Positions 1 to 64,000 of a stretch of DNA of 64,000 nucleotides are shown here, one piece after another (positions within the stretch are counted from its first letter, which is position 1; every line of letters begins with the position of its first letter). The translations under genes and the position numbers were made by a program. Source of the DNA: an uncultured Mycoplasmatota bacterium (GTDB lineage Bacteria; Bacillota_I; Bacilli_A; RF39; UBA660); contig CAMJMP010000001.1 of assembly GCA_946407055.1 (NCBI GenBank), positions 6,847-70,846 on the forward strand. The letters are read 5' to 3'. The notes under the pieces are model-generated. The model was not told the origin of the DNA, did no database searches, and saw only the letters and a list, made by a program, of their open reading frames with translations.

Positions 1-1280
1 TGAATAATTTATTTGGTCCTATCAGTAGAGACGAGCGTCAAGCTCAATGTATTGAAAATTGGAAAAAATTTAAAGGTAAAGCTACAGTTGTAGGTGCTAC
101 TGGATTTGGAAAGACGAGAGTTGGCACAAATCTTATAGGAAAGGTATTAAAAATTAAACCTCAGTTTAGATTTTTAATTGTAGTTCCTACTACCACTTTA
201 AAAGAACAATGGGAAGGTATTCTTGACAATCTGGGATATGGATTAAATTGTTCTGTAGAAGTAGTCAATACTGTTGTATTACACGAAACAACATATACAT
301 GCGATCTATTAATATTGGATGAAATCCATAGATTCGCGTCCGATTTATTTCAACAAGTTTTCAGTAAGGTCAAATATAAATTAATATTAGGTCTTACTGC
401 AACTATAGAAAGATTAGATGGTAAAGAAGCAATCATTAAACAATATTGTCCTGTATGTGATGAAATTCCATTGGAAGAATGTGAGTTTAATGGTTGGATT
501 TCTAAGTATAAAGAATATCAAGTATTGATTGACGTAGATGATATACAAACTTATAAGAACTTAAATAAAGAGTTCAATGAACATTTTGGTTTCTTTAATT
601 ATGACTTTGGATTAGTTATGTCTATGGTAGGTCCGAAAGGATATTTAACAAGAATTGCCTATAGAGATAGATTATGTCCAAATGGAACACAAGAAGAGAA
701 ATCAGCTACTCTTAAATCGATTATCTACCATTCTACTGCTTTTATGAGAGCATTACAAGGTAGAAAAGCGTTTATTAATAATCATCCTAAAAAGATTGAA
801 GTTGCAAGAAAAATTATTCAATCTCGTCCTTATGCTAAAATAATTACCTTTTCTAATAATATTAAAATGGCAGAAGCCATTGGAATAGGTAAAGTTTACA
901 GTGGAAAGGACTCTAAAAAGAAAGGAAGAGCTACTTTAGAAGAATTAGAAAGTGGGGATATACAAGTTATTAACACTATTGCAAAAGCAAATGAAGGTTT
1001 AAATATTCCAGATTTGTCGATAGCAATAATGTTAGGAATTGATTCTTCTAAAATTAAAGCAGTTCAAAGAGTAGGAAGAGTTTGTAGAGCACAAGAAAAT
1101 AAGCAAGCTGAAATCTTTAACTTAGTTATAAATGATACAGCTGAAACAGAATGGTTTAGAAAAGCACATTCTAAATCTCAATACATAACTATTGATGAGA
1201 CAGGGTTAGAAGCAGTTCTTAATTATGAAGAACCTAAACCGTATAAAAAGAAAATACAAAAATTAACTTTTAGATTTTAA
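1..1280 (+). CDS. Superfamily 2 DEAD/DEAH-type helicase (5' end truncated by the window edge)
   Basis: The frame is open from position 3. Walker A 'GATGFGKT', motif II 'LDEIH' and motif VI 'QRVGRVCR' are present in the translation. Confidence 0.8.
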   Translation, partial: NNLFGPISRDERQAQCIENWKKFKGKATVVGATGFGKTRVGTNLIGKVLKIKPQFRFLIVVPTTTLKEQWEGILDNLGYGLNCSVEVVNTVVLHETTYTCDLLILDEIHRFASDLFQQVFSKVKYKLILGLTATIERLDGKEAIIKQYCPVCDEIPLEECEFNGWISKYKEYQVLIDVDDIQTYKNLNKEFNEHFGFFNYDFGLVMSMVGPKGYLTRIAYRDRLCPNGTQEEKSATLKSIIYHSTAFMRALQGRKAFINNHPKKIEVARKIIQSRPYAKIITFSNNIKMAEAIGIGKVYSGKDSKKKGRATLEELESGDIQVINTIAKANEGLNIPDLSIAIMLGIDSSKIKAVQRVGRVCRAQENKQAEIFNLVINDTAETEWFRKAHSKSQYITIDETGLEAVLNYEEPKPYKKKIQKLTFRF

Positions 1281-1281
1281 A

Positions 1282-1479
1282 ATGACAGTAGAAAGAATGC
1301 TTGAATTGGTATTGCTTAATCAATTGAGTAATACTCTTGTAAAAATGTCTGATTATGAAGCAAATTGTTTTGTAAAAGAACATAATATAGACATGATTAA
1401 AGTAATAAGAAGAAGTACTGAACTTTCTAATGACTTTTATAAAGAATTTGCAAAGGATAACCCTTCGAAAGAAGTTTAA
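1282..1479 (+). CDS. Hypothetical small protein
   Basis: 65-aa ORF that starts 1 nt after the helicase stop. Confidence 0.35.
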   Translation: MTVERMLELVLLNQLSNTLVKMSDYEANCFVKEHNIDMIKVIRRSTELSNDFYKEFAKDNPSKEV

Positions 1480-1527
1480 ACGATTTGTAGCATAGATTAG
1501 TTCTTATAAACTAATTTTAACTACATA

Positions 1528-2148
1528 GTGCAAAAATTAAATTTTAATATTGACGAAGAATTAGCTCTTATTGAGAAATATGAGATAACACCAACCGAAA
1601 TGTTTGTAACAAGACTTTTACTTCTAGCACAAGAAAGCGATGAAGAAAAAGAATATCTTGTCAAATATTTAAGTATTCCAGAAGACGTAAGAGGAGATTT
1701 TAGAAACATATTAATTTCATTACAAAATAAAGGAATTATTTTAAAAAGTTATAACATTCCCAATAAAGGAGAATCACTTGATATTTACGAAATAGAGTTT
1801 AATAAGAATTTCTTAAAGAACTTTTACCGAGCGTCAGGAGATATGGGTGAAGAATTATTTGAACATTATCCACAATTTGCTAACATTAATGGTAATCTTG
1901 TAGGAATAAGAAATGTATCAAAGAAATTTATAGACCTTGAAGATGCTTGGCGTAAGTATGGTAAAATAATCAAGTGGAATCCTGAAACACACCGAGAAAT
2001 AATCGGTTTGTTAGATTGGGCAACAGAAAATAATATAGACATAAATAAATCGTTAGCGAACTTTATTTGTGATCACAGCTGGCTAGATTTACAGGCACTC
2101 CGTGACGGAGGAAATACAATTAATGTAAATAATGTCAGAATGTTATGA
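1528..2148 (+). CDS. Hypothetical protein
   Basis: 206-aa ORF whose end overlaps the next gene by 4 nt. Confidence 0.4.
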   Translation: MQKLNFNIDEELALIEKYEITPTEMFVTRLLLLAQESDEEKEYLVKYLSIPEDVRGDFRNILISLQNKGIILKSYNIPNKGESLDIYEIEFNKNFLKNFYRASGDMGEELFEHYPQFANINGNLVGIRNVSKKFIDLEDAWRKYGKIIKWNPETHREIIGLLDWATENNIDINKSLANFICDHSWLDLQALRDGGNTINVNNVRML

Positions 2149-3245
2149 TTAGTAATTCCTTATTAACACAAATCACAAACGGTAGAGATGGTTCGAATTG
2201 GGGATATACTATGGGATTACCAAAACTTGAAAATATTGTAGATGGTGTATGTAAACAAACATATACACTATTATTTGCAGGTTCAGGTTGTGGTAAATCA
2301 AATCTCATGATGTATGCTTATATTTATAGACCATTAATGGAACATATTGACGATGATGATTTCTTTGTTTATTTATTTTCATTAGAGATGAAAGCAGAAA
2401 TCATTCTTGCTAAACTTCTTTGTATTTACATATTTGAAAAGTATCACATTGAAATTTCTTTTAAAGAATTACTTTCTAAAAAGAGAAATTATAGACTTCC
2501 AGACGAATATTATAAAATAGTTTTAGAGTGTATGCCTTGGTTGAAAAAGGTAGAATCTAAACTTAAAATATTCGATAAAGGAGCTAATGCTGATACAATT
2601 TATGCTAAACTTAAAGAAGATTTAGAAGAAAAGGGTAAATTTGAAGAGCAAGGAACTCGTAAAATATATTATCCGAACAATCCAAATTTAACTTATTTGG
2701 TTGTTGTTGATCATATGGGATTACTTCGTACTAAAGCAGGAAGAACTAAAAAGCAAGAAATTGATTTATTATCAAATTACTTTGTTTATCTTCGTAATAC
2801 TTGTGGAATTAGTCCGCTTGCTATTATGCAATCTAATAGAGATCAATCTTCATCTGCAAGAAGACAATTAGGTATGTATTTGCCTCAAATGTCTGATGTT
2901 AAGGAAACTAATGTTCCGTATGAGGATTCTGATATTACATTAGCAATTTATAATCCTAATGTTGATAAATTGAAAACTCATAATAAATACGATATAGTAC
3001 AATTTGGCGATACATTTAGAAGTATTGTATGTATTAAAAATAGATATGGTGAATCTAATGTAGAAGACAGTTGTGCTTTCTATGGCAAATCTAATATCTG
3101 GGTAGAATTACCTAAACCAGAAGAAATATTTGACGTAGAAAAATATAAAACTCCAGATTGGCTTTGGAAAAAGCAAGAAATGCCAGATAATAATAGTGTT
3201 TTAGATGAGAATACAAATAATAAATCATTTAAATTTAACTTATAA
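2145..3245 (+). CDS. DnaB-like replicative helicase (RecA-fold C-terminal domain)
   Basis: Walker A 'AGSGCGKS', Walker B-like 'VVVDHMGLL', a 'QSNR' motif (like the DnaB H3 'QLNR') and 'PQMSDVKETN' (like DnaB H4 'PMLSDLRESG'). At 366 aa it lacks the DnaB N-terminal domain. Confidence 0.6.
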   Translation: MISNSLLTQITNGRDGSNWGYTMGLPKLENIVDGVCKQTYTLLFAGSGCGKSNLMMYAYIYRPLMEHIDDDDFFVYLFSLEMKAEIILAKLLCIYIFEKYHIEISFKELLSKKRNYRLPDEYYKIVLECMPWLKKVESKLKIFDKGANADTIYAKLKEDLEEKGKFEEQGTRKIYYPNNPNLTYLVVVDHMGLLRTKAGRTKKQEIDLLSNYFVYLRNTCGISPLAIMQSNRDQSSSARRQLGMYLPQMSDVKETNVPYEDSDITLAIYNPNVDKLKTHNKYDIVQFGDTFRSIVCIKNRYGESNVEDSCAFYGKSNIWVELPKPEEIFDVEKYKTPDWLWKKQEMPDNNSVLDENTNNKSFKFNL

Positions 3246-3247
3246 AT

Positions 3248-3724
3248 ATGGCAGAATTAATTGCAGTTGTAGGAGAAAGTGGCTCTGGTAAGACCACTAG
3301 TATTAGAAATCTTAATCCAGAAGAAACTTTTATAATATCAACTACTGGAAAACGTCCTGGAACAAAAGGAGCAAAGAAGAAATATCCTACATTTAAAATC
3401 GATCCTACAACAAAGGAGATTTCAGGTAATTTCTTCACAGCATCTAATGTTGATTATATTGGAAAGATGCTTAAATTAATCGACTCTAAACTTCCACACA
3501 TAAAGACTGTTATTATTGATGATTATCAGTATGTAATGGGCTTTGAAGCTATGGATAGAGCTGGTGATAAAGGATATGATAAGTTTACTCAAATGGCTCA
3601 ACATGCTTATCAAGTTATTAAGGATTCTATGAATCTTCGTGATGATTTGTATGTTGTTATTCTTACTCATAGTGAGAATACAGGTGATAAACTTAATCCT
3701 TATTATAAGATTAAGACTCAAGGT
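3248..3724 (+). CDS. Sak4-like / AAA_24 family recombination ATPase, exon 1 (the ORF runs to a stop at 3728-3730; the proposed 5' splice site is after 3724)
   Basis: N-terminal Walker A 'VGESGSGKTT' and Walker B-like 'VIIDDYQY'. At 160 aa the ORF is about 70 aa short of a full AAA_24 protein and ends just before the intron-like region. Confidence 0.55.
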
Positions 3725-4925
3725 AAATAATATTTTGCCAGTATAACCCCTAATTCGGCGAAATCTGAAGCACAAATCGTGAGATTAATTGTATGACAAT
3801 GCCGAGCCAAGCAAAAATAGAATTCTAGACTATTTTGGGCGCGTGTATCGACTAGTAGCGGATCGGCTACGTAGAAATTGAAGTAATTAATCAATTTTGA
3901 AATGGGGATGTAAATTTTATATATTTTAATTTGAGGTGTAAATTTTTTATATTATATTTGTTGTAATAAAATTATAATAATTATGAATATAAAAATTTAT
4001 ACTTTAAGTTCTACAAGAAATCCTGATAATATCAGGTATGTAGGTAAATCTAAACAAAAATTAACTAGAAGACTTTCGCAACATTTATTAGATGCTAAAC
4101 GTCATAAAATGAATAAAGATTTTAAAAACCATAATTATAATTGGATAAATAAAGAATTAGAAGATGGTTTTAAAATAATTATTCTTGAATTAGATTCAAT
4201 GGAATTTTCAGAAAATGAAGATTGGAAATGGTTAGAACAATATTGGATTTCTCAATTAAGAATTTGGGGATTTAATTTAACTAATCTTACAGATGGTGGT
4301 GATGGAAATCAAAACCAAAAATTTTCTAAAGAATCTATTGAAAAAAGAGCTTCTAAATTAAGAGGTAAACATCGTGATGAAATAACAAAAGAAAAAATTT
4401 CTAAAGGACTTCAAGGAATAAAACGTTCTGAAGAAACAAAACAGAAATTAAAAAATTCAATACGAAGTTTACAAGGAAAAAAGATTAAACAATTTGATAA
4501 AAAAGGTAATTTTATAAAAATTTGGGATTGTGCAGTAGATGCAGCTAATGAATTAAATATAGATAGAGCTAATATTAGTCATTGTTGTAATCATAAACCA
4601 AATCATAAAACAGCAGGTGGATTTATTTGGAGATTTGAAAATGATAACTTTGAAATAAATACATATACTGATAATAGTATAGTTCAATTAGATTTAAATA
4701 ATAATTTAATTGAAATTTTTAAAACTGCTGTTTTGGCAAGTACTAAAACAGGAATTAGTACTTGTAGTATATCAAATTGTTGTAATCATAAAATAAATGA
4801 TGTAAAAGGGTTTAAATTTATTAAATATAAAGAATTTATGAATACATAGTCAGTTCCCGTAGAAATACGGTAGGCATAAATTTGATAGTAATTATATCAA
4901 ATAAAAAATTTATGTAATTTTAACG
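3725..4925 (+). mobile_element. Group I intron (about 1.2 kb) carrying a GIY-YIG homing endonuclease ORF; boundaries inferred
   Basis: Structured GC-richer core elements 'AATTCGGCGAAATCTG', 'GCCGAGCCAAGC' and 'TAGACTA...GGGCGCG'. The exon ends in U at 3724, the intron ends in G at 4925, and splicing restores the frame: ...KIKTQG|KMIDNVITLEG. Confidence 0.55.
3983..4849 (+). CDS. GIY-YIG homing endonuclease (intron-encoded)
   Basis: 'KIYTL...RYVGKS...R...E...N' GIY-YIG core, NUMOD3-like K/R-rich repeats, and two 'SxCCNHK...GF.W' C-terminal DNA-binding modules. Confidence 0.85.
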   Translation: MNIKIYTLSSTRNPDNIRYVGKSKQKLTRRLSQHLLDAKRHKMNKDFKNHNYNWINKELEDGFKIIILELDSMEFSENEDWKWLEQYWISQLRIWGFNLTNLTDGGDGNQNQKFSKESIEKRASKLRGKHRDEITKEKISKGLQGIKRSEETKQKLKNSIRSLQGKKIKQFDKKGNFIKIWDCAVDAANELNIDRANISHCCNHKPNHKTAGGFIWRFENDNFEINTYTDNSIVQLDLNNNLIEIFKTAVLASTKTGISTCSISNCCNHKINDVKGFKFIKYKEFMNT

Positions 4926-5147
4926 AAAATGATTGATAACGTTATTACTCTTGAAGGTCTGTTTACATATGTTTTCTTTACTGAAGTAACACGTGATGAC
5001 GACGGTAATCCTAAATATATGTTTAAGACTAACTCAGATGGAACTTGTACAGCTAAGTCCCCAATGGGAATGTTTGAAGATCTACTTATTGATAATGATT
5101 TACAGAAAGTAATTTCAAGAATAGAGGAGTATGACAATGAAGATTAA
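4926..5147 (+). CDS. Sak4-like / AAA_24 ATPase, exon 2
   Basis: The frame opens at 4905 and no sensible independent start is needed. The translation 'ITLEGLFTYVFFTEV...' supplies the missing C-terminal part of exon 1. Confidence 0.5.
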   Translation, partial: KMIDNVITLEGLFTYVFFTEVTRDDDGNPKYMFKTNSDGTCTAKSPMGMFEDLLIDNDLQKVISRIEEYDNED

Positions 5148-5157
5148 TCTTATAAAA

Positions 5158-5745
5158 ATGGAAGTTTATTTCGATCCTGAGACCGACAGTTTTATGGCTG
5201 TCGATCCTGAAACAGGAGAATGTAGAGATCTAACAATCTCTAAAAAGAAATCTGCTACTAAGAAGAAAGAGTCAGCAGTTTCTGAGGATACTACAGCAAG
5301 GTTAATTCTAGAAACAAATAAATATACCATTACAACAGGAGCTGCCGAATTACTTGGTGTGTCACCTGATGATCGTATAGAAATTAAGTACGAGAAACAA
5401 GGTAATGTATTTGTTCCTATAATTGGATCTAACACTACATTTGGTACAAAAGCAGGAAATAAACTTTCTAAAAGTTTAACTGTTAGTTGTAGAGGTAAAG
5501 CAAATGAAGAATTGTCTCAATACGGTGATCAATTTACATTTGAACCTCATCCTTCTAAGTCAGGTTTATTTATCTTAGTTGGTAATAAACCTCGTCCTTC
5601 TGCTGTACCAGAGGTAAAGAGTGAAGTTGTAGAAATAGATGATGAAGATGAAGAGGAGGTTGACGAAGCATTAGTTGATCTACTCGACGAATCAAGTAAA
5701 GAAGATGAAAAAACTGAAGTTTTTAATTTTGAATTAACAATTTAA
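5158..5745 (+). CDS. Hypothetical protein with a highly acidic C-terminus
   Basis: ORF with an ATG at 5158 just after the upstream stop; acidic tail 'EIDDEDEEEVDE'. Confidence 0.4.
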   Translation: MEVYFDPETDSFMAVDPETGECRDLTISKKKSATKKKESAVSEDTTARLILETNKYTITTGAAELLGVSPDDRIEIKYEKQGNVFVPIIGSNTTFGTKAGNKLSKSLTVSCRGKANEELSQYGDQFTFEPHPSKSGLFILVGNKPRPSAVPEVKSEVVEIDDEDEEEVDEALVDLLDESSKEDEKTEVFNFELTI

Positions 5746-5755
5746 TTTTTGAAAA

Positions 5756-6451
5756 ATGAGTAACGGATTTAATTTTGGTGGTTTTGAAACAGTTAAGCCA
5801 ACAGCAGTTGGTGGTCCTCGTCCTTGGAATATCTATGAGAATGTAAAGTTTGGTGGAATTAGCGACGTTATTAAAGGTAAACGTCAAGACGGTTCTGAGT
5901 GGAGAGCTTGGGATTTCGTTTTCGAGTTCAAGGAGGGTAAGTATACCGAACGTTTCTTTGAACCTACTAATAACGATCGTAAATCATATAAGGATAAGAA
6001 CGGCGTAGAGCGTTGGATTCCATCTAATCATGAATCTAATCTTGTGTTTATTGCACAGGTTATTGCAGCATTTACATCAACAGGACTTGACATTCTTAAG
6101 AAGAATGGAAGTAAGATTGATAGTTATGACACACTTATTGGTCTCGTAAAGAAGATTCTTAACGAGAAGACTGATAAGTCTCCAAAGCTTAAGCTTGTTG
6201 GAAAGAACAATGATGGTAAGATTTTCTGTGGTCTTCCTGTTTATTGTAGAATCAGTAAGGACGGAAATCCTTATACTTCTGACACTTTCATTGGTGACGC
6301 TGTAGCTTTCTCTAATTATGAACTTGATGAGAAGAAGAAGTATGAAACAGCTGCTCCAACAAAGATGGCTGACACAGAAGCACCTTCAGATAGCAAATCT
6401 GATAAGGGATCAGAAAATGTAATTGATGATTTCGCAGGTCTGATGGATTAA
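5756..6451 (+). CDS. Putative single-stranded DNA-binding protein (highly expressed)
   Basis: GC-richer codon usage with optimal codons, an acidic C-terminal tail '...VIDDFAGLMD' typical of SSBs, a position next to primase and helicase genes, and a strong terminator downstream. Confidence 0.35.
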   Translation: MSNGFNFGGFETVKPTAVGGPRPWNIYENVKFGGISDVIKGKRQDGSEWRAWDFVFEFKEGKYTERFFEPTNNDRKSYKDKNGVERWIPSNHESNLVFIAQVIAAFTSTGLDILKKNGSKIDSYDTLIGLVKKILNEKTDKSPKLKLVGKNNDGKIFCGLPVYCRISKDGNPYTSDTFIGDAVAFSNYELDEKKKYETAAPTKMADTEAPSDSKSDKGSENVIDDFAGLMD

Positions 6452-6458
6452 CAACGTA

Positions 6459-6487
6459 AAACTTACCTTCGGGTAAGTTTTATTTTA
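6459..6487 (+). terminator. Rho-independent terminator
   Basis: Perfect hairpin AAACTTACC-TTCG-GGTAAGTTT followed by TATTTT. Confidence 0.7.
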
Positions 6488-6536
6488 ATTTCTCATTAAA
6501 ATAATTTATATTAGATAATATTAATTTATTTTAAAG

Positions 6537-7547
6537 ATGAAATTAAATTTTGAATTTGAACAAGAAATAACTAAAGAATTTCTTTTATCTAAGTTTAGCG
6601 AAGAAACTTATATGACACATTATTTGGGTATTCCTGTTAAAAAAGGATTATTCAGATCTCCTTTGAGGGGAGATAAAACTCCTACTTGTTCATTCTTTAG
6701 AAATAAATCTGGAGAACTTATCTTTAAGGATTTTAGTGGTGCTTTCTATGGTAATTTCGTTAATGTTGTAATGACTAAATACGAATGTAGTTATCATAAA
6801 GCATTAAAAATCATAGCTTCTGATTTTGGTTTAATTAAAACTTCTGTTAAAAAAGAAGAAATTAAAATCAAAGAAGTGCCTAAATTTGTAGATTCTGGAC
6901 AAGCAATTATCAATGTAGAAATACAAGATTTTACTGATACAGAACTCAAATGGTGGAAAAAATATGGAATAGACGAAAAAATACTTAAAAAGTTTAAAGT
7001 TTATTCTTGTAAAAACGTATGGTTAAATGGAAATAGGTTCGCGAGTTCATCAAGAACCAATATGATATTTGGCTATTACGGAAACATTAAAGATAAGGTT
7101 GAACTTTGGAGAATTTATTTCCCAAAACGAAAAGAATACAGGTTTCTAAGTAACTGGAACGCAAATAAAATTCAAGGTTTTGACCAACTTCCCAAAACAG
7201 GAAATACTCTTGTCATTACTAAATCTATGAAAGATGTAATGACATTATATTCTATAGGAATAACAGCAATTGCTCCTAATTCGGAAAATTTATTTATAAC
7301 TGATTCAGTATTAGAAAAACTTAAAGAACGTTTTACAAATATATACGTTCTTTATGATAATGACTTACCTGGAATTAGTAATATGAATAAAATTAAAAAG
7401 AAACATCCCGAATTAAAATATATTTGGATTCCAAGAGAATCTGGAGCAAAAGACATATCAGATCTTCGCAAATTATTAGGTAAAGAGAAATTCATAAGTT
7501 ATTTAAAAGAAAAATTATTATGGCTAAAAAGTAGGTGGTTGAATTAA
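6537..7547 (+). CDS. DnaG-type DNA primase (zinc-binding domain plus Toprim domain)
   Basis: Zn-ribbon-like 'GDKTPTCSFF...GAFYG' and Toprim motifs 'VITKSMKDV...' and 'YVLYDNDLPG'. Confidence 0.7.
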   Translation: MKLNFEFEQEITKEFLLSKFSEETYMTHYLGIPVKKGLFRSPLRGDKTPTCSFFRNKSGELIFKDFSGAFYGNFVNVVMTKYECSYHKALKIIASDFGLIKTSVKKEEIKIKEVPKFVDSGQAIINVEIQDFTDTELKWWKKYGIDEKILKKFKVYSCKNVWLNGNRFASSSRTNMIFGYYGNIKDKVELWRIYFPKRKEYRFLSNWNANKIQGFDQLPKTGNTLVITKSMKDVMTLYSIGITAIAPNSENLFITDSVLEKLKERFTNIYVLYDNDLPGISNMNKIKKKHPELKYIWIPRESGAKDISDLRKLLGKEKFISYLKEKLLWLKSRWLN

Positions 7548-8071
7548 ACACAGCTTGTAAAGCGATATTCAAAGACGGTCATACAGAAGAATTTAGTTCT
7601 GTAGAAGAAGCATCTGAAAAGACAGGTATTACCGTCAATTCTATAAAGATAAGAGCAAATCGAAAAGGTGCAGGTGGTAAAGATAAAACACAGTTTGAAT
7701 GGTTAGATGAACATACAAGAAGACATTATCAAGCTAAAAAGTCTAAGAACAAAGGTAGTACCTTTGAGTCTGAAATTGTTCATAAACTTCAAGATATAGG
7801 TTATCCAGGTTGTATAAGAGCAGCTGGAGAATCTAGGTCTACTGATAATAATAAGATTGATATTATAGACATGGAAGATGAACTTCCTGTAAATATTCAG
7901 TGTAAATATACAATGAATACTCCATCTTATTTTAGAATATCAGAAGAATGTTCAGATAAATCTAAACCATTTTGTCTTTTATGGAAAAAAGCTCCAGAAC
8001 CAGGAAGTATAAGTAAAGGTGCTGTTGCTATAATTCCACTTGACTATTTTTACGAATTAATTAAGAAATGA
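7535..8071 (+). CDS. Hypothetical protein with a possible N-terminal HTH motif (GTG start)
   Basis: ORF with a GTG start; the HTH-like stretch is 'SVEEASEKTGITVNSI'. Confidence 0.3.
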   Translation: MVELNTACKAIFKDGHTEEFSSVEEASEKTGITVNSIKIRANRKGAGGKDKTQFEWLDEHTRRHYQAKKSKNKGSTFESEIVHKLQDIGYPGCIRAAGESRSTDNNKIDIIDMEDELPVNIQCKYTMNTPSYFRISEECSDKSKPFCLLWKKAPEPGSISKGAVAIIPLDYFYELIKK

Positions 8072-8301
8072 ATACATATATTTGTCCTGTGGATGATTTG
8101 AGTCAAGATCGTCCGACTATCAAATATGTAATAGCTAATTCTTTAGCTGAAGCTGAAGAAAAATTCGAAGAACTTTTCAGAGAAGATTATGATTTTGGTA
8201 ATGTTTCTAGTTGGAGAGAACTTCGAGAAGAATTAAATAAACAAGATTTTAGTATTGGAGATATATACAATGGAGACGAATTTTCTTTCAACCCTTCCTG
8301 A
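8068..8301 (+). CDS. Hypothetical small acidic protein
   Basis: 77-aa ORF overlapping the upstream stop by 4 nt. Confidence 0.35.
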   Translation: MNTYICPVDDLSQDRPTIKYVIANSLAEAEEKFEELFREDYDFGNVSSWRELREELNKQDFSIGDIYNGDEFSFNPS

Positions 8302-8530
8302 GTTAATAATCGAGGAAAAAAATAGAAAAGTCATAAACTCAGATGATTTTTTAATAGGTTTTATTCTTACGGATAATCCTAAAGGATTGTTATTTTATAA
8401 TCCTCTAAGTGAACAATACGAATTTCACGATAACGATGGCAGATCTGATAATTCTTTTGATGATTACGATGACTTAATAGCCTTCGTTAAAACAAATTTT
8501 CCAAATATTAGAATGTATAAATATGAATAA
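8255..8530 (+). CDS. Hypothetical small protein
   Basis: 91-aa ORF that overlaps the upstream gene; the true start may be at 8270. Confidence 0.3.
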   Translation: MEIYTMETNFLSTLPELIIEEKNRKVINSDDFLIGFILTDNPKGLLFYNPLSEQYEFHDNDGRSDNSFDDYDDLIAFVKTNFPNIRMYKYE

Positions 8531-9032
8531 ACTACGAATAGGATTAGATATTGATGATACTATCGCTGGATTTTCACAAGGATATATTGAAAGATTTGGA
8601 AAGTTTCCAAAAGTTGATTGGGCAATTACAAGAAATGTAAATAATATTCTTATTAAAGAACGTGAGTTCTGGTTAGGATTGCCTCTTTTAAGAAAACCCG
8701 ATTTTGAGCCAAGACTTTATTGTAGTTGTAGAATTAACAATAAACGATGGACAAAACAATATCTCAATGATAGAGGTTTGCCTAAAAGCCCATTATATCA
8801 AATTCCTGGTTATCACTTAAGTAAGGCTGAAACAATTCGTGGAAAAGTTGATGTATTCATTGATGATTCCGTTAGAATTTTTGAAGACTTAAATAAGAAA
8901 GGAATCCCCTGTCTTTTAATTGATTCTGTTCAAAATAAGAATTATGAAACACCTTATCGCATATATTCTTTAAAGTATGCAGAAATTGAAGGTGTTTATA
9001 ATAAATTATTAACTGATAAGAATTTAGAATGA
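8523..9032 (+). CDS. HAD-superfamily 5'(3')-deoxyribonucleotidase-like hydrolase
   Basis: N-terminal 'IGLDIDDTIAGF' DxD HAD motif I, a size of 169 aa, and a later 'FIDD' acidic motif. Confidence 0.45.
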   Translation: MNKLRIGLDIDDTIAGFSQGYIERFGKFPKVDWAITRNVNNILIKEREFWLGLPLLRKPDFEPRLYCSCRINNKRWTKQYLNDRGLPKSPLYQIPGYHLSKAETIRGKVDVFIDDSVRIFEDLNKKGIPCLLIDSVQNKNYETPYRIYSLKYAEIEGVYNKLLTDKNLE

Positions 9033-10090
9033 ATTTAAACGATATTAAAATAACCCCATTACTTGATACTCTTCGTCTGCAAAAAATTTCGGACGAAGAG
9101 TATTTTAGTGAGGTATATAAAGACTATATAAGTAATTCAAGGCTTGGCTTTATAGATCCTACAAATGGAGGTTCCCCACAAAAATTCTTGGATGGATTTG
9201 CATCTAATAGAATATTTAGTGACAGTTTAACTTTGGGAACAGTTGTTCATGAACAAATTCTTCAACCTGATTTATTTGATATTTGTCCAGATTTAGACAG
9301 ACCTACTGCGAAAGTAGGTTTTGTAGCAGACGAAATTGCTAAGATTACAAAATCGGATGATGTATCAAATTTTACAAAAGAAGAATTTTTACAAGCCTGT
9401 TTAACTGTGGATTATTATAAAGGTAATCCGACAAATGAAAAACGCAAAGAAATACTTCCTAAAATTAAGAATTATCTAATAAAGTTGAATCAATTCTTAC
9501 AATATGATGATAGAAAGGTATCTACTTTCTTGGATTCAAAAACGTTAGATAAAGCTAAAAATTGTATTTCTGCTTTACAAAATAATAAAAAAGTCCAAGA
9601 GTTACTTCATCCTAAAGGATTACTTGAAGATCCGATTTCTGAATGTGAGCAAGCTATTTTACTTGATGTTAGGGTAGAAGCTGAAGGACTTGAACCTTTT
9701 ACAGTAAGATTAAAATCTAAAATTGATAATTATACTATTGATAAAGAATCAAATCTAATTACTGTAAATGATGTTAAAACAATTGGAAGAACACTCGACA
9801 ATTGCGATGACCAAATTATGAAATATCATTACTATAGAGAAATGTATATGTATTGTTACTTACTTTCTTTATGTGCTAAGAAGTTTTATAATTTAGAAAA
9901 ATGTAGTGTTAAAAGTAATTTCTTATGGGTTTCAACTATTCCAAATTATTATACAAAAGTAACTCCTATGACAAGAGAGTTATTTAAAATTGGAGCAAAG
10001 GAATTCAAAGATTTACTAAGAAGAGCTGCTATTACTTTATTTTATAAAGATGCTATAAAGGCAGAAACTTTCATAAATAGTGGTTTATGA
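9029..10090 (+). CDS. PD-(D/E)xK exonuclease (RecB/YqaJ/Cas4-like nuclease motifs)
   Basis: 'GTVVHE', 'KIDNYTID', 'VNDVKT' (DxK) and 'QIMKY' (QxxxY), in the order seen in RecB-family nucleases. Confidence 0.45.
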   Translation: MNLNDIKITPLLDTLRLQKISDEEYFSEVYKDYISNSRLGFIDPTNGGSPQKFLDGFASNRIFSDSLTLGTVVHEQILQPDLFDICPDLDRPTAKVGFVADEIAKITKSDDVSNFTKEEFLQACLTVDYYKGNPTNEKRKEILPKIKNYLIKLNQFLQYDDRKVSTFLDSKTLDKAKNCISALQNNKKVQELLHPKGLLEDPISECEQAILLDVRVEAEGLEPFTVRLKSKIDNYTIDKESNLITVNDVKTIGRTLDNCDDQIMKYHYYREMYMYCYLLSLCAKKFYNLEKCSVKSNFLWVSTIPNYYTKVTPMTRELFKIGAKEFKDLLRRAAITLFYKDAIKAETFINSGL

Positions 10091-10443
10091 GCAGTGATTT
10101 AGAAATTGAGGATTGGTATTCGTATAAACAATTATTACAAATCTATCATAAATTCTTTTCATTAGGATTTTTAGATACTGATTTTAAAACCAAAATGGCT
10201 TTAATTTCATTAATTTGTTATACGACACATAAATTAAAATCCAAAAAACCAGATATTACGCATTACCAAATCATTCAAAAATTGGCTGTAGGTAAAGGTA
10301 TTCCAGACAGATATTTAAAGGCTCTGGCGGTCGTTTGCGATGAATTTGGTTATGGATGTACGGAATTTCCAACTTTTGATTTAAATGAAAAAGAAATCTT
10401 AAATACCATTAAAGATATTTTTGATAAATTTGTTCCATTTTAA
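10087..10443 (+). CDS. Hypothetical protein
   Basis: 118-aa ORF overlapping the upstream stop by 4 nt. Confidence 0.35.
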   Translation: MSSDLEIEDWYSYKQLLQIYHKFFSLGFLDTDFKTKMALISLICYTTHKLKSKKPDITHYQIIQKLAVGKGIPDRYLKALAVVCDEFGYGCTEFPTFDLNEKEILNTIKDIFDKFVPF

Positions 10444-10551
10444 CAAAAATTAATATTTAAAATATTTGGAAATTTCAGAAAGCAGATGTATATTTGTATC
10501 AGCTTTTCGGGAAAAGAAAAGTTGAAAAAATCAAAAATTTATATTAAAATA

Positions 10552-10583
10552 TTTGTTAGTATAAAAATTAATATATATATTTG
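10552..10583 (+). promoter_or_regulatory. Putative Bacteroidota-type promoter (-33 TTTG, 20-nt spacer, -7 TATATTTG)
   Basis: TTTG at 10552-10555 and TAnnTTTG at 10576-10583, 58 nt upstream of the highly expressed gene at 10641. Confidence 0.35.
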
Positions 10584-10640
10584 ATTTAGAATTTTTAGAT
10601 CATGTTAATAAGAATAAATGTTTAATAAAAAAGTAAAATT

Positions 10641-11273
10641 ATGGCAGAGAAAATTTTAAATTTTGAGAAAGTAGAGTTTACAGCAGCTAATCTTGACGAG
10701 GCTAAGTCATTCGCACCATTTGGTATTCAGGGAAACGCAACACAGGCATATAAGAAGTGGCTTTCAGAGCAGACTGGTATTGTAACAGAGTCAGCTAAGA
10801 AGCAGTTCTTCCTTGATTATCTTAAGAAGAAAACTAAGAATGTTGAGGGTTCTGGTTATATCATTGTAGAGGAGTCTGCAATTGTTGACAAGCGTGAACG
10901 TCCTTACAAGAAAATTAACGTAAAGAACGAGAACGGTAAGCGTGAGTGGGTAACTAACTTCGACATCGTTGGTAAGGCATCTGGTAAGGTTTATGCTACT
11001 GTTACACTTGACGACGCAAAGAAATTCGCTAAGGTTACAGTTAAGAACGATGGTGAAAACAACGAAGCAGAGAAGGAAATCCGCGTTAAGAAAGCTGATG
11101 CTGATAAGGTAGCTAAGAAACTCTTCACTGATGGTGTAATCAAGGAAGATGTTGTTATTCTTTACAAGAAAGTAACACGTAATCCAGAGCAGGCTATTGC
11201 TGCTGTTTATGAGTATACTCCTTCTAAGAATACAAGACCTGGTAAGTATATCGCTTTTGGTATCAAGGCTTAA
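10641..11273 (+). CDS. Highly expressed lysine-rich protein of unknown function
   Basis: Markedly GC-richer optimal-codon usage, an isolated transcription unit with a promoter-like AT tract upstream and a strong terminator downstream. Confidence 0.5.
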   Translation: MAEKILNFEKVEFTAANLDEAKSFAPFGIQGNATQAYKKWLSEQTGIVTESAKKQFFLDYLKKKTKNVEGSGYIIVEESAIVDKRERPYKKINVKNENGKREWVTNFDIVGKASGKVYATVTLDDAKKFAKVTVKNDGENNEAEKEIRVKKADADKVAKKLFTDGVIKEDVVILYKKVTRNPEQAIAAVYEYTPSKNTRPGKYIAFGIKA

Positions 11274-11289
11274 TCTTTTTTAATATAAT

Positions 11290-11327
11290 AGGCGATGTTG
11301 AGAAATCAGCATCGCCTATTTTTTTAT
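11290..11327 (+). terminator. Rho-independent terminator
   Basis: Hairpin AGGCGATG-(12 nt loop)-CATCGCCT followed by a run of seven Ts. Confidence 0.7.
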
Positions 11328-11355
11328 TACAACACGAAAGTGAAACTAACGGCGG

Positions 11356-11949
11356 ATGCGTCAAATAAACACAATTACTAAAAATGTTACATTTATTCCC
11401 GTAAAAGGAACTGACTTTTATAATGATTTCTTTGATAAAGAAGGAAATGTAGAGGTTGAAAGTGTAATAGAATCAATCTATTGTAACTCCATCTTACGTT
11501 CTACAAGCGGAAAAACCGATGTTATTAAAAAGAGATTTTTAAAAGGAGTTACAGATGGATTAATTAGGTTTAAATTTGATGATGATAGCAAGTTTAAATT
11601 TTTCGGAATACAGGAATGTAAAAGGTCAATTAAACGAAATTCGGCAGCATATAAGTATCAAATAAATCAGGCTTTACTTTATTTTGTACAAATGATGCAA
11701 GAAAATTGTAAAGTTTTGATTATCAATTCTGTGAATTATTTCGATTATATTTTAATTGATGAAAACATAGACATCATTAATAAATTTAAACAAGATTTAA
11801 AAGATTTATTAAAATTAGAATCTCCAAGTAAAGCGTGTAAAAAGTGTAACTTTATAAATTTACATGATTTAAACATTCATACTTGTGATGTACCTAATAA
11901 AGTTGAGATAGATAAAATAATGTTAAATATTTATAGAAACTGCATATGA
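11356..11949 (+). CDS. Hypothetical protein (possible nuclease: 'ECK...QALLY')
   Basis: 197-aa ORF with weak ExK and QxxxY-like motifs. Confidence 0.3.
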   Translation: MRQINTITKNVTFIPVKGTDFYNDFFDKEGNVEVESVIESIYCNSILRSTSGKTDVIKKRFLKGVTDGLIRFKFDDDSKFKFFGIQECKRSIKRNSAAYKYQINQALLYFVQMMQENCKVLIINSVNYFDYILIDENIDIINKFKQDLKDLLKLESPSKACKKCNFINLHDLNIHTCDVPNKVEIDKIMLNIYRNCI

Positions 11950-12338
11950 ACACACTTGAAAAAATTTATAATAAAGCAATGAAGCAATTTGGTATTTTAT
12001 CTCTTAAAGAAACACAAAGTATTGTAAAGAAGAAGTTTGGAAATGTTGCTAATGAAATTCCAGATGAACAACTTTATAAAGTATCTACCAAGTTTACTTG
12101 GATTACAGACTTAAGTTTCATTGATAATATTACTAACCTTATCCGTCACAATATTTATGAATATGTTGGACTTAAGTATGGTATTATAAATAAGAACTAC
12201 AAACTTGATTTTGTCGATGAAAGTGGTGCTTATTTAATTTCACCAGAAGATTATATAAAGGCAACATCAAAGACTATCTCATTTGGTGGAGAAGATTATA
12301 CATTTAATTACTGTGTACCTGAAGGTGAGGTTTTCTAA
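11946..12338 (+). CDS. Hypothetical protein
   Basis: 130-aa ORF overlapping the upstream stop by 4 nt. Confidence 0.35.
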   Translation: MNTLEKIYNKAMKQFGILSLKETQSIVKKKFGNVANEIPDEQLYKVSTKFTWITDLSFIDNITNLIRHNIYEYVGLKYGIINKNYKLDFVDESGAYLISPEDYIKATSKTISFGGEDYTFNYCVPEGEVF

Positions 12339-13127
12339 TTGATTACTATGGAATTAAAACTTGAAGAATTACTAAAGGGTAAAGCAACTCGAATTAAGGA
12401 AAATGACTTTTTTCCAACTGCAGCTTATGTAGAACCATTTATAGAAAGAATGTCTAAATTCACTTCTGATTTTAGAATTGAGGCAAAACTCCCAGATCAA
12501 ATTACTAAGACTTCTAATGGAGATATTAATTATGATGATATTACCTATAATCGTGTTTGGATTCAAGCAGTGATGCCTGAAGAATATGCTTTTGACAATC
12601 ACGATGAAGTTGTTGGTATGGTATATGGTTTAGATTGTCGCAAACCAATTGTAAAGTTATACAGAGGTGGTCTTAATAGAGCTTGTACTAATCTTTGTGT
12701 ATTCGATCCTTCTTTTCTACATATTCAAGAAATTGAAGCAGAAAAGCCATTTAATTATAAACCTATTCGTCAAATGATGGAGCAAACTTGTGACCTTAAA
12801 GCATGGCTTAATAAACTTCACACTACTTCATTTGCTACTGATTATGTTTCAATAAATGAATCACTTGGCGAGTGGATTCGTAATTCTATTGCTCTATCTT
12901 ACGATAACGGATTTGGAAAAGTTAAATTAAGTGCGACAAATATAATTGATACATATAAAGATCTTTTTGAGAAAAAAGATTCGCCTTATTATGTCGGTGA
13001 AGGAAACGATACTACAATGTTTAATGTATATAATGCATTTACCCAACAAATCACTGACGATAAACGAGATATTATGAATAAAGTAGAGAAAACTTTACTT
13101 ATTAAAGATATTCTTGGTTCCTTCTAA
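12339..13127 (+). CDS. Hypothetical protein
   Basis: 262-aa ORF. Confidence 0.4.
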   Translation: MITMELKLEELLKGKATRIKENDFFPTAAYVEPFIERMSKFTSDFRIEAKLPDQITKTSNGDINYDDITYNRVWIQAVMPEEYAFDNHDEVVGMVYGLDCRKPIVKLYRGGLNRACTNLCVFDPSFLHIQEIEAEKPFNYKPIRQMMEQTCDLKAWLNKLHTTSFATDYVSINESLGEWIRNSIALSYDNGFGKVKLSATNIIDTYKDLFEKKDSPYYVGEGNDTTMFNVYNAFTQQITDDKRDIMNKVEKTLLIKDILGSF

Positions 13128-13187
13128 AATAATTTGTTTAAGTGAGAATTAATGTGTATATTAGTTTTCACTTAAATATAAAAAATA

Positions 13188-15341
13188 ATGGATATAAAAG
13201 TAATTAACAAATGCGGTATTTTAGAAGATTTCGATCCACAGAGAATTGCAACTGCAATTCGAAAGAGTGCTAGTCGAGTGTTTGTGGATCTTACTGATGA
13301 CGATTGTAAAAAAGTATCAGATTACGTATATTCTACTTTAACTGAGAATGTTCCAGTTAAAACACTTCATAATATAGTAGAATGTGCATTAGATCATTGT
13401 GGTTTTAATTCAGTTGCAGAATCTTATCGTAGTTATCGTAACTATAAAACTGATATTAAAGAAATTTGGGAAGCGGTAATTAATAAAGAAATAGAATTAG
13501 ATTCTCAACCAGATCATTCTAATGCTAATTGTAATTCACAGTTAGTATCTACTAAAGGTATTCTTACTTATGGTGAGTTCCTTAAAGAATCTTATATGAG
13601 ATTCTTCTTAACACCAGAAGAAAGAAAAGCTGTAAATGAAGGATTTATTTACCCACATGATATGAAAGACCGATATAGAACATATAATTGTTGTTTATTA
13701 AATGTTGGTCGTATTATGAAAGGTGGATTTACTCTTGAAAATATGCCTTATACAGAACCAGGCAGTGTAGCTGCTGCGATAGCAGTTGCATCTGATATTA
13801 TAAGCGTTACTGCAGGAAATCAATATGGTGGTCTTACTTGGCCTCAAGTTGATGAGGATTTATCTTATTACTGTCAAAAATCATATAATTTTTATATTAA
13901 AGAATATAGTAATATTATAGGAGATGCTGGTTGTGGTGTAGACCCTCGTAAAGCAGATGACTATGCTTATAAAAAAGTAAAGAGAGAAATACAGCAAGGT
14001 TATCAAGGTATCGAACATACATTTAACAGTGTTTCATCTTGTAGAGGTGATTTTCCATTTATTAGTTTTAGTTTTGGTAACGGAACTGACAGATGGTCTA
14101 AACTTGTAAGTCAAACTATTCTTGAAACAAGAATGGGTGGTCAAGGTAAACCTGGTGGTAAAACACCTGTATTATTCCCTAAACTTATCTTTACTTATAG
14201 AGATGAGATACACGGAAAAGGTGGTATATCTGAAGATTTATTTGATTTAGCTGCTAAATGTTCTAAAGATACAATGTATCCTGATTTCTTAAGTCTTGAT
14301 GCTGGTTATGTTGGTAATATGTATAAGAAGACAGGCAAGATTATAACCATGATGGGTTGTAGAGCGTGTCTATCTCCTGATTATAATGAAGATGGAGAAC
14401 TTCTTATAAACAGATGTAATATGGGAGTTATTTCTCTCAATTTACCTATGTTCTATCAAAAGGCTAAATTAGAAAACAAAACTTTTTATGAAGTATTTGA
14501 TTATTACTTTGAATTAGCAAGACAAATTAATCTTAGAACTATTGAATATCTGAAAAGAAAACTTAAAGGAGCAAGTAGTCCACTTGCATTTATGGAAGGT
14601 GGATTTGATGATGGTTATGTTGGACCAAATGATTCTGTAGCTCCAATTCTTAAACATTCAACTATAAGTTTCGGTTATGGTGGTCTTAGTGAATTACAAA
14701 CTTTATATAATAAGGATCATAACATTGAAACTCATTACTATGAAGATTGTAATTTTGCTAAAGAAGTAATGACTTATTTTAATGATAAAGTAGAAGAAAT
14801 TAAGAAATCTGACAATGTACTTTATGCAATTTATGGAACTCCAGGTGAATCTTGGCTTCCACGTGCTTGTGATCAATTTGTTGAAATGTATGGACAAATT
14901 GAAGGAGTAACAGAAAAAGGTTTCTTCTCTAATTCATTCCATATTAACGTTGATGAAGACGTAACACCTATTGAGAAGATTAATTTTGAAAATCAATTCT
15001 TCCCATTATCTAAAGGTGGTTCAATTTGTCACGTTAAAATTCCTTCTATTTCTGATGAAATGTTAGAAGGTGTTAAAGCCATTATTCGTCATGCTATGAA
15101 AATTGGTAACTATCAATCTGTAAATCACGCAGCTAATAGATGTACTGATTGCGGACACCATTGGATTGGTGATGATAGTATGCCTTATGAACAGAACTAT
15201 AGATGTCCTGTTTGTGGTAGTATGAACACTGTCGGAATTCGTAGAATGAATGGTTATCTTGGATATTCTAAAACAATACTCGGAGTTAATAAATTTAACA
15301 AAGGTAAAATTAAAGAATTTAAACTAAGAAAAAATCTATAA
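13188..15341 (+). CDS. nrdD: Anaerobic ribonucleoside-triphosphate reductase (class III)
   Basis: N-terminal ATP-cone-like segment, C-terminal zinc ribbon 'CTDCGH...CPVCGS', and the glycyl-radical motif 'RRMNGYLGY'. Confidence 0.85.
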   Translation: MDIKVINKCGILEDFDPQRIATAIRKSASRVFVDLTDDDCKKVSDYVYSTLTENVPVKTLHNIVECALDHCGFNSVAESYRSYRNYKTDIKEIWEAVINKEIELDSQPDHSNANCNSQLVSTKGILTYGEFLKESYMRFFLTPEERKAVNEGFIYPHDMKDRYRTYNCCLLNVGRIMKGGFTLENMPYTEPGSVAAAIAVASDIISVTAGNQYGGLTWPQVDEDLSYYCQKSYNFYIKEYSNIIGDAGCGVDPRKADDYAYKKVKREIQQGYQGIEHTFNSVSSCRGDFPFISFSFGNGTDRWSKLVSQTILETRMGGQGKPGGKTPVLFPKLIFTYRDEIHGKGGISEDLFDLAAKCSKDTMYPDFLSLDAGYVGNMYKKTGKIITMMGCRACLSPDYNEDGELLINRCNMGVISLNLPMFYQKAKLENKTFYEVFDYYFELARQINLRTIEYLKRKLKGASSPLAFMEGGFDDGYVGPNDSVAPILKHSTISFGYGGLSELQTLYNKDHNIETHYYEDCNFAKEVMTYFNDKVEEIKKSDNVLYAIYGTPGESWLPRACDQFVEMYGQIEGVTEKGFFSNSFHINVDEDVTPIEKINFENQFFPLSKGGSICHVKIPSISDEMLEGVKAIIRHAMKIGNYQSVNHAANRCTDCGHHWIGDDSMPYEQNYRCPVCGSMNTVGIRRMNGYLGYSKTILGVNKFNKGKIKEFKLRKNL

Positions 15342-15541
15342 TGAAAAAATATACAGTAAGATTTTTGGTACAAGCTAAAATATTAGATTGTATAACAGCA
15401 GAAGTAGAAACAGAATCTGAAGATGAAATTTTAGACGAATTAAAGGATGGTAACTATAAAATATTGGATAGTTATGACTCTGATTATTCTTCAGATCCTG
15501 AATCAATTACTAGTTTTGAATTTTTAAGCGACATTAAGTAA
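15341..15541 (+). CDS. Hypothetical small acidic protein
   Basis: 66-aa ORF overlapping the nrdD stop (ATGA). Confidence 0.35.
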   Translation: MKKYTVRFLVQAKILDCITAEVETESEDEILDELKDGNYKILDSYDSDYSSDPESITSFEFLSDIK

Positions 15542-15993
15542 TGGATAAAAGAGAATTTTTATATAATAGACTTGGTTGGAATTACGAAGACGCCATTTCT
15601 ACATGGGAAATTTATAAATGGTTTCTAGACTATTGTGATTTAACTATGATTAATTTCGATGAAGAAGATTTTGAAAACGAAATTATTTATAATCTTAATG
15701 ATCTAGAACAAATAATTGGAGAAATTATTTGTGAATATTTTGAAGATGGTAATGCGTTTGATGATAAACTAGTAGATAATGATTTCTATGAAGATTTAGA
15801 TTGTCATTATTTTATTACACTTTATTCTCCAAACGTTATTAAAATAGATTTTTCAGAATTATTTAGCGAAGTAATAGACTTTGCTGGATCATATAATATA
15901 GAAGTTCCAAAAATTAAAGAGAATGGAAAAGTACTTTTAAGTATTTTAGATAAGTTAAATCAGAAATATCCTTTTAAATTTACACATCCTTAA
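15541..15993 (+). CDS. Hypothetical acidic protein
   Basis: 150-aa ORF. Confidence 0.4.
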   Translation: MDKREFLYNRLGWNYEDAISTWEIYKWFLDYCDLTMINFDEEDFENEIIYNLNDLEQIIGEIICEYFEDGNAFDDKLVDNDFYEDLDCHYFITLYSPNVIKIDFSELFSEVIDFAGSYNIEVPKIKENGKVLLSILDKLNQKYPFKFTHP

Positions 15994-15997
15994 TAAT

Positions 15998-16162
15998 ATG
16001 AAAAAGTACAATAAACCTACAATGAAAGTACATACTTGTGCTTTATCAAATGAAGTATTAAGATGCTGTTGCTGTGGAAGTGGATGTTGTGGTGGACGTT
16101 ATGGAAGAGCAAAAGCAATAGATTCTGATTTCGAGGATACAAACTTGATTAATAATGAGTAA
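15998..16162 (+). CDS. Cysteine-rich small protein (54 aa, 'RCCCCGSGCCGG')
   Basis: ORF not in the supplied track because it is under 60 aa; cysteine cluster; overlaps the next gene. Confidence 0.3.
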   Translation: MKKYNKPTMKVHTCALSNEVLRCCCCGSGCCGGRYGRAKAIDSDFEDTNLINNE

Positions 16163-16358
16163 CAATAATAAAAATCTAATTAAAGGTGGTATTGCTTTTT
16201 TAGGTATATTTCTAATTCTAATTGGAACTATGTTTGAATTGCCTGCAATAAAATGGAGTTTAATTGGAGTTGGAGTTTTAGCAAATTTATGGTTTGGCTA
16301 TCATGTATTTACTGATAATCCTACTAAAGACGATCCTACTGCAAGTAAAGAATCTTAA
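16155..16358 (+). CDS. Small membrane protein (two predicted transmembrane helices)
   Basis: Hydrophobic segments 'IAFLGIFLILIGTMF' and 'LIGVGVLANLWFGY'. Confidence 0.4.
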   Translation: MSNNNKNLIKGGIAFLGIFLILIGTMFELPAIKWSLIGVGVLANLWFGYHVFTDNPTKDDPTASKES

Positions 16359-16360
16359 AA

Positions 16361-16855
16361 ATGATTATACATATTTACGATGATGATTTATTAAATGGAG
16401 ATGGCATCCGTGAAGTGGTTTTCCTTCAGGGGTGCCATCATCATTGTAAAGGATGTTTTAATTCTGAGACTTGGGAATTTAAAGTTCCAAGTTTTGATGA
16501 CGAACTCAAAGATGCAGAAAAATTAATGCATCTTGAGAATAAACTAAAGGAAGATTACATTGCTGGAGTTACAATAAGTGGAGGTGATCCATTAGCTCCA
16601 GAAAATGTAAAACAAACTAGCTTAATTGTTGATCTTGCTAAAAAATATAATAAAACTGTATGGATATATACAGGATATTTATATGAGGATTTAATAAATA
16701 AATATTATATTTTATTAAGTAATGTTGATGTATTATGTGATGGTCCTTTTATAGAAGAATTAAAATCTCCTAATAAACCTTGGGTTGGAAGTTCCAATCA
16801 AAGAGTGATAGATGTTCAAAAATCAATAAAACAAGGTACTGTAGTATTAAAATGA
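16361..16855 (+). CDS. nrdG: Anaerobic ribonucleotide reductase activating protein (radical SAM)
   Basis: 'FLQGCHHHCKGCFNSETW', 'SGGDPLAPENV', 'WIYTGY' and 'WVGSSNQRV' all align with conserved NrdG blocks. Confidence 0.85.
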   Translation: MIIHIYDDDLLNGDGIREVVFLQGCHHHCKGCFNSETWEFKVPSFDDELKDAEKLMHLENKLKEDYIAGVTISGGDPLAPENVKQTSLIVDLAKKYNKTVWIYTGYLYEDLINKYYILLSNVDVLCDGPFIEELKSPNKPWVGSSNQRVIDVQKSIKQGTVVLK

Positions 16856-17169
16856 AAGAAGAGTCTTTATCAAAAGAGTTAGATCGTAAAAGAACTGAAC
16901 TTTCCGATTATTTTAAAAGTTTAGATCTTGAAGATAGAACTATGATCTATAAGAAAGCACGAGAACTTTATGAAACTGAAGAACTTCAAGAAGCTTTTGT
17001 TAAAGGATATGAATATTCTTCAGAACAACCTTCTGCTCGTGTAATTCATACAGTAGCAATGTATGTATTTGATTATATTAAGAGTAAAGCAAATTACATC
17101 AATATAATTAAAAAGATATATCAGTTATATAGAGAATATTTACCAACTTTGAAGAAAGATGAAAAATAA
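16852..17169 (+). CDS. Hypothetical protein
   Basis: ORF with an ATG at 16852 overlapping the nrdG stop. Confidence 0.35.
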   Translation: MKEESLSKELDRKRTELSDYFKSLDLEDRTMIYKKARELYETEELQEAFVKGYEYSSEQPSARVIHTVAMYVFDYIKSKANYINIIKKIYQLYREYLPTLKKDEK

Positions 17170-17290
17170 ATACGGAACTTGTTGTTGCTGTGGCAAACCT
17201 CTTACAAAAGAGGATAAGTTTTATTATGATTTAGATAGTTATTGTATTGATTGTGCAATACGTGACGGAATTAGAATTTCAAAAGATTAA
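17159..17290 (+). CDS. Small zinc-ribbon protein (43 aa, 'TCCCCGKP...CIDC')
   Basis: Short ORF below the track cutoff; Cys motifs; shares the 'CCCCG' motif with the ORF at 15998. Confidence 0.3.
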   Translation: MKNKYGTCCCCGKPLTKEDKFYYDLDSYCIDCAIRDGIRISKD

Positions 17291-17293
17291 ATT

Positions 17294-17893
17294 ATGAAAC
17301 ATATTATTATTGTTGATTGTCAAGAGGATTTTTGCAATCCAGAAGGTGCACTTTATGTAAAAGGTGCTGAAGTAGCAGTTGAGAACATTAAAAAGTATCT
17401 TGAATCATTAAAAGATGAAAAGGATACTGTAAATGTTATATTTACAGTGGATTGGCATCCTCTTACTCATTGTTCTTTTAAAGAGAATGGTGGTCAGTGG
17501 CCTGTTCATTGTGTTAAATATACAAAAGGTTCTAATATTGTAGAACCTTTGATAAAAGCAGCATATTCAATACAGAAATATCCTGAAATCATCAAGAAGG
17601 GTTCTGATGAAAACAAGGAAGAATATGGAGCATTTGCACACTTTATCAATGAATTTTTATCTAATGGTGAAGTTGAATTCAAAGTAAACGGTGATAATTT
17701 TGATTATATAAGTTTCTATAGAGAAGACGATGAATTTATCATTTGTGGTGTAGCAGGTGATTATTGTGTTTATGAAACATATAAGAATCTTAAATGTATT
17801 GGTATGAATATAACTCCATATTATGATGGTATCGCTTTCATTGGTGAGAAATTTGATTTTGAAAAGCAATTTGAACTTGAATCTGAAGAATAA
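17294..17893 (+). CDS. pncA: Nicotinamidase / isochorismatase-family hydrolase
   Basis: 'IIVDCQEDFCNPEGAL', 'DWHPLTHCSF', 'WPVHCV' and 'ICGVAGDYCV' align with PncA catalytic and metal-binding blocks. Confidence 0.7.
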   Translation: MKHIIIVDCQEDFCNPEGALYVKGAEVAVENIKKYLESLKDEKDTVNVIFTVDWHPLTHCSFKENGGQWPVHCVKYTKGSNIVEPLIKAAYSIQKYPEIIKKGSDENKEEYGAFAHFINEFLSNGEVEFKVNGDNFDYISFYREDDEFIICGVAGDYCVYETYKNLKCIGMNITPYYDGIAFIGEKFDFEKQFELESEE

Positions 17894-18477
17894 TGAAAAA
17901 TCAACCTTGTTATGATATAGAAGGCAATCCAATAGGATGGCTTTCTCGTTCTGTTTGTGTAGTAACTCTTATTGTTGCTAAAGTAAAAGGTAAATACTAT
18001 GTTCTTGCATCACAAAGAGGTAAAGGAACTCCAGATCCAGAATTTGTTGGATCTTGGAACTTATGTTGTGGTTATCTTGATTATAATGAAACATTAAGAC
18101 ACGCTGCAACTCGTGAATTATTTGAAGAAACAGGTGTTATTGTTAAACCTGATAATTTAGTATTTTATAAAATCAATGATGATCCTTTTGGCGATAAACG
18201 TCAAAATATAACATTTAGATATTTCTATTTGTTAAAACGTGATTATCTTCCTACTACAACTAATTCTTATAGTGAAACAGATGAAGTTGAAAAAATTGAA
18301 TGGATTCCTATTGAAAAGATTAATAACTTTAAATGGGCATTTAATCATAAGGAATTGGTTAATGAAATGCTAGATTATTATATATTTAAAAATAATCTTT
18401 CTTTATGGCAACGCATAAGTACAAAGGTAAAGAATATGAAATCCAAACTGGTAAAAAAGGTGGTCAGTTCTTTGTAG
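17893..18477 (+). CDS. Nudix hydrolase
   Basis: Nudix box 'LRHAATRELFEETGV'. Confidence 0.75.
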   Translation: MKNQPCYDIEGNPIGWLSRSVCVVTLIVAKVKGKYYVLASQRGKGTPDPEFVGSWNLCCGYLDYNETLRHAATRELFEETGVIVKPDNLVFYKINDDPFGDKRQNITFRYFYLLKRDYLPTTTNSYSETDEVEKIEWIPIEKINNFKWAFNHKELVNEMLDYYIFKNNLSLWQRISTKVKNMKSKLVKKVVSSL

Positions 18478-18749
18478 ATGATGAAGGCAAAAAGCATTAT
18501 CTAAAATCAGCTACACCTACAGTTAAAAAGAAAAAGAAGTCTACAGAAGCTATTAAAAAAGAAGAAGAATTTAAGGACTTCTTAAAAAGATACATTTGTT
18601 ATTATAGGAAAGTAGATGATAATGGAGAAATAATTGATGATTTCAAAGAATGGACTGATGCTAATTCGTATGATGAAGCACAAAGACATTTTGAAAATGA
18701 ATATCGTCATGATCCAAGTATTAAAATCGACTTAATAATGAGAGAATGA
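18405..18749 (+). CDS. Hypothetical lysine-rich protein
   Basis: 114-aa ORF overlapping the end of the Nudix gene. Confidence 0.3.
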   Translation: MATHKYKGKEYEIQTGKKGGQFFVDDEGKKHYLKSATPTVKKKKKSTEAIKKEEEFKDFLKRYICYYRKVDDNGEIIDDFKEWTDANSYDEAQRHFENEYRHDPSIKIDLIMRE

Positions 18750-18815
18750 ATACATTCGCTTGTATACTATTTATTATGTTAATAATCGGATTCCTTGGGT
18801 TCGGTTATTATTTAA

Positions 18816-19076
18816 TTGATAAATCAAATGAAAATTTACCTAATTCATAATTTTGATGATATTCCATCTGAAGTACTTGAATATGAACCTATCATTATTA
18901 ATGAGGGTAATTTCAAGGAAAAGAAAGATGCATATAAAATTAAAGGTAGATTTGCTGCAAGAAAAACTCCTTTTATTGGTATTATCGATGATGATAATAA
19001 CCTAATAAAAGGATTTTATTCTGAAGCTAGTAGTAATGTTTTTAAAGATTTCTTAGAATATGAGAAACAGAAATGA
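18816..19076 (+). CDS. Hypothetical protein
   Basis: 86-aa ORF. Confidence 0.35.
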   Translation: MINQMKIYLIHNFDDIPSEVLEYEPIIINEGNFKEKKDAYKIKGRFAARKTPFIGIIDDDNNLIKGFYSEASSNVFKDFLEYEKQK

Positions 19077-19491
19077 GAAAATCCCAGGAATTACAAGCCT
19101 TCCGAAAAACATTTATGAACTTCTTAAACTTAAACTAACACCTGAAAACGAACTTGAAAATTTAGTTAAAGATCCAAAATTAATTGAAGGAATTAAAAAT
19201 TCTAAATCTGGTTGGATTAAGATTAAGAAAATTTCTAATAATATTGGATATTTATTTACAAATGAATCAGTATCTGGTTGGTTTGCAATATTAACAAAAG
19301 GAATGTCTTTACACTTGGGAGATGATTCACAGTTCTATTATACTTCTAACATTGTAGATATAGATTGGGATAAGAAACTATTTTTAACATTAAATTCTAT
19401 TTATTCATTTGAAATAACAGAATATGATGCTAAAGATATGATAGATGCTATTGAAGAACTATTCTCATCAAACGAAAATGCTGAAAGTTAA
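19060..19491 (+). CDS. Hypothetical protein
   Basis: 143-aa ORF. Confidence 0.35.
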
Positions 19492-19915
19492 TATAATTAA
19501 TAAATCTAATTACGATCTTCCTAAATATGCTACTCCACAAAGTGCAGGTATGGATCTTCGTGCAAACATTGAAGAAGATTTAATATTATTTCCTCGTGAA
19601 AGAAAACTTGTTTCTACAGGATTATATATACAACTTCCTGTTGGTTATGAAGCACAAATAAGACCTCGTAGTGGACTTGCACTAAAATATGGAATTACTG
19701 TACTTAATTCTCCTGGCACTATAGACGCTGATTATCGTGGAGAAATCATGGTATTGCTTATTAATCAAGGTGATGCTGCTTATACAATAGTTCCTGGAGA
19801 GCGTATTGCCCAAATGGTCATTGCTAAGCATGAACAAGTCGAATGGATTATTGCTGGAAGTTTAGATGAAACAGAACGTGGTGAAGGTGGATTTGGACAC
19901 ACTAAAAAGGATTAA
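19478..19915 (+). CDS. dut: dUTP diphosphatase
   Basis: dUTPase motifs 'AGMDLRA', 'RPRSGLA', '[10 protein letters not shown]' and 'RGEGGFG'; start set at the ATG at 19478. Confidence 0.85.
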
Positions 19916-19917
19916 AT

Positions 19918-20226
19918 ATGGAAGAAATAAAGTTATGGGCAATTAGAGCTAAAGCACCAGTTGCAAGTGATGCAAGTTTACTTTTCGGTGCATATTCTAA
20001 AACTAATCCTGAAAAATCAGATTGGTTCAATGGTGATATAATAGAGGAAATCTGTTGTGATTTATATGATAGTTTTGGAAATTTAGTAGAAGATATATAC
20101 GAGGACGAAGATGAGGACGATAGATTCGATATATTTATGCAAGATGTTTCATTTGAAATATATCCCGCAGAGGATGAAAGTGGAATGTCCGAAATAATCT
20201 ATGATGAAAGGTCTGAAGAGGATTAA
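19918..20226 (+). CDS. Hypothetical highly acidic protein
   Basis: 102-aa ORF. Confidence 0.35.
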   Translation: MEEIKLWAIRAKAPVASDASLLFGAYSKTNPEKSDWFNGDIIEEICCDLYDSFGNLVEDIYEDEDEDDRFDIFMQDVSFEIYPAEDESGMSEIIYDERSEED

Positions 20227-20638
20227 AAAGTATATTCATTTTGGATACTTATATTTAAAATATAGAGGATTCAAAAAGAATAAACAAAGAATGTCACGAT
20301 GTGAAGCTATGATTAAATCGTTTCTTTCACATAGTGACGTTCTGTTTAAATCTCAATATCATATAAAACTCCCACGTGGTATTAGAAAAACTAACAATGC
20401 TTATATAGATTTTATGGTTTTTAAAGATAATAAGAGAATTGCAATTGAATATAATGGTGAACAACATTATAAATTCTCTAATTATTTTCATAAAACATAT
20501 GACAAGTATTTAGAACAGCGTAAACGTGATATTGCTGTTATGGATTGGTGTAATAAACGTAATATTACGTTTTTAGAAATACCTTATACTTGGACAGATG
20601 ACGAAATTATTTCTAAAATTAAAGAAGTCATTGAATGA
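20201..20638 (+). CDS. DUF559/Vsr-like PD-(D/E)xK endonuclease-domain protein
   Basis: 'IDFMVF...IAIEYNGEQHY' matches the DUF559 core (IAIExDG..H). Confidence 0.45.
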   Translation: MMKGLKRIKKYIHFGYLYLKYRGFKKNKQRMSRCEAMIKSFLSHSDVLFKSQYHIKLPRGIRKTNNAYIDFMVFKDNKRIAIEYNGEQHYKFSNYFHKTYDKYLEQRKRDIAVMDWCNKRNITFLEIPYTWTDDEIISKIKEVIE

Positions 20639-21819
20639 ATACACTTATTACTAAAGACGCTAAAGGTAAAATTAGAGTTGCTGAATTTGAAAAAACCCTA
20701 TTGGATGATGGAAGTTATTTAATTACAAGAGTAACATATCAATATGGAGGAAAACGAACTCAGCAACCAGACATTATAATTTCTGAAGGAAAAGCTAAGA
20801 GAACTGTTAGTGAACAGGCTGAACTTAAATTTAATTCTTTAATTAAAGAAAAACTTGATAAAGGATATAAACCAATTGATAATCCTATTGATACTTATAC
20901 TTCTGAAGAATTAAATAGTATAGTAGGAGAAATTGTAACTGACTCTAACGGTTTTGCTAAACATATGTTAGCTAAACAAGCTGATAAAGTTTCCGATAGA
21001 ACAATTAATAAACCTGAATTTTGGTATGCTAGTCGTAAAATAGATGGTGTACGTTGTTCATTCTATTGGAAAGACGGAGAAATTCATACAGCATCTCGTG
21101 GAGGTGGTCATTATGATTATTCTACTTATCAATTAAGAACTAATCCAGAATTTATTGAGTTCTTTAAAAATAATCCAAATATTATACTTGATGGAGAACT
21201 TTACAAACATGGAAAATCTTTACAACAAATTTCGGGAGCTGCACGAATGGAGAAAACTGCTGATGGTTGCGACTGGCTCGAATATTACATTTATGATGTC
21301 ATGGAACCAAAACCTTTCTCCGAGCGACTTCAAACACTCAATAGAATCAGCCTCGAACTCAATTTGGGATTTGATCCAAACAGGGTCTGGTCCGATAACG
21401 ATTTACGCGTACAAATGGTTCCGCAAGAAAAGGTTTCTGGCAAAGAGAATATTATCGCGCTCCATGATAAATATGTTGCAGAAGGTTGGGAAGGATGTGT
21501 TGTTCGAGATCCTAAAGGATTATATAAGAATGGTGGACGTGGATCTGAAATGATTAAGTTCAAAATGTATCAAGATGCAGAGTTTGAAATCACAGGTATA
21601 TCTGAAGGACTTAGAGATGAAGATATGTGTTTTACATTAAAAACTGCTGATGGAATTGAATTTAAAGCTAAGCCAATGGGTTCTCGTGAACTTAAAGACC
21701 AATATCGTAAAGACCTCGATGAACTTATAGGTAAAATGGCTACTGTTAAATTCTTCTATTATAGTGATGATGGAACACCATTACAACCTGTATTAAAAGC
21801 AATTAGAGACTATGAGTAA
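20635..21819 (+). CDS. ATP-dependent DNA ligase
   Basis: Motif I 'SRKIDGVR' with the adenylated lysine, motif III 'ILDGELY', motif IV 'EGCVVRDP' and motif V 'IKFK'. Confidence 0.8.
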   Translation: MNTLITKDAKGKIRVAEFEKTLLDDGSYLITRVTYQYGGKRTQQPDIIISEGKAKRTVSEQAELKFNSLIKEKLDKGYKPIDNPIDTYTSEELNSIVGEIVTDSNGFAKHMLAKQADKVSDRTINKPEFWYASRKIDGVRCSFYWKDGEIHTASRGGGHYDYSTYQLRTNPEFIEFFKNNPNIILDGELYKHGKSLQQISGAARMEKTADGCDWLEYYIYDVMEPKPFSERLQTLNRISLELNLGFDPNRVWSDNDLRVQMVPQEKVSGKENIIALHDKYVAEGWEGCVVRDPKGLYKNGGRGSEMIKFKMYQDAEFEITGISEGLRDEDMCFTLKTADGIEFKAKPMGSRELKDQYRKDLDELIGKMATVKFFYYSDDGTPLQPVLKAIRDYE

Positions 21820-22018
21820 ATATCAAGTTGAAGTACATCATATAATACATAGTTATGATTACTATGAAATAGAAGCAGAATCTCCAAAAGAAGCTCGTGA
21901 TAAAGTAAATGACGGTGATGGTGAATATATGTTTTCAAATACAGAACCAGATTGGGGAGACGCCACAGAAGCGTATGTTACAGGTGTTTTTAATGAAGAA
22001 GGAGACCAAGTTTTATGA
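21812..22018 (+). CDS. Hypothetical small acidic protein
   Basis: 68-aa ORF. Confidence 0.35.
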   Translation: MSKYQVEVHHIIHSYDYYEIEAESPKEARDKVNDGDGEYMFSNTEPDWGDATEAYVTGVFNEEGDQVL

Positions 22019-22410
22019 TCGATGAAATTGAATTTTTAAAGCCTTATAAAGAACGTCTTTCTAATTTGAGAGAAGATCTTAAAAAAGAAGTCCAACAACT
22101 AATAGATGAAAAGAAAATAAATTATGAACAAGCTATTAGAATATTTGAAGATTCCAAACTATTTGAAATAGAAGGTTTTATAATGACTAATAGAATTTTT
22201 GATGTATACACTGATTACATTAGTGGGTCTTGGGTTAATAGATGTGAAACAATTTATTTTTCACAAATTAGTGATTGGATAAATGAAGATTATGAAGGTT
22301 GTATAACAGAAATATGTAAAGAAAAAGGTGTTACTAAAGAAGATCTTCAGAAAGAAATATATGACACAATCATAAGTGATAATATTATTGGATTTATATA
22401 CGATTGGTAA
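22015..22410 (+). CDS. Hypothetical protein
   Basis: 131-aa ORF. Confidence 0.35.
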   Translation: MIDEIEFLKPYKERLSNLREDLKKEVQQLIDEKKINYEQAIRIFEDSKLFEIEGFIMTNRIFDVYTDYISGSWVNRCETIYFSQISDWINEDYEGCITEICKEKGVTKEDLQKEIYDTIISDNIIGFIYDW

Positions 22411-22414
22411 AATT

Positions 22415-22627
22415 ATGAAATATCAAATTTTATTTAATGCTACTGATAAAGTAATAAACCTTATGACCGCTACAGTTGATGCTGATTCTGTAAGAGAAGC
22501 AGAAAGTAAATTTTATTGTGGCGATTACTATAATGAAAGAATAATAAAGGAAGTAGATAGGGAACCAGAAGATGAAGATGATCTTATTTCTATAACTGAT
22601 TGTAGAGGTAAAACTGTTGAAATGTAA
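22415..22627 (+). CDS. Hypothetical small protein
   Basis: ORF with an ATG at 22415 after the upstream stop. Confidence 0.3.
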   Translation: MKYQILFNATDKVINLMTATVDADSVREAESKFYCGDYYNERIIKEVDREPEDEDDLISITDCRGKTVEM

Positions 22628-22638
22628 TTTTATTTACA

Positions 22639-22914
22639 ATGGAACTAAAAGAAATAAATGAAATTACAACTAAGGCTATTGAAACTTATGGTCAAGAACC
22701 TCAAATTTGGATGACTATAGAAGAAATGTCTGAATTAGGTAATGCTCTTGCTAAATATCGTAGAGATAGAGTAACCAAATCAGATATTTGTGAAGAAATA
22801 GCTGATGTTTTAATCATGTGTATTCAAATGTCTAAAATATTTGGAGAAGATTGTGTTAAACAAATGTTTGAAGACAAATTAATAAGATTAAAAGAAAGAC
22901 TCGGTTATGTATAA
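22639..22914 (+). CDS. MazG-like nucleotide pyrophosphohydrolase
   Basis: 'EEMSELGNAL...EEIADVLIMCIQ' EExxE/EExxD signature of the MazG/HisE fold; 91 aa. Confidence 0.5.
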   Translation: MELKEINEITTKAIETYGQEPQIWMTIEEMSELGNALAKYRRDRVTKSDICEEIADVLIMCIQMSKIFGEDCVKQMFEDKLIRLKERLGYV

Positions 22915-23248
22915 ATATTTATTTATAATTGAAATCTATCCAGATGATTATATCGATATAGATCGTTACGCTTTAGCTCTTGACTTGAATCCTAATGCTA
23001 ATTGGGCACTTGAAGATGAAGCTCAAACTAAAGTTGAAGAAAACAAATCTTTATTTGAAAAATTACGTAAAGATTATGTTGCTAAACATTGGGAAGATTA
23101 TAGAGAATATGCTATAGAAAATAAATTCTTTAATAATACATTAATAAATGATTTTATTAAAACAATATCTGTTTATGCAACTCTCGTAAATCCTAATGAT
23201 AACGAAATGATAGATACTTATAATAATTTACCTCAAATTGAAGTTTAA
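22907..23248 (+). CDS. Hypothetical protein, paralog 1 of a tandem pair
   Basis: Shares 'LF(I/L)IE(I/V)Y(P/S)DD' and 'ATLV(N/D)(P/K)ND...L(P/T)QI' with the next gene. Confidence 0.4.
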   Translation: MYKYLFIIEIYPDDYIDIDRYALALDLNPNANWALEDEAQTKVEENKSLFEKLRKDYVAKHWEDYREYAIENKFFNNTLINDFIKTISVYATLVNPNDNEMIDTYNNLPQIEV

Positions 23249-23580
23249 TGGAAGAGCATTTATTCTTAATCGAAGTTTATTCTGATGATAGAGAAGTTGA
23301 TTCTTATGCACTAAAAACAAATTTAACATTAAATTCTAAAAATCCAGAAGAGGAAGTTGAGGATTTAATTTTAAGTAGTGATGTTTGGTATAGATTATAT
23401 GATCTATATGTAGGTAGTTGGGGATCTGATAATTTAGCTGAAGGATGTTCTGAAGATGATGATTTTCCTGAATATGACAAAGAATGGGAAGCTTTGATTG
23501 GACCTCATGCGACTTTAGTTGATAAGAACGATAAAGCAATGGTAGATTATTTAAACAAACTAACACAAATTAAGTTATAA
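23248..23580 (+). CDS. Hypothetical protein, paralog 2 of a tandem pair
   Basis: See the previous entry. Confidence 0.4.
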   Translation: MEEHLFLIEVYSDDREVDSYALKTNLTLNSKNPEEEVEDLILSSDVWYRLYDLYVGSWGSDNLAEGCSEDDDFPEYDKEWEALIGPHATLVDKNDKAMVDYLNKLTQIKL

Positions 23581-23582
23581 TT

Positions 23583-23774
23583 ATGTTATACGAAGTAAGT
23601 GTAGAAACAAGAGGTGAATGGGTAGAGAAAACTAGCTATTTAGTAGAAGCTGAAAGTGAAGAAGAAGCTTTGGATAAATACTATAACGGAGATGTAGATG
23701 AAACAGATAGCCACCGTGACGAGTGGGAAAATTGGACATCTGAACCTGACGTTGTAGCGTGTGAAAACGAATAA
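23583..23774 (+). CDS. Hypothetical small acidic protein
   Basis: 63-aa ORF. Confidence 0.35.
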   Translation: MLYEVSVETRGEWVEKTSYLVEAESEEEALDKYYNGDVDETDSHRDEWENWTSEPDVVACENE

Positions 23775-24697
23775 TGAAACCATTTAAAATAACTCAGTCT
23801 ATTACTAATAAAGATGATATATCTATTAAAAATTATTTTAGAGATATATCTAAAATACCTTTATTAACGAAAGAAGAAGAGTTAGAATTAGGTTATATAA
23901 TTCAAAATAACCTTAAGAAATTAAATAATTCAGAAGAATTATCTTTACAAGAAAAACGATTAACTGAAATAGAAATTAATAAAGCAGTTAATAAACTTGT
24001 AAGTGCTAATTTAAAATTTGTTATTTCTGTAGCAAAACAGTATTGTAATCAAGGTTTACCTTTCATTGATTTAGTAAATGAAGGTAATCTTGGTATGATA
24101 CAAGCAGCTAAAAAGTTCGATCCTAATAAAGGATATAAATTTATAAGTTATGCAGTATGGTGGATTAGACAATTCATAATGCAAGCGATAGCTTTAAAAA
24201 GTAGAACTATTAAAACACCTGTAAATCAATCTGCTTCTTTATCTAAACTTAATAACGCAGTTAATAAGTTCGAACAATTAAATGGAATTAAACCTTCTTA
24301 TGAAGAATTATCTAAATTAACAGGAATATCGGTTGAAAAAATAAACAAGATTTATAGTTATAATTCAAGCTGTATTTCTGTTGATACTCCATTTACTACA
24401 GAAGAAGACTCTGGTTGTTTACTTGATGTTGTTAGAAATCCAAATTGTGAAGATTCTGATAAAAATCTAATGGATTCTTCTTTAAAACAAGATATAAATA
24501 GAGTTTTAGATAAGTTATCTCCTCGCGAAAAAGTAATATTACAAATGTTTTTCGGAATAGATTGTGATGCAATGCAGTTAGATCAAATAGCTCCTAAGTT
24601 CGGAGTTACATCAGAGAGAATAAGACAGATTAAAGATAAAGCAATAGAACAGATTATTGTAAAATATAAATCTATCTTAAAAACATATATTATATGA
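23774..24697 (+). CDS. Sigma-70 family RNA polymerase sigma factor (RpoD-like, lacks region 1.1)
   Basis: Region 2 'IDLVNEGNLGMIQAAKKFDPNKGYKFISYAVWWIRQ' and region 4.2 'LDQIAPKFGVTSERIRQIKDKA'. Confidence 0.85.
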   Translation: MKPFKITQSITNKDDISIKNYFRDISKIPLLTKEEELELGYIIQNNLKKLNNSEELSLQEKRLTEIEINKAVNKLVSANLKFVISVAKQYCNQGLPFIDLVNEGNLGMIQAAKKFDPNKGYKFISYAVWWIRQFIMQAIALKSRTIKTPVNQSASLSKLNNAVNKFEQLNGIKPSYEELSKLTGISVEKINKIYSYNSSCISVDTPFTTEEDSGCLLDVVRNPNCEDSDKNLMDSSLKQDINRVLDKLSPREKVILQMFFGIDCDAMQLDQIAPKFGVTSERIRQIKDKAIEQIIVKYKSILKTYII

Positions 24698-24933
24698 GTG
24701 ATAATGTAAATCATCCTTCACATTATGCATCTGGTAGTATTGAATGTATTGATGCTATGATTGCTGCATATGGTTTAAAAGCAGTAATGGATTTTTGTAA
24801 ATGTAATGCTTTTAAATATCAATGGAGATTTGAAAATAAAAACGGAGAAGAAGATCTCAAGAAAGCTCAATGGTATCAAAATAAATATATTGAACTTAAA
24901 CATATTGAACTTAAAGAAACTGCGTTGAAATGA
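24694..24933 (+). CDS. Hypothetical small cysteine-containing protein
   Basis: 79-aa ORF. Confidence 0.35.
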   Translation: MSDNVNHPSHYASGSIECIDAMIAAYGLKAVMDFCKCNAFKYQWRFENKNGEEDLKKAQWYQNKYIELKHIELKETALK

Positions 24934-25897
24934 TATTAGAAGTATACGATTTAGAATGTTTAGCTAATGTTTTTACGTATACAGGTTATGCTCCAAAAAC
25001 TAAAGAATGGTTTCAATTTGTAATTTGTAATTGGCGAAATGACTATGATAAATTAATTGAGCATTTAAAAAGAGACAAACTTATTATGGTAGGATTTAAT
25101 AACGAGAGTTATGATTATCCATTATTACATCATGTGATTAAACATTATGACGAATACAAAAAATTAAGTGGAAATATTGTTGCTCAAAAATTATATAATA
25201 AATCTCAAGAAATAATAAATCAACAATTCAGTGCAATTGCTGATAAGAATAAATTTATTCCTCAAATTGATTTGTTTAGAATATGGCATTATAATAATGC
25301 TGCACGTTCTACCTCATTGAAGGATCTTGAGATTTGTATGAGAATGGAAAATGTGGAAGAAATGCCTATACACCATACTCATTGGTGTAAACCAGGTGAC
25401 GAAATATGTATTTTGGATTACAATAAAAACGATGTTTGGGCAACTTATTTATTTTTAAATGTAACTTTAGGTCGAACTGATTATTCAATCTATAAAGGAA
25501 AGAATAAAATTGAACTTAGAGAGAAAATTAATAAAAAATTCAATGTTAATGTTATAAACATGGGTGACGTTCCTATGGGAGAGGAATTAATGCTTACTTT
25601 GTATTCAAGAAAAGTAGGTATTCCAAAGTACGTTATCAAACAACGTGGAGGAACTCACCGTTCTACAATAAACTTAAAAGATTGTATTCCATATTGGTGT
25701 AAAATTGAATCTCCAGAGTTTAAAAACTTTTTAAATCAAATTCAAAATAAAACAATTAGAGGAGTTAAAGGAGAATTTCAATATTCTGTAATATTCCATA
25801 ATTATAAATTTGATTTTGGTCTTGGAGGAAGTCATGGATGTTGTGAACCTAAAGTATGGGAATCCAATAAAGATTGGGTAATTGTAGACTATGATGT
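24930..25897 (+). CDS. Family B DNA polymerase, exon 1 (N-terminal and 3'-5' exonuclease domain; 3' boundary approximate)
   Basis: Exo I 'YDLECL', Exo II 'FNNESYDYPLL' and Exo III 'YNKNDVWATY'. The ORF stops at 25919 with no polymerase domain. Confidence 0.6.
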
Positions 25898-26251
25898 TGG
25901 ATTAAAGTGGTCCAACTAAAATGGAAATAAATTGCGGGGAGTCCCTTAGAGACTTAATCACGGCACTAAATAGTAATATATTAGGTAGCAGTAAAGTTAA
26001 CGCTTTACGGATCGTAAAAGCATTAAGTATTGGGTAATCACATCAAAACGCAGCCAAGCTTCCAATTTTTGGAAGAAGGTTCAACGACTATCCTTTTTAG
26101 GAGTAGGGTACAACTGATAACTGTATCCGAAAAATTTCCAAAATTATTTGGATATAACCTTAATTTTAAAAGGTAAATTCGCAAATAATTTGTGATATAG
26201 TCTGAACTAATAGGGAAAACCTATTGACTTATATACAATCATTTATCTTAG
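25898..26251 (+). mobile_element. ORF-less group I intron in the DNA polymerase gene (boundaries approximate)
   Basis: 'AAATTGCGGGGAGTCCC' (compare Tetrahymena 'AAAUUGCGGGAAAGGGGUC'), 'ACGCAGCCAAGC', 'GTTCAACGACTATCC', and 'GATATAGTCTGAAC' followed by a P9-like hairpin. No ORF is present. Confidence 0.6.
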
Positions 26252-27224
26252 TATATATAACACAATTACACTATATCCTAGTATAAGTAAATCTCTTAAA
26301 TTATATCCTGAACATCTTGGTCCTGTATTCAATGAACAATATATAGGGTTTATTGATACTAGATTAAATGAAAAACATAAAGCAAAAGAATTAAGGGATA
26401 ATGTTCTTATTGAAGGATATAAACTTATTCTTAATGGAACATACGGTAAAAGTAAGGAAGAAACTTCTTTCTTATACGATCCATTGTATACATTTAAAAC
26501 AACAGTAGCAGGTCAATTATTTATTTGTATGTGGGCTGAACGTTGGGTTAAAGTTTGTCCACGATTAAAGTTCATACAAACAAATACTGATGGTCAAACT
26601 ATTTATATTCCTCGTGAAGATATAGATAAGATACGTGCTGTAAACGAACAACTTACAGCAGAAACAGGTCTTACTATTGAAGAAGTTGTCTATAAAAAGA
26701 TGATAGTGCGTGATGTGAATAATTACATCGGCGTTTATGAGGATAATGAAAAAGACCACGAACACATTAAGCTAAAAGGTGATTATGAAGTTGATAAAGA
26801 ATTCCATAAAGACCCTTCTATGCGTATTGTGCCTTTTGCTGTTAAAAACTATTTTGTATATGGAATTCCTGTAGAAGAAACCATTAAAAATCATAAAAAT
26901 ATATTTGATTTCTGTCTAAGATTAAAAACTAATGCAAAAAGTACTCCTTATTTTAGACATCTTAACGAAAATTCTGAAATCGTAAATGATAAACTTGATA
27001 GAACAACTCGTTATTATGTTTCTAATAGAGGTGGAAACTTGTATAAAGATTTTGGAGATAGACAAACTGGTGTAAACGTAGGATTTTCAGTTACAATTTT
27101 TAATCAATATGTTGAAAAACCTTTCGAGGAATACGACATTGATTATAGATTTTATATTGTTGAAGCTAAAAAATTAATAACTTCAATAGAAACAAAACAA
27201 TTAACTTTATTCGATTTATTTTAA
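26252..27224 (+). CDS. Family B DNA polymerase, exon 2 (palm and thumb; 5' boundary approximate)
   Basis: The frame is open from 26214 with no start codon until a TTG at 26484. It encodes motif A-like 'TLYPSI', motif B 'KLILNGTYGK' and motif C-like 'TNTDGQ'. Confidence 0.55.
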
Positions 27225-27227
27225 ATT

Positions 27228-27455
27228 ATGGCAATTTTTAGTAATTCAAAACAAACTTTTGCAGAAAAATTTGAGAACATCAAGAGTGTATTCACAACAG
27301 CTTACGAACAGGCTAAGGCTCTTAAAGAGGAAATGACAGCTGAAGTAAATAGTAAGAAAATTGAAATTGAAGTACTTCAAAATGAGATTCAAAAGACTCA
27401 GCATACTATAGATGATGCTTCAAACTTCATGGAGAAAATTGAAGATTTCATTTAA
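27228..27455 (+). CDS. Hypothetical small coiled-coil protein
   Basis: 75-aa ORF. Confidence 0.35.
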   Translation: MAIFSNSKQTFAEKFENIKSVFTTAYEQAKALKEEMTAEVNSKKIEIEVLQNEIQKTQHTIDDASNFMEKIEDFI

Positions 27456-27457
27456 AA

Positions 27458-27673
27458 ATGCGTGCGATTAGTGTTTTAGAAGGAACGTATCCAAATGAAT
27501 CAATAGATGAAGAGGAATTTGTTAAAAAACATTTATCTGTTGATGAAATTTTAGAAAGATGTAAAAAGATATTAACTCCGTTAGCTAAAAATGATGGAGA
27601 TATAAAATATTTATTATCTGAAATATCTCATTGGGAGTACGCAGACTTAGAATTAATTGATTGGGATGAATAA
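27458..27673 (+). CDS. Hypothetical small protein
   Basis: 71-aa ORF. Confidence 0.35.
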   Translation: MRAISVLEGTYPNESIDEEEFVKKHLSVDEILERCKKILTPLAKNDGDIKYLLSEISHWEYADLELIDWDE

Positions 27674-27914
27674 AATAATAGGAACAGTTGTGGCAATTAT
27701 ACTATTAATAGTATTGATTGCTGCAACTCCAGCATGGCATAAACCTAAAACGATAGTTGTTAAATTCGCTAATACTAGAGATACAGTAGCGGTTATTAGA
27801 AACGTGAAATCTCTTATAGAAAGAAACGATAGTTTAATTTTAATTGATACTAAAGATAAAAAGAAAGTGTTTTATCCAAATGATTCTTACTTTTGGGTAT
27901 ACAAGTTTGATTAA
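27657..27914 (+). CDS. Small membrane protein
   Basis: N-terminal transmembrane helix 'IIGTVVAIILLIVLIAA'. Confidence 0.35.
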   Translation: MIGMNKIIGTVVAIILLIVLIAATPAWHKPKTIVVKFANTRDTVAVIRNVKSLIERNDSLILIDTKDKKKVFYPNDSYFWVYKFD

Positions 27915-27916
27915 AT

Positions 27917-28810
27917 ATGAAAACATTAAAAGATTATGCTGATTTTCTTTATAAAAATGGATATAAAGAGAATTTTGCACCATATACATTTTGTGATGAT
28001 GAATTAGAGATAGTAGAATTTATAAAAAATAATTATCATATAAATTTATATGTTATAAAAACAGAAGAATTTTCTGATTATTTAGCTTCTCTTCCATTAG
28101 GAACGGAATATGAACTTAAATATGAAAATTATATTGTAAAATCAGCATTTATTGAATCTCCAATTTGTAATATACCTGACTTTCTAACTGGAGAGGTTGA
28201 AGGAATACAATTGGATTTAAAATCAAATGATTATAACAAACATACACTAGATTTGTTTGAATTATGTATTGGTTTTCAGAAAACAAATTTGCTTGAACAT
28301 GAATTATTTATAATGTCACGTAGACAAGAACATTTAATTTGGGCAAAAGATAATTTGATTCCTGTTCTTGAAAAGCATGACTATTATATTACTTTCGATT
28401 CATATTTCGATGTTAAAAAAGAAAGATGTTCTTCTAATATGAGCATAGAATTTAAACATCCTAATAATGCAGAAGTTGTTTTTGAAATTGATTGTTTAAC
28501 AGGTGAACCTATCATTTGGTCTAATATTAATTCAGGTACTTTTACTGATTTAGCTAATAAGATTTATGGCAAGAATAAAGAAGATGTATATAATATCTTA
28601 TTAGAAGAAGTGTGGAAGAAAGATGACCTTAAATTTGGTTACATATATAATAATGATCCACATGAAACAATAGATACTTGGAGAGAAGTTTATTCTTTAA
28701 TGGATTGTTTACATTATAAAGAAATACGTGATATAAACTTCGATATTATTCCTAAACGATATAATCATTTAGTTGAAGAATATAATAAATTATTAAATAA
28801 AGAAAAATGA
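27917..28810 (+). CDS. Hypothetical protein
   Basis: 297-aa ORF overlapping thyX by 4 nt. Confidence 0.4.
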   Translation: MKTLKDYADFLYKNGYKENFAPYTFCDDELEIVEFIKNNYHINLYVIKTEEFSDYLASLPLGTEYELKYENYIVKSAFIESPICNIPDFLTGEVEGIQLDLKSNDYNKHTLDLFELCIGFQKTNLLEHELFIMSRRQEHLIWAKDNLIPVLEKHDYYITFDSYFDVKKERCSSNMSIEFKHPNNAEVVFEIDCLTGEPIIWSNINSGTFTDLANKIYGKNKEDVYNILLEEVWKKDDLKFGYIYNNDPHETIDTWREVYSLMDCLHYKEIRDINFDIIPKRYNHLVEEYNKLLNKEK

Positions 28811-29886
28811 AATTAGTAAAACAGTCTTACGAAATATTAGAACAAGAAATTCCTGTTCATAAGCTGGATGATTATTCAGGTTATCATTTCAGAGAACAAT
28901 ATCTTGAAAATATGTATAAGCATATTGAAAGATGTGGAAGAACTTGTTATAAATCTGAGAATAAAATAACACCAGATAGTTCTAAAAAGTTTGTAGATGG
29001 ACTTATTAAGTCTAAGCATTTAAGTGTTCTTGAACATGGAACTATTTATTTGTATATTCCAGTAAATCCTTACGATTCCGATTTAGTTTATCATGTTAGA
29101 AACGAATATGTAGAAAATCCTTATTCTAAAGCTATATATGTTGGACTTGATGATGATGAACCACCTTATCGTGATATTTTAGGAAATCCTGCACACGGTG
29201 ATATGCAATATGTTATTACTACTAATTTTAGAGTATTAGTAGAAAATGATTGGCTTGATGATTTGAAATATCTTTGTGAGCCAACTAAATATCATGAGTT
29301 AAGACATACTGTACTTCTTCATTCTTGTATCCATACTTATAAGGATTTAACAAGACATAGAAAAATGAGTTTCAGTATCGAAAGCACACGTTATTGTAAC
29401 TATTCTAAAACTGATAAGTTTGGAGAAATGAAGTTTGTTCTTCCACCTTGGATTAAAGAAAAACCAACTTGTAATTGGGAACATCCTCAAAAGTTACATC
29501 AACCTCTTAGAAAAGAAGGAGAACCTCTAAATGATTTTGGAAGAGTTTGGTATGAACTTTGTATGGAAGATGTAGAAAGAAATTGGGATACAGACGAATT
29601 TAAGTTAATAACAAAATGGAATTCTGCTGATTTTTATTGTCATGGGTTAAAATGTGCGGAAGATAGTTATAATCTTCTTATAGAATTAGGTTGGCAACCT
29701 CAACAAGCAGCAGAAGTTCTTCCACAATCTACAGCTGCTGATGTAATTATGTCAGGATTTGATGAAGATTGGAAATTTGTATTTGATCTTAGATCTGATA
29801 CTGCTTTAACAGGAAAGCCTCATCCTCTTGTAGAAGAAATTATGACTCCACTTCGTGATGAATTTAAAGCAAATAATTGGATATGA
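28807..29886 (+). CDS. thyX: Flavin-dependent thymidylate synthase
   Basis: ThyX signature 'RHRKMSFSIESTRY' (RHR-x7-S). Confidence 0.75.
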   Translation: MKLVKQSYEILEQEIPVHKLDDYSGYHFREQYLENMYKHIERCGRTCYKSENKITPDSSKKFVDGLIKSKHLSVLEHGTIYLYIPVNPYDSDLVYHVRNEYVENPYSKAIYVGLDDDEPPYRDILGNPAHGDMQYVITTNFRVLVENDWLDDLKYLCEPTKYHELRHTVLLHSCIHTYKDLTRHRKMSFSIESTRYCNYSKTDKFGEMKFVLPPWIKEKPTCNWEHPQKLHQPLRKEGEPLNDFGRVWYELCMEDVERNWDTDEFKLITKWNSADFYCHGLKCAEDSYNLLIELGWQPQQAAEVLPQSTAADVIMSGFDEDWKFVFDLRSDTALTGKPHPLVEEIMTPLRDEFKANNWI

Positions 29887-30125
29887 TAGCATTAACTATA
29901 ATTGTAATTTGTCTTTTAATAATTGTAATTGCATTAAGTAAAAGTGTAGATGATCTTAGAAATGATATAGATTTATTAGAACTAAAACTTAATGACAAGA
30001 GCACTGAACTCCTTAAACTAAAGAGTGATTTTTTTACACATTTAAAAGAATATGAAAATCACAAACATGAGTATAAGTTTAAAGATGGAATTTTATATAT
30101 ACAAAAACCAATTGAACAAGAATAA
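29877..30125 (+). CDS. Small membrane protein
   Basis: N-terminal transmembrane helix 'IALTIIVICLLIIVIAL'. Confidence 0.35.
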   Translation: MDMIALTIIVICLLIIVIALSKSVDDLRNDIDLLELKLNDKSTELLKLKSDFFTHLKEYENHKHEYKFKDGILYIQKPIEQE

Positions 30126-30213
30126 TTATGGATATATTAGGACTAAGTATTTGCACAGCTTGTGTAATTTGTTTATTTGTTTGGGTATACTATTGTCATA
30201 AAAACGCTTAATT

Positions 30214-30492
30214 ATGGATACACTTGATAAAATAAAGTGGATTTCACGACATCAAGAAATTAACCCACGATTATCCGAAATACACGAATTTGTTCCGACA
30301 TATTCTGATCTTTGGTATGATCTTTTTTATGTTGAATGGAATGAACTATGTTTATATCCATATCTTGCATACCACGCTTTATGTCATTTAGAAGAAATAG
30401 AATCTGAAGAAGAGAAGAACAAAATATATGAATTGTTTGATAAGATCTATTTAGATGTTTGTAACGGATATTGGGGATTCTTTTATAAATAA
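30214..30492 (+). CDS. Hypothetical protein
   Basis: 92-aa ORF. Confidence 0.35.
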   Translation: MDTLDKIKWISRHQEINPRLSEIHEFVPTYSDLWYDLFYVEWNELCLYPYLAYHALCHLEEIESEEEKNKIYELFDKIYLDVCNGYWGFFYK

Positions 30493-30493
30493 T

Positions 30494-30673
30494 ATGAAAA
30501 TAATAATTGATACAACACATAATCATGATATTATAGTAGAAGAACGCATAAATCCTTGTGAATCTTCATATACTATAGAATCTGATTCTGCTAAAATAAC
30601 AATTGGTAGTGAAATTGATGTTAGAGAACTTGTAAAATCTCTAACATTTTTAATAAATAGATTTGATGAATAA
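30494..30673 (+). CDS. Hypothetical small protein
   Basis: ORF with an ATG at 30494. Confidence 0.3.
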   Translation: MKIIIDTTHNHDIIVEERINPCESSYTIESDSAKITIGSEIDVRELVKSLTFLINRFDE

Positions 30674-30674
30674 G

Positions 30675-30860
30675 ATGAAAATATTTTTGATTAACGTTTT
30701 ATTTCTTATATTTGGAATATATTTTAGTATTATATCATTATTTATTATATTAGGTAAATGGTTATTACAATTTATTCCAGAATCATGGGAAATTCCAGAA
30801 GACGAACCTTGGAAAATTAATCTTAAATTAGCTGATTTTGTTGAAAATGAAATTAAATAA
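30675..30860 (+). CDS. Small membrane protein
   Basis: ATG at 30675; transmembrane helix 'IFLINVLFLIFGIYFSIISLFIIL'. Confidence 0.3.
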   Translation: MKIFLINVLFLIFGIYFSIISLFIILGKWLLQFIPESWEIPEDEPWKINLKLADFVENEIK

Positions 30861-31482
30861 TTTAATAAATGATTTTGGTGATGGATCAAATGTATATTTT
30901 ACATCTGATACACACTTTGGTCATAAATCTATAATAGAATGTACCCATAGACCGTTTTCAAATACTGTTGAAATGGATACAGCAATAATTGCATTGTGGA
31001 ATGAGACAGTAGGACCTAATGATATTATATTTCATTTAGGTGACTTTTGTTGGAATGGTGCACAAAAGTGGGTAGAAATTCTTAAACAGTTAAATGGAGT
31101 AAAATATTTAATTGTCGGAAATCACGATGTAAAACGTTTGAAAGGAAATGTTTTACAATATTTTGAAGATATTAAATATCAAACGACTCTTTTAATAGAC
31201 GATTGGCATTTATATCTTAATCACTATCCTTTTCTTTGTTTTGGTGGAACATATCGTAAAGGTGCAAAAGTAGCACAAGCATTTGGTCATGTTCATTATG
31301 AAAAACTAAGTCAAGGATTAGATGTAGATAGACTTAATTATCTATTTCCAGCACAATATGATGTTGGTGTAGATAATAATTATTTCTGTCCAATTAGTTG
31401 GAAAGAATTAAAAGATAAATTCGAAAAGCAAATTAATGCTGATTGTAACATGAGGCATTATAAACCTTTAGAATTTGAATGA
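30847..31482 (+). CDS. Calcineurin-like metallophosphoesterase
   Basis: 'YFTSDTHFGH', 'HLGDF' and 'GNHD' metal-binding motifs. Confidence 0.6.
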   Translation: MKLNNLINDFGDGSNVYFTSDTHFGHKSIIECTHRPFSNTVEMDTAIIALWNETVGPNDIIFHLGDFCWNGAQKWVEILKQLNGVKYLIVGNHDVKRLKGNVLQYFEDIKYQTTLLIDDWHLYLNHYPFLCFGGTYRKGAKVAQAFGHVHYEKLSQGLDVDRLNYLFPAQYDVGVDNNYFCPISWKELKDKFEKQINADCNMRHYKPLEFE

Positions 31483-31506
31483 TATATAGACGTTATCAAT
31501 ATTGGG

Positions 31507-31541
31507 GTCCAGGCGCTAAAATCGCCTGGACTTCTTGGTTT
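31507..31541 (+). terminator. Putative terminator hairpin
   Basis: GTCCAGGCG-CTAAAAT-CGCCTGGAC followed by TTCTTGGTTT. Confidence 0.5.
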
Positions 31542-31624
31542 AAATACGATACTAAGAAATCTTTAGATGAATTAAGAAAACAAAAACCTGTTTTTAAAAA
31601 TCTTTTGGAAGAATATAAAGAAAT

Positions 31625-32221
31625 ATGATTGAATTTAGATTAAATTTTTATATTAAATCTCTTTTAGCGGGTGTATTAATTGGATTAGGAGATATTATTT
31701 ATGTAGTATCTGAAAATCATATACTCGGTGCATTTTTATTTTCACTCGGACTTTTAACAATTCTTATTAAAGAATATCCTCTTTATACAGGAAGGGTGGG
31801 GTACATAAAAAATTACGATGATTTTGTAGATTGTTCACCAATGATTCTTTTCAATTTCATTGGTATAGCTTTAGTGTGCGGTTTTGCTAATATTACTAAT
31901 CTTGATTTATCTGCGGTAAATATGATAGTTAGTAATAAGCTACATCAAGAATGGTATAGTACTCTATTCTTATCATGGGGATGTGGAGCAATGATGTATT
32001 TTGCAGTAAATGGATGGAAGAAAACAGGAAATCCAATTGCAGTTATCATGCCTATTATGTTCTTCATACTTTGTGGCTTTGAGCATTGTATTGCTGATTA
32101 TGGATATTTTATGATGTATAAGTTCAAAGAAGCTATAGATTTTGATTATCATGCTGGAATGTTTATTTTAATAGCAATTGTAGGTAATGCTTTAGGAAGT
32201 TTAACATTTAGTAAAATTTAA
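31625..32221 (+). CDS. Formate/nitrite transporter (FNT) family channel protein
   Basis: 'SLGLLTIL...LYTG', 'ILCGFEHCIADY' (compare the FocA signature 'ASGFEHSIANM') and 'IVGNALGSL' (compare 'IGNIIGG'); multiple transmembrane helices. Confidence 0.55.
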   Translation: MIEFRLNFYIKSLLAGVLIGLGDIIYVVSENHILGAFLFSLGLLTILIKEYPLYTGRVGYIKNYDDFVDCSPMILFNFIGIALVCGFANITNLDLSAVNMIVSNKLHQEWYSTLFLSWGCGAMMYFAVNGWKKTGNPIAVIMPIMFFILCGFEHCIADYGYFMMYKFKEAIDFDYHAGMFILIAIVGNALGSLTFSKI

Positions 32222-32224
32222 TAA

Positions 32225-32737
32225 ATGGATATTGCAAATAAAAACGTACTATTTTTCGACCTTGATGGAACAATAATAAATACTATATCTGGAAAGACAT
32301 TTCCAGCTGGTGTTTGGGATATGGAAATTGATCTTAGAGTATTAAGTACATTAGACAAACTTAAACCAGAATATATATTTATTGTATCAAATCAAGGAGG
32401 AATCGAAAAAGGATTTGTAAATCGAAAATCTTTTGCTGCTAAATTTGAATATGTAAAGCAAGCAATTTTTGATTATTTAGGTGATACTAATATAATCGTA
32501 GATGGTATGTATTGTACCAATGATGATAAAGCTAATGAATACAGAAAACCTAATATAGCAATGCTTGAAACATTACTTAGAAAATATAGCATTTTAAATA
32601 CTAAAGAAACAATGCTAATGGTAGGTGATGCTTCGGGTAAACCTGGGGATTTTTCAGATTCTGATAAGAAGACTGCCAAAAATTTCGGTATAGATTATCT
32701 CGATGTAGAAGATTTTATTTCTTTATTTAATAATTAA
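32225..32737 (+). CDS. HAD-IIIA family phosphatase (polynucleotide 3'-phosphatase / GmhB-like)
   Basis: 'VLFFDLDGTIINT' motif I, 'VSNQGGIEKGF' motif II (compare 'TNQSGIGRG') and 'MVGDASGK' motif III/IV. Confidence 0.55.
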   Translation: MDIANKNVLFFDLDGTIINTISGKTFPAGVWDMEIDLRVLSTLDKLKPEYIFIVSNQGGIEKGFVNRKSFAAKFEYVKQAIFDYLGDTNIIVDGMYCTNDDKANEYRKPNIAMLETLLRKYSILNTKETMLMVGDASGKPGDFSDSDKKTAKNFGIDYLDVEDFISLFNN

Positions 32738-32743
32738 AATTTT

Positions 32744-33190
32744 ATGAAGTATATTGGTATTAAAATAATAGACGCTGTTCCTATGACAGCAGAAGAAGCA
32801 ATTAGACGTGGTTATTATCAAATAAATGGTAATAAAGGTGACGGTTATGAAATAACTTATGAAGAAGGATATAAGTATTGGTTTCCTAAAGAAATATTTG
32901 AGGAACATTATCATGAAATCAAAAACAAAGAACTTGCAGAAACTGCTAAGTTAATGGTTTCTTCTGATTATAAAGAGAGATTTAGAGCTGAGTGTATTCA
33001 ACTCGAGAATCGTTATGAAGGTCTTAAGAAAATGGTTGAAAGTTGGGATAATGGTACATTACCTTTTACTCCTACTTGTCCTAGAGAAATTTACGACGAG
33101 CAACTTGCAGCTATGAGAGCTTATATGAAAGTTCTTACTGAGCGTGCTCATATAGAAAATATACCTATATATAATGAAAATACTATTTAA
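32744..33190 (+). CDS. Hypothetical protein
   Basis: 148-aa ORF. Confidence 0.4.
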   Translation: MKYIGIKIIDAVPMTAEEAIRRGYYQINGNKGDGYEITYEEGYKYWFPKEIFEEHYHEIKNKELAETAKLMVSSDYKERFRAECIQLENRYEGLKKMVESWDNGTLPFTPTCPREIYDEQLAAMRAYMKVLTERAHIENIPIYNENTI

Positions 33191-33425
33191 TATCATAAAA
33201 ATAATACATAGATTATTGTATTGTTTAATATTACCTGTAGGTTTCTTTTTATTAGTTCTTTCACATATTCTATATTATTGTATAATCATATTTGTTCCAA
33301 TTATTGTTTATATAATTAAAGGTGATTTTAATATAGATTGTATACATGATACAGAAGATGAAGACCATATAATTAATAAAATATTTACTAAACTTTATAA
33401 TTTTATTTACCCTAATTATGACTGA
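33174..33425 (+). CDS. Small membrane protein
   Basis: Two hydrophobic helices. Confidence 0.3.
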   Translation: MKILFNIIKIIHRLLYCLILPVGFFLLVLSHILYYCIIIFVPIIVYIIKGDFNIDCIHDTEDEDHIINKIFTKLYNFIYPNYD

Positions 33426-33705
33426 AACAAATTATTACAAAAAGCAAAACACTGTAACAGAGGAAGACGTAAAGGCAAATATGCAGGATGTATATTGCAC
33501 AACATTAAAGCCATTTGATAAGCCTGTTACTTTCGTAGAAGTACGAATGAAGAATGGATTTACAGTTAGAGAATCAACAACTTGTGTTGATCCAAATAAT
33601 TATAATGAAGAGATTGGTAAAGAAATTTGTTTGAAGAGAATCGAAGATAAGATTTGGTTACTTCTTGGATACGCTTTACAGGAAAAACTTTATCAAAATA
33701 TGTAA
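33418..33705 (+). CDS. Hypothetical protein
   Basis: 95-aa ORF. Confidence 0.35.
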   Translation: MTETNYYKKQNTVTEEDVKANMQDVYCTTLKPFDKPVTFVEVRMKNGFTVRESTTCVDPNNYNEEIGKEICLKRIEDKIWLLLGYALQEKLYQNM

Positions 33706-33706
33706 T

Positions 33707-34156
33707 ATGGAAAAAGTAGTAAAAGAAAATCAAATAACTACAACTGTTAAAGAAACAGTATATGTAGCATATGACAATACCGAGTTTGGTACAGAAGCAG
33801 ATTGTAAAAGATACGAAAATGCTTGTAAACTTGTAGTCATTAATAAGTTAGAGCCTTGTACTATCAAGACTCTTGACTATGATCCTTTTGGCGAATGTGA
33901 TGATGTATTTTGTAAAATCGTATCTCCTAAAACAGATGAAGATATTGATAATCTAAATATAATCAATGGTATTTGCAATCGTGCATCTACATTACGTTTT
34001 ACACCAAAAGATTTAGGAAAACTTATTTTCGTATATTATCGAATTGATAATGAGGTTGATTGTTTATGGTTTCAACATATAAGTAATATTGTAGAAACAA
34101 ATACCGATAAGAAATTTGAGGTAGTTGAAACCGATTATGACGATGATATACTTTAA
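33707..34156 (+). CDS. Hypothetical protein
   Basis: ORF with an ATG at 33707. Confidence 0.35.
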   Translation: MEKVVKENQITTTVKETVYVAYDNTEFGTEADCKRYENACKLVVINKLEPCTIKTLDYDPFGECDDVFCKIVSPKTDEDIDNLNIINGICNRASTLRFTPKDLGKLIFVYYRIDNEVDCLWFQHISNIVETNTDKKFEVVETDYDDDIL

Positions 34157-34171
34157 TTAAATAATAGATTT

Positions 34172-35068
34172 ATGAATATTTATAAAAACGGAAATTATAC
34201 AGTTGTAATTCTTCAAGATGGAACTAAAATAAGAAAGACAAATGATGATGAATTTATTCCTTCATTTGCTGAAAATTGTGATGTAAAAATTACAGATAAG
34301 TGTTCAATTGGATGTCCTTGGTGTTATGAAGGATGTACTAAGGAAGGTAAACATGGTGATTTATTTAAGTATAAATTTATTGAAACACTACATCCTTATA
34401 CCGAAATGGCACTTAATGGAAATGATTTAAATCATCCACAACTTGAAGAGTTCCTTAATTTCCTTAAAACTAAAAAAGTATTTGCAAATATTACTGTTCA
34501 TCAAAAGCAGTTTATAAATAATTACGATTTTATTAAAAGGCTTATTGATAACAAATTAATTTACGGTATTGGTATTTCTTATAATCATTATAATCAAGAT
34601 TTTATTGATAAGATTAAAGAAATACCAAATGCTGTACTTCACACTATTAATGGTATTCTTTCTGAAGATGATATAAACAAGCTGAAAGGAAACAACCTTA
34701 AAGTTCTTGTACTTGGATATAAATATCTTCAAAGAGGAATATCATATAGTGATGATAACCAATATATTATTGATAAGAATTGGAAGTATCTTAAAGAAGA
34801 ACTTCCAAAGATTATTGCTAATAATTATTTTCAACTTATTTCATTCGATAATCTTTCTCTAAATCAACTTGATGTTAAAAGACTTCTTAGTGATAAAGAA
34901 TGGGAAGAGTTCTACATGGGTGATGATGGTAAATACACTTTTTATATAGATATGGTAAAAGGTGAGTTTTCTAAAAATTCTATTGCTTCTGAAAGATACC
35001 CTATTGGAGATAAGACTATTGATGAAATGTTTAAATTTATTACATCTAAAAATGAAGTTACAAATTAG
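34172..35068 (+). CDS. Radical SAM domain protein
   Basis: 'DKCSIGCPWCYEG' CxxxCxxC cluster near the N-terminus; 298 aa; no additional C-terminal Cys clusters, so no SPASM domain; translationally coupled to the next gene. Confidence 0.5.
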   Translation: MNIYKNGNYTVVILQDGTKIRKTNDDEFIPSFAENCDVKITDKCSIGCPWCYEGCTKEGKHGDLFKYKFIETLHPYTEMALNGNDLNHPQLEEFLNFLKTKKVFANITVHQKQFINNYDFIKRLIDNKLIYGIGISYNHYNQDFIDKIKEIPNAVLHTINGILSEDDINKLKGNNLKVLVLGYKYLQRGISYSDDNQYIIDKNWKYLKEELPKIIANNYFQLISFDNLSLNQLDVKRLLSDKEWEEFYMGDDGKYTFYIDMVKGEFSKNSIASERYPIGDKTIDEMFKFITSKNEVTN

Positions 35069-35594
35069 ACCTAGAATATTTGAAACGAATTCAAGTTCTA
35101 CACATTCTTTAACTTGTTGTGAATCTAATAAGATTGAAGATACAATTAAGCATATATTTTGGAAGAATATTGATGAATCTGAATTTGATTATGGACTCAA
35201 TTTTGATGATTATAATAACATTGTAGTTGTTGAAGGTCTTGACCTTCCTTCTGGATATGAAGAATCTAGTGTGTATATCATATTTATGAATTGGGAAGCT
35301 AAAGTACAAGTTTTACTTAATTATCTTTTTAATAATCTTCATCCAAATGATGCACTCATAGAAGATGTTAAAGATATAATTCTTTCTGAACTTAAACGTC
35401 GAGGACATGAAAATATAACAGATGTTATTATTGATGAAGAATCTATAAAAAATAAGGGAACTTGGTTTGAATGTGACAAGATCAATATGAAGAATTTTAT
35501 TGATGTTTTTAAAACATATATCACAGGAGAAAATAGTTTAATCTATTCTGATGAAGCTTATTCTTCTGATGGTATGAAAATTTTAATTTATTAA
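35052..35594 (+). CDS. Paralog 1 of the 'QIRxxLFETNSSSxHS' family
   Basis: N-terminus 'MKLQIRPRIFETNSSSTHSLT'; overlaps the radical SAM gene by 17 nt; shares C-terminal '(L/M)NYLF' with paralogs 3 and 4. Confidence 0.5.
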   Translation: MKLQIRPRIFETNSSSTHSLTCCESNKIEDTIKHIFWKNIDESEFDYGLNFDDYNNIVVVEGLDLPSGYEESSVYIIFMNWEAKVQVLLNYLFNNLHPNDALIEDVKDIILSELKRRGHENITDVIIDEESIKNKGTWFECDKINMKNFIDVFKTYITGENSLIYSDEAYSSDGMKILIY

Positions 35595-35596
35595 TT

Positions 35597-35878
35597 ATGA
35601 AAGTACAAATTAGACATGGTCTTTTTGAAACAAATTCATCTTCTGTGCACAGTTTAACTATTGTGCCAGAAAGTGAAATTGATAAATGGAGAGAAGGAAA
35701 GCTTTTCTATAGTTATGACGAAGATCGACTAATTCCTATTTCAGAAATAGAGAATTATGATCCAGATTGGATATCAAATTTTGAAGATTTTGGTGATGAA
35801 TATGAAACCTTCTTTGAAAAGTATACTTCTCCATCTGGTGATAAAATAGTAGCATTTGGTTATTACGGACACGATTAA
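35597..35878 (+). CDS. Paralog 2 of the 'QIRxxLFETNSSSxHS' family
   Basis: N-terminus 'MKVQIRHGLFETNSSSVHSLT'. Confidence 0.5.
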   Translation: MKVQIRHGLFETNSSSVHSLTIVPESEIDKWREGKLFYSYDEDRLIPISEIENYDPDWISNFEDFGDEYETFFEKYTSPSGDKIVAFGYYGHD

Positions 35879-35879
35879 T

Positions 35880-36362
35880 ATGAAAGTACAAATAAGACGA
35901 GGTCTTTTCGAGACCAATTCAAGTTCAGTACATACTCTTGTTATTGGAAATCATGGACAAAATATTTACGAGGATCTTCCCAAAGAAATAAAATTTGAAC
36001 TGGAACCAATTGATTATTGTTCTCCTGATACTGTACAAAAGAAAGCTAATTTCCTTTATAGGCAAATAATAGCTTTTTCTGATGATACAGTAGAAGACAT
36101 GAATAAAATCAAAAAGTATCTTCAAGAATTTAATATAAAGTGTATCTTTACTAATCCTCTTGAATATCCTTTCTTTAGAGATGTTATTAACGATATATAT
36201 GATATATCAGATTTTCTAATTGATATTCTTGAGAATAGTACAACACTAATGAACTATCTTTTCAGTGAAGATTCATACATTGGTTGTTACGATAACAATT
36301 ATTGGGAAGAGCAAATAGTAAAGCCAACAAATTTAATAAAGTTTAATATTGAAGACGTATGA
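35880..36362 (+). CDS. Paralog 3 of the 'QIRxxLFETNSSSxHS' family
   Basis: N-terminus 'MKVQIRRGLFETNSSSVHTLV'. Confidence 0.5.
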   Translation: MKVQIRRGLFETNSSSVHTLVIGNHGQNIYEDLPKEIKFELEPIDYCSPDTVQKKANFLYRQIIAFSDDTVEDMNKIKKYLQEFNIKCIFTNPLEYPFFRDVINDIYDISDFLIDILENSTTLMNYLFSEDSYIGCYDNNYWEEQIVKPTNLIKFNIEDV

Positions 36363-36844
36363 AACAACAAATTAGACGTAATCTCTTTGAAACTAATTCA
36401 AGTTCTGTACATAGTATTGTAATTACTAAAGAACCATTAAGTAATATTCCAAAAAGTTTATGTATAGTAAGGAAGGAATTTGGATGGGAAAATAGAATAT
36501 ATCATGATATTGAGGATAGAGTATCATATCTTTATACAGGTATACTTGAATGTTTTAAAAACGATGAACAAGAAAGATATATCAATAAACTAATTAAGTT
36601 TCTTGAAAAACTTGGAGTGGAAGTAGAAATTGATCATGATAATGATAGTGATTGGTATGGAATTGATCATGTTTATGAACTTATAGACTTTATAAAAGAT
36701 ATTTTCAATGATGAAGATTATCTTTTTAACTATCTATTTTCACCTACATCGTATATAATGACAGGAAATGATAATGAAGATCCTAATCCTTATGATGATG
36801 AAGTACCAGATAATACAATTTATCATTATATAAAAAGTAATTAA
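36359..36844 (+). CDS. Paralog 4 of the 'QIRxxLFETNSSSxHS' family
   Basis: N-terminus 'MKQQIRRNLFETNSSSVHSIV'; its start overlaps the paralog 3 stop (ATGA). Confidence 0.5.
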   Translation: MKQQIRRNLFETNSSSVHSIVITKEPLSNIPKSLCIVRKEFGWENRIYHDIEDRVSYLYTGILECFKNDEQERYINKLIKFLEKLGVEVEIDHDNDSDWYGIDHVYELIDFIKDIFNDEDYLFNYLFSPTSYIMTGNDNEDPNPYDDEVPDNTIYHYIKSN

Positions 36845-36846
36845 TT

Positions 36847-37179
36847 ATGGGAGAAAAGAAATTATATCAAGTATTTAGAATTGACATATGTTTCACATCA
36901 TATGCAATTGATTATGTATTTGTTGGAGGCGAGTCTGCAGAGGATATAAGAAATCATTTTAAAGACGTATTCTCAGACGAAAAGATTGAAGTTTGTGAAT
37001 ATACTAAAGACGAATATCCTGATAATGAAATAGGAGATATTGTATATGAACCACAATATACAGATGATGAAATTGAAGAAATTTTTAGTTCTTCACAATT
37101 TCCTCGTATTGCTCCAGTAAAGGATCTTTATACTACAACACCTTATTGTATTTTAGACTCTATTGCTTATTACGAATAA
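36847..37179 (+). CDS. Hypothetical acidic protein
   Basis: 110-aa ORF. Confidence 0.35.
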   Translation: MGEKKLYQVFRIDICFTSYAIDYVFVGGESAEDIRNHFKDVFSDEKIEVCEYTKDEYPDNEIGDIVYEPQYTDDEIEEIFSSSQFPRIAPVKDLYTTTPYCILDSIAYYE

Positions 37180-37181
37180 AT

Positions 37182-37928
37182 ATGGCATACTTTTATGAAT
37201 CTCATGAACATACTGCCAAAATGGAAGAGTTGTTCAGTAAAGAAATTAAAAATTGTATTAATAATACAAGTGTATATCGTGTTATGTCGGATTTTAATCC
37301 GACTAACATAGATATTACAGTAGAAGCTTTAACAACATCTGATGCAATTACTAAATACAAAGATTCAAAAAGACTTTGTTGTTTAAATTTTGCTTCTTTC
37401 CGACATCCTGGAGGTAGTTTTGGTTATAAAGAAGTACATCTTGCACAAGAAGAATGGATTTGTAAAGATTCATTCCTTTACAACATATTAAAGGAATTTA
37501 AAAACGAATATGTTAAAAATAGTTTTTGTAATAATTATGATTTATACGAAAACTTTGCATTATATTCTCCAGACGTTGTTTTTGTAGACACAGAATACAA
37601 TCCAATTGCTAAGTGTGATGTTCTTACTTGTGCTGCACCTAACGCTAAGGTTGCTCGTAAAAACTATAATGTAGATACTAAAGATATTGAACACGCAATG
37701 CGTCAACGTATTGATTTTGTTCTATCAACAGCAAAAGCACAAGGAGTTAAGACTTTCATTCTTGGAGCTTTTGGTTGTGGAGTATTTGAAAATGATCCTA
37801 CTTTTGTATCACAGACTTTTAAACATTTGTTAGATACCAAGGATTACGGTTTTGAAAAAATTATTTTCGCTATTCCAGGTGGTCCTAATCTTAAAGCTTT
37901 TCAAAAAACATTTTATACAAAATATTAA
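37182..37928 (+). CDS. Macrodomain-fold PARG-like (DUF2263/TIGR02452-like) ADP-ribose-processing protein
   Basis: 'HPGGSFGYKEVHLAQEE' matches the bacterial PARG signature GGG-x6-8-QEE, and the 'ILGAFGCGVFENDP' diphosphate-binding loop is present; start set at the ATG at 37182. Confidence 0.55.
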   Translation: MAYFYESHEHTAKMEELFSKEIKNCINNTSVYRVMSDFNPTNIDITVEALTTSDAITKYKDSKRLCCLNFASFRHPGGSFGYKEVHLAQEEWICKDSFLYNILKEFKNEYVKNSFCNNYDLYENFALYSPDVVFVDTEYNPIAKCDVLTCAAPNAKVARKNYNVDTKDIEHAMRQRIDFVLSTAKAQGVKTFILGAFGCGVFENDPTFVSQTFKHLLDTKDYGFEKIIFAIPGGPNLKAFQKTFYTKY

Positions 37929-37937
37929 TATTAATAT

Positions 37938-37977
37938 CCCTTCCTTGTTTGAACAAGGAAGGGTAAATATTTTAAAA
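37938..37977 (+). terminator. Rho-independent terminator
   Basis: CCCTTCCTTG-TTTGAA-CAAGGAAGGG followed by TAAATATTTT. Confidence 0.6.
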
Positions 37978-37978
37978 T

Positions 37979-38161
37979 ATGGAAAAAGATTATGTTAGTT
38001 TCGAAATAGCTAAATTAATTAAAGAAAAAACAGACTTTAATATACCAATTGAATGTAGACCTTTACTCCCGTGGTTTTTTTGTATGTATGATGAAGATGG
38101 AAAATTCTGTATAGGTTGGTTAAGCGGTAGTGGTTTAGCATCAGGTTGGAAAAGATTTTAA
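37979..38161 (+). CDS. Hypothetical small protein
   Basis: 60-aa ORF. Confidence 0.3.
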   Translation: MEKDYVSFEIAKLIKEKTDFNIPIECRPLLPWFFCMYDEDGKFCIGWLSGSGLASGWKRF

Positions 38162-38636
38162 TTTGATTTTGATACAGATATAGTATCAAAGATAATCATT
38201 CAGTTTTTATCGAAACAAAAGCAAAAAAATATGTCAGGATTTGACGGTAGTACAGCTAACGGATTTGTTATGAGAGCAATTCCAGAAACATTTTCAAATC
38301 TCAGAGATGGAATCCAAAATCCATTTTATGGTATTGTTAGTTTTAAAGCATTTACTTGTTTTTATTCAAAATAATATGATATTTAATCATATAATTACAT
38401 CTATTCCAATAGAATTAGTTCCAGAAATACCCCTATCACCATCAAATATTGAAAATTTTAAATATAGAATAATATACTTAAATTATGACACCAGAAGATT
38501 TAACACAATTTTTAAAAGAAAACCTAAAAATAGACGTTTGGAGTGAATACGATGATGAACATGGTTTACAAAAAATTAATGTAGGCTTATACTTAGGTAA
38601 TGAAAAAATTAGTACATCATGTAGTTATTTATAGTT

Positions 38637-38969
38637 ATGATTGATTTTGAAACTCTTGGATATAAAAATGTAACAAAAGATAATCCAATTCGTTTTTCAG
38701 AATGTCTTGGTGAATTTTTTGAAAGTGTTTATCCTTATGATAAAAGATATTATAGAAAAGATGGATGCATAGAAATAGAATTAAAAGTAGGAAATCATTA
38801 TGATTTGTATTTTATTTCTGGCATTTGTTATTATCCTAAAGGATGGCAAAAATTTGAAATTATTAATCCAGAAAAACATATTATTGAATATCTTAATAAA
38901 ACTCTTGATACAATAAAACATAAAATAGCAAATAATTTAGAACATTATGGATTACGAACAGAGATATAA
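38637..38969 (+). CDS. Hypothetical protein
   Basis: 110-aa ORF. Confidence 0.35.
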   Translation: MIDFETLGYKNVTKDNPIRFSECLGEFFESVYPYDKRYYRKDGCIEIELKVGNHYDLYFISGICYYPKGWQKFEIINPEKHIIEYLNKTLDTIKHKIANNLEHYGLRTEI

Positions 38970-39732
38970 AGAGGCTTTAGATGAGGCTAAAGCAATTCAT
39001 AAAGCTATAAAACAAGACTTAAAGCCAGTTATAGAACAAATCTTTCCTGAACTTAAAGAGTCAGATGATGAGAGGATAAGGAAAGCAATAATTTGTGGAA
39101 TGAATGCTTTAAAAAAGGGCAATAAAATATACTTTGCTGACATCTATATTGATGATATTCTTGCTTGGCTTGAAAAGCAAGGTGAGCAGAAGTCTGCCAA
39201 TAAGGTTGAGCCAAAGTTCAAGGAGGGTGATTGGGTTGTGTTTAATGGTCTCACCCTTTATATAAATGAAGTTGTAAAAGGGTATTATAGAACAATATCT
39301 AAAAGTGGTACACCTAATAGTTATGATTGGAATATTGATAATGCAGCAAGACTTTGGACAATTAAAGATGCAAAAGATGGTGATGTGCTTTTTCATTCAG
39401 ATTCTGCTTCCAATGGAATTTTTATATTTAAAGAATTATTAAAATATGAATTTGGTGAAAAAGTAATATGTTATTGTGATTACGATTCTGAAGACCATTT
39501 TTGTTTAGGTGAACATCATACTTGTTGCTGGGCAGATGCTAAAATTCTTCATCCAGCCACTAAAGAACAGCGTGAAACTCTCTTTGAAAAAATGAAATTA
39601 GAGGGTTACAGATGGGATGAAGATGAAAAGAAAGTAATAAGATTTGAAAGATTTGTTAGAAGAGAAGAAAGTGATTTTGCTTTTAAAGAAGATGAAAATG
39701 GAGTCATAAAATTTGTTCACGAGAAAAATTAA
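38947..39732 (+). CDS. Member 1 of a three-gene paralog family ('IFPELKE..DE.IRK / WLEKQG / KPKFK.GDW / ATKEQR..LF')
   Basis: Shares four collinear motif blocks with the genes at 41992 and 42919. Confidence 0.45.
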   Translation: MDYEQRYKEALDEAKAIHKAIKQDLKPVIEQIFPELKESDDERIRKAIICGMNALKKGNKIYFADIYIDDILAWLEKQGEQKSANKVEPKFKEGDWVVFNGLTLYINEVVKGYYRTISKSGTPNSYDWNIDNAARLWTIKDAKDGDVLFHSDSASNGIFIFKELLKYEFGEKVICYCDYDSEDHFCLGEHHTCCWADAKILHPATKEQRETLFEKMKLEGYRWDEDEKKVIRFERFVRREESDFAFKEDENGVIKFVHEKN

Positions 39733-39734
39733 TT

Positions 39735-40001
39735 ATGGAAACAATATTAATTACATTTAGTATATTAATAATAACATTTATTGTTGGAGGTATTATTTGG
39801 GCAAACATAGCAGAACGTAGACATTTTAATAATGGTATTTGTCCTTGTTGTGGACAACCTCTAAGATGTTTTGATATGGACTCGCAAGGCGGCTATTTAT
39901 GGAAGTGTGATAATTGTGGTTATTTTACCTCTACGAGTTGGATAAAACATAAAAATGTTAAAATACAAAGGAAACGACAAATTAATTATGGCACACTGTA
40001 A
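39735..40001 (+). CDS. Small membrane-anchored zinc-ribbon protein
   Basis: N-terminal transmembrane helix followed by 'CPCCGQ...CDNCGY'. Confidence 0.35.
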   Translation: METILITFSILIITFIVGGIIWANIAERRHFNNGICPCCGQPLRCFDMDSQGGYLWKCDNCGYFTSTSWIKHKNVKIQRKRQINYGTL

Positions 40002-40404
40002 TTTATTATTTGTTGGTAAAATATCAGATCTTCAAAGAATATTTGATAATGCTCCAGATAGTTCTTCTGAGACAGCAGCAGAAATAACAATCGGTGCTGA
40101 TTATGTAGATTGGGAAGATGAATATTGGGGTAGTGGCGAATTTACTAAGTTTACTAAAAAAACTAAAGGGATCTGTCATTTAAATTATAATGATGTCATT
40201 GAAGGACATTGGTATGATTGTTATGACGTCAGAGATCCTAATCATTATGGCAGTTTTGATTGTCTTAATTGTCCCGATTATGAACCTTATGAAGAAGGAA
40301 TAAAATGGGAAGAGAGAGAAAAAAGAAATAAAGCTAGAGCTATAGAAGCAATAAAGAAATTACCTGATGATACAGTATTTTTCTTTGCAGATAGTCATTG
40401 GTAA
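39988..40404 (+). CDS. Hypothetical protein
   Basis: ORF with an ATG at 39988. Confidence 0.35.
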   Translation: MAHCNLLFVGKISDLQRIFDNAPDSSSETAAEITIGADYVDWEDEYWGSGEFTKFTKKTKGICHLNYNDVIEGHWYDCYDVRDPNHYGSFDCLNCPDYEPYEEGIKWEEREKRNKARAIEAIKKLPDDTVFFFADSHW

Positions 40405-40418
40405 TAAATAGAAAATAT

Positions 40419-40823
40419 ATGAAAGTAACAGAATTAATGATAGGCGATTACGTCAAATATCAAGGATATAATTATATTATTGAAGAAATTTCTACAAAAG
40501 GTTGGATACATCTTATTCATCCAGAAGTAAAAGTAAGAGTAAATATGACGAGTGATTATATAATTGACTTGTTAGAACCTATTCCAATTACTCCCGAGAT
40601 ACTTAAAGCAAATGGATTTGAACAAAGTATGGATGATGAAGATAAATATTATTTTGAAGATAGTAGTATTATCTTTAAACATAATGATAAATATCTGTTT
40701 AGTGCTTCTATAAACGGAAGTAAAGGTATGTTATATCTCTGTGCAAATTACGTGCATGAATTACAACATGCACTTAAAATATGTGGTCTTAATGAGTTAG
40801 CTGATAATTTAAAATTGAAATAA
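40419..40823 (+). CDS. Hypothetical protein
   Basis: ORF with an ATG at 40419. Confidence 0.35.
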   Translation: MKVTELMIGDYVKYQGYNYIIEEISTKGWIHLIHPEVKVRVNMTSDYIIDLLEPIPITPEILKANGFEQSMDDEDKYYFEDSSIIFKHNDKYLFSASINGSKGMLYLCANYVHELQHALKICGLNELADNLKLK

Positions 40824-40824
40824 T

Positions 40825-41250
40825 ATGAAAAAGCTTATAGACTATCTTCTTTTAAAAATAATATTACGCCAAAGAATGGTAAATATTAAGGAAATGATGG
40901 ACTTATCAGAAGTAACAGACGTATACGCTAAATATGTTTGTAAAATGCACAATAGGTCAAAGTGGTGGATGGGAGAATTGACAACTTTCTATGTTGAAAT
41001 TGGTCAATCTTTTATGAATGGATATATCAAAGCACTTCATGATAATGGTTTAGAGTTCAAAAATGGACTTGTCAAAAAAAGAGATATTACTCATGATATG
41101 CCCATTGGAGCACTCAAATATTATCGTGAAGATGCAATTGAAGAAACAAAAAATAAAGCTGCTGATATACTTCAAAAAGTATTAGAGAAATATGAAACCT
41201 CAAAAACTAATATAGCAACTATTGTTAGCGATTTTAAAAAAGCATTGTAA
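40825..41250 (+). CDS. Hypothetical protein
   Basis: 141-aa ORF. Confidence 0.35.
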   Translation: MKKLIDYLLLKIILRQRMVNIKEMMDLSEVTDVYAKYVCKMHNRSKWWMGELTTFYVEIGQSFMNGYIKALHDNGLEFKNGLVKKRDITHDMPIGALKYYREDAIEETKNKAADILQKVLEKYETSKTNIATIVSDFKKAL

Positions 41251-41253
41251 AAC

Positions 41254-41772
41254 ATGGAACATATTATAATAAGATGTAAACATTGCAAAAAAGAATATAT
41301 TTATTGCACATACGGTAATGGACCTGAATATGGCACAGAAGAAGGTTGTTCAAAAGAATATTGTGCTGAATGTCAACAAGCTATTGATAATGCATTAGCT
41401 AATATTCCTGTTAAGTTTAAACCTATTAAAGTAGAAATAACTGATGAAAAAGAGAAAAAGAAAATCTTAAGTCAGTTAGATGATATTAAAACAAAAGCAG
41501 AAAAAAAGGATGTATTTCATGTAATTAGGTTAAATTGGGGTTCATCGAACTATGATAATATAGACATATATACTTATAATTCAAAAACGTATTATGTAGA
41601 ATATAATGATGATACACCTAATGATAAGCATCTTTTAATTGAAATGGAATACGATATTACAGCAGAAAAAGTAACTTCAAAGTTGTGGAAAACAACTCAT
41701 AAAAATTCTTTTCAGCATGGACGTAATATTGTTAATGAATTAAAGCATTTGAAAAATAAACATGGATTATAA
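41254..41772 (+). CDS. Hypothetical protein with an N-terminal Cys-rich zinc-binding motif
   Basis: 'CKHCKK...CAECQQ'. Confidence 0.35.
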   Translation: MEHIIIRCKHCKKEYIYCTYGNGPEYGTEEGCSKEYCAECQQAIDNALANIPVKFKPIKVEITDEKEKKKILSQLDDIKTKAEKKDVFHVIRLNWGSSNYDNIDIYTYNSKTYYVEYNDDTPNDKHLLIEMEYDITAEKVTSKLWKTTHKNSFQHGRNIVNELKHLKNKHGL

Positions 41773-41983
41773 AAATATAGAAATGTGGTTTGCTCGTAGC
41801 ACTGAATATAATTTTTTATATGTGTTCATTGCTAAACCAACTTACAATGAAGAATATGGTGTATGGGAAGACCTTGAATCCGAAAATGGATATGAACCAC
41901 TCTGTCTATATGACAAGTGTTATCTTGATATTACTTTTGAAAATTCTCCAATGAAAGTTTCTGATTATTTTAAATATAAATAA
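41762..41983 (+). CDS. Hypothetical small protein
   Basis: 73-aa ORF. Confidence 0.3.
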   Translation: MDYKNIEMWFARSTEYNFLYVFIAKPTYNEEYGVWEDLESENGYEPLCLYDKCYLDITFENSPMKVSDYFKYK

Positions 41984-41991
41984 ATAAAATT

Positions 41992-42915
41992 ATGAGCGAA
42001 TTTAGTATAGAAGAAAAAGCAAATGCATATAATGTTGCTCTTAAAAAAGCGAAGACACTATTATCTAAATGTAAATGCGATAGAAATAAAACAACAATGA
42101 TTTATCGTGCTGAAGATATAGAGTCTATTTTTCCAGAATTGAAAGAATTTAGTGATGAAGAAATAAAGAAATGGCTTATTAGATATTTTCAAGAGTATAA
42201 ATCAATTGGTATTATAGAAGAATTTGGTAATGGATTAAAAGTTACTGATGTTATTTCTTGGCTTGAAAAGCAAAATGAATCATCTATTAAATGGAATAAA
42301 AATACTCCAGGAAATAAACCATCAATATATCATTCTATTCTTATGAAAACTACTCATGGTATCGCTGAAGGAGAATGGAGAGGTGAATGTTGGTGTCAAT
42401 ATAGATGGTCAACAAATCATATAAAAGATAGTGATGTTTTAGCATGGATGGAATTATCTGATTTAGATAAATCATTTGATAAAATTAAACCAAAGTTTAA
42501 AATTGGTGATTGGATTAGTAACGGTGCTTGTACTTGGAGAATAGATTTAATAGAAGACGATCTATATTGTAGTAATTGTGATAAATTCACTTGTGAAGGA
42601 GATATTAAATCTATTGATGAACAATATCATCTTTGGACTATTGAAGATGCTAAAGATGGTGATATACTTGTTACAGAAAATGAAAAACCTTTCATCTTTA
42701 AAGGTTTGGATATAAGTCATTCAGATAAACCTATTGCATACGGTGGAATAGTTGATAGTGGTTATTTCACTCCTAGTAGTAATAATTGTACTAATAGATG
42801 GACTGATGGAAATGCATATCCAGCAACCAAAGAACAACGTGATCTTTTATTTAAAGAAATAAAAAAAGCAGGGTATAAATGGAATAAAAATAAAAAGGAA
42901 TTAAAAAGATTATAA
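41992..42915 (+). CDS. Member 2 of the three-gene paralog family
   Basis: 'IFPELKEFSDEEIKK', 'WLEKQNESS', 'KPKFKIGDW', 'HLWTIEDAKDGDIL' and 'YPATKEQRDLLFKEIKKAGYKW'. Confidence 0.45.
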   Translation: MSEFSIEEKANAYNVALKKAKTLLSKCKCDRNKTTMIYRAEDIESIFPELKEFSDEEIKKWLIRYFQEYKSIGIIEEFGNGLKVTDVISWLEKQNESSIKWNKNTPGNKPSIYHSILMKTTHGIAEGEWRGECWCQYRWSTNHIKDSDVLAWMELSDLDKSFDKIKPKFKIGDWISNGACTWRIDLIEDDLYCSNCDKFTCEGDIKSIDEQYHLWTIEDAKDGDILVTENEKPFIFKGLDISHSDKPIAYGGIVDSGYFTPSSNNCTNRWTDGNAYPATKEQRDLLFKEIKKAGYKWNKNKKELKRL

Positions 42916-42918
42916 ATT

Positions 42919-43833
42919 ATGAGTGAACTTACTATAGAGCAAAAAGCTAAACTTTATGATGAAGTTGTTGAAAGAGCTAAGAAATGGTATAATGCACCAA
43001 ATGTAGATAAAATACCTACTTTTGGTAACAAGATTATTGAAGACATATTCCCTGAACTCAAAGAGCCAGAGGATGAACAAATAAGGAAAGAACTTATTGA
43101 TTATCTGAAAGAACGTAAGAGTGGTGAGAGTTATGGTCAGTATGTCCTAAGATATGACCGTTGGATTAATTGGATTGAAAAGCAAGGACAATCGAAGAAA
43201 ATTTCTATTTGGAAACATTGGAAAAATGGTATTGCTGGAAACGGAGACGGTAAACTTATCTTTTTAATAAAAAGTGGTCCTACATATAGTTTAAGTTCAT
43301 GTCTTAGCTTTGAATGTGATTATATAGAACTTTCGGAATTGGATAGCCTTATGCTTGAAAAGCAAGATAATGCTAATGAAGAATATTGGAGAGGTTACAG
43401 AGAGGGTAAGCAAGAAGTTCTTGATAAATATTCTGAACTTGAAAAACAAATTGTACAAAATATTAATATACCTTGGCATGATGTAAACGAAGAACCAGAA
43501 GAACATCGTGAACTTTTTTGTGAATGGAAAGGTTATGCTGATAGTATATGGCACGATGTTGCTTTTTATCATCCAAGTAATAAAACATTTTGGAATGGAG
43601 AGGATCAAATAGAAAATGTTGTTAAATGGGCTTATATAGATGAAATGCTCGAAGAACAACCTCAATCACAGATTAAACCAAAATTTAAAGCTGGTGATAC
43701 TATTCAATGTGTTTCCGATGAAACAGACAAACGTACAATAGCTAGCTCTATATGTACAGGTATATGTGAGACTTGCACATTAAATCCCTGTCCTAATTGG
43801 GAAGATATAAACTGTGCAGCCGCAGGTAGATGA
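42919..43833 (+). CDS. Member 3 of the three-gene paralog family
   Basis: 'IFPELKEPEDEQIRK', 'WIEKQGQSKK' and 'KPKFKAGDT'; the C-terminus has diverged. Confidence 0.45.
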   Translation: MSELTIEQKAKLYDEVVERAKKWYNAPNVDKIPTFGNKIIEDIFPELKEPEDEQIRKELIDYLKERKSGESYGQYVLRYDRWINWIEKQGQSKKISIWKHWKNGIAGNGDGKLIFLIKSGPTYSLSSCLSFECDYIELSELDSLMLEKQDNANEEYWRGYREGKQEVLDKYSELEKQIVQNINIPWHDVNEEPEEHRELFCEWKGYADSIWHDVAFYHPSNKTFWNGEDQIENVVKWAYIDEMLEEQPQSQIKPKFKAGDTIQCVSDETDKRTIASSICTGICETCTLNPCPNWEDINCAAAGR

Positions 43834-43921
43834 TAGAGATCAATGTTAAGTATGACAGAGGAAGAAAAGCAATTGAAGTAATAGAAGGGATGTATAATTC
43901 ATAACTATAGGAGAAAGCAAA

Positions 43922-44410
43922 ATGGAAGCATGGTTAACATATGAAAAAGGTAAGTTTTATTTATGCAGAGATATAATGCTTACTAAAAAAGGTTGGGAAG
44001 GTGAAGGTGTAATGGCTGTTTTGTCTAAAGAAGATCTTCCAAAAGATTACACACCTCAAGAAAATCCTGTTGCATTTGAAATTCAACTTCAACCGAGAAG
44101 AAAAGAATTGATAAAATATGATCCTTCACACATAGATAATGAATGGGAATCAAAATCAAAGTCATATAAATATACTGCTAAAAGCTTAGATGATATAATT
44201 CCTTTTGGAAAATATAAAGGTTATACTCTTAAAGCAGTTTTTAATAAAGGTGATTGGAGATATATTCGATGGTTAAATGATGAACATATTGTATATTATC
44301 CTAGTGATCTAAGAGGTAAAATAAAACAAACTATATATCTAATGGCAAATTACGATTATCCAAATCCTTATTATTTTGATTATGTGATTGATAGTAACTA
44401 TTATGATTAA
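43922..44410 (+). CDS. Hypothetical protein (one of the few genes here with a strong Shine-Dalgarno, AGGAGA)
   Basis: 162-aa ORF with AGGAGAAAGCAAA upstream of the ATG. Confidence 0.4.
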   Translation: MEAWLTYEKGKFYLCRDIMLTKKGWEGEGVMAVLSKEDLPKDYTPQENPVAFEIQLQPRRKELIKYDPSHIDNEWESKSKSYKYTAKSLDDIIPFGKYKGYTLKAVFNKGDWRYIRWLNDEHIVYYPSDLRGKIKQTIYLMANYDYPNPYYFDYVIDSNYYD

Positions 44411-44819
44411 TAAAAAAGAAAAATTTTATATATTATATTTTTCAGTATTTCTCATTGCATTACTTGTTTTTATTTTAGGAACTATTTTTAAACCTCGTGA
44501 TGTATTAATGAGAGAAACTAATGATTATCTTTACTATAAAGAATATACTTTATTCGGTTTAGATTCTGCTTGTTATAAATATCACAAACCTATTGAATAT
44601 GATGGTGTAGTTTTTGATAAATCTAGATCGTCTCATTTTGTAGGTGTCGTTGGTAAAGGAGGTCATTGTGTTACTACATATAAAACAACTGTTAGTTATA
44701 ACGGAAAAACATATACATACGAAGGTCTATGGGTATATGATCATTATAATAAAGGAGATAAAGTAATTATTACAGAAACTTTTTATCCTAAATATAAAAT
44801 TGATTTTAGACATAAATGA
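44403..44819 (+). CDS. Hypothetical membrane-anchored protein
   Basis: ATG at 44403; N-terminal transmembrane helix. Confidence 0.35.
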   Translation: MINKKEKFYILYFSVFLIALLVFILGTIFKPRDVLMRETNDYLYYKEYTLFGLDSACYKYHKPIEYDGVVFDKSRSSHFVGVVGKGGHCVTTYKTTVSYNGKTYTYEGLWVYDHYNKGDKVIITETFYPKYKIDFRHK

Positions 44820-45214
44820 CACAAGAAGATAAAAAACTATTGTTCAAAGACCTTTCAGCAAGATTGCCATATCATGTAAGAGTAAAAGTTTGGCTTAAAG
44901 ATGGAACAACAGAAGAAGGTGCATTAGATTTAGAGCACAATTATGCTGATGTTTTAAGAGATACATTTTATTATAATAAAATTGTTGATATTAAGCCATA
45001 TCTCCGTCCGATGTCAAACATGACTGAGGAAGAGGATAAGGAATATGGTCTTTTATGTTTTGACGTATCTTATTATGACAAAGATACACCAAAGTGTAGT
45101 TTTAAGTTGATAAAATGGTTACTTGAAAAGCATTTTGACTTCTTAGAATTAATACCGAAAGGTCTTGCAATTGAAGTTACTAAAGAAAATAATCCGTATA
45201 AAATAATAAACTAA
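44816..45214 (+). CDS. Hypothetical protein
   Basis: 132-aa ORF. Confidence 0.35.
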   Translation: MTQEDKKLLFKDLSARLPYHVRVKVWLKDGTTEEGALDLEHNYADVLRDTFYYNKIVDIKPYLRPMSNMTEEEDKEYGLLCFDVSYYDKDTPKCSFKLIKWLLEKHFDFLELIPKGLAIEVTKENNPYKIIN

Positions 45215-45216
45215 AT

Positions 45217-45399
45217 ATGGCACAGTACATAGACAAATCTGATTTAATTACAGAAATAGAGCAAAGAATTAGTGAAAACAACGAAAAGGCAGTATCCTAT
45301 TCAAGTAATTCAGAGCATGATTATTTATACAGATTTGAAAATAAAATTTATGAAAGTTTACTTTCTTTCATTAAAAAACTTGAAGTGAAAGAAATATGA
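45217..45399 (+). CDS. Hypothetical small protein
   Basis: 60-aa ORF. Confidence 0.3.
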   Translation: MAQYIDKSDLITEIEQRISENNEKAVSYSSNSEHDYLYRFENKIYESLLSFIKKLEVKEI

Positions 45400-45520
45400 G
45401 TTACACACCTGAATTAAATAAACCATGCACAAGAAATTGTAAAGAATGTGTTTATATTAACTTGTGTATTAATAAAGAATCTGAAAATTATTATATTAAA
45501 TACAATCAAGACTTAAAATT

Positions 45521-45916
45521 ATGAATAAAGTATTTTTAGGAGGTACTTGTAATGAAAGTACTTGGAGAAATGAACTAATTCCATTGTTAAAAATTGATTA
45601 TTTTAATCCTGTTGTAGAAGATTGGACACCAGAATGTCAAGCAGAAGAGGAATATCAAAAGAATGAAGAATGTAATTATCATCTTTATGTTATTACTCCG
45701 AAAATGACAGGAGTATTTTCTATTGCAGAAGTAATAGAGTCTGCTATTACAAGAAATGATAAAGCTATATTTTGTATTATTCTTAAAGATGGAGACCTTG
45801 AATTTACTAAAGAACAAATTAAGTCACTAAATGCTGTTGGTAATATGGTTAAGAAGTATAACGGCATTTGGTGTCAATCTTTAGAAGAAATAGCAAACTA
45901 TTTAAATAATATCTAA
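45521..45916 (+). CDS. Nucleoside 2-deoxyribosyltransferase-like (Rossmann-like) protein
   Basis: N-terminal 'KVFLGGTCNESTWR..LIPLL' resembles the NDT/DNPH1-family nucleotide-binding loop. Confidence 0.35.
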   Translation: MNKVFLGGTCNESTWRNELIPLLKIDYFNPVVEDWTPECQAEEEYQKNEECNYHLYVITPKMTGVFSIAEVIESAITRNDKAIFCIILKDGDLEFTKEQIKSLNAVGNMVKKYNGIWCQSLEEIANYLNNI

Positions 45917-45918
45917 TT

Positions 45919-46275
45919 ATGAGAATTTATACTTTACCAAAACAAGCTAAAAGACTTATAAAAGCAGGAATTGATGAAAATACTGCTGATATGAGATTTA
46001 ATATGTGGGATGTAGCCTATGTTAGATATAATGAACCAATAGATGAATATCATACAGCTTGTTGGAGTCTTATGGGATTACTTAATATTTTGCATGACTA
46101 CACTTTGCAAACCACTACAAATGGAAAAGTATTTGTAGTTTGTGATAATGAGAAGCCTATAATTTCAGGTATCTACAAGAATCCTGTTGATGCTTGTGTA
46201 GATGCAATAATTAAACGTCAAAAAATTCAAAATGAAAGCGTACACAGACATAGAACAGAGTCAAAAACTCGCTGA
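45919..46275 (+). CDS. Hypothetical protein
   Basis: 118-aa ORF. Confidence 0.35.
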   Translation: MRIYTLPKQAKRLIKAGIDENTADMRFNMWDVAYVRYNEPIDEYHTACWSLMGLLNILHDYTLQTTTNGKVFVVCDNEKPIISGIYKNPVDACVDAIIKRQKIQNESVHRHRTESKTR

Positions 46276-46564
46276 AATACTACCAAAAGAAACTGCTGAT
46301 TTCCATTTTAAATATTATTCAGTTCTTGAAGGTTGGTGTGATATTCCTCATTATGGAACAGTATCACATATTAAAGACCTTCCTTGTTGGAGTTTAGCAG
46401 CACTGATTGAAGCTTTACCAAAAATATATGAGTTAAAACCACTAATAGATTTAGAAGGAAATTCTATTATGTATAGTGGTCTTTATATTGATGTATCAGC
46501 AGATAACCTTATTGATTCTTGTGTAGAAATGATTGTTAAATTACATGAACTTAAAGTGCTATAA
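46232..46564 (+). CDS. Hypothetical protein
   Basis: 110-aa ORF overlapping the upstream gene. Confidence 0.3.
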   Translation: MKAYTDIEQSQKLAEILPKETADFHFKYYSVLEGWCDIPHYGTVSHIKDLPCWSLAALIEALPKIYELKPLIDLEGNSIMYSGLYIDVSADNLIDSCVEMIVKLHELKVL

Positions 46565-46718
46565 TTATGGAAAATAAAGAAAAAATAAGTGAAATCATTC
46601 AGCAATGTTTTGATATGATAGGTAAATCTCTTTCCGACTCAATAGCTCATGCTATAAGTGAAGGCTATAAATTAGGTTGGGAAGAAGGTTATAAAAATTC
46701 AACAATATTTAAATAATT

Positions 46719-48092
46719 ATGGATCCAATAGTAATACAAGGAAAATATACTAAAGCAGAAATATACGCAAAAACTATAGAAGATGGTGTATATTCTCAAA
46801 TATATGATATAATCAATTGTCCAGCTTTCAAAGATAAAAAAGTAGTCCTTATGCCAGATGTTCATGTTGGAGCATCTGGTCCTTGTGGACTATGTGCTGA
46901 AATTGGTGACTGGATTTGTCCAGAACACGTTGGTGTTGATATAGGTTGTACTGTATCAATGATGGTTCTTAATAAAAAGATACCTGTTGAAAAATATGCT
47001 GAAATAGAGCATAAAATTAAAAAAGAAATCCCAATGGGTACTAATATTAGAGATATTTCTATTTTTAAAGCAAATAGAATACTTTCTAATTATTTACAAG
47101 AAAAGGATTTCTATAAATTTTTATCAACAAATTTCAATATATATCGTCAGTATTGGCCTGAAATGCTTAATGATTTGCCAACAACTGTAACAGAAGAGTG
47201 GATTTCATCACAACTTAAACGTCTTGGTATGGATGAAGGTGTGTTTTATAAATCTCTCGGAACTATAGGCGGTGGTAATCATTTCATTGAATATGATGAA
47301 TCTGACGATACTGAATATTCTTCTGCTATAACTCTTCATTTTGGTTCAAGAAACTTTGGAGTTAAGATTTGTAAGTATTGGACTGCAAAAGCAGGAAAAG
47401 GTGTTGATAAATCAAAACTAAAAGAAATTACTAAAAACTTCAAAGAAGAGTATAAGAAAACACATTCTGATATGAAGGACTTTCAATCAGCTTTATCAGA
47501 GGTTATAGAACAAGAAAAAGCTAAACTTATTCCTGGTTATTTAACAGGAGAAAATATGAAAGGCTATCTAATAGATATGTGTTTCGGACAACTTTATGCT
47601 TTATATAATCATAGAGTTGTACAAAATATCATAAGTGGAATTTTATATAAATATGATATTAAAGTAAAGGAAATTGTACATACATCGCATAATTTTATTG
47701 ATTTGGAAGATCATATTCTTAGAAAGTCTGCAATTAGTGCAAAATTCAGAGAACCTATGATTGTTCCATTTAATATGAGAGATGGTGTTGCAATATGTAT
47801 TGGAGTTGGAAACGATAATTGGTTAAATTCTTGTGCTCATGGAGCTGGACGTAAAATGTCTCGATCTAAAGCAAAAGAAACATTATCAATGGAAGAGTTT
47901 AAGAATACTATGTCAAACATATATTCTACTTCTGTCAGTGAAAATACCATTGATGAATCTCCTATGGCATATAAAGACTCTGAAGAAATACAAGAAATTA
48001 TACAAGATACTTGTGTAATTAAATGTAGATTATTTCCTAAAATTAGTATTAAATGTGATGAGGCTCCTTTAGAACCTTGGAAAAATAAGTAA
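46719..48092 (+). CDS. rtcB: RtcB-family RNA 3'-phosphate/5'-OH ligase
   Basis: 'LMPDVHVGASGPCG' metal-binding N-terminal motif and 'NSCAHGAGRKMSR' RtcB signature; 457 aa. Confidence 0.75.
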   Translation: MDPIVIQGKYTKAEIYAKTIEDGVYSQIYDIINCPAFKDKKVVLMPDVHVGASGPCGLCAEIGDWICPEHVGVDIGCTVSMMVLNKKIPVEKYAEIEHKIKKEIPMGTNIRDISIFKANRILSNYLQEKDFYKFLSTNFNIYRQYWPEMLNDLPTTVTEEWISSQLKRLGMDEGVFYKSLGTIGGGNHFIEYDESDDTEYSSAITLHFGSRNFGVKICKYWTAKAGKGVDKSKLKEITKNFKEEYKKTHSDMKDFQSALSEVIEQEKAKLIPGYLTGENMKGYLIDMCFGQLYALYNHRVVQNIISGILYKYDIKVKEIVHTSHNFIDLEDHILRKSAISAKFREPMIVPFNMRDGVAICIGVGNDNWLNSCAHGAGRKMSRSKAKETLSMEEFKNTMSNIYSTSVSENTIDESPMAYKDSEEIQEIIQDTCVIKCRLFPKISIKCDEAPLEPWKNK

Positions 48093-48096
48093 TGTT

Positions 48097-48507
48097 ATGT
48101 GTTTAACAAGATCAAACATGAATTGTGGTCCTAGATATGCAACTGAGGACATAATTTGTTATAAGATATTATATAAATTTAATAAAGGTATATATTGTTC
48201 TCCTTATATGAAGTTTCCATATAAGTTAAATGAACGTATATCATCTGATTTTAGTTTTGTATCTCTTCCTCCAGTAAAGATGTCTCCACAAAAAGAATAT
48301 AAGTTTATTAGAATTTTAACATATTTTAGACAAGTAAACAAAGGTTTACATTCGTTTAAATATTTAATAGATGCTAATAAATTTAATAATCGTTTTCTGG
48401 GAGGGACAGTTATGAAATGTATAATACCAAAAGGAAGTTGGTATTATGAAGGAAGAGGTGATGAATTAGTTTCTGATAATATAATAATAATTGAAGAAAG
48501 TAAATGA
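48097..48507 (+). CDS. Hypothetical protein
   Basis: 136-aa ORF. Confidence 0.35.
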   Translation: MCLTRSNMNCGPRYATEDIICYKILYKFNKGIYCSPYMKFPYKLNERISSDFSFVSLPPVKMSPQKEYKFIRILTYFRQVNKGLHSFKYLIDANKFNNRFLGGTVMKCIIPKGSWYYEGRGDELVSDNIIIIEESK

Positions 48508-49187
48508 AAATATTAATAACAAGTGATTTACATGGTTTTCTTCCATATATTGATCAACCAGCAGATTTATTATTAATCTGTGGTGATATTGTTCCGTTAT
48601 CTGTTCAATCAAACGGACATAAATCAAAAGTTTGGTTTAGAGATGTATTTAAAAAATGGGCAGAAGAACTTCCTGTAGACAAAGTAATATTTATTGCAGG
48701 AAATCATGATTGGTTTCCTTATTGGGATGAAGGAACAAAATTAAGAAATCTATTTCCACATGATTCTAAAGTTACATATATTCAAGATGAACTTTATGAA
48801 TATAAAGGAATTAAAATATATGGAACTCCTTGGTGTAAACAATTTTATAATTGGGCATTTAATCTTAATGAAGAAGGATTGAAAGAAAAATATTCTCAAA
48901 TTCCAGAAGGTATAGATATATTAATTACGCATGATGCTCCAAATCAAAATGAAGTTGGAATGATTCACGATGGAATATATAAAGGAGAAGATGCAAGTAA
49001 TTATATTCTTACTGATATAATTAAACAGAAAGCTCCAAAATATTGTTTCTGTGGACATATTCATTCTGGAAATCATCTTTCAAAAGAAATAGATGGAATT
49101 ACATTTGCAAATTGTTCTTATGTAAATGAACAATATGTACCTGTTAATGATTTACATATTTTATATATAGATGACAAAGACGCTTAG
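48504..49187 (+). CDS. Calcineurin-like metallophosphoesterase
   Basis: 'ILITSDLHGF', 'GDIVP', 'GNHDW' and 'GHIHSG'. Confidence 0.6.
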   Translation: MKILITSDLHGFLPYIDQPADLLLICGDIVPLSVQSNGHKSKVWFRDVFKKWAEELPVDKVIFIAGNHDWFPYWDEGTKLRNLFPHDSKVTYIQDELYEYKGIKIYGTPWCKQFYNWAFNLNEEGLKEKYSQIPEGIDILITHDAPNQNEVGMIHDGIYKGEDASNYILTDIIKQKAPKYCFCGHIHSGNHLSKEIDGITFANCSYVNEQYVPVNDLHILYIDDKDA

Positions 49188-49318
49188 AAATTATTTAGAA
49201 TGGAGATTTAGGAATAATAACATTCCAAAGTATTACAAATATTGTAATGATTGGATTGAAAACATTCCTAAATCTCAGTTATGGTATTACGAGATCGAAA
49301 TGTATCATTTAATAAACA

Positions 49319-49588
49319 ATGGAATTTATGGATAAATTTGTATATGTATTCACAACAAATTGGGAACTTAACGATGGTCCCTGCCATGAAATAACAGGAA
49401 TATTCGATTCTTTTGACAAAGCTGTTAATAAATATCAAGAAATACTTCAAGAAGATTTATCTGAAGCTGTTAAATTTGATTATGATGAAAGTCTCCAGAA
49501 AAATGAAGATTATTTAAATCATTATATTGATGAGCCTAATGGATATAGATATATAGAATATAATATAGAAAAAGTAAAAGTAGAATAA
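49319..49588 (+). CDS. Hypothetical protein
   Basis: 89-aa ORF. Confidence 0.35.
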   Translation: MEFMDKFVYVFTTNWELNDGPCHEITGIFDSFDKAVNKYQEILQEDLSEAVKFDYDESLQKNEDYLNHYIDEPNGYRYIEYNIEKVKVE

Positions 49589-49589
49589 T

Positions 49590-49775
49590 ATGCTACAAGA
49601 AATAATATTTATATTTGACTATTCAACAGGTACTGTTTTTAAACATTACTTAACTAAAAAAGAATCTTTACTTCAAGGAGATGAAATTTTTGAAGAAATA
49701 TGTGAAAAACAAGACATTCATTCAAATGATTGTTATTATATGATTACTACAGATGATGAAATTATAACCATTTAA
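49590..49775 (+). CDS. Hypothetical small protein
   Basis: 61-aa ORF. Confidence 0.3.
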   Translation: MLQEIIFIFDYSTGTVFKHYLTKKESLLQGDEIFEEICEKQDIHSNDCYYMITTDDEIITI

Positions 49776-49787
49776 TATTTAAAAATT

Positions 49788-50228
49788 ATGATAAACATTG
49801 ATGAACTTATAAAAGACGCACTGAAGAGTAAAGACGCTGATAAGCTTAAGGCTTACAGAAATTTAAAGGCTAAGATTATGGAGTATAAGACAGCTAAAAA
49901 TGCTAAACCTTATAATAATCAAGCTGAAATTCAAATCATTAAGAAAATGTGCGATTCTCTTAAAGAGTCCGAAAATAACTATAAAAAGGCGAATAGACAG
50001 GACTTATTTGACGAGTGTATAGTTGAAAGGAGAATACTAGAAAATTTCCTCCCAGTGGCTGCTAGTGCCGAAGAAATCGAATTAGCAGTTAGGGAGTCCG
50101 AACATTTTGTAGATGGAAAAATAAATAAAAAATCAATGGGTTTAGTAATTAAAGAAATTAAATCAAAATTTGATTTTGTAGATGGAAAATTAGTATCAGA
50201 AATTGTTAAGAAGTTTATAAATGATTGA
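49788..50228 (+). CDS. GatB/YqeY-domain protein
   Basis: 'LIKDALKSKDADKLKAYRNLKAKI' matches the YqeY N-terminal helix pattern (L..alKaKd..rl...R.l.a.i); 146 aa. Confidence 0.45.
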   Translation: MINIDELIKDALKSKDADKLKAYRNLKAKIMEYKTAKNAKPYNNQAEIQIIKKMCDSLKESENNYKKANRQDLFDECIVERRILENFLPVAASAEEIELAVRESEHFVDGKINKKSMGLVIKEIKSKFDFVDGKLVSEIVKKFIND

Positions 50229-51255
50229 TATTGAAGGACTTAAAAAACTTATATTAAGTATTTATACTGACAAAGATTTAGTACGCATGGATGGCGATCA
50301 ACAAGACGACTATATCTTTGGAAAGTTTTATAATACAATTCCATTTTATTTTAATTACCATCCGACGAATGATAATTTTGATTATTGTAATCCATTTCCG
50401 CATAAAGAAGATTATGATCCAAAACAATCATTCTTTAAACTTGTAGAAGAATTTAAAGAAGACGGTTATCTTTTCAATTCTGATTTATATACAGAATATG
50501 GAGTTTTATCTCCGTATTCTCAAATAAAACTTACAAGTAAAGTAATTCCAGAAAGAATAAAGAAATGTTTAGTCTTAAAGGAACACAAAATTGAAAATAT
50601 CTCAAAAGCAATTGTAATTGAGAATGGAGAGATTGAAACACGAACTATAAATATTGAAAGAATTACTGATGAAGCTCTTATTAATTATAATGAAGATCTT
50701 CCTGTAGAAAAATTTGATAATTTCATAGAATCTGATAAATCTGGAATTGCTTTGATGCATGGTATTCCTGGTTCTGGTAAATCTTATTTTCTTAGGTATC
50801 TTATAAATAAACATAGAGATAAAAACTTTATTTATTTCGATAAGACCTTACTTGGTGATTCTACATCAGTAAAGTTTAATAGGTTTTTGGACTATAATAA
50901 AAATTCTATTTTAATATTAGAAGATTGTGAACAATTAATTAAGTCAAGAAATTTATCTAATAATTACTTTATTCACACGCTTCTTAATATCTCTGATGGA
51001 TTAGATGGAGACGATTTAAACATCAAATTTATTTTAACTTTTAATACTGATTACAGTAATATTGATACAGCATTAACTCGTAAAGGTAGACTTAGATTAA
51101 GATATGAATTTAAGAAACTTACAATAGATAGAGTTAAAACTTTATTTGAAAAGTTTAATATAAACGATACTCCTAAACCTATGGCTCTTTGTGATATTTA
51201 TAACTATTTCGAAGAAACAGGTGCTGAAGATAATCGTAAGAAGTTAGGATTTTAA
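50221..51255 (+). CDS. AAA-family ATPase
   Basis: Walker A 'GIPGSGKS', Walker B 'ILILED', second region of homology 'DTALTRKGRL'. Confidence 0.65.
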   Translation: MIDIEGLKKLILSIYTDKDLVRMDGDQQDDYIFGKFYNTIPFYFNYHPTNDNFDYCNPFPHKEDYDPKQSFFKLVEEFKEDGYLFNSDLYTEYGVLSPYSQIKLTSKVIPERIKKCLVLKEHKIENISKAIVIENGEIETRTINIERITDEALINYNEDLPVEKFDNFIESDKSGIALMHGIPGSGKSYFLRYLINKHRDKNFIYFDKTLLGDSTSVKFNRFLDYNKNSILILEDCEQLIKSRNLSNNYFIHTLLNISDGLDGDDLNIKFILTFNTDYSNIDTALTRKGRLRLRYEFKKLTIDRVKTLFEKFNINDTPKPMALCDIYNYFEETGAEDNRKKLGF

Positions 51256-51375
51256 TTATGGAATTTTTAATTCAATCTTCTGTTCCAGAATCTTATAAAC
51301 AAATTCTAAAAGATTTAGATATTCCTCCTTTAGTAGGAACAATTACTGTTAAATTTTTAAATTCTTGGTATTAAT

Positions 51376-51807
51376 ATGTATATAGCTAGTGGAACCTATA
51401 ATTGGGCTGACGAAATGGATATTCCTTATGTAATTATACTCACTGATGTTCAATATAAAAATTATCTTAAATTTAAAGAAAAATTTCCAGATTTTGTAGC
51501 AATTCATATTTGTTGTGGAACTAATCAAGATACAGATATATCTGTAGACGATTTTAGATTCCAGGAAATTGGTAAAGAATATGTTAGAGTAATTAAAAAG
51601 TATATGCCTACTTGGAAATTAGAACTTGATTTACTTGAAAAAATAGAAGAATATGTAGAAAGAGAATATGAAGGATTTTCTGATATTCTTTTACCTTGTA
51701 CATTATTTGATTTACCTGAAGATCTATTTGCTAGATATTTAGATTTAATCTTAGAATACGATAAAGAAAGAGATGAATTAAGAATTGACGATTACGGAAA
51801 GAAATAA
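51376..51807 (+). CDS. Hypothetical protein
   Basis: 143-aa ORF; last gene on the + strand. Confidence 0.35.
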   Translation: MYIASGTYNWADEMDIPYVIILTDVQYKNYLKFKEKFPDFVAIHICCGTNQDTDISVDDFRFQEIGKEYVRVIKKYMPTWKLELDLLEKIEEYVEREYEGFSDILLPCTLFDLPEDLFARYLDLILEYDKERDELRIDDYGKK

Positions 51808-51813
51808 TACACA

Positions 51814-51863
51814 AAGGGCGACTTGATTGGATAAACTCCAGTCAGGTCGCCCTTATTTTTTTA
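51814..51863. terminator. Terminator shared by both strands, between the convergent + and minus gene blocks
   Basis: AAGGGCGAC...GTCGCCCTT stem followed by ATTTTTTT; also the 3' end of the minus-strand gene 51861-56660. Confidence 0.6.
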
Positions 51864-54800
51864 CTCTTGTGAATTAACTTTAAGTGTATGGAATACAGGT
51901 TTAAATTGGTTGAATAAGGCATTTGATTTACCAATTGTGGTATAAATGCTTTGATCTCCGAATATTGTTTCGTGAACATTACTATATTGTTTTCCTAAAT
52001 ATTCGAAAGCAAACGGTGTCCAACTAACAGCTGGATCTCCAATAGTATCTATAAAGTTAAAATCTAAGAATGAATTTTTAACAGATTTAATTGCTATATT
52101 ATATGCTGATAATTTAAGTGCATCACCCATATCGGTTTCACTTGAATTTTTCTTTTCATCATCATAAGCTCCTGCTAATGCTGCAGCTATGATGTTTCCA
52201 ACAAGCATAAACATTATTAAATCATAACCTAATTGTTTCATATTAGAACGATATGCAGTACGTAAATTTAAATCTTCATTATACCACATATTTCTCCATC
52301 CATCTGAGATTCCATCGTTTTTCATACTACCTAATAAAGTATATATAGTAGAAACAATTCCTTCTTTCCAATTACCTTCCCAACGAACAACTTGTTCAGT
52401 TGAAGCATTTTCATCTCCTTCTTTTACAGGAGGTTCATTAAATAATATGTTGCCTTCTGCATCTTTTTGATAATAATATTTTATAGTATTACCACTTTCA
52501 TCTTTTTCAGTATAAGGAACCCAACGTCCTTCAAGTTTTACACCACCATGTGCAAGATATTGATTCTTTTTACCAGACCAGAATGTTTTAAACTGCATGA
52601 ATAATGAACCCCAAAGTGTTGATTGAATCATAGATTTCTTTTCATGTGAATAATAACCATAAAGTGTATCACCTAAAGATTTCATTGATTCTGACTCTAA
52701 GTTTGTATAAGCACGAGGTAGTTTTGTTTTCTCTGATAAATCAAATTTAAACTTACTACCATCTGGATTTAAAGCATTTTCTTTTTCAAATTGTCTTGCA
52801 GCTGCAATGTAAAGCATTTTAGCTTTTTCATATTCAGCTGGGTTAGATCTATCATCATCAAAAAATGCTTTATATCTCTTATCTAAAGCACAATCATATT
52901 CAAGTACTCCTTTACTATTAATTTTATGTGCTTCATAAGAACCTTCATTAATCATCTTAGCAACAAAGATTGTCATTCTGTTATAATAGTCTGGACGTGA
53001 TGCAAATTTAAATAAGAAGTTATTGAAATTAAATATACCGTTTTGGTCAGTCTTTATTTTATCAATATATGTATTCATATCCATATCATTGACACCATAA
53101 AGTCTATTAAACTCTTCAATTATTGTTGGTTTATCTGTATAGGCTTGTGGATTAGTTAATTCTCCATAAACTATTTTAGCTGCCTCTAACATATTAGATA
53201 ATGTAAAAGCATCAGTTCCATCTGGCTTACGGATTATTAATGATATGTCTTGCCATATACCTTGTATTGTCTGATAAATTGCTTGAACAGGAGATAAGCC
53301 AAGAACTAATTTAGATGCTGCTTGTTTGATTTTATTTAAAAATGCAACAGCAGGTCTATACTTTTCTGGAATAATTGATTCATTTTTAATCTTATTTTTA
53401 ACATAATTTTCAAGATATTCAAGGTCGTTTTTGAAACCTTCCTCTACATTTTGATTAAAACCTTGAACTGTAAGATTAATCATAGATGCTTTAATCATAG
53501 GGAACACTTCATTTACACGATTTTTCATATCATATGCAAAAGTATGTTTTAAGAAAAGTGTTTCAAGATTAAGTTCATATCTTTTACGAGCTAATATCTT
53601 ATCACGAAGTTTTCCTTCTCCGTAATCAAAATAATTAGTCATTTCAAATAAAGACTCAGAACTTTTATATTCTTGTTGTAATTTATCATCAAAAATTCCT
53701 TCAACAGATGCTTTTGCTCTTCTCCAAGCCTCTTTTGGTAACCAACCTTTAAGTCTATCTTTAAATGCTGCAAGAAGTCCATCTTTTGCAGAAATTACAG
53801 AAGTGTCTCCTTCACAAAGAGGTATTCTATAATATTTAGGATTATTCTTTTCGTATCCTCTATTTTCATTTATTATAGGAAGAACATATTGTAAAAATTC
53901 TTTTTCTTCTGGTAATAAACTATCATCTGTATCAGGATCTTTAAAATACACTTCTCCATCTTTATCAAATTCATACATATTAATGTATAAAGATGCTTGA
54001 TTACCTGTTGTATTTTCTTTAAGCCATCCAAAGTTTTTACGTTTTTTTAATTTTTCTACTAATTCGCGCATTTTAGCAGCAGGTTCTTGTATATCAGCGC
54101 GTACGTTTTGATAAGCTTCTGTTACTAATTTTGTTACAGAATTAAGTGTTTCAGATGATAAGTTACCAGGGTTATCAATCATATTACCACTAAGTCCTTC
54201 TTTATGAACCATTAATGATTGACACCAGTTTTCATGGTCATGTAATTGTTGTTTAAAGTTAATACCTTTAAGTTCAGCAATAGCAAGTAAACATTGATTG
54301 TATAATGCTACATGATCTTTAGATAATTGGTCTTGATTAGTAGTATAATTCTTTAAGATTTTACCTTTATCGGTTGTTTCAAGTTTTTTAATAATATCTT
54401 GAAGTGCTGATATTTTTTCATCTATAGAAGCATTACTTTCTATAGCAGTATCTAAAGCACTTTGACAACTCTTAAAATCTTTAAATTTAGAATATTCTTC
54501 TAACTCAGTTTTAACCATTATATCAGAAAGCATTGTTTTAGCTAATTGAACTTTAGCTGCCATTTTAATTTCTCCAGATTTGAAATTATTTCCTATAGAA
54601 ATTTTGCCTTCTGTACCACTTACTGTTTCTAATTCATTAAATGTATCAAATAGTTCTTTATTAGAACCAGCTTGAATACCTACACCTAATTGAGGATCGG
54701 CAACAAATACGTCACCTACACAAGCATTTTCTTTATCAATTAATTTATTTAACTGATTAATTGCAAGCATTGCTTCAATAAGTTCTATATTACCATATGT

Positions 54801-56660
54801 TGCTTGCATCATCATAGAGTCTGGATTTGATTTAAAATACAAATCTGATTTAAAACAACCACCTAATGTAGTTCTTCCGTTGCCAAAATTAAATTGTCGT
54901 TTTAAGTTTTGTGTAGATATTTTTACAAAATTATATTGTCTATTTCTTGCATTAAATAATGTTATAATACCTAATGCTTCAAGTGGCTTAAATGCTTCGC
55001 CTTCACAAACTTGCCAATTTTTATTAGCGTATCTATCCATTATACGAGCAAACCAGTCTTGACCAATATTATCAGTAAATTCAATACCTTCTACTGTTTC
55101 ATGTTCAATAGCAGTTTTAAGATGTCTTTTAATATTTTGTGTTAATTTATCACGAAATTTAGGTCTATCTTTTAACCACTTTTCTACTTTTTTAACAAGT
55201 TCATCTTCAGCATTAGGAAGTGAAGCATCGACTTTTATTTCTTCTGCATTTTTCTTTCTTGCTCCTTTCGGAACGAATACTAAATTACCTGCTTCATCTG
55301 GTTCAAATGCGTTAGCTTCCTCACATAATTTTTTAGCATCCTCATAACTATACGTTTTAAATTGTGAATAATTCTTGAACCATTTACCCATAGTATCTTG
55401 AACGTTTTGTAAGAAATCATCTGTTGATAATTCAGGTTGATATTGATAATCAATTACTTCATTAAGTTTTGTTTCAATATTATCGTCCAAAATTCTATTA
55501 GTAATATCTTCAAATACATTGTTTCTTAAATTAAATCCTGTAAATGTATATTTATCATCATCTTCATATTGAAAGTCAGCAATTTGTATAGGAACAATTA
55601 AATATTTTGTTTTATTAATATTTATTCCAGCTTTTGCAAGAAGACGTCCATATACAGCTGTTTGATAAGTATATGCTAATTTCTTAGCAGAATTGAAGTG
55701 ATCGTAATCGTGAATAGATGTTTTATAATCTACAATTTGAGGATTTCCTTCTTTGTCAATAACAAGTAAGTCAATGATACCCATTACTGTATCAACACCA
55801 TTTGCAACATTAGTATCTATTTTACCTGTTATTTTAAACTCAGGGTAAAAAAGACAATCATCTCCAAATTTATTAATAACAGCTTGTTCAATTTCTTTAC
55901 ACTTATTAAGTGCTTGTATAAACTGAGCATCTGTCATTAAATCATTAAATTTAATTGAACTTCCGTCTTTTCTTTTATATGTTAATGAAGATAATTTATT
56001 TCTAAATTCATTTAAAACATTAGGATCATTTTTAAGAGCGTCTTTCATGTAAACAATATTATCATCAGTAGATGATTCATGTTTACTAAAATATAATTCA
56101 AGAACAGAGTGAGTAGCATCACCAATTAATGCTTGATGTTCCCATTTGTTTTCTATTAAACCTCTTAAACGATCTTGTTGATGGGTATCTGAAACTTTAG
56201 GCATATTATTAACATCCCAACCTTCAACTTGTGAGAATAATTCTTTTTCAGCATCATTAAATTCACCTTTTGCCCAATCACCAAATCTTCCTTTAGTTCT
56301 ATCGTTTGTTCCCCAATAATTATCAGGTATAAATTCAGGGAAAAGAAGTTCATCATCTTCAGTTTTAAATCCAGATAAGAATCTATTTACACCAATATAA
56401 GGTGCTCGGAAATTATAAGAGTCTCTTTCGTCTCCAATGAATCTATTATTACGAGCATAATCCCATTCAGCTTCTAATTTCTCAGATTTTTCAGATTCTT
56501 TTTGTAATATATCTAAAACAACTGCTTGATGTGTATTAATCTGGAATACTATATCACCAAGAGATTTTCTTAAATAATTCTTTGCTAATAAAAAATCATC
56601 TAATTCAATTTCAGAATTAAATTGATGTCCGTCTAATAAATATACACAATTCATGAACAA
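51861..56660 (-). CDS. Giant protein (1599 aa) with an embedded RecB-family PD-(D/E)xK nuclease motif
   Basis: 'MGIIDLLVID...QIVDYKTS...YQTAVY' (hhhD / DYKT / QxxxY) at about aa 290-345, which is about 55625-55780; the rest is unassigned. Confidence 0.5.
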   Translation of the reverse strand: MFMNCVYLLDGHQFNSEIELDDFLLAKNYLRKSLGDIVFQINTHQAVVLDILQKESEKSEKLEAEWDYARNNRFIGDERDSYNFRAPYIGVNRFLSGFKTEDDELLFPEFIPDNYWGTNDRTKGRFGDWAKGEFNDAEKELFSQVEGWDVNNMPKVSDTHQQDRLRGLIENKWEHQALIGDATHSVLELYFSKHESSTDDNIVYMKDALKNDPNVLNEFRNKLSSLTYKRKDGSSIKFNDLMTDAQFIQALNKCKEIEQAVINKFGDDCLFYPEFKITGKIDTNVANGVDTVMGIIDLLVIDKEGNPQIVDYKTSIHDYDHFNSAKKLAYTYQTAVYGRLLAKAGININKTKYLIVPIQIADFQYEDDDKYTFTGFNLRNNVFEDITNRILDDNIETKLNEVIDYQYQPELSTDDFLQNVQDTMGKWFKNYSQFKTYSYEDAKKLCEEANAFEPDEAGNLVFVPKGARKKNAEEIKVDASLPNAEDELVKKVEKWLKDRPKFRDKLTQNIKRHLKTAIEHETVEGIEFTDNIGQDWFARIMDRYANKNWQVCEGEAFKPLEALGIITLFNARNRQYNFVKISTQNLKRQFNFGNGRTTLGGCFKSDLYFKSNPDSMMMQATYGNIELIEAMLAINQLNKLIDKENACVGDVFVADPQLGVGIQAGSNKELFDTFNELETVSGTEGKISIGNNFKSGEIKMAAKVQLAKTMLSDIMVKTELEEYSKFKDFKSCQSALDTAIESNASIDEKISALQDIIKKLETTDKGKILKNYTTNQDQLSKDHVALYNQCLLAIAELKGINFKQQLHDHENWCQSLMVHKEGLSGNMIDNPGNLSSETLNSVTKLVTEAYQNVRADIQEPAAKMRELVEKLKKRKNFGWLKENTTGNQASLYINMYEFDKDGEVYFKDPDTDDSLLPEEKEFLQYVLPIINENRGYEKNNPKYYRIPLCEGDTSVISAKDGLLAAFKDRLKGWLPKEAWRRAKASVEGIFDDKLQQEYKSSESLFEMTNYFDYGEGKLRDKILARKRYELNLETLFLKHTFAYDMKNRVNEVFPMIKASMINLTVQGFNQNVEEGFKNDLEYLENYVKNKIKNESIIPEKYRPAVAFLNKIKQAASKLVLGLSPVQAIYQTIQGIWQDISLIIRKPDGTDAFTLSNMLEAAKIVYGELTNPQAYTDKPTIIEEFNRLYGVNDMDMNTYIDKIKTDQNGIFNFNNFLFKFASRPDYYNRMTIFVAKMINEGSYEAHKINSKGVLEYDCALDKRYKAFFDDDRSNPAEYEKAKMLYIAAARQFEKENALNPDGSKFKFDLSEKTKLPRAYTNLESESMKSLGDTLYGYYSHEKKSMIQSTLWGSLFMQFKTFWSGKKNQYLAHGGVKLEGRWVPYTEKDESGNTIKYYYQKDAEGNILFNEPPVKEGDENASTEQVVRWEGNWKEGIVSTIYTLLGSMKNDGISDGWRNMWYNEDLNLRTAYRSNMKQLGYDLIMFMLVGNIIAAALAGAYDDEKKNSSETDMGDALKLSAYNIAIKSVKNSFLDFNFIDTIGDPAVSWTPFAFEYLGKQYSNVHETIFGDQSIYTTIGKSNALFNQFKPVFHTLKVNSQE

Positions 56661-57709
56661 AATTCCTCCAATTTACCCTCTCTCATTAAAGCAGCTTTAG
56701 TATTCATTTCAATACGATGTAAACTGTTATCATCAAGAGATCCTTTAAATTTATTAACTAATAATGAAGAATTTACTTTCTTTGCTAAATCTTTAAGTGA
56801 CATAAATCCTAATTCTGATGTATTAACAGAATTAACACTACTGTTTCCCATTAAGACAGAATCAAATACACGATTTAAATCATAAAATAAATTATATCTA
56901 TCTGATTCATTTAAATCATTAAGTTTAGAAGGAAATCCAGTTAAATATTTAGAAAACTCTTCAACAAGTATTTCTTCATTTATATCATTTCTAGTTCTAT
57001 CTTTAAATTGCTCTATTAAAAGAGGATAATCTTCAAAATTTTGTGTTTTATCCAATAACGATTGATATAATTGAGGATTAGTAAAACGAATTGATCCTAA
57101 AAATAAATGCATCATTTCATGTAAAGGAGCATCTACATTAGCAACATCTGTATTAATATAAATATTTCCATTATATACAAAAGCTGATGTATTTTTAGCA
57201 TCAGGAACTAATCCGTTCCATTCTTCTGTCATTAATTCAGCAATACTAGTTGGAATAATATTAATTCCATATAGTCTTGCTAATTTATCTATAGTTTGAT
57301 TTAATAAAGCAGTACTATTTATATTATCATCCATTTCTATAACTTCTTTTTCTTTAATATTATAGATGGATGGTCTATGTTCTATTTCTACATGAGCAGA
57401 TGTTTTTAATGGAACAAGAGTTATTTCCAAATCTCTAAATTCATCATTAAGTGCTACATTTGCTTCTTCTATATTATCAGTACCTGTCACTTCTAAAATA
57501 TTATTTATTTTAGCAGAAGTTCCTGTCATTTTAAGTGCGTCTTTTAGATAAGGTTCAGAATTACTATTTCGTAATTCATCAAGATATGGAAATCTATCAT
57601 ATTTATCTAAAAACATTCTACATTGTGCTTGTAATTCAAAATCAGAGAGTCCAGACTTCGACTTTAAAGTCTGGAACTCTACTGAATTAATATTTATACA
57701 TGATGCCAT
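56651..57709 (-). CDS. Putative zinc metallopeptidase-like protein (HExxH)
   Basis: 'APLHEMMHLFLG' HExxH motif; overlaps the downstream giant gene by 10 nt. Confidence 0.4.
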   Translation of the reverse strand: MASCININSVEFQTLKSKSGLSDFELQAQCRMFLDKYDRFPYLDELRNSNSEPYLKDALKMTGTSAKINNILEVTGTDNIEEANVALNDEFRDLEITLVPLKTSAHVEIEHRPSIYNIKEKEVIEMDDNINSTALLNQTIDKLARLYGINIIPTSIAELMTEEWNGLVPDAKNTSAFVYNGNIYINTDVANVDAPLHEMMHLFLGSIRFTNPQLYQSLLDKTQNFEDYPLLIEQFKDRTRNDINEEILVEEFSKYLTGFPSKLNDLNESDRYNLFYDLNRVFDSVLMGNSSVNSVNTSELGFMSLKDLAKKVNSSLLVNKFKGSLDDNSLHRIEMNTKAALMREGKLEEFCS

Positions 57710-57834
57710 TTCTTAAAAAGGTCTTAACACGTTCTTAATTCCTCCATTAATGCTTGTTCATATAATGAAGCGTAATAATCTAAATCTGCTACTGTTTTAC
57801 CATCTATTTCCTTAGTAGGCATTTTACTCAAATA

Positions 57835-60800
57835 CTATGGATATTTTGTTAATAAATCATGTTTTATTCCAATTTCTTCAAGAGACTTAACATCCCAATC
57901 AATAGGATTAAATCTAACTTCTCCAACAACATGATCTTCAATACGTATTGTTTCCTTTCTAGTTTCGTTTTCAACAGATAAAAGCCTATCACTAGGAACC
58001 ATGTAATAATTACTTACATCTATATTTCTAATGATTAAATTTACTTTTTTAGCATATCCATTTATAGCACCCATAGATTTTTGTATTCTATACCAAGCTG
58101 TTGCAGGTGGTATGTTTTCACTTGCTGCTAAAGCTTCAATATCTTCTCTATAAAATCTACTATTTAATTTTTCCCAAAGTTCAGTGTGAAGTGTTTCAGG
58201 ATCTTGTGTATAAATGTATCTACCTGTTGCTGCATAAGGATTTTGAACTTTAAGTATATATGGGAAAAGTTCAAGTTGATCAAGTGGAACTTTTTCATCA
58301 AAAGATGACTCAAATTTATGAAAATCTGATAATTTATATTGAGGATTATCATGTAGATTTTCAAAAATTGGCATTAATGATTGTTGTCCTTGCTTACCGT
58401 AATGAGCAATTAATCCATAATAATAGAATAAATCAACTAATGGAATATTTTGTCCATTAAGATTATATGAATATCCTTGAAGTTTATTAAATTCTGATTT
58501 ATAACTATTAAATACACCTCTTTCTTCATCAGAAGAAGGTAACATATTAATAGGAAGTGTGTAGTTAATAATAGGATTGTGAGTAACTGTGTTTGTTAAT
58601 ATTGAAACTGTTAACGCTTTAATAAATCTGTTATCAGAAATATTTTTAGTAGTTCCATTTTCTCCAAGTGAACCTTTTTGTAAATTAGGTATAATTATAT
58701 TTTCCATAATATACTTAAATGAAGCATCACCAGAAGCAGTTCCTAATTTAATTTCACATTCTTCATCTATTAATTTTCCATTAGCTATACTTTTTATACC
58801 TTTTGGTATTTTAATAGATGGAAGATTTCTTAACATCCATTTACGTCTTACATAATCAGAATAATAATTAGCAATTCCTTTGAATAAATCTTGTTTATCT
58901 TTACTTGTATTTCCAACTAAACCTTCTTCTAATAAATATGTTCCTATTTCAACAGTGGTTTTAAACTTATTACTTGTTTCTAAACTTGATTTATATGCTA
59001 CAACTAAAGATTGTAAATAACCAGAAAAATGAGGAACTGTGAATACTGCATCTAAAACATTAACAGATGCTTTTACGTTATCATAGTTTTCAATACATTG
59101 ATTTCTGTATTCTTCATCAGTATAGAATCGAACAAGATCGAAAGCCTCATATCCATTTTCTGCCTTTTTTGGAACATCTTTATTTTCTAATAGACTTAAT
59201 CTAACAGCTATTCTATGATTTGCATCTATTATAGCTTGATTTCTATTTCTAATTACATTTTCTAAATCAATTACTTTTGAAATTATTTCTTCTGGTTTTG
59301 TAGGTAAACCTTTATTAAGACCAAATATTTGTCCTAATATTTTTAATTCCTCAGCACCTTCAGAAAGTGTTTTTAATGAATTATAAGTCCATTCATTTTC
59401 TTTAACTATATTTACTTGTCTTATATACTCTTCTAATTCATCAATAAGTTGATTATATTTTTGTTTATCTTCAACGGCTACTTCTTTTGTAGTATTTCCG
59501 TATTTATATAATCCTTTTAATGATTCGAGTATTTCAATTTTATCATATAGATTTATTGATTTATCCCAAGCAAATTTAGCAAATAAATAATAAGGAGACA
59601 AATTTTGTACTCCATATTTCAATCCTAAAGATTTAGATAAGTATTCAATATAATTTGGAACTACTTTGTTGTTTACAATTTTAGTTTCATCATATTTACT
59701 TAGCGTATCACGAGGACCTGTTTCAAGATAATCGAAAACTTTTGATATAGAGAATATACCTTTTTCTCCTGTGAATACGTTACTCTTTGTAAGATCTGTT
59801 AATAATAAACCAACATCAGAAGTCATGATTTTAGATACTGATTCTATATCCATTCCAATAGAAACACCAAAAACATACATTCCTAATGTCTTAATGCCTG
59901 CGTTTAATTTACTTAACTGTAACTCTTTAGCATTATCAGTAGCAAGTGAAAGTAAAGCAGACAAATCTAGAGCCGCATCAGAATCATCATAAGTTTCAGA
60001 TAATGTATCATATAATTCAGATCCTATCTTAGGATTTATATTAGCGAAATATTTATAAATTCTAGCTCCTTTTTCACCAGGAACATAGATTTTTATTTCT
60101 TTATTTCTTCCTAATGCAATTCTATCCTTTTGTTTTCTAATTGCTTCACGTTCTTCATCGGTTCCTATTACAGGTCTATTAACAACATAATTGAAATATT
60201 CTGTTAATCCGAAGAAAGTTTTCATACCAACGGCACAGATACTAATACCATCTTTACCAACTTGGTTATCTTCGATAGATTCTGCTTTATTAAATACATT
60301 ACCAGGTGTACGTTCATTAATAAGTTTACCAACTTTAAAGTTCTTAGTAATATTTTTAACAGGACCCGTCATAGCATCTACAGAAGATTGTGCTTGAGTA
60401 AGATTTGCAGCTGTATCAATAATCTTATACATCTTATACATAGAATAATTTTTAGCAATAGAAATTAATTTATTATTACTTACATTACTAAGATAATTAT
60501 TATGTTCATTAATTATTGATGTAAATTCTTCTGTAAAATTACACTTCTTCATTCTTAAAGCCTTAGATAATCTTTCATTTAATTTATCATTTAATTGATA
60601 AAGTCCATTTTCATTAACTTCTTTAATAAATTCAGATAATAAAGTTAAATTAGGATTTTGTTTTAAGTAAATATGTGAAGTGTTTTTTCTTGTTCTAAAA
60701 TTAAATAAATCAGAATATTTATTAATTAAATTGCCAAAGTAGTTTAGAGCATCAGAATTAAATTCTGCTTTTTCATCATCTGTTGCGTCTTCTGATATAT

Positions 60801-60858
60801 CTTTAAGTTCTACATTCTTTCCAGTTGGGAAAGGTAGTTTCATAGAATCGTTAATATT
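57835..60858 (-). CDS. Giant intron-split gene, exon 2 (1002-aa ORF plus about 5 upstream codons); function unknown
   Basis: The frame is open 6 codons upstream of the ATG at 60843. It joins exon 1 (62045 and beyond) if the intron is removed. Confidence 0.45.
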   Translation of the reverse strand, partial: NINDSMKLPFPTGKNVELKDISEDATDDEKAEFNSDALNYFGNLINKYSDLFNFRTRKNTSHIYLKQNPNLTLLSEFIKEVNENGLYQLNDKLNERLSKALRMKKCNFTEEFTSIINEHNNYLSNVSNNKLISIAKNYSMYKMYKIIDTAANLTQAQSSVDAMTGPVKNITKNFKVGKLINERTPGNVFNKAESIEDNQVGKDGISICAVGMKTFFGLTEYFNYVVNRPVIGTDEEREAIRKQKDRIALGRNKEIKIYVPGEKGARIYKYFANINPKIGSELYDTLSETYDDSDAALDLSALLSLATDNAKELQLSKLNAGIKTLGMYVFGVSIGMDIESVSKIMTSDVGLLLTDLTKSNVFTGEKGIFSISKVFDYLETGPRDTLSKYDETKIVNNKVVPNYIEYLSKSLGLKYGVQNLSPYYLFAKFAWDKSINLYDKIEILESLKGLYKYGNTTKEVAVEDKQKYNQLIDELEEYIRQVNIVKENEWTYNSLKTLSEGAEELKILGQIFGLNKGLPTKPEEIISKVIDLENVIRNRNQAIIDANHRIAVRLSLLENKDVPKKAENGYEAFDLVRFYTDEEYRNQCIENYDNVKASVNVLDAVFTVPHFSGYLQSLVVAYKSSLETSNKFKTTVEIGTYLLEEGLVGNTSKDKQDLFKGIANYYSDYVRRKWMLRNLPSIKIPKGIKSIANGKLIDEECEIKLGTASGDASFKYIMENIIIPNLQKGSLGENGTTKNISDNRFIKALTVSILTNTVTHNPIINYTLPINMLPSSDEERGVFNSYKSEFNKLQGYSYNLNGQNIPLVDLFYYYGLIAHYGKQGQQSLMPIFENLHDNPQYKLSDFHKFESSFDEKVPLDQLELFPYILKVQNPYAATGRYIYTQDPETLHTELWEKLNSRFYREDIEALAASENIPPATAWYRIQKSMGAINGYAKKVNLIIRNIDVSNYYMVPSDRLLSVENETRKETIRIEDHVVGEVRFNPIDWDVKSLEEIGIKHDLLTKYP

Positions 60859-62044
60859 CTATAAAGAACTTAAATCTGCATAAGGAGACCAAAGTGGAAG
60901 TCTACCGCTCTTATCAATATCATATGCTGCAATAGATACAGCATCAATATCCGTTTACCATATATTTTTCAATATATGACTGACTATATCTTCATATAAT
61001 TAATTTCCAATTATATGTCTCGCGCTTCGAAAGTTATCAGTTTTCTGATAAGCAATAAATTCTTCTTTTGTAAAGTTATCTCTAATTTTATATAATAAAG
61101 ATGGAACTTGTTCTACATATGGTTTAATTATATTTACGAAATTTATGCAATCTTGTTCAGATGATGTTGCTAAAGAATATGTATTTTTTCCTTCTTTAAA
61201 AGGTCTAAAGTTAATATTCCAAATTTCTTTAAAATATGTAATCATCATATTAATTGTTTCTTCATCTACACAAGTAGCAATTTTACAAGTATGTTGTATA
61301 GAACTACGTTGAATAGAAGTATTAACATTAATACATCCATCATCCATATACCATATAGCTAATCCTAACGGATTTAACCAATTTAATAAATTTCTAGTAA
61401 AAGTTTTCTTTGGTTTATAAACACTTCTTCTTAATGCTTTAATTGTAGGATTTGTTTTTATTCTAACATATAAAACTTTGTTTCCTAAATTATATCCACA
61501 TTTAGATATATATTCTTTTAAACCACCATGTTCAAAACCATATTTTTCTAATAATTTAATTTTCCATTCTAAAAATTCTCGTTGAGATTCTGAATGTGAT
61601 AATTTATAATCTGGATGATTTGTGATTGTTCCATCTCCAATTAACATTGAAATTAATAGAGATTTTTGTTCTTTAGTAAGTTTTCTTTTAATTTTTCTTG
61701 CCATTTCATTTAAATTTTAATATTAAACTTAAATGAAAGCTCTCTACTCCCTTTTGGGATAGTCGATGAACTTTCATCCTTATACAAAATAAAAATATAA
61801 AATTTTGCATCAATTTACAAGTCTTATATTTAATTTTTGCATCTAGGATGCTTAGCTGCGGATTGTCCAATTCTTTTCTTTTTTACTATACCTTTATTAG
61901 TTAAATAAAGCCTTTATGTATATTTCTATCATAAATTAGTAGAAAAGACTCTAAGGAGTTTCCCGTCAGTTCACGAGATTTAATGACTACAACGATTTAT
62001 GAATTAATTCAAAGGTTCGTATGTCAATTTCGGACTGAAATTCA
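60859..62044 (-). mobile_element. Group I intron carrying a LAGLIDADG homing endonuclease ORF (boundaries inferred)
   Basis: On the minus strand: 'CCGCAGCTAAGCATCC', 'GTTCATCGACTATCCC' and 'AAGATATAGTCAGTC' (compare Tetrahymena 'AAGAUAUAGUCGGAC'). The exon ends in U (..GACTAT|) and the intron ends in G (..TATAG|). Confidence 0.55.
61000..61704 (-). CDS. LAGLIDADG homing endonuclease
   Basis: Two LAGLIDADG motifs, 'LLISMLIGDGTI' and 'LAIWYMDDGC'. Confidence 0.8.
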   Translation of the reverse strand: MARKIKRKLTKEQKSLLISMLIGDGTITNHPDYKLSHSESQREFLEWKIKLLEKYGFEHGGLKEYISKCGYNLGNKVLYVRIKTNPTIKALRRSVYKPKKTFTRNLLNWLNPLGLAIWYMDDGCINVNTSIQRSSIQHTCKIATCVDEETINMMITYFKEIWNINFRPFKEGKNTYSLATSSEQDCINFVNIIKPYVEQVPSLLYKIRDNFTKEEFIAYQKTDNFRSARHIIGN

Positions 62045-64000
62045 ATAGTCAGAACCTTGTAACCAAATCTGTGCTGTAGATACGAAAGCAGTATTAATAT
62101 TTGGGTTATCAAATGCTACAATCTTCATAGGCATGAATGATTGCATTGATTGAGAAGGTGTACGAGAAGCAACTGTTTCTAATGATTTTAAGAAAGAAGA
62201 ATGCATTTCTCTACCTAAAGTTTTTAAATAGTTAGCAAGAGGATGATCATTATCACTATCAATGTCTATAATATCATCAATTTTACTATTTTGTTCTTTA
62301 ATGATTTGAGTATTTAATTTAGTTAAAGCCTCTTCATCCCAAATATCAGAATCTTCTACAGTACCTTGAGTTAAGAATTGATAAAATCTGTTTGCTGATT
62401 TATTTTTACTTACTTTAAATAATTCAGCAGATGTAAATTCAGGATCAGATGTTTCTGAAATTTTAGCTGTTGTATAATTTAAGTGATTAACATAAAAACC
62501 AGGGTTCTTAGTGTAAATTATTTCATTACCTAAGCTATCAATATAGATTTTATCTTCTTGACTTGATAACGAATGTATTTGATTTCCATCTGAATCAATT
62601 CTGTATAAGTTTCCATTTTCTGAAAATTTATCAATTTTTAATTCAGTTAAACCATTTATTTGTTCTGGATATGTTGCAATATAATAATGATTTAGTTTTC
62701 CTGTAAACTTATTTTTACTACCATTTAATAAAGCAATACTATAATTACTTTCATCAGCAGTAGGTTTAATGTTATTAATCAACTTATAAGTAAAGAAATC
62801 TGGATCATTAGCTATATCAGTTAATTGATCATATTGATCAAGTCCAAACTCATTAATAAATATTTTAGGAAGAATTAATTCGTAAGGTTTTGACTTAATA
62901 CTTGTTTTATTAACTAAGACTTCTTGTCCATCAATTAAGACTGTTTGTTTATCAGTAAAATCGTTTCCGTTTTCTGATAAAACTAAGTTATCTTGTCTAA
63001 CAAGTTTACGTAGATATTTCTCTAATTGTTTATAATCAAATTCTCCATTAGGTAAAAGATGTTCATAGTTATGTTTAAATACAGAATAAAGTTCTTGTTG
63101 TTTAAGGAAATCCTTTTCATCAAGTATTTCTTTTAAATCAAACAATGCTCTAACAGAGTCTAAATCCCATAATGAATAATCATAACTATTTTCTCCAATA
63201 TTACCTTTAAATAATACATCATAGTTTCCTAATTCGTGACCTACTGTAAGGTCTTGAACTATAGAAGTATAACCTCCTTGTAATATACGTCTTTTTATAT
63301 CACTACGTTGTCTTGGAGTTTTAATCTGTACAGATTTTCCATCAATTATATAAGTTTTACCTATTTCTAAATAATTGAAGTTTATATTTTGTACAGGTTG
63401 TCCGTTTTCGTCAAGTGTTGTTTCAAGTACAACAGGTGCATTTTGTTGTATTGCTTGAAGATATTCTTCAGCAGATATTCCGTCTTCGTTATATTCTAAT
63501 TGTTCATACTTTACATCAATGTATCTAATTGAACCATCTGGGTTTGTTCCCTTTGGTATAGTATACATTTGCATAATATTATACGATGGAGTAAGAACTG
63601 ATAAGATTCCTGGAATTTTCATTTTAATACCAGAATTTGTTAAGAATACAGAAACTGTTGATAAGAATTTAGCATATACAGCAGGATTATCTTTTGGAAG
63701 TTTCTCTAAGAAATCCTCAGTTTTTAATTTTTGTCCTGTTTTAACTTTATCAATTAATTCAGATGCGAAAACAGAAAGTAAATCATTTTCACTCATTGAT
63801 TGTCTTGCTAATGCTTTAACAACTGTATTAACAGTAGCTTCAACAATTGCTTTTTGAGTGTCAACATTTTCATCATTAATATACTCTTTAATTGGTTCAA
63901 GTAATTCACTTGTTCCTATATCAGTAAGTGTTCTTAATGCTCTATACATTTCCATAGAATCATCAAGAGAGAATCCTTTATGTGCACAAGCATTCATAAC
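62045..64000 (-). CDS. Giant intron-split gene, exon 1 (more than 651 aa; continues past the window edge)
   Basis: The ORF is open to the window end ('...VMNACAHKG'). Its stop at 62042-62044 lies just inside the predicted intron. Confidence 0.45.

Follow-up and report, generated by a model that had tools for sequence, protein, structure and literature searches.

Group I introns have already been reported in crAss-like phages (Yutin et al. 2021, Nat Commun, PMC7886860). As far as the portion of that article considered here goes, they belong to the same phage assemblage as the intron described below, with the same genes in the replication block, and probably include the same gene family, but they were flagged via endonuclease protein domains only, whereas we describe RNA structure, splice sites and a comparative analysis. 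From position and family, we infer that the gene called ATP_43b in that portion is the Sak4-like gene of our window (the whole stretch of 64,000 nt that was analysed). The T4 td intron with I-TevI (group IA2) likewise sits in a DNA-metabolism gene of a phage, has P7.1/P7.2-type elements, encodes a modular GIY-YIG enzyme, shows an in-frame stop soon after the 5' splice site, and is present or absent among close phages. It differs in its host gene, and the window intron has no P2. Furthermore, the I-TevI ORF is looped out of P6, unlike the ORF of the window, which lies in the P8 loop and overlaps the 3' strand of P8, J8/7, and the 3' strand of P7. The recA gene of Bacillus anthracis also carries a group I intron. 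This is again a RecA-family recombination gene, but it is chromosomal, and both the protein family and the insertion site are others.

For the protein, the reference is hkaL (Sak4) of HK620, which falls in the same PHROG as the product of the window gene, shares its Walker A motif, and is 41% identical to residues 1-228 of the joined product; unlike the window gene, it is uninterrupted. The cognate SSB of HK620 Sak4 stimulates the protein. No paper connecting Sak4 with group I introns came out of a literature search on the two subjects. We argue here that the window very probably holds a mobile IA-like group I intron in a Sak4-like (AAA_24, RecA-related) gene of a crAss-like phage, its splicing and homing being predicted from sequence.

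The interrupted Sak4-like gene

The primase of the window is about 35% identical to crAss-like primases and, on such sequence comparisons, the window is a crAss-like gut phage with its Sak4-like gene in a general replication block. The spliced product shares about 30% identity with the crAss ATPase encoded beside the replicative helicase, an ATPase annotated as Sak4-like in cr106_1 and DAC15. An assignment of the phage to the Zeta crAss group did not succeed, as the giant ORF matches unannotated gut-phage fragments only. The first-pass annotation had proposed a recombination module of Sak4, SSB, and exonuclease. The exonuclease stands, ORF 9029 being an exonuclease VIII-like (PD-(D/E)XK-type) protein; the SSB is a weak call, ORF 5756 having weak fold-level similarity to OB-fold ssDNA-binding proteins; and the dedicated module is only partly supported, these genes being interspersed with the primase, a RusA-like resolvase, and others in a general crAss-like replication block.

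The ORF list gives three forward-strand ORFs at the coordinates already noted in the first pass: 3248-3730 (160 aa, with the P-loop GESGSGKT), 3983-4849 (288 aa), and 4929-5147 (72 aa). The features that we assign to this part of the window are as follows.

3248..3724, + strand: exon 1 of the Sak4-like gene, 159 codons, Walker A motif GESGSGKT, 3' end ...ACT CAA GGT
3725..4925, + strand: predicted group I intron, 1201 nt, IA-like, with P7.1/P7.2 and no P2, AAAUAA...UUAACG
3728..3730, + strand: in-frame TAA stop, one codon past the 5' splice site, inside the P1 loop
3953..3960, + strand: possible Bacteroidota-type -7 promoter box TATATTTG, 22 nt upstream of the endonuclease ATG, weak
3983..4849, + strand: putative homing endonuclease gene, 288 aa, in the P8 loop, GIY-YIG and two NUMOD1 repeats
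4925, + strand: terminal G (omega G) at the predicted 3' splice site, directly before AAAATG in every complete variant
4926..5147, + strand: exon 2, 73 codons and a stop, AAA ATG ATT GAT... encoding KMIDNVITLEG...

Joining 3248-3724 to 4926-5147 yields a 232-aa protein. The first ORF alone matches the Pfam family AAA_24 over positions 5-150 of 195 (29.3 bits), and the joined product over positions 5-193 of 195 (39.2 bits). Residues 1-230 of the latter also match positions 1-212 of 219 of phrog_2872, 'Sak4-like ssDNA annealing protein' (E = 7.6e-59). Aligning the spliced product to AAA_24/Sak4 proteins, which had been proposed as a check, thus gave a full-length match, and full coverage of the family (AAA_24 or phrog_2872, with the Walker A core) is given by the spliced product only. 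These matches support a full-length Sak4-like protein, with ssDNA annealing as its predicted activity.

Exon 1 is colinear with residues 1-159 of uninterrupted homologs, and exon 2 with their C-terminal third. One uninterrupted match runs across the junction in 172 phage records and in about 75 of 80 related viral loci or contigs. A syntenic relative (L001) has an uninterrupted 231-aa gene after the same DnaB-like helicase, and the junction DNA of another (L003) is identical to the predicted ligated exons. Homologs made of two separate complete genes had been named as the observation that would count against an intron; their being uninterrupted favours one. Among intron-bearing pairs, exon 2 is under strong purifying selection (dN/dS of about 0.08-0.09, from gapless pairs only, because values from pairs with indels are unreliable). 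Two details of the first-pass reading need correction. The frame of exon 2 had been described as devoid of a start codon; it has an in-frame ATG at 4929, which corresponds to the conserved Met161 (all homologs read K-M-[IL]-D there), so the argument from a missing start cannot be used. The flanks of the endonuclease gene had been called GC-richer, which is true of the 5' side (40% GC in 3750-3899) but not of the 3' side (24% in 4850-4949), the exons having about 30% and the endonuclease gene 17-29%.

The insertion lies between the codons of Gly159 and Lys160. Its boundaries, GGT/AAA(U)AA...G/AAAATG (slashes mark the junctions), are common to all variants: the 5' end reads GGT AAA TAA in all complete ones and GGT AAT TGA in L094. 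The AAA repeat allows four splice registers, all encoding the same protein, and we retained the one with cuts between 3724 and 3725 and between 4925 and 4926 because no other has both a U at -1 and a terminal G. The three rules invoked in the first pass hold there, base 3724 being T, base 4925 being G, and the frame being restored (...KIKTQG/KMIDNVITLEG...). The predicted ligated-exon junction is ...CAAGGT/AAAATGATT..., also given as AAGACTCAAGGT/AAAATGATTGATAAC, and GGU/AAAAUG in the RNA. The sequence GGT/AAA is found in 10 of 10 intron-bearing exon contexts and in 12 of 48 empty sites (Fisher p = 1.2e-5, a test that ignores phylogeny).

Structure of the predicted intron RNA

We compared 11 variants inserted at the same codon. 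An unguided MAFFT alignment analysed with RNAalifold recovers P1, P3, P4, P5, P6/6a, P7.1, P7.2, P9, and P9.1. Once P7 is added, 98.8% of the cells pair across the 11 variants, a count in which kinship among the variants overstates the independent events. The predicted elements are these.

3722..3739, + strand: P1, GGUAAA (3722-3727) with UUUGCC (3734-3739), 6 bp, invariant in 11 of 11 variants
3742..3750, + strand: 5' strand of P3, UAUAACCCC, pairing with 3904-3912
3755-3760 with 3800-3805, + strand: P4, invariant
3764-3765 with 3795-3796, + strand: P5, one pair UA in 6 variants and CG in 5, compensatory
3775-3786, + strand: GNRA-capped P5a hairpin, AAUC-GUGA-GAUU, read from the sequences
3806-3808 with 3838-3840, + strand: P6
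3814-3820 with 3830-3836, + strand: P6a hairpin; 5 pairs of the P6/P6a region (3806..3840) have compensatory changes
3850..3854, + strand: 5' strand of P7, GACUA, pairing with UAGUC at 4847-4851, invariant in 11 of 11
3855..3870, + strand: P7.1 hairpin, GUAGC-GGAUCG-GCUAC
3874..3898, + strand: P7.2 hairpin, 3875-3881 with 3891-3897, loop AGUAAUUAA containing UAAUUA at 3884-3889
3904..3912, + strand: 3' strand of P3, GGGGAUGUA, from RNAalifold and pair counts
3912..3926, + strand: 5' strand of P8, AAAUUUUAUAUAUUU, pairing with 4823-4837 across the endonuclease ORF
4823..4837, + strand: 3' strand of P8
4838..4846, + strand: J8/7, AUGAAUACA
4847..4851, + strand: 3' strand of P7, UAGUC
4857..4870, + strand: P9 hairpin, CCGUA-GAAA-UACGG, GAAA loop in all variants, 4 of 5 pairs compensatory
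4875-4882 with 4907-4914, + strand: P9.1 (whole P9.1/P9.1a region, 4875..4914)
4883-4887 with 4895-4899, + strand: P9.1a, loop GUAAUUA containing UAAUUA at 4889-4894

The arrangement is that of a group I intron, with P3-P9 in canonical order, the P3/P7 pseudoknot, and the P, Q, R, and S elements, and the non-coding RNA on the two sides of the ORF, about 260 nt and 75 nt, is conserved and covaries. Compensatory changes affect 24 pairs, whereas shuffles give 10.7 ± 1.9 (0/500) and sliding the partners gives no more than 7, and the covariation score is 0.279, against at most 0.047. This signal is confined to the peripheral helices (P6a, P7.1, P7.2, P9, P9.1) and the one pair of P5. P1, P3, P4, and P7 are invariant and so cannot covary; their support comes from conservation and from the match to the model. 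P3 has 8 pairs, 95-100% paired (RNAalifold columns 28-36 with 197-209). The stem of P6a has a wholly different sequence between variants and forms at the same offset in most of them when folded singly. Compensatory pairs make up 4 of 5 in P7.1 (GUAGC with GCUAC, GUUGC with GCAAC, GUUCC with GGAAC, UCUUC with GAAGA) and 6 of 7 in P7.2, jointly 10 of 12. Having these extra hairpins between P7 and the 3' strand of P3 is the mark of subgroup IA, and we accordingly call the intron IA-like. The outer pairs of P8 form at 10-12 of 12 positions in ORF-containing variants and at 7-8 of 8 in the ORF-less ones, whose P8 is a short hairpin in this same position.

At the 5' splice site, U3724·G3737 would form a wobble that is UG in 11 of 11 variants, and P1 is also present in the Rfam alignment. 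A P10 is possible between UUU(U) at 3733-3736 and the AAA(A) that starts exon 2. P7 matches the R and S consensus of RF00028 (GACUA and UAGUC), and G3850-C4851 stands at the position of the guanosine-binding pair, for which a binding role is predicted by analogy. The loops of P7.2 and P9.1a share UAAUUA, making a loop-loop kiss possible. P9.1/P9.1a is missing in L085 and L091, both of which also have short L7.2 loops; the complementarity between L7.2 and L9.1 lends modest support, since its specificity is one-directional, with at most 2 independent changes and hand-defined loops.

P1, P3-P9, and the elements P (AAUUCGGCGAAA), Q (AAUGCCGAGCCAA), R (CGACUA), and S (AUAGUC) of RF00028 (Intron_gpI) align with the window intron and with an ORF-less relative (L087), in which AUGAAUACAUAGUC, conserved in variants with and without the ORF, is aligned to the S element. 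In the Rfam search advised in the first pass, scores stay below the curated cutoff. Scanning the whole window at the gathering cutoff (50 bits, a curated cutoff and not a biological feature) gave no group I match, nor did a permissive scan of 3600-5050 with the ORF included. The 5' part alone (3715-3936) reached 18.4 bits (E = 0.012), which is sub-threshold, and L087 matched significantly over its full length with 43.8 bits (E = 4.7e-10), though again below 50. We attribute the shortfall to the ORF in L8 and to a model that has no P7.1/P7.2: P3 is misaligned without these hairpins, and the 867-nt ORF breaks the match. The minimum-free-energy fold of a 292-nt mini-intron has z = -0.82 relative to shuffles, in a test that the P3/P7 pseudoknot and low GC weaken. 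Also missed by Rfam at the curated threshold is another candidate intron of the window, located in the DNA polymerase gene (about 25900-26270).

The endonuclease gene and the relatives of the intron

The middle ORF matches the Pfam profiles of GIY-YIG (PF01541, 23.5 bits, cutoff 22.6) and NUMOD1 (41.7 bits, two copies), the NCBIfam model TIGR01453 'group I intron endonuclease' (58.3 bits, cutoff 56.05, over 4-204 of 215), and phrog_314 (homing endonuclease). The motifs IY(5-6), YVG(19-21), R29/R30, E85, and N98 can be picked out by eye in its translation. It thus has the features of an intron-encoded GIY-YIG homing endonuclease, with an N-terminal catalytic domain and C-terminal DNA-binding modules, and is predicted to cleave DNA. 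A comparison with PDB sequences returned no match to solved structures. Its stop codon, TAG at 4847-4849, lies inside P7, and the final 9 codons (KYKEFMNT*; 27 nt) double as the 3' strand of P8, J8/7, and the start of the 3' strand of P7. The gene is intact in six sequence variants (288-291 aa; pN/pS 0.32-0.50). The upstream box fits TAnnTTTG, which we take to be the Bacteroidota -7 consensus; it is present in only 3 ORF-bearing variants and was not relied on as a promoter.

On other contigs, at least 10 different exon contexts have the intron at precisely this codon. This recurrence and the covarying RNA structure place the arrangement, as judged from these sequences, far beyond chance. The start codon of the endonuclease is lost in L090 and L093, an ORF remnant is left in L083 and L095, and natural ORF-less introns of 278-292 nt have the exact boundaries. 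Read as a series, the relatives show the stages expected of the element: empty site, intact endonuclease gene, start-codon loss, ORF remnant, and ORF-less mini-intron. Between the window and L083, the exons are 80-81% identical and the intron core 98.5-99%, with exon identity climbing to 90-93% beside the junction, in tracts resembling co-conversion. Such discordance between intron and exons indicates recent homing. A scan of genome contigs with the intron core gave no match.

Proposed mechanism, alternatives, and implications

Colinear homologs, covarying structure, and the endonuclease family match jointly support the central proposal of the first-pass annotation, that 3725-4925 is a group I intron with a GIY-YIG homing endonuclease gene splitting a Sak4/AAA_24-like gene. 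We model its splicing on established group I chemistry. In the primary transcript, the GGU that ends exon 1 would pair with the internal guide GCC (P1, with U3724·G3737), and an external guanosine bound in P7 would attack between 3724 and 3725. The freed exon 1 would then attack after G4925, with exon 2 held by P10 (AAA with UUU), and ligation would give the mRNA of the 232-aa protein. The TAA at 3728-3730 would halt translation of unspliced RNA and keep ribosomes out of the ribozyme, from which the endonuclease gene would be looped out at P8. Translation of the endonuclease and folding of the catalytic core are expected to be mutually exclusive, because the last 27 nt of the gene are also the 3' strand of P8, J8/7, and the 3' strand of P7. 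In co-infecting phages, alleles of the gene that lack the intron would be cut by the enzyme near ...AAGACTCAAGGT/AAAATGATTGAT..., and recombinational repair would copy in the intron (homing) together with some flanking exon sequence.

The RNA could be a genuine group I intron and still depend in vivo on help from a protein, which might be an RNA chaperone of host or phage, or the intron's own endonuclease acting as a maturase. Many organellar and some phage group I introns are protein-dependent, and the AU-rich core, short P4-P6 helices, and unremarkable thermodynamic folding would suit such a need. We nevertheless find it unlikely, because the usual stabilisers are conserved (P7.1/P7.2, the L9 GAAA loop, and the possible L7.2-L9.1 kiss) and introns that lack the ORF are retained at this site by genes under purifying selection; from this persistence, its own endonuclease would not be an obligatory maturase. 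A decayed intron that no longer splices would make the Sak4 gene of the window a pseudogene. Homing elements often degenerate, as the endonuclease does in L090/L093 and L083/L095, but all helices are intact in the window, the core matches that of L083 in a diverged genome at 98.5-99% identity, exon 2 has a dN/dS of about 0.09, and the endonuclease ORF is full length, which makes decay very improbable.

Splicing would not be needed at all if the endonuclease gene were free-standing between two separately translated halves of Sak4, whose 160-aa and 72-aa products would assemble. Phages commonly carry free-standing GIY-YIG genes, a stop (3728-3730) closes the reading frame of exon 1, and the ATG at 4929 makes separate translation of the C-terminal part possible by sequence. 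We give this scenario very little credence, since that ATG is merely the Met161 codon of uninterrupted homologs and since a split gene leaves unexplained the covarying non-coding RNA on both sides of the ORF (about 260 nt and 75 nt), the ORF-less 278-292-nt inserts with identical boundaries, the RF00028 match (E = 4.7e-10), the strict GGT/AAA, and the terminal G in all variants. According to the portions of the reports considered here, crAss-like phages also carry inteins (PMC7886860) and group II introns are reported from phages (PMC12350094), but it is hardly conceivable that the insert is either. The stop at 3728-3730, the separate ORF, and a Pfam search that found no Hint domain exclude an intein; the ORF encodes a GIY-YIG protein and no reverse transcriptase/maturase, Rfam gave no group II match, and the structure is of group I.

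A mobile group I intron remains our reading of the locus. This reading is well supported, but the intron is an unexceptional case of a textbook mobile element, in phages whose wealth of introns was known before; the understanding of how group I introns function is unchanged. A bolder view, which we hold only tentatively and with more doubt than conviction, is that the intron represents a distinct IA-like lineage that Rfam systematically misses, circulating among phages that infect gut Bacteroidota (crAss-like ones, and Lak megaphages with a cousin), and that in it the overlap of ORF and core acts as a switch between splicing and spread and an L7.2-L9.1 clamp joins the two halves of the RNA. 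If so, antagonism between translation and splicing would be a switch between expression of the host gene and spread of the intron.

If the intron goes unrecognised, the locus is annotated as a truncated ATPase of 160 aa, a homing endonuclease, and an orphan ORF of 72 aa, and no intact Sak4-type recombinase seems to be present in the phage. Because Rfam at its curated threshold misses both the window intron and its ORF-less relatives, standard pipelines probably count too few introns in gut phages, crAss-like ones included. The stage series and the discordance between intron and exon identity are useful for studying homing dynamics in uncultured gut phages, where the Sak4-like product may even contribute to the repair by which the intron spreads.

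The two exons of a Sak4-like gene

The first-pass annotation had read three ORFs of the window as a gene split by an endonuclease-bearing intron, and all three lie where it had placed them:

3248-3730, + strand: ORF1, 160 aa, with the P-loop GESGSGKT
3983-4849, + strand: middle ORF, the endonuclease, 288 aa
4929-5147, + strand: third ORF, 72 aa

Base 3724 is T, base 4925 is G, and the proposed join of 3724 to 4926 keeps the frame (...KIKTQG|KMIDNVITLEG...). The idea that exon 2 has no start codon of its own did not hold, as there is an in-frame ATG at 4929, which is the codon of the conserved Met161. The flanks of the endonuclease gene, described as GC-richer, are so on the 5' side (40% at 3750-3899) but not on the 3' side (24%); the exons have about 30% GC.

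ORF1 alone matches the Pfam profile AAA_24 at positions 5-150 of 195 (29.3 bits), and the joined product matches it at 5-193 (39.2 bits). The spliced product also aligns end to end with phrog_2872, 'Sak4-like ssDNA annealing protein' (1-230 vs 1-212/219, E = 7.6e-59), and its residues 1-228 are 41% identical to HK620 hkaL, annotated as Sak4-like. A tblastn search of 50,697 phage records gave uninterrupted single-piece matches covering at least 80% of the spliced protein in 172 of them. The nearest, MT836666.1 (L001; L numbers denote related loci or contigs, intron-bearing or empty), has the gene order of the window, with a DnaB-like helicase, an uninterrupted 231-aa homolog, a conserved ORF of about 200 aa, and a homolog of ORF 5756; its KTVGKLLSEKVTLEG aligns without gaps to KTQGK|MIDNVITLEG. 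About 75 of the 80 best IMG/VR loci are uninterrupted, among them L003 at 90% identity, whose junction DNA (AAGACTCAAGGTAAAATGATTGAT) is that predicted for the ligated exons of the window. Judging from these uninterrupted homologs, the exons are parts of one Sak4-like gene: the spliced product matches AAA_24/Sak4 proteins over its full length, and the homologs read as one gene.

Insertion site and RNA structure

In four IMG/VR loci the match ends at residue 160, with an insertion at exactly this codon in each, and further cases were found by scanning viral and metagenome contigs for the conserved intron core. All complete cases have the insertion after the Gly codon and before the Lys codon of K-T-x-G|K-M; the intron starts with AAA(U)AA after GGT and ends with G before AAAATG.

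Length classes of the intron
1146-1201 nt: endonuclease ORF of 288-291 aa
961 nt: shorter GIY-YIG ORF (L091)
387 nt: last 21 ORF codons only (L083, L095)
292 nt: without ORF (L087, L088, L098)
278 nt: without ORF (L089)

In introns that lack the ORF, a short hairpin comes immediately after P3', and AUGAAUACAUAGUC comes next; by this comparison the endonuclease ORF of the window lies in the P8 loop. A group I architecture emerged for the insert, first from folding by hand and then with tools:

P1: GGUAAA 3722-3727 with UUUGCC 3734-3739, U3724·G3737 at the splice site
P3: 3742-3750 with 3904-3912
P4: 3755-3760 with 3800-3805
P5: 3764-3765 with 3795-3796; P5a capped by GUGA
P6 and P6a: between P5 and P7
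P7: GACUA 3850-3854 with UAGUC 4847-4851
P7.1: 3855-3870
P7.2: 3874-3898
P8: 3912-3926 with 4823-4837
P9: CCGUA-GAAA-UACGG, 4857-4870
P9.1 and P9.1a: 4875-4914
Terminal G: 4925

RNAalifold was run on 11 distinct variants aligned with MAFFT without guidance, the P8-loop inserts being masked, and independently recovered all helices but the invariant P7 and the poorly aligned P8. With P7 added, 98.8% of the cells are paired; sliding the partners by 1-3 columns lowers this to 33-42%. Both sides change in 24 pairs, compared with 10.7 ± 1.9 in shuffles (0/500) and at most 7 in slid alignments, and the covariation score is 0.279 against at most 0.047. When variable segments are folded singly, P7.1, P7.2, and P9 give the same hairpins despite differing sequences, and that of P6a recurs in most variants; the GAAA loop of P9 is present in every one. 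Pairing of P8 across the ORF holds at 10-12 of the 12 outer positions in ORF-containing variants and at 7-8 of 8 in ORF-less ones; L085 has C-G where the others have U·G, and L091 has a wholly different strand pair. P1, P3, P4, and P7 never vary, and are supported by conservation and by the match to the Rfam model.

At the gathering threshold the window has no Rfam match, and neither does a permissive scan with the ORF included. Searched by itself, the 5' part scores 18.4 bits against RF00028 (E = 0.012) in an alignment that takes in P1 and the P, Q, and R elements. L087, one of the relatives without an ORF, aligns over the full model (1-253) with 43.8 bits (E = 4.7e-10), a significant score that is still below the 50-bit cutoff. 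RF00028 misaligns P3 because it lacks P7.1 and P7.2.

The L7.2 and L9.1a loops are complementary in the window (UAAUUA with UAAUUA), in L096 (UAAUCAA with UUGAUUA), and in L084 (UUAAUCGA with UUGAUUAA). The C-containing L7.2 loops of the latter two form 7-8 bp with their own partner and 4-5 bp with the UAAUUA class; short L7.2 loops also occur in both variants without P9.1. A tertiary contact tying the RNA on both sides of the ORF is possible from these few independent changes.

Several features show that function is maintained. All 10 distinct exon contexts that bear the intron have GGT|AAA at the site, against only 12 of the 48 distinct sites that are empty (Fisher p = 1.2e-5, without correction for phylogeny); the empty sites use GGT, GGA, or GGC followed by AAA, AAG, or CGT. 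This strictness is what a U at -1 and P10 pairing would demand. An in-frame stop lies one codon past the 5' splice site in all complete variants and two codons past it in L094, and exon 2 has a dN/dS of about 0.08-0.09 in gapless comparisons of intron-bearing genomes.

Homing and the endonuclease

The window and L083 share 80-81% identity in the exons and differ at 57% of the synonymous sites in exon 2, whereas their intron cores are 98.5-99% identical. Exon identity climbs to 90-93% in the 40-nt bins adjacent to the junction. Since intron and exon identities are discordant and intron presence is polymorphic among close relatives, these comparisons indicate a recent horizontal transfer by homing with co-conversion. 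Colinear empty homologs, shared boundaries, and covarying structure all uphold the original reading of a group I intron splitting a Sak4-like gene, and we have little doubt that the insert is a splicing-competent mobile one.

In the middle ORF Pfam identifies a GIY-YIG domain and two copies of the NUMOD1 repeat; the ORF scores 58.3 bits against TIGR01453 'group I intron endonuclease' (curated cutoff 56.05) and matches phrog_314. Six sequence variants have it intact (pN/pS 0.32-0.50), and in others it has decayed or been lost. In L090 and L093, otherwise near-identical to L086, the start codon is ATA instead of ATG; L083 and L095 have lost most of the ORF from the P8 loop, with the last 21 codons left and a ribozyme core 98.5-99% identical to that of the window. 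The last nine codons of the ORF and its TAG stop double as P8 3', J8/7, and the beginning of P7 3'. RNA function constrains this stretch, since introns without the ORF conserve it as well. Translation of the ORF should compete with folding of the intron core. TAnnTTTG boxes (TATATTTG, TATCTTTG) precede the start of the endonuclease gene by 20-26 nt in the window (3953-3960), L084, and L091, only three of the ORF-bearing variants; they resemble the Bacteroidota -7 promoter element.

Genomic context and other group I-like elements

The neighbourhood encodes two helicases, one of them DnaB-like, together with a primase, a RusA-like resolvase, and an exonuclease VIII-like nuclease; genes for NrdD, DNA ligase, DNA polymerase, and RtcB follow at a greater distance. 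The primase shares about 35% identity with crAss-like phage primases, and the related contigs measure 160-190 kb. We found no tRNA genes in the 64-kb window. The proposed recombination module of Sak4, SSB, and exonuclease stands in part: the nuclease is at 9029-10090 (phrog_412, E = 1.6e-19), but the case for the SSB is weak and the Sak4-like gene and its neighbours form a general replication-recombination block, not a dedicated three-gene module. ORF 5756-6451 (231 aa) has 162 metagenomic relatives and no Pfam, PHROG, NCBIfam, or PDB sequence match. Its confident AlphaFold model (pLDDT 91.6) is an OB-fold-like barrel with a helical insert; the top Foldseek match is DNA-bound PrgE of pCF10 (E = 8.6e-3, probability 0.99), followed weakly by RPA and SSB OB folds. 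Among viral models it matches DUF669 proteins and a few annotated SSBs; PrgE and the DUF669 phage proteins are its best structural neighbours. The protein has an acidic C-terminal tail (DDFAGLMD). An SSB is plausible if weakly supported, and the protein may represent a divergent SSB family of crAss-like phages.

The 204-aa ORF 5131-5745, between the Sak4-like gene and ORF 5756, has an acidic C-terminal region, a position conserved in relatives (L001 3690-4265, L091), and no match in Pfam, PHROGs, or NCBIfam. At 7535-8071 the RusA-like match spans residues 66-177 only, and on visual inspection the N-terminal 65 or so residues (..SVEEASEKTGITVNSIKIRANRK..) resemble the NUMOD1/helix-turn-helix DNA-binding modules of homing endonucleases. 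Neither of two giant minus-strand ORFs, 51861-56660 (1599 aa) and 57835-60843 (1002 aa), matches a PHROG; for the larger, the only matches are unannotated phage fragments from the human gut (21-36% identity).

The DNA polymerase gene (24930-27224) also seems split, with a gap at about 25900-26270. ORF 24930-25919 ends in ...VIVDYDVG(LKWSN*). The reading frame of ORF 26484-27224 extends open back to 26214 and includes ...TLYPSI..., which puts the break beside an LYPS motif. The joined fragments are matched in one piece by 839 phage records. The gap of about 370 nt holds no ORF of at least 50 aa and has no nhmmer match to the Sak4 intron; its 25937-26226 stretch scores below threshold against RF00028 (21.3 bits, E = 0.0045) and shows good Q, R, and S elements. 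The gap is probably occupied by a second group I intron, one without an ORF and of another lineage.

Group I-like elements occur elsewhere too. Prevotella phage Lak-B1, a megaphage (MK250020.1), has a cousin element of this kind at about 2440-3700 in a different host gene, with a P4-P5 region about 81% identical to the Sak4-intron family (P4 UCGGU/ACCGA vs UCGGC/GCCGA in the window), P9-like (GAAA hairpin) and P7'-like motifs, and a GIY-YIG-like ORF placed after P6 and broken by standard stop codons; its 2400-2900 stretch has no Rfam match. The unrelated 1.4-kb contig Ga0182017_10161250 holds two tandem group I-like cores, the first with the shared P4/Q signature, a P2 hairpin, and a different exon context (...LMG|K).

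It is well known that phage DNA-metabolism genes can carry group I introns with GIY-YIG endonucleases. Yutin et al. 2021 (PMC7886860) reported that crAss-like phages are dense in group I introns; a genome of the Zeta group (145-192 kb) may have as many as 14. The spliced protein of the window has a homolog in the crAss ATPase whose gene adjoins that of the replicative helicase, from which we infer that ATP_43b of that study is very probably the Sak4-like family. Our literature search found no paper joining Sak4 by name to a group I intron. The intron of the Sak4-like gene adds a well-characterised case to an already known kind of element.

Follow-up and report, generated by a model that had tools for sequence, protein, structure and literature searches.

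What could a large, uncultured phage of the gut or rumen gain from encoding a nicotinamidase and a Nudix hydrolase back to back? This question is raised by a locus in a 64,000-nucleotide stretch of DNA that we analyzed as a whole and refer to as the window. NAD+ depletion is a major anti-phage strategy of bacteria, and three phage pathways that reconstitute NAD+ have been shown experimentally, none of which uses the nicotinate (deamidating) route. The preliminary description of the locus had placed the two genes in phage NAD+/ADP-ribose metabolism, grouped them with two distant genes into one set of enzymes, and related this set to the repair of NAD+ depleted by abortive-infection defenses.

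The locus and its phage genome

Both open reading frames (ORFs) lie on the plus strand exactly as first described, with the pncA-like gene (199 aa) at 17294..17893 followed by a gene for a stand-alone Nudix hydrolase (194 aa) at 17893..18477. Their motifs are not chance occurrences, with the Pfam scores of both proteins well above cut-off. The phage origin of the locus is backed by PHROG matches, relatives in IMG/VR, and identical genes on a contig of 181,348 bp, the ends of which are bridged by the window; the genome of this phage is about 181 kb in size. Identical PncA and Nudix genes are found on at least 13 contigs. A megablast search with 8 kb around the locus gave no match in 50,697 phage records, i.e., the locus has no annotated close relative among them, and the only tblastn match to a 1002-aa protein of the structural region comes from an unannotated fecal phage.

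The pair is embedded in a nucleotide-metabolism block with NrdD, NrdG, dUTPase, ThyX, and ligase genes. Directly downstream, a previously uncalled ORF of 114 aa (18405..18749, plus strand) overlaps the 3' end of the Nudix gene by 73 nt. Its amino-acid identity of 96.5% in three relatives (L001-L003) and a dN/dS of 0.16 indicate that it is probably a real gene; it has no assigned function, matches no family in Pfam, PHROG, or PADLOC, and is tied to the PncA-Nudix pair by none of our results. A consensus scan for terminators returned four sites compared to 1.3 ± 1.0 expected, including a hairpin with a T-run at 18780..18810 (plus strand) ca. 300 nt after the Nudix stop codon, a weak candidate that possibly marks where the transcription unit ends. 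Scans of the window for Rfam families and tRNAs were negative, and a promoter scan performed no better than on shuffled sequence.

The nicotinamidase

Sequence comparisons and a structure model together confirm the assignment of the first ORF as a predicted nicotinamidase (PncA) of a divergent, phage-specific clade. Its product carries the PncA motifs 'DWH' (aa 53), 'WPVHCV' (aa 69-74), and 'GVAGDYCV' (aa 152-159) and matches the Pfam Isochorismatase family PF00857 with E = 6.2e-12 (46.4 bits at a cut-off of 27). The top NCBIfam model is the nicotinamidase/pyrazinamidase equivalog NF008623 (E = 4.1e-17), whose cut-off of 174 bits is not reached by the score of 62.7 bits, which points to a divergent phage clade and not to a close orthologue of enterobacterial PncA. 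Seven of the eight PDB sequences matched by phmmer are nicotinamidases, with the eighth, 3irv, being a weakly matched cysteine hydrolase (9.5e-05), and identity to solved PncA enzymes does not exceed ca. 30%.

What sets nicotinamidases apart from other isochorismatase-like hydrolases is an Asp-x-His...His metal site. The window protein has such a site (D53/H55/H72, i.e., Asp-His-His) alongside a catalytic Asp-Lys-Cys triad (D8/K102/C158), and none of these residues varies among 30 homologues. In the alignment with Pyrococcus horikoshii PncA, D8 corresponds to D10 and the metal site to D52/H54/H71, while the metal-site residues also line up with the DWH and WPRHCV motifs of 1ilw and 3r2j. The AF2 model (pLDDT 91.5) retrieved nothing but nicotinamidases at Foldseek ranks 1-7, including the nicotinate-bound enzyme of Leishmania. 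The protein belongs to PHROG 19305, which is catalogued as 'unknown function' and would gain a predicted function as nicotinamidase through these sequence and model data.

The Nudix hydrolase

The second protein contains a perfect Nudix box of the form GX5EX7REUXEEXGU (GYLDYNETLRHAATRELFEETGV, aa 60-82) whose residues G60, E66, R74, E75, E78, E79, and G81 show no variation among 36 homologues, and it matches Pfam NUDIX (PF00293) with E = 1.5e-17 (64.3 bits at a cut-off of 21.1). Three independent methods well support that its nearest relatives, as judged from sequence and model, are the ADP-ribose-binding Nudix domains of the NadM-Nudix/NrtR clade. NrtR and NadM-Nudix are the top NCBIfam matches, 2fml, 3i9x, 2qjt, and 3gz8 rank highest in a profile search of the PDB, and Foldseek with the AF2 model (pLDDT 88.3) is led by 3gz8 (the NrtR Nudix domain with ADP-ribose), 2fml, and 2qjt/2r5w/2qjo. 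All scores to these relatives are modest, with ca. 21-24% identity to NrtR and NadM Nudix domains and NCBIfam scores far under the equivalog cut-offs (34.8 versus 400 bits), so that specificity for ADP-ribose is a prediction and not an established property.

We regard this protein as a predicted ADP-ribose pyrophosphatase. In the NadM-Nudix/NrtR clade, this activity goes along with an intact Nudix signature (PMC2330246). The same correlate of catalysis is present in the window protein, which lacks both the NMN adenylyltransferase domain of NadM and the wHTH domain of NrtR and, as a stand-alone enzyme, is neither of the two but a relative of their Nudix domain. A basic helical tail of 35 residues (ca. 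160-194) is seen in the window lineage only. A proline about 16 residues after the Nudix box serves as a marker of ADP-ribose diphosphatases. Pro98 of the window protein lies at +16 and is conserved at 90% or more, though PMC5389931, which cites the proline from Dunn et al. with no offset, ascribes it to 'some ADP-ribose diphosphatases' and does not state that the marker holds for the NadM-type clade.

It could be argued that the Nudix enzyme acts on a different target next to PncA by coincidence, e.g., by sanitizing the nucleotide pool (like MutT, NudI, or NUDT15), by removing NAD caps from RNA (like NudC), or by hydrolyzing NAD(H) or NaAD. The Pfam match is indeed generic, NUDT15, MutT, and NudJ appear among the weaker PDB matches, the neighboring genes serve dNTP metabolism, and both T4 NudE and the Nudix domain of KVP40 are promiscuous (PMC9503650). 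However, NrtR and NadM-Nudix rank first by all three methods, and the sequence does not contain the SQPWPFPxS motif of NADH pyrophosphatases as described in PMC5389931. Together with the genomic linkage described below, which would not be expected for an unrelated sanitizing enzyme, these observations make such an incidental adjacency very unlikely.

An NAD+ salvage module in related phages

We grouped the PncA homologues at 80% identity into 34 lineages, leaving out an unrelated 'SGGAEGSDTMW' family, and inspected their surroundings. Within ±10 kb of PncA, 26 of the 34 lineages encode PncB, 24 encode NadE, 19 encode NadD, and 19 encode the same Nudix protein. On IMG/VR phage contigs of 100-410 kb, these genes form PncA-PncB-NadE-NadD-Nudix modules whose gene content, as read from the sequences, is that of a compact Preiss-Handler (deamidating) NAD+ salvage pathway. 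The Nudix gene has been kept inside the module through at least six distinct gene orders, and across all 63 loci with both genes its distance from PncA is never larger than 7.2 kb (median 4.3 kb). The window genes fall into the same two clusters (c0 and c2) as the PncA and Nudix genes of the modules, and the window Nudix protein matches an HMM of the module family at 4.2e-70. The enzymatic part of the preliminary description, i.e., two adjacent genes of NAD+/ADP-ribose metabolism, is well supported by the clade placement of the Nudix protein and by the membership of both families in this module. The full five-gene form appears to be widespread in uncultured phages of the gut and rumen.

The window phage itself appears to carry only two of the five genes. 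HMMs built from phage sequences (56 PncB, 53 NadE, and 42 NadD) were run in six frames against ca. 78 kb of the ca. 181-kb genome (the window and its flanks, about -6.7 to +71.7 kb) and detected no PncB, NadE, or NadD at E ≤ 1, and tblastn searches for the three proteins were likewise negative in this region. A homologue search with the PncB of a relative gave 8000 matches of 75-98% identity, and among the matches listed none is located on the 181-kb or 178-kb contigs. We had considered these PncB matches to be bacterial, i.e., to reflect acquisition from a host, and withdrew this interpretation because several of them sit on contigs of jumbo or mega-phages such as one of 376,291 bp (L043). 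From the 78 kb searched it follows that the pair cannot make NAD+ alone and that the 'repair' proposed in the preliminary description would depend on the host.

Coupling of the two genes and selection acting on them

The stop codon of PncA and the start codon of the Nudix gene share one base in a TAATG overlap (17891..17895, plus strand), which suggests that the two genes are translationally coupled. Similar arrangements, with overlaps of one or four bases or gaps of no more than 18 bases, join PncA and Nudix genes at 14 loci from seven PncA lineages. A layout reduced to PncA and Nudix recurs in three separate lineages (that of the window, L035, and L052), and in L052 the pair occupies the exact slot that the full module has in relatives.

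Divergence of the pair has far outpaced that of the genes around it: between the window and a relative of 85% identity, dN/dS is 0.46 for PncA and 0.67 for the Nudix gene compared to 0.03-0.16 for the neighboring genes, a difference that could reflect relaxed constraint. One might thus view the two genes as a decaying remnant in a lineage that has lost PncB, NadE, and NadD and is now losing what is left under relaxed selection. Such a history would fit with the results of our searches for the three genes in the window and its flanks, and the closest relative with a full module (L086) carries it at a different site, whose syntenic counterpart in the window is empty. Yet both ORFs are intact, every member of the window lineage has kept all catalytic and metal-binding residues in both proteins, and the dN/dS values are still below 1. 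Given also that the identical genes recur on at least 13 contigs and that the same tightly coupled two-gene subset is maintained in three lineages, we consider decay to be quite unlikely.

Two distant genes linked to ADP-ribose and nucleosides

The two further genes that had been counted with the pair are real, a microbial-type PARG-like macrodomain gene at 37182..37928 (plus strand; PF10021 with E = 7.8e-20 and a GGS-x10-QEE motif) and a nucleoside 2-deoxyribosyltransferase (NDT)-like gene at 45521..45916 (plus strand; PF15891 Nuc_deoxyri_tr2 with E = 1.4e-11). Their inclusion in one functional set with PncA and Nudix found no support, with no homologue of either near PncA in any of 86 related loci. 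They are 19 kb and 28 kb away from the pair, respectively, and a functional tie to it is unproven, with no support from synteny. The PARG-like protein falls into no PHROG or PADLOC family and has no relatives in our IMG/VR scan. The NAD+ modules in relatives include small conserved genes (c11, c12, SLOG-like), and we asked if the NDT-like gene might correspond to one of them. The HMMs of these genes gave no match in the window, and we rejected this idea.

The PARG-like gene bears on a different scenario in which the pair would clean up after ADP-ribose chemistry, with the Nudix enzyme destroying the cADPR isomers or His-ADPR of Thoeris defenses or the ADP-ribose released by the PARG-like enzyme of the phage, and with PncA removing nicotinamide to pull cycles of phage ADP-ribosyltransferases or PARG forward. 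There is precedent for phage enzymes that break down signals based on ADP-ribose and thereby feed NAD+ synthesis (RyDEP preprint), and the breakdown of ADP-ribose derivatives has been put forward by Aravind and colleagues as a role of viral Nudix domains. However, we detected no ADP-ribosyltransferase in the window, none of the related loci links a PARG-like gene to the module, and the association with PncB, NadE, and NadD points to synthesis instead. The RyDEP preprint further describes cADPR isomers as 'exceptionally stable', with no mechanism for their degradation known before RyDEP. This scenario is therefore extremely unlikely.

Proposed function of the pair

Our preferred reading, to which we assign a rough probability of 55%, is that the two genes are translationally coupled, that their enzymes work as a unit on what NAD+ breakdown leaves behind, and that the pair represents a reduced form of the phage Preiss-Handler module. 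It builds on the fold, the catalytic residues, the family placement, the gene coupling, and the conserved PncB/NadE/NadD linkage in relatives. PncA would convert nicotinamide to nicotinate and ammonia, while the Nudix enzyme would split free ADP-ribose into AMP and ribose-5-phosphate. Nicotinate would then pass through PncB, NadD, and NadE. Most relatives encode these three enzymes themselves, whereas the window phage would, as far as seen, obtain them from the host. Ribose-5-phosphate and AMP may in turn refill the PRPP and ATP spent in these three steps, and the net effect would be that NAD+ is restored more quickly from nicotinamide and ADP-ribose. Both compounds are released by NADases of the SIR2, TIR, and SEFIR types as well as during ADP-ribosyl turnover. 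The most likely benefit would be that replication is sustained while the NAD+ pool of the host is being cleaved. One side effect would run in the opposite direction, as removal of nicotinamide would relieve the product inhibition of SIR2-type NADases and in this respect be of no help to the phage.

Is the benefit specifically one of counter-defense, as the preliminary description had proposed? Three phage pathways of NAD+ reconstitution (NARP1-3) counter NADase defenses, and by analogy to them such a role of the pair against NAD+-depleting systems is plausible. A more far-reaching and rather tentative reading holds that PncA and a NadM-type Nudix protein make up a self-standing minimal counter-defense unit, i.e., a fourth NAD+ reconstitution route, with the five-gene form being a complete viral deamidating pathway with ADP-ribose recycling and both forms rescuing from depletion by SIR2-, TIR-, or DSR-type systems. 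In this case the phage would supply merely the two entry enzymes that turn both NADase products into substrates for the Preiss-Handler enzymes of the host.

On the other hand, the pair or full module might simply boost the recycling of pyridine nucleotides in a host that salvages nicotinamide poorly and thereby raise burst size, with no specific tie to NAD+-depleting defenses. The location of the pair in a nucleotide-metabolism block would suit such a housekeeping role, gut jumbo phages have been described with NAD+ synthesis clusters that complement host pathways (PMC11662467), and screening of the pair against the defense families of PADLOC returned only a weak, generic Nudix match (PDC-S07, 8e-9), a result by which we also rejected that the pair is itself part of a defense system. 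This explanation invokes the same enzymes and chemistry as our preferred reading and differs in the selective driver alone. We find it rather unlikely given that NARP1-3 have all been shown to act against NADase defenses and that rapid divergence relative to core neighbors fits accessory or conflict genes better than housekeeping ones.

Comparison with known NAD+ pathways

Clusters of pncB, nadD, and nadE that constitute a Preiss-Handler pathway have already been reported computationally for gut jumbo phages (Microbiome 2024, PMC11662467), and the window pair is therefore a modest variant. It has the pathway logic and the ecosystem (animal and human gut) in common with these clusters, and its two genes are orthologous to members of the five-gene modules described above. 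At ca. 181 kb, the window phage falls short of jumbo-phage size, and it encodes no more than PncA and Nudix of the pathway in the 78 kb examined. The previous study never mentions the Nudix component (0 occurrences), refers to phage pncA only in passing, and includes no experiments.

Among the experimentally established pathways, NARP2, as in Vibrio phage KVP40 with NadV and NatV (Nampt and NMNAT-Nudix), is likewise a phage route from nicotinamide to NAD+ with a NadM-type ADP-ribose pyrophosphatase Nudix, and the KVP40-type NadM bears the same kind of Nudix domain as the clade of the window protein (PMC9503650). However, NARP2 follows the amidated route (nicotinamide to NMN to NAD+) with the Nudix domain fused to the adenylyltransferase, whereas the window pair would take the deamidating route to nicotinate with a stand-alone Nudix enzyme. 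NARP1 (Adps and Namat; Osterman et al., 10.1101/2024.02.11.579819) consists of two phage genes and draws on both products of NADases, ADP-ribose and nicotinamide, as predicted for the window pair. It directly rejoins ADP-ribose and nicotinamide via ADPR-PP and is self-sufficient, whereas the non-homologous enzymes of the window are predicted to split ADP-ribose and to deamidate nicotinamide and would require three further enzymes. NARP3 (PnuC and NadR; Sci Adv 2026, PMC13464706) is also a two-gene unit for NAD+ restoration, though it turns imported nicotinamide riboside into NAD+ with proteins and a precursor unrelated to those of the window pair. Among the 36 window ORFs scanned with Pfam, none contains a domain of the NAPRTase/Nampt, PRPS-like, CTP_transf_like, NadR, or PnuC families, and neither Nampt nor NMNAT is thus represented among them. 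Precomputed Pfam hits of identical or orthologous genes likewise included none of the NARP1, NARP2, or NARP3 domains.

The phage pair shares its catalytic residues and folds with bacterial PncA and the NadM-Nudix/NrtR clade, which act in salvage pathway I and ADP-ribose recycling, and pncA, pncB, and genes of ADP-ribose-responsive Nudix proteins are genomically linked in bacteria, too (PMC2330246). In contrast to the bacterial enzymes, phage PncA and Nudix proteins form clades of their own, and both score below the NCBIfam equivalog cut-offs. Judging from the locus and its relatives, the deamidating route seems to be present in many large uncultured phages of the gut and rumen, and an ADP-ribose-type Nudix enzyme seems to be a regular member of the module that earlier computational surveys had not noted. 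With a two-gene core that would rely on PncB, NadD, and NadE of the host and recurs in three lineages, the pair and the full modules provide a concrete set of candidate genes for action against SIR2, TIR, and DSR defenses.

Genomic context of the gene pair

The pair consists of two plus-strand ORFs at 17294-17893 (199 aa) and 17893-18477 (194 aa), exactly where the preliminary description had placed adjacent nicotinamidase (PncA) and Nudix hydrolase genes. The PncA motifs that it quoted are present in the first ORF (DWH at aa 53, WPVHCV at aa 69, and GVAGDYCV at aa 152), the second carries a perfect canonical Nudix box at aa 60-82 (GYLDYNETLRHAATRELFEETGV), and the respective Pfam matches to Isochorismatase (E = 6.2e-12) and NUDIX (E = 1.5e-17) each exceed the gathering score. 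The PncA stop codon and the Nudix start codon have one base in common (TAATG), which suggests translational coupling. Genes for the anaerobic ribonucleotide reductase NrdD and its activase NrdG lie 5' of the pair, and dUTPase and ATP-dependent ligase genes follow 3'. Between nrdD and nrdG, a 54-aa cysteine-rich ORF (15998-16162, plus strand; …CCCCGSGCCGG…) is conserved in position among relatives. A 114-aa ORF in another frame (18405-18749, plus strand) shares 73 nt with the 3' end of the Nudix gene; it is missing from public gene calls and has no family match, and at 96.5% protein-level conservation in relatives (dN/dS 0.16) it is more conserved than Nudix.

The window has a G+C content of 29%, and its genes run on the plus strand until ca. 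51.8 kb and on the minus strand beyond. An 8-kb query around the pair gave zero megablast matches among 50,697 phage records; the element is a phage without an annotated close relative. One ENA contig of 181,348 bp carries the identical PncA gene and the LAGLIDADG gene of the far window end, and from their positions the window must span both contig ends, as would fit a genome of ca. 181 kb that is circular or circularly permuted. An 85%-identical relative, on a 178-kb contig, has the same gene order as the window.

The LAGLIDADG homing endonuclease gene (61000-61704, minus strand) is flanked by two giant ORFs of 1002 aa and 2120 aa (region 57835-64000), the latter running off the window and both without Pfam matches; past them lie further ORFs of 2285 and 487 aa (3301-13870 of the related contig L091). 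These ORFs may be parts of one giant gene, for a virion or RNA polymerase-like protein, that a mobile intron has interrupted. The DNA polymerase apparently comprises two plus-strand ORFs of the same cluster, phrog_1252 (24930-25919, 329 aa; 26529-27224, 231 aa), ca. 600 bp apart. The 181-kb contig has the same split, which points to an intron or to a polymerase made of two parts. A full sigma-70 family gene with regions 1.2-4 (23774-24697, plus strand; precomputed Pfam annotation of an identical gene) and a crAss001_48-related domain (32744-33190, plus strand; PF21825, E = 5e-17) hint at distant kinship to crAss-like phages and at phage-directed transcription. Scattered RNA/DNA-end repair genes, i.e., an RtcB ligase (46719-48092), a PNK-type 3'-phosphatase of the HAD type (32225-32737), the ATP-dependent ligase (20635-21819), and metallophosphoesterases (30847-31482 and 48504-49187), hint at repair of tRNA or RNA that host defenses cut. 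A formate/nitrite transporter family membrane protein (31625-32221, plus strand; PF01226, E = 2.6e-16) is without a PHROG family, and its gene would be unusual among phage auxiliary genes. Three tandem paralogues at 35597-36844 (plus strand), all starting with MKVQIR(R/H)GLFETNSSSVH, belong to phrog_28997 of unknown function.

Predicted functions of PncA and Nudix

The product of 17294-17893 is predicted to be a nicotinamidase. Its top NCBIfam model is the nicotinamidase/pyrazinamidase equivalog (E = 4.1e-17), with a score of 62.7 bits that is well below the orthology cut-off of 174. Seven of its eight PDB sequence matches are nicotinamidases (from Leishmania, Pyrococcus, yeast, M. tuberculosis, Acinetobacter, and Drosophila), the remaining weak one being the cysteine hydrolase 3irv. 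Nicotinamidases are told from other isochorismatase-like hydrolases by an Asp-His-His metal site; this site (D53, H55, H72) and the Asp-Lys-Cys triad (D8, K102, C158) are invariant in an alignment of 30 homologues with a mean identity of ca. 41%, and all align with their counterparts in the Pyrococcus enzyme. For the AlphaFold model (pLDDT 91.5), Foldseek ranks 1-7 are all nicotinamidases, led by the Leishmania enzyme with bound nicotinate. In PHROGs, the family is phrog_19305, labelled "unknown function".

For Nudix, three independent comparisons agree on a placement nearest the ADP-ribose clade. The best NCBIfam matches are the ADP-ribose-responsive regulator NrtR and bifunctional NadM-Nudix; the first PDB matches of a 36-homologue profile are 2fml (an NrtR-family protein), 3i9x, the Francisella NMNAT/ADP-ribose pyrophosphatase (2qjt/2r5w), and Shewanella NrtR; and the AlphaFold model (pLDDT 88.3) is closest to 3gz8, an NrtR Nudix domain crystallised with ADP-ribose, followed by 2fml and then NadM-Nudix structures. 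Since all these scores are modest, we only infer ADP-ribose specificity. P98 is at least 90% conserved and lies 16 residues past the Nudix box, a spacing that we take to be that of the ADP-ribose diphosphatase proline; as a marker, it is suggestive only. A downstream proline has been described as common in ADP-ribose diphosphatases, without an offset (PMC5389931). The Nudix signature is intact and invariant among homologues; in the NrtR/NadM-Nudix clade, intactness of the signature is associated with ADP-ribose pyrophosphatase activity, and degeneracy with binding only (PMC2330246). Unlike NadM, the window protein has no adenylyltransferase domain, and unlike NrtR it has no wHTH domain.

An NAD+ salvage module and its reduced form

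In a phage ca. 46-51% identical, PncA-Nudix is followed by genes for NAPRTase (PncB) and a cytidylyltransferase-like, NadD-type protein. We scanned IMG/VR with the PncA alignment, which yielded 80 loci whose contigs were mostly 55-410 kb long, and called and clustered their ORFs. The commonest neighbors of PncA across 86 loci, with identities confirmed by Pfam, are PncB (71), the same Nudix family (64), the PP-loop NAD synthase NadE (63), and a NadD-like adenylyltransferase (56); among 34 lineages with PncA collapsed at 80% identity, the counts are 26 for PncB, 24 for NadE, and 19 each for NadD and Nudix. The usual order is PncA-PncB-NadE-NadD-(small gene)-Nudix, a Preiss-Handler module that, besides Nudix, would supply all enzymes of the deamidating route leading from nicotinamide to NAD+. 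Nudix is retained inside it across at least six gene orders, lies within 7.2 kb of PncA in all 63 loci holding both, and directly adjoins PncA in 14 loci (7 lineages), in many of which the stop codon of one gene overlaps the start codon of the next. Its genomic context thus strongly supports a role of Nudix in NAD+ metabolism.

Relatives' modules contain three extra conserved small genes without Pfam match, i.e., c11 (with a "GHRD" N-terminus), c12, and a SLOG-like "SGGAEGSDTMW" protein, and one lineage has a degenerate PncA paralogue without the catalytic Cys motif directly 5' of the active-type copy (L007 12868-15394; L004 5445-5993). Thousands of database proteins, on contigs of up to 525 kb, share 75-98% identity with PncB of the related locus L086 (7445-8575). 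Some of these contigs are from jumbo phages (e.g., that of L043, 376,291 bp), which suggests that the gene either spread very recently among large phages or was exchanged with hosts.

In the window phage, PncB, NadE, and NadD were not found with phage-family profile HMMs in six-frame translations of the window and flanks (ca. 78 kb of the ca. 181-kb genome), nor was any Nampt, NMNAT, PRPS-like, NadR, or PnuC domain found by Pfam in 36 window ORFs and precomputed annotations of identical genes. The closest full-module relative, L086, carries its module just 5' of genes syntenic with window 29.9-32.7 kb; this slot is empty in the window, and PncA-Nudix sits beside nrdDG instead. Two further lineages (L035 and L052) likewise have PncA-Nudix only, in L052 in the exact slot of the relatives' full set. 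The pair thus appears, in the part of the genome inspected, to be a recurrent minimal core of the module.

Compared with the 178-kb relative (L001 5402-6582), dN/dS across 17294-18477 is 0.46 for PncA and 0.67 for Nudix versus 0.03-0.16 for NrdD, NrdG, dUTPase, and ligase. The difference lies in dN (0.089 and 0.080 versus 0.002-0.016 in the neighbors); dS is similar, and recombination from a distant source is therefore an unlikely cause. The pair is an accessory unit, and selection on it is either relaxed or diversifying. Simple decay is argued against by the intact catalytic residues and the recurrence of the same two-gene subset.

Possible role and relation to known systems

PncA would deamidate nicotinamide to nicotinate, a step that must precede PncB, and Nudix would cleave ADP-ribose to AMP and ribose-5-phosphate, which could refill the PRPP and ATP spent by PncB, NadD, and NadE while also clearing free ADP-ribose; host enzymes would finish NAD+ synthesis. 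Anti-phage SIR2, TIR, and SEFIR NADases release exactly these two compounds, nicotinamide and ADP-ribose, and phages counter such defenses by the NAD+ reconstitution pathways NARP1, NARP2 (10.1101/2024.02.11.579819), and NARP3 (PMC13464706). This makes a counter-defense benefit the most attractive candidate driver, but the data agree equally well with plain metabolic augmentation, as already put forward for gut jumbo phages (PMC11662467).

The preliminary description had grouped the pair with two other genes. Both are real: 37182-37928 encodes a microbial-type PARG domain (PF10021, E = 7.8e-20) that contains a GGS...QEE motif, and 45521-45916 encodes a nucleoside 2-deoxyribosyltransferase-like protein (PF15891, E = 1.4e-11). 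The two genes lie, however, 19 and 28 kb off, and none of the related loci has a counterpart of either close to PncA. Neither falls into a PHROG or PADLOC family or shows homology to the additional small genes in the modules of relatives; to assign them to one functional set with the pair would be speculation.

That phages salvage NAD+ is already established, and a catalogue of phage NadM-type Nudix domains is available (PMC9503650). A computational study of 2024 described pncB-nadD-nadE Preiss-Handler clusters for gut jumbo phages and touched on phage pncA only briefly (PMC11662467). In the literature searched, we did not find a nicotinamidase as a regular member of the module, an ADP-ribose-type Nudix as part of it, the module in phages below 200 kb, or a recurring two-gene PncA-Nudix core. 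The main value of the pair is as a testable candidate for a deamidating route of NAD+ reconstitution.

Follow-up and report, generated by a model that had tools for sequence, protein, structure and literature searches.

The closest described systems include the IA2 introns of the T-even phages (td, nrdB, and nrdD/sunY) and of Staphylococcus phage Twort. These introns reside in genes of nucleotide or DNA metabolism at conserved catalytic codons, contain an early in-frame stop codon, and loop out their endonuclease ORF from a peripheral hairpin. The intron described here, from a window of 64,000 nucleotides (the whole stretch of DNA that was analyzed), is likewise phage-borne and has P7.1 and P7.2 helices between P7 and the 3' strand of P3 (P3'). 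It also has in common with them the catalytic codon of a metabolism gene, the early stop after the 5' splice site, and an endonuclease ORF site in a peripheral hairpin. It differs in having no P2, a large P5 extension, a 9-nt bulge in P4, and an extra P9.1 hairpin, as well as in ending with an A and in being too diverged for the Rfam threshold.

The terminal G of group I introns is near-universal and is treated as mechanistically required for exon ligation. Been and Perrotta reportedly found in 1991 that in Tetrahymena a mismatch between the binding site and the terminal nucleotide blocks exon ligation; Price and Cech (1988) and Michel et al. (1989) are related references. In Tetrahymena guanosine-site mutants (attributed to Michel et al. 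in 1989 and Been and Perrotta in 1991), a terminal A is said to work only once the binding pair is A-U. The window intron resembles the Tetrahymena ribozyme in having a P7 with a bulged nucleotide followed by the predicted guanosine-binding G-C pair, but unlike in these mutants, the G-C pair of its family does not vary between members that end in A and those that end in G.

Phage DNA polymerase introns are known in SPO1, Bastille, and other Bastillevirinae, where they occur with or without a homing-endonuclease gene, occupy several insertion sites per gene family, and number two or three in some genes (PMC11878797). The present case is similar in that a self-splicing-type intron is found in a replicative polymerase with multiple insertion sites, and at least five intron hot spots are seen in this polymerase gene family. 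The SPO1 and Bastillevirinae host genes belong to PHROG 17 (phrog_17, DNA polymerase) of Bacillus phages and their splicing is experimentally demonstrated (PMC11878797), whereas the window gene belongs to PHROG 1252 and encodes a divergent family-B enzyme, and splicing of its intron is predicted from sequence. One natural precedent for a terminal A was found, the hexacoral mitochondrial ND5-717 intron, which is accepted as a group I intron despite this nucleotide and is spliced in vivo; its authors suggest that the terminal A suppresses 3'-splice-site hydrolysis and circularization (PMC6545197, PMC8146996). ND5-717 is organellar, obligatory, and inherited vertically, and its P8 contains genes, whereas the window intron appears to be mobile and phage-borne and to have once carried a homing endonuclease.

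A polymerase gene split within motif A

The following features define the interrupted gene.

24930-25902, + strand: polB exon 1, with the exonuclease domain and motif A as far as D-V-G and the U of a Ser codon; colinear with the uninterrupted homologues P0001 and P0002
24948-24956, 25098-25115, and 25419-25433, + strand: Exo I (DLE), Exo II (NNESYD), and Exo III (YNKND) motifs of exon 1
25903-26268, + strand: intron assigned to group I, subgroup IA, 366 nt, without an intact ORF (from intron-less DNA, a single splice solution, and covariation)
25917-25919, + strand: UAA ending the unspliced exon-1 frame, five codons into the intron
26269-27224, + strand: polB exon 2, whose first two bases, CA, complete the Ser codon ahead of LYPSI; stop codon at 27222-27224
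26421-26450 and 26580-26594, + strand: motif B (KLILNGTYGK) and motif C (TNTDG) of exon 2

Unspliced, the exonuclease-domain ORF spans 24930..25919 (329 aa), and the downstream polymerase frame is open from 26214 with its first start codon, a TTG, at 26484, past motif B. Both halves match PHROG 1252 'DNA polymerase' over adjoining profile segments, 56-357 (E=9e-53) and 359-654 (E=4e-78). The motifs expected of family B, Exo I, II, and III and then A (DxxSLYPS), B (KxxxNxxYG), and C (xTDx), occur in this order as DLE, NNESYD, YNKND, DVGSLYPSI, KLILNGTYGK, and TNTDG, and the key residues are invariant across the 41 homologues compared. Pfam, NCBIfam, and PDB sequence/profile searches gave no meaningful match to curated family-B models, leaving PHROG 1252 as the only match, and the family assignment needed a fold search. 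An AlphaFold (AF2) model of a 98%-identical uninterrupted homologue (mean pLDDT 87.8) matches 9N, KOD, Tgo, and pol alpha (E=7e-15 to 1e-12, probability 1.0). Judged by this modeled fold, the polymerase is a divergent lineage of family B. Its exons are under purifying selection (dN/dS 0.04-0.22, including a pair of intron-bearing alleles). The genomes that host this gene are those of uncultured AT-rich phages, and contigs of relatives reach about 160-185 kb. No second polymerase gene was identified in the window, where the remaining ORFs are without systematic annotation.

Intron-less DNA fixes the boundaries of the insert. At motif A, P0001 (98% identical) and P0002 (84%), both uninterrupted, have the sequence VIVDYDVGSLYPSI, and their DNA at this site is GGT/GGA TCG CTA, as compared with GGA T, 366 nt, and CA CTA in the window. 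The junction is consequently ...GAU GUU GGA U / intron / CA CUA UAU..., which splits the Ser codon UCA into U and CA, and the predicted ligation joins GAUGUUGGAU to CACUAUAUCC. Exhaustive enumeration yields one splice solution restoring DxD[VI]xSLYPS per sequence in 10/10 same-site introns, all ten of which have U at position -1. The spliced product predicted for the window is a 642-aa polymerase with motif A (D-V-G-S-L-Y-P-S-I) intact. Among close relatives the same site is either occupied or empty, with identical flanking codons, and in same-site relatives the unspliced frame also terminates 2-19 codons into the intron; 39 truncated motif-A ORFs were counted. The only ORFs within the insert are two spurious 48-aa frames. 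Bases 26244-55 and 26274-85 form a 12-nt near repeat that might have served as a pseudo-exon or an alternative splice signal, but relatives do not conserve the copy in the exon, and the repeat is probably due to chance.

An earlier note on this DNA had described the exonuclease ORF ending at 25919 and the frame open from 26214 with TLYPSI, KLILNGTYGK, TNTDG, and a first start at TTG 26484, all of which holds. Its interpretation, a family-B polymerase gene split by a group I intron that carries no ORF, is supported by the fold match, the covariation, and the lack of a real ORF. The gap that it put at roughly 350 nt does correspond to an insert, but the actual size is 366 nt (25903-26268). The D-Y-I-T-L-Y-P-S-I junction that it favored (exon 1 to 25892, exon 2 from 26265) must be abandoned, since it would leave the protein two residues shorter than every homologue; its 5' and 3' boundaries are misplaced by 10 nt and 4 nt, respectively. 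It had also remarked that its best-fitting solution lacks a terminal intron G, and here the enumeration agrees, with no G-ending splice solution and A26268 as the last intron base.

Secondary structure of the intron

The RNA architecture comprises the following elements.

25896-25916, + strand: P1 hairpin, exon GUUGGAU (25896-25902) with internal guide GUCCAAC (25910-25916)
25906-25909, + strand: P10 5' strand AGUG, paired with the first four exon-2 bases CACU (26269-26272)
25922-25928, + strand: P3 5' strand UGGAAAU, paired with AUUUCCA (26134-26140); P3/P7 pseudoknot
25933-26052, + strand: P4-P5 domain, with P4, P5, P5a, P5b, and P5c
25933-38 with 26038-39 and 26049-52, + strand: P4, with a 9-nt A-rich bulge (26040-48)
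25943-45/26032-34 and 25953-58/26022-27, + strand: P5 and P5a (4/6 P5a pairs compensatory)
25966-72/25977-84 and 25991-96/26003-08, + strand: P5b with a GUAA loop, and P5c
26053-26080, + strand: P6 (26053-55/26078-80) and P6a (26059-64/26070-75)
26084-26090, + strand: P7 5' strand, paired with 26198-26203; C26085 bulged
26091-26128, + strand: P7.1 (26091-94/26099-102) and P7.2 (26106-11/26123-28), between P7 and P3'
26141-26191, + strand: P8 (26141-50/26182-91) and its inner hairpin P8a (26157-61/26170-74)
26208-26226, + strand: P9 hairpin UAAUAGG / CCUAUUG, with three compensatory pairs
26230-26257, + strand: P9.1 hairpin (26230-36/26251-57), 100% paired, 5/7 pairs compensatory, conserved UCUUAG in the loop
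26266-26268, + strand: intron 3' end; U26266 and U26267 pair with A26205 and A26206 (P9.0), and A26268 is the omega position

This structure has 102 pairs, with 94.8% of cells paired in six same-site sequences, which are also the only six from which it was derived. Changes on both sides make 34/102 pairs compensatory, where shuffles gave 12.1 +/- 2.4 such pairs and slid controls gave 5-8, and P1, P10, P3, P7, P7.1, P7.2, P9, P9.0, and P9.1 each include such changes. The MFE z-score of the intron is -3.0. The seven pairs of P1 are 100% paired across the six sequences, two of them compensatory (the L036 counterpart is UUUCGU/GCGAAAC), and the U25902.G25910 wobble at the 5' splice site is an invariant U.G in 6/6. 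P10 changes to AGCG/CGCU in L024, and P9.0 is AA/UU in the window versus AU/AU in L026. P3 is 97.5% paired with two compensatory pairs (e.g., CGAAAAU/AUUUUCG in L023), and P7 is 100% paired, also with two. A first assignment of P3 (AAAAUGGA with UCCUUUUU) was discarded; its UCCU...AGGA pairing is the local covarying hairpin P7.1, and the true partner is 26134-26140.

Compensatory pairs are also frequent in P7.1 (3/4) and P7.2 (4/6), whose location between P7 and P3' we take to mark subgroup IA in the sense of Michel and Westhof (1990). The predicted guanosine-binding pair is G26086-C26202, next to the bulged C26085, and this G-C pair is invariant in all members. The P7 layout corresponds to C262-G312/A263/G264-C311 of Tetrahymena. 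The insert thus combines P1 with its U.G, a P3-P8 core with the P3/P7 pseudoknot and P4-P6, the P7 G-C pair, P10, and P9.0.

The four group I core strings quoted in the earlier note do occur in the insert, at 25929-25945, 26048-26059, 26079-26093, and 26194-26207. The combined pattern of three of these strings has one match in the window versus 0.00 expected (100 shuffles), and within the 64 kb all four core motif classes are found together at the intron only. Rfam Intron_gpI gives no match at the gathering threshold in the window and none at E<=0.5 in the whole-window scan; RF00028 scores 21.3 bits (E=0.005) in a local 801-nt scan only, relative to a gathering score of 50. The alignment ends at G26226, after P9, and misplaces P4/P5 and the 3' end. 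The low score reflects misalignment of the P7.1/P7.2 and P5 insertions, a matter of model sensitivity and not contrary evidence.

Probable mobility of the intron

The intron retains the end of an endonuclease gene.

26160-26195, + strand: GIY-YIG homing-endonuclease remnant LILKGKFANNL, the last 11 codons and stop; the UGA overlaps J8/7

The same intron, with 98% core identity, is present in L004, where the P8a loop contains an intact 242-aa GIY-YIG gene ending ...ELILKGKFANNL before its stop codon. This loop is the location of the endonuclease gene in relatives. Intact GIY-YIG genes are found in L004, L022, L023, L035, and L037 and not in the window intron, while L024 retains 14 endonuclease codons with different deletion end points. 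These comparisons indicate that the intron once had a GIY-YIG homing-endonuclease gene in its P8a loop and became ORF-less when this gene was deleted.

The intron-less L001 reads GGTTCGCTATAC around the insertion target. It has 69 differences from the window, 6 of which are within -14..+7 of the junction, and the window is identical to L004 for 33 nt upstream of the junction even though the exon dS is 0.75. Homing is indicated by this short co-conversion tract and by the presence of a 98%-identical ribozyme in a phage that has otherwise diverged. Apart from L004, IMG/VR pattern scans for further copies returned only a small number of relatives located in other genes and false positives in coding sequence; an endonuclease-based locus search gave no additional copies, and a single metagenome scan recovered only the L004 contig again. 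We consider it very likely that 25903-26268 is a mobile subgroup-IA group I intron that homed into motif A of a phage family-B polymerase gene and later lost its GIY-YIG gene by deletion.

The terminal adenosine and alternative explanations

The terminal nucleotide is A in 7/10 same-site introns and G in 3/10, and it is G at other sites of the intron family, such that this family, unlike ND5-717, is polymorphic. No feature that tracks A versus G was found in P7, J6/7, J8/7, J7/9, or P10 strength, and the P7 G-C pair is the same in A-ending and G-ending members. The missing terminal G turns out to be a property of the lineage.

If a terminal G-to-A change had instead crippled the intron by blocking exon ligation, then this polB allele would be a pseudogene or have trace expression only. 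The omega position is indeed A while the G-binding pair G26086-C26202 is canonical, a mismatch that reportedly blocks the second step in Tetrahymena. We regard this possibility as improbable, however, given that the seven A-ending introns are spread over different samples and over diverged phages, whose polymerase N-terminal halves share 55-74% identity with that of the window, that the ribozyme stems of A-ending relatives stay paired via compensatory changes, and that the exons are under purifying selection between A-ending alleles (dN/dS 0.15-0.22). The A-ending intron also appears to have spread horizontally, with its 98%-identical core in a phage with an exon dS of 0.75, and no other polymerase gene that could substitute was identified among the window ORFs, the rest of which are without systematic annotation. 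A natural A-ending intron that is spliced in vivo is also known (PMC8146996, PMC6545197).

Two further readings are very improbable. A 3' splice site at G26226, directly after P9, would join U25902 to A26227 (GGAU/ACUUAUAUAC); the Rfam alignment ends there, and the join is in frame, within a reading frame that opens at 26214, and would retain the 42 nt of 26227-26268. Such a junction would add 14 residues (YLYTIIYLSIYNTI, with T replacing S) to motif A. However, this spacing is not frame-conserved (L024 has 44 nt here), the bases 26230-26257 form an RNA hairpin in which 5/7 pairs are compensatory, and P10 and P9.0 indicate 26268/26269. Uninterrupted homologues have no insertion at this point and an invariant Ser, and the related introns L017 and L029 are predicted to splice after the homologous tail and not after P9. 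G26251 was also tried as a terminal G and, like G26226, is ruled out by frame, hairpin, and homologues. It is similarly hard to credit a naturally split polymerase whose halves are made separately and then associate with no RNA splicing, even though the exon 1 frame ends in a stop codon and gene callers list the halves as separate ORFs in public data. The break would fall inside motif A, between D-V-G and S-L-Y-P-S, and exon 2 has no start codon before TTG 26484, beyond motif B. Moreover, what separates the halves is a ribozyme fold that is conserved and covaries, with its P1 and P10 helices involving both exon ends, and close relatives have this site either filled or empty between identical codons.

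With a mobile group I intron as the preferred reading, the pre-mRNA would fold into a ribozyme in which P1 (GUUGGAU with GUCCAAC) presents U25902, and free guanosine at the G26086-C26202 pair of P7 would cut after this nucleotide. P10 (AGUG/CACU) and P9.0 would align the 3' splice site, and exon 1 would be joined to C26269. Ligation would rebuild the Ser codon UCA and give the 642-aa polymerase with D-V-G-S-L-Y-P-S-I intact, whereas unspliced transcripts would stop at UAA 25917-25919. Because omega is A26268 and not G, exon ligation would have to proceed with adenosine although the G-binding site is otherwise canonical, probably with help from P9.0 and P10. We infer self-splicing, and this account of how the second step copes with A, from the sequence comparisons. 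On balance, we lean toward the view that a mobile phage intron lineage ligates exons with a terminal A while keeping the canonical guanosine-binding G-C pair, and that the terminal purine varies between A and G within one family at one site.

Implications

Except for its terminal A, this intron in a phage polymerase gene is ordinary in kind, and the case is mainly one of annotation. Gene callers fragment the polymerase, the intron stays below the Rfam threshold, and taking the end of the Rfam alignment at G26226 as the splice site would lead to a wrong junction that is in frame by accident. The intron hot spots, of which there are at least five, make this polymerase family a good data set on homing-endonuclease turnover. 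The specialist interest is in the terminal A, which occurs in a mobile, evolutionarily successful family that has mostly A and some G with its G-binding site unchanged. If splicing is efficient, this would be a small natural system for the role of the terminal G in binding, positioning, and side reactions such as 3'-splice-site hydrolysis and circularization. If the tolerance of adenosine is true, then a compact natural ribozyme of 366 nt would allow direct dissection of terminal-G dependence, and the second splicing step in this scaffold would proceed without the need for a specific terminal-G contact.

An interrupted family-B DNA polymerase gene

The polymerase gene (polB) of the window is read in two open parts:

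24930 to 25919, + strand: ORF, exon-1 half, 329 aa
26214 to the stop codon at 27222-27224, + strand: downstream open frame, whose first start codon is TTG at 26484

ORF calls bear out these limits of the exonuclease ORF and the downstream frame, as read in the earlier note. Each half matches PHROG 1252 "DNA polymerase", the first at profile positions 56-357 (E=9e-53) and the second at the adjoining positions 359-654 (E=4e-78). A Pfam search matched neither half, and sequence-level searches of Pfam, NCBIfam and PDB gave no match for the polymerase. The spliced product has 642 aa and differs at 9 positions from P0001, an uninterrupted homologue. An AlphaFold2 model of P0001 (41-sequence alignment; mean pLDDT 87.8, pTM 0.82) matches the archaeal and eukaryotic family-B polymerases 9N, KOD, Tgo and pol alpha (E=7e-15 to 1e-12, probability 1.0). 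Exo I-III and motifs A-C are found in the window polymerase, with key residues invariant in the 41-sequence alignment. Among annotated phage proteins, the closest reach about 34% identity and bear the labels DNA polymerase, polymerase II or family B. The window polymerase is a divergent family-B lineage, and it is under purifying selection (dN/dS of 0.04, 0.15, 0.15 and 0.22 against the related-phage loci L001, L003, L004 and L024).

Directly upstream of polB (23774-24933), the window encodes a sigma-70-type factor (307 aa) and a DUF3310 protein; downstream (28807-29886) there is a thyX-like gene (359 aa). L001 and L003 have this gene order too. In L024 (185.8-kb contig), a Cpn60/GroEL-family gene (526 aa, 2440-4020) is directly upstream and overlaps the polB start. 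The window has a GC content of 28.6%, and no tRNA genes were found within its 64 kb.

The four group I core strings that the earlier note quoted from the gap are all present (25929-45, 26048-59, 26079-93 and 26194-207). The combined pattern of three occurs once versus 0.00 expected (100 shuffles), and all four motif classes co-occur at this locus alone in 64 kb. An 801-nt local scan finds Rfam Intron_gpI at 21.3 bits (E=0.005), below the threshold of 50, and Rfam scans of the window at gathering score and by whole-window E-value gave no match.

Splice junctions and ribozyme structure

A homologue search with the provisional splice product returned 3706 homologues. Across the gap, the uninterrupted P0001 (98% identity) and P0002 (84%), like every other uninterrupted homologue, read ...D-x-D-[VI]-x-S-L-Y-P-S... 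Intron-less DNA reads GAT GTA GGT TCG CTA TAC in L001 and GAT GTC GGA TCG CTA TAT in L003, versus GAT GTT GGA T[taaagtgg...cacaatta]CA CTA TAT in the window. Exon 1 therefore ends at U25902 and exon 2 starts at C26269, and the interrupted Ser codon is U + CA.

Ten independent introns at this motif-A position were searched exhaustively for splice pairs around the site. A single solution restores DxD[VI]xSLYPS in each of the ten, and the base at -1 is U in every case. For the window, the exhaustive enumeration gives no G-ending solution even when one residue more or less is allowed, which confirms the earlier remark that a terminal intron G is lacking; the last base is A26268. The junction D-Y-I-T-L-Y proposed there is rejected, as it removes two residues.

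A 3' splice site at G26226, the last base of the Rfam alignment, preserves the reading frame in the window by mere coincidence; the segment after P9 is 42 nt here versus 44 nt in L024. It would add 14 residues to motif A and disregards the covarying P9.1 hairpin. Automatic annotation that joins U25902 to this end could yield an insertion of 14 residues that looks plausible and is wrong.

Same-site introns were collected from other phage contigs (L004/L019, L020, L021, L022-L026, L035-L037; L020 and L021 partial), and six, with the endonuclease ORF taken out, were aligned structurally (alignment A1).

Predicted elements of the window intron (all + strand)
25903-26268: group I intron, 366 nt, from comparison with L001/L003
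25896-902 / 25910-16: P1, with U25902.G25910
25906-09 / 26269-72: P10
25922-28 / 26134-40: P3
within 25933-26052: P4, P5, P5a, P5b (GUAA loop), P5c
26053-80: P6 and P6a
26086-90 / 26198-202, plus A26084-U26203: P7, C26085 bulged
26091-102: P7.1
26106-128: P7.2
26141-91: P8 and P8a
26205-06 / 26266-67: P9.0
26208-26: P9
26230-57: P9.1

In this structure, derived from the same six sequences, 94.8% of alignment cells are paired and 34 of 102 pairs show both-sided changes, versus 12.1 +/- 2.4 in column shuffles (0/500 reach 34) and 5-8 in a control with the partners displaced by 1-3 columns. The intron has an MFE of -80.4 kcal/mol (z = -3.0). P7.1 and P7.2 put it in subgroup IA, as with T-even phage and Twort introns.

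A 9-nt A-rich bulge (ACAUCAAAA, 26040-26048) breaks the P4 3' strand in five of the six aligned introns (L026 lacks it) and may form a tertiary contact. A 12-nt near repeat links the P9.1 loop and stem (TATCTTAGTATA, 26244-26255) with exon 2 (TATCCTAGTATA, 26274-26285). UCUUAG of the P9.1 loop is invariant in all six introns; the resemblance is probably due to chance, because the exon-2 copy varies among relatives.

A terminal A that varies with G

P1/P10 prediction, suggested in the earlier note, finds both pairings. In P10, the intron strand and the start of exon 2 change together (AGUG/CACU vs AGCG/CGCU), and P9.0 covaries as AA/UU vs AU/AU; both predicted pairings place A26268 at the omega position, the last intron nucleotide. 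At the motif-A site, the terminal base is A in seven introns and G in three, one of which (L025) is a different intron.

Intron 3' tails (slash, splice site)
UAACA[C/U]AAUUA/: window, L004, L024, L035, L036; motif-A site
UAACAUAAAUUA/: L023; motif-A site
UAACAUUAUUA/: L022; motif-A site
...CAUAAUG/: L026; motif-A site
...AAAUUUG/: L037; motif-A site
AACAUAAUUG/, AACAUUAUUG/, AACAUAAUG/, UAACACAAUG/: L017, L018, L016, L029 in order; same family, other genes or sites

A-ending and G-ending introns do not differ in the predicted G-binding pair or in its surroundings (GGUUCAACGA ... UCUGA). As a method control, the second L004 intron (motif C) resolves to the canonical ...AAUAUUG/GAUGG with a 5-bp P10.

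That the polymerase is a naturally split enzyme is very unlikely: the interruption cuts through motif A, a usable start is lacking in exon 2, and between the halves lies a covarying ribozyme whose pairings include the ends of both exons. The serious rival, on account of the terminal A, is a crippled intron. It is contradicted by A-ending copies that persist and spread with conserved structure, and by the selection on their exons. We strongly infer that the window intron splices. The hexacoral mitochondrial ND5-717 intron also has a terminal A and undergoes splicing in vivo, and its authors suggest that this base suppresses 3'-splice-site hydrolysis and circularisation (PMC6545197, PMC8146996). 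It is the sole natural precedent that a limited literature search found, and others may exist.

Endonuclease loss, signs of homing and related introns

The L004 locus carries the same intron with a ribozyme core 98% identical, and its P8a loop holds a 242-aa GIY-YIG endonuclease gene whose stop codon overlaps J8/7. The window intron keeps the last 11 codons and stop of this gene (LILKGKFANNL*, 26160-26195). The L024 intron is also ORF-less but keeps 14 codons, and its loss was independent, because the deletion end points differ. The G-ending L026 intron (775 nt) has the gene in pieces (a 121-aa frame and shorter ones), which is intermediate between the intact gene and the clean deletion in the window.

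Although the exons of the window and L004 have diverged to dS 0.75, their ribozymes share 98% identity, and not one base differs over the 33 nt that precede the intron. From the intron-less near-twin L001 there are 69 differences, of which 6 are at -14..+7 around the junction. Each of these two patterns is the mark that homing with a short co-conversion tract leaves.

The polymerase family (relatives P0121-P0239) is heavily invaded. An exon-1 search gives 119 truncated ORFs with five recurrent end points (FDFGxGG 10, motif A 39, motif B LxxNG 14, motif C xNT 29, RDV 18), which implies five or more hot spots for introns or insertions. In L004 (minus strand, about 2613-3810), the same polB is interrupted a second time by a group I intron, inside motif C (QTNT/DG); this intron has its own GIY-YIG frame (292 aa), ends in the canonical G and forms P1 AACACU/GGUGUU and a 5-bp P10. 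A close relative of the window intron in L029 (about 9148-10590), with P4, P7 and the tail UAACACAAUG in common, interrupts the polB exonuclease domain (ARHSS/LKDLE) and ends in G. The P7'/P9 sequence GATATAGTCTGAACTAATAGG is common to introns of L016, L017 (3314-4092, minus strand) and L018. The L016 intron interrupts thyX; those of L017 and L018 interrupt motif B of a family-A polymerase and carry an HNH endonuclease gene. The L017 polymerase is apparently broken at further places too.

Compared with GenBank phages, the P4-P6 region (25930-26092) shares about 70% identity with stretches that lack annotation in nine Lak megaphages (Prevotella), crAss-like phage cr108_1 and a faecal "Bacteriophage sp." contig, and a 43-nt piece of it matches Listeria phage LPJP1. 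These stretches are probably unannotated introns.

The group I intron in the window is real, and its kind is well known: it is phage-borne, has an endonuclease history and sits in a replication gene. Its boundaries are precisely defined, and its uncommon feature is the last base, A here and either A or G across the intron family.
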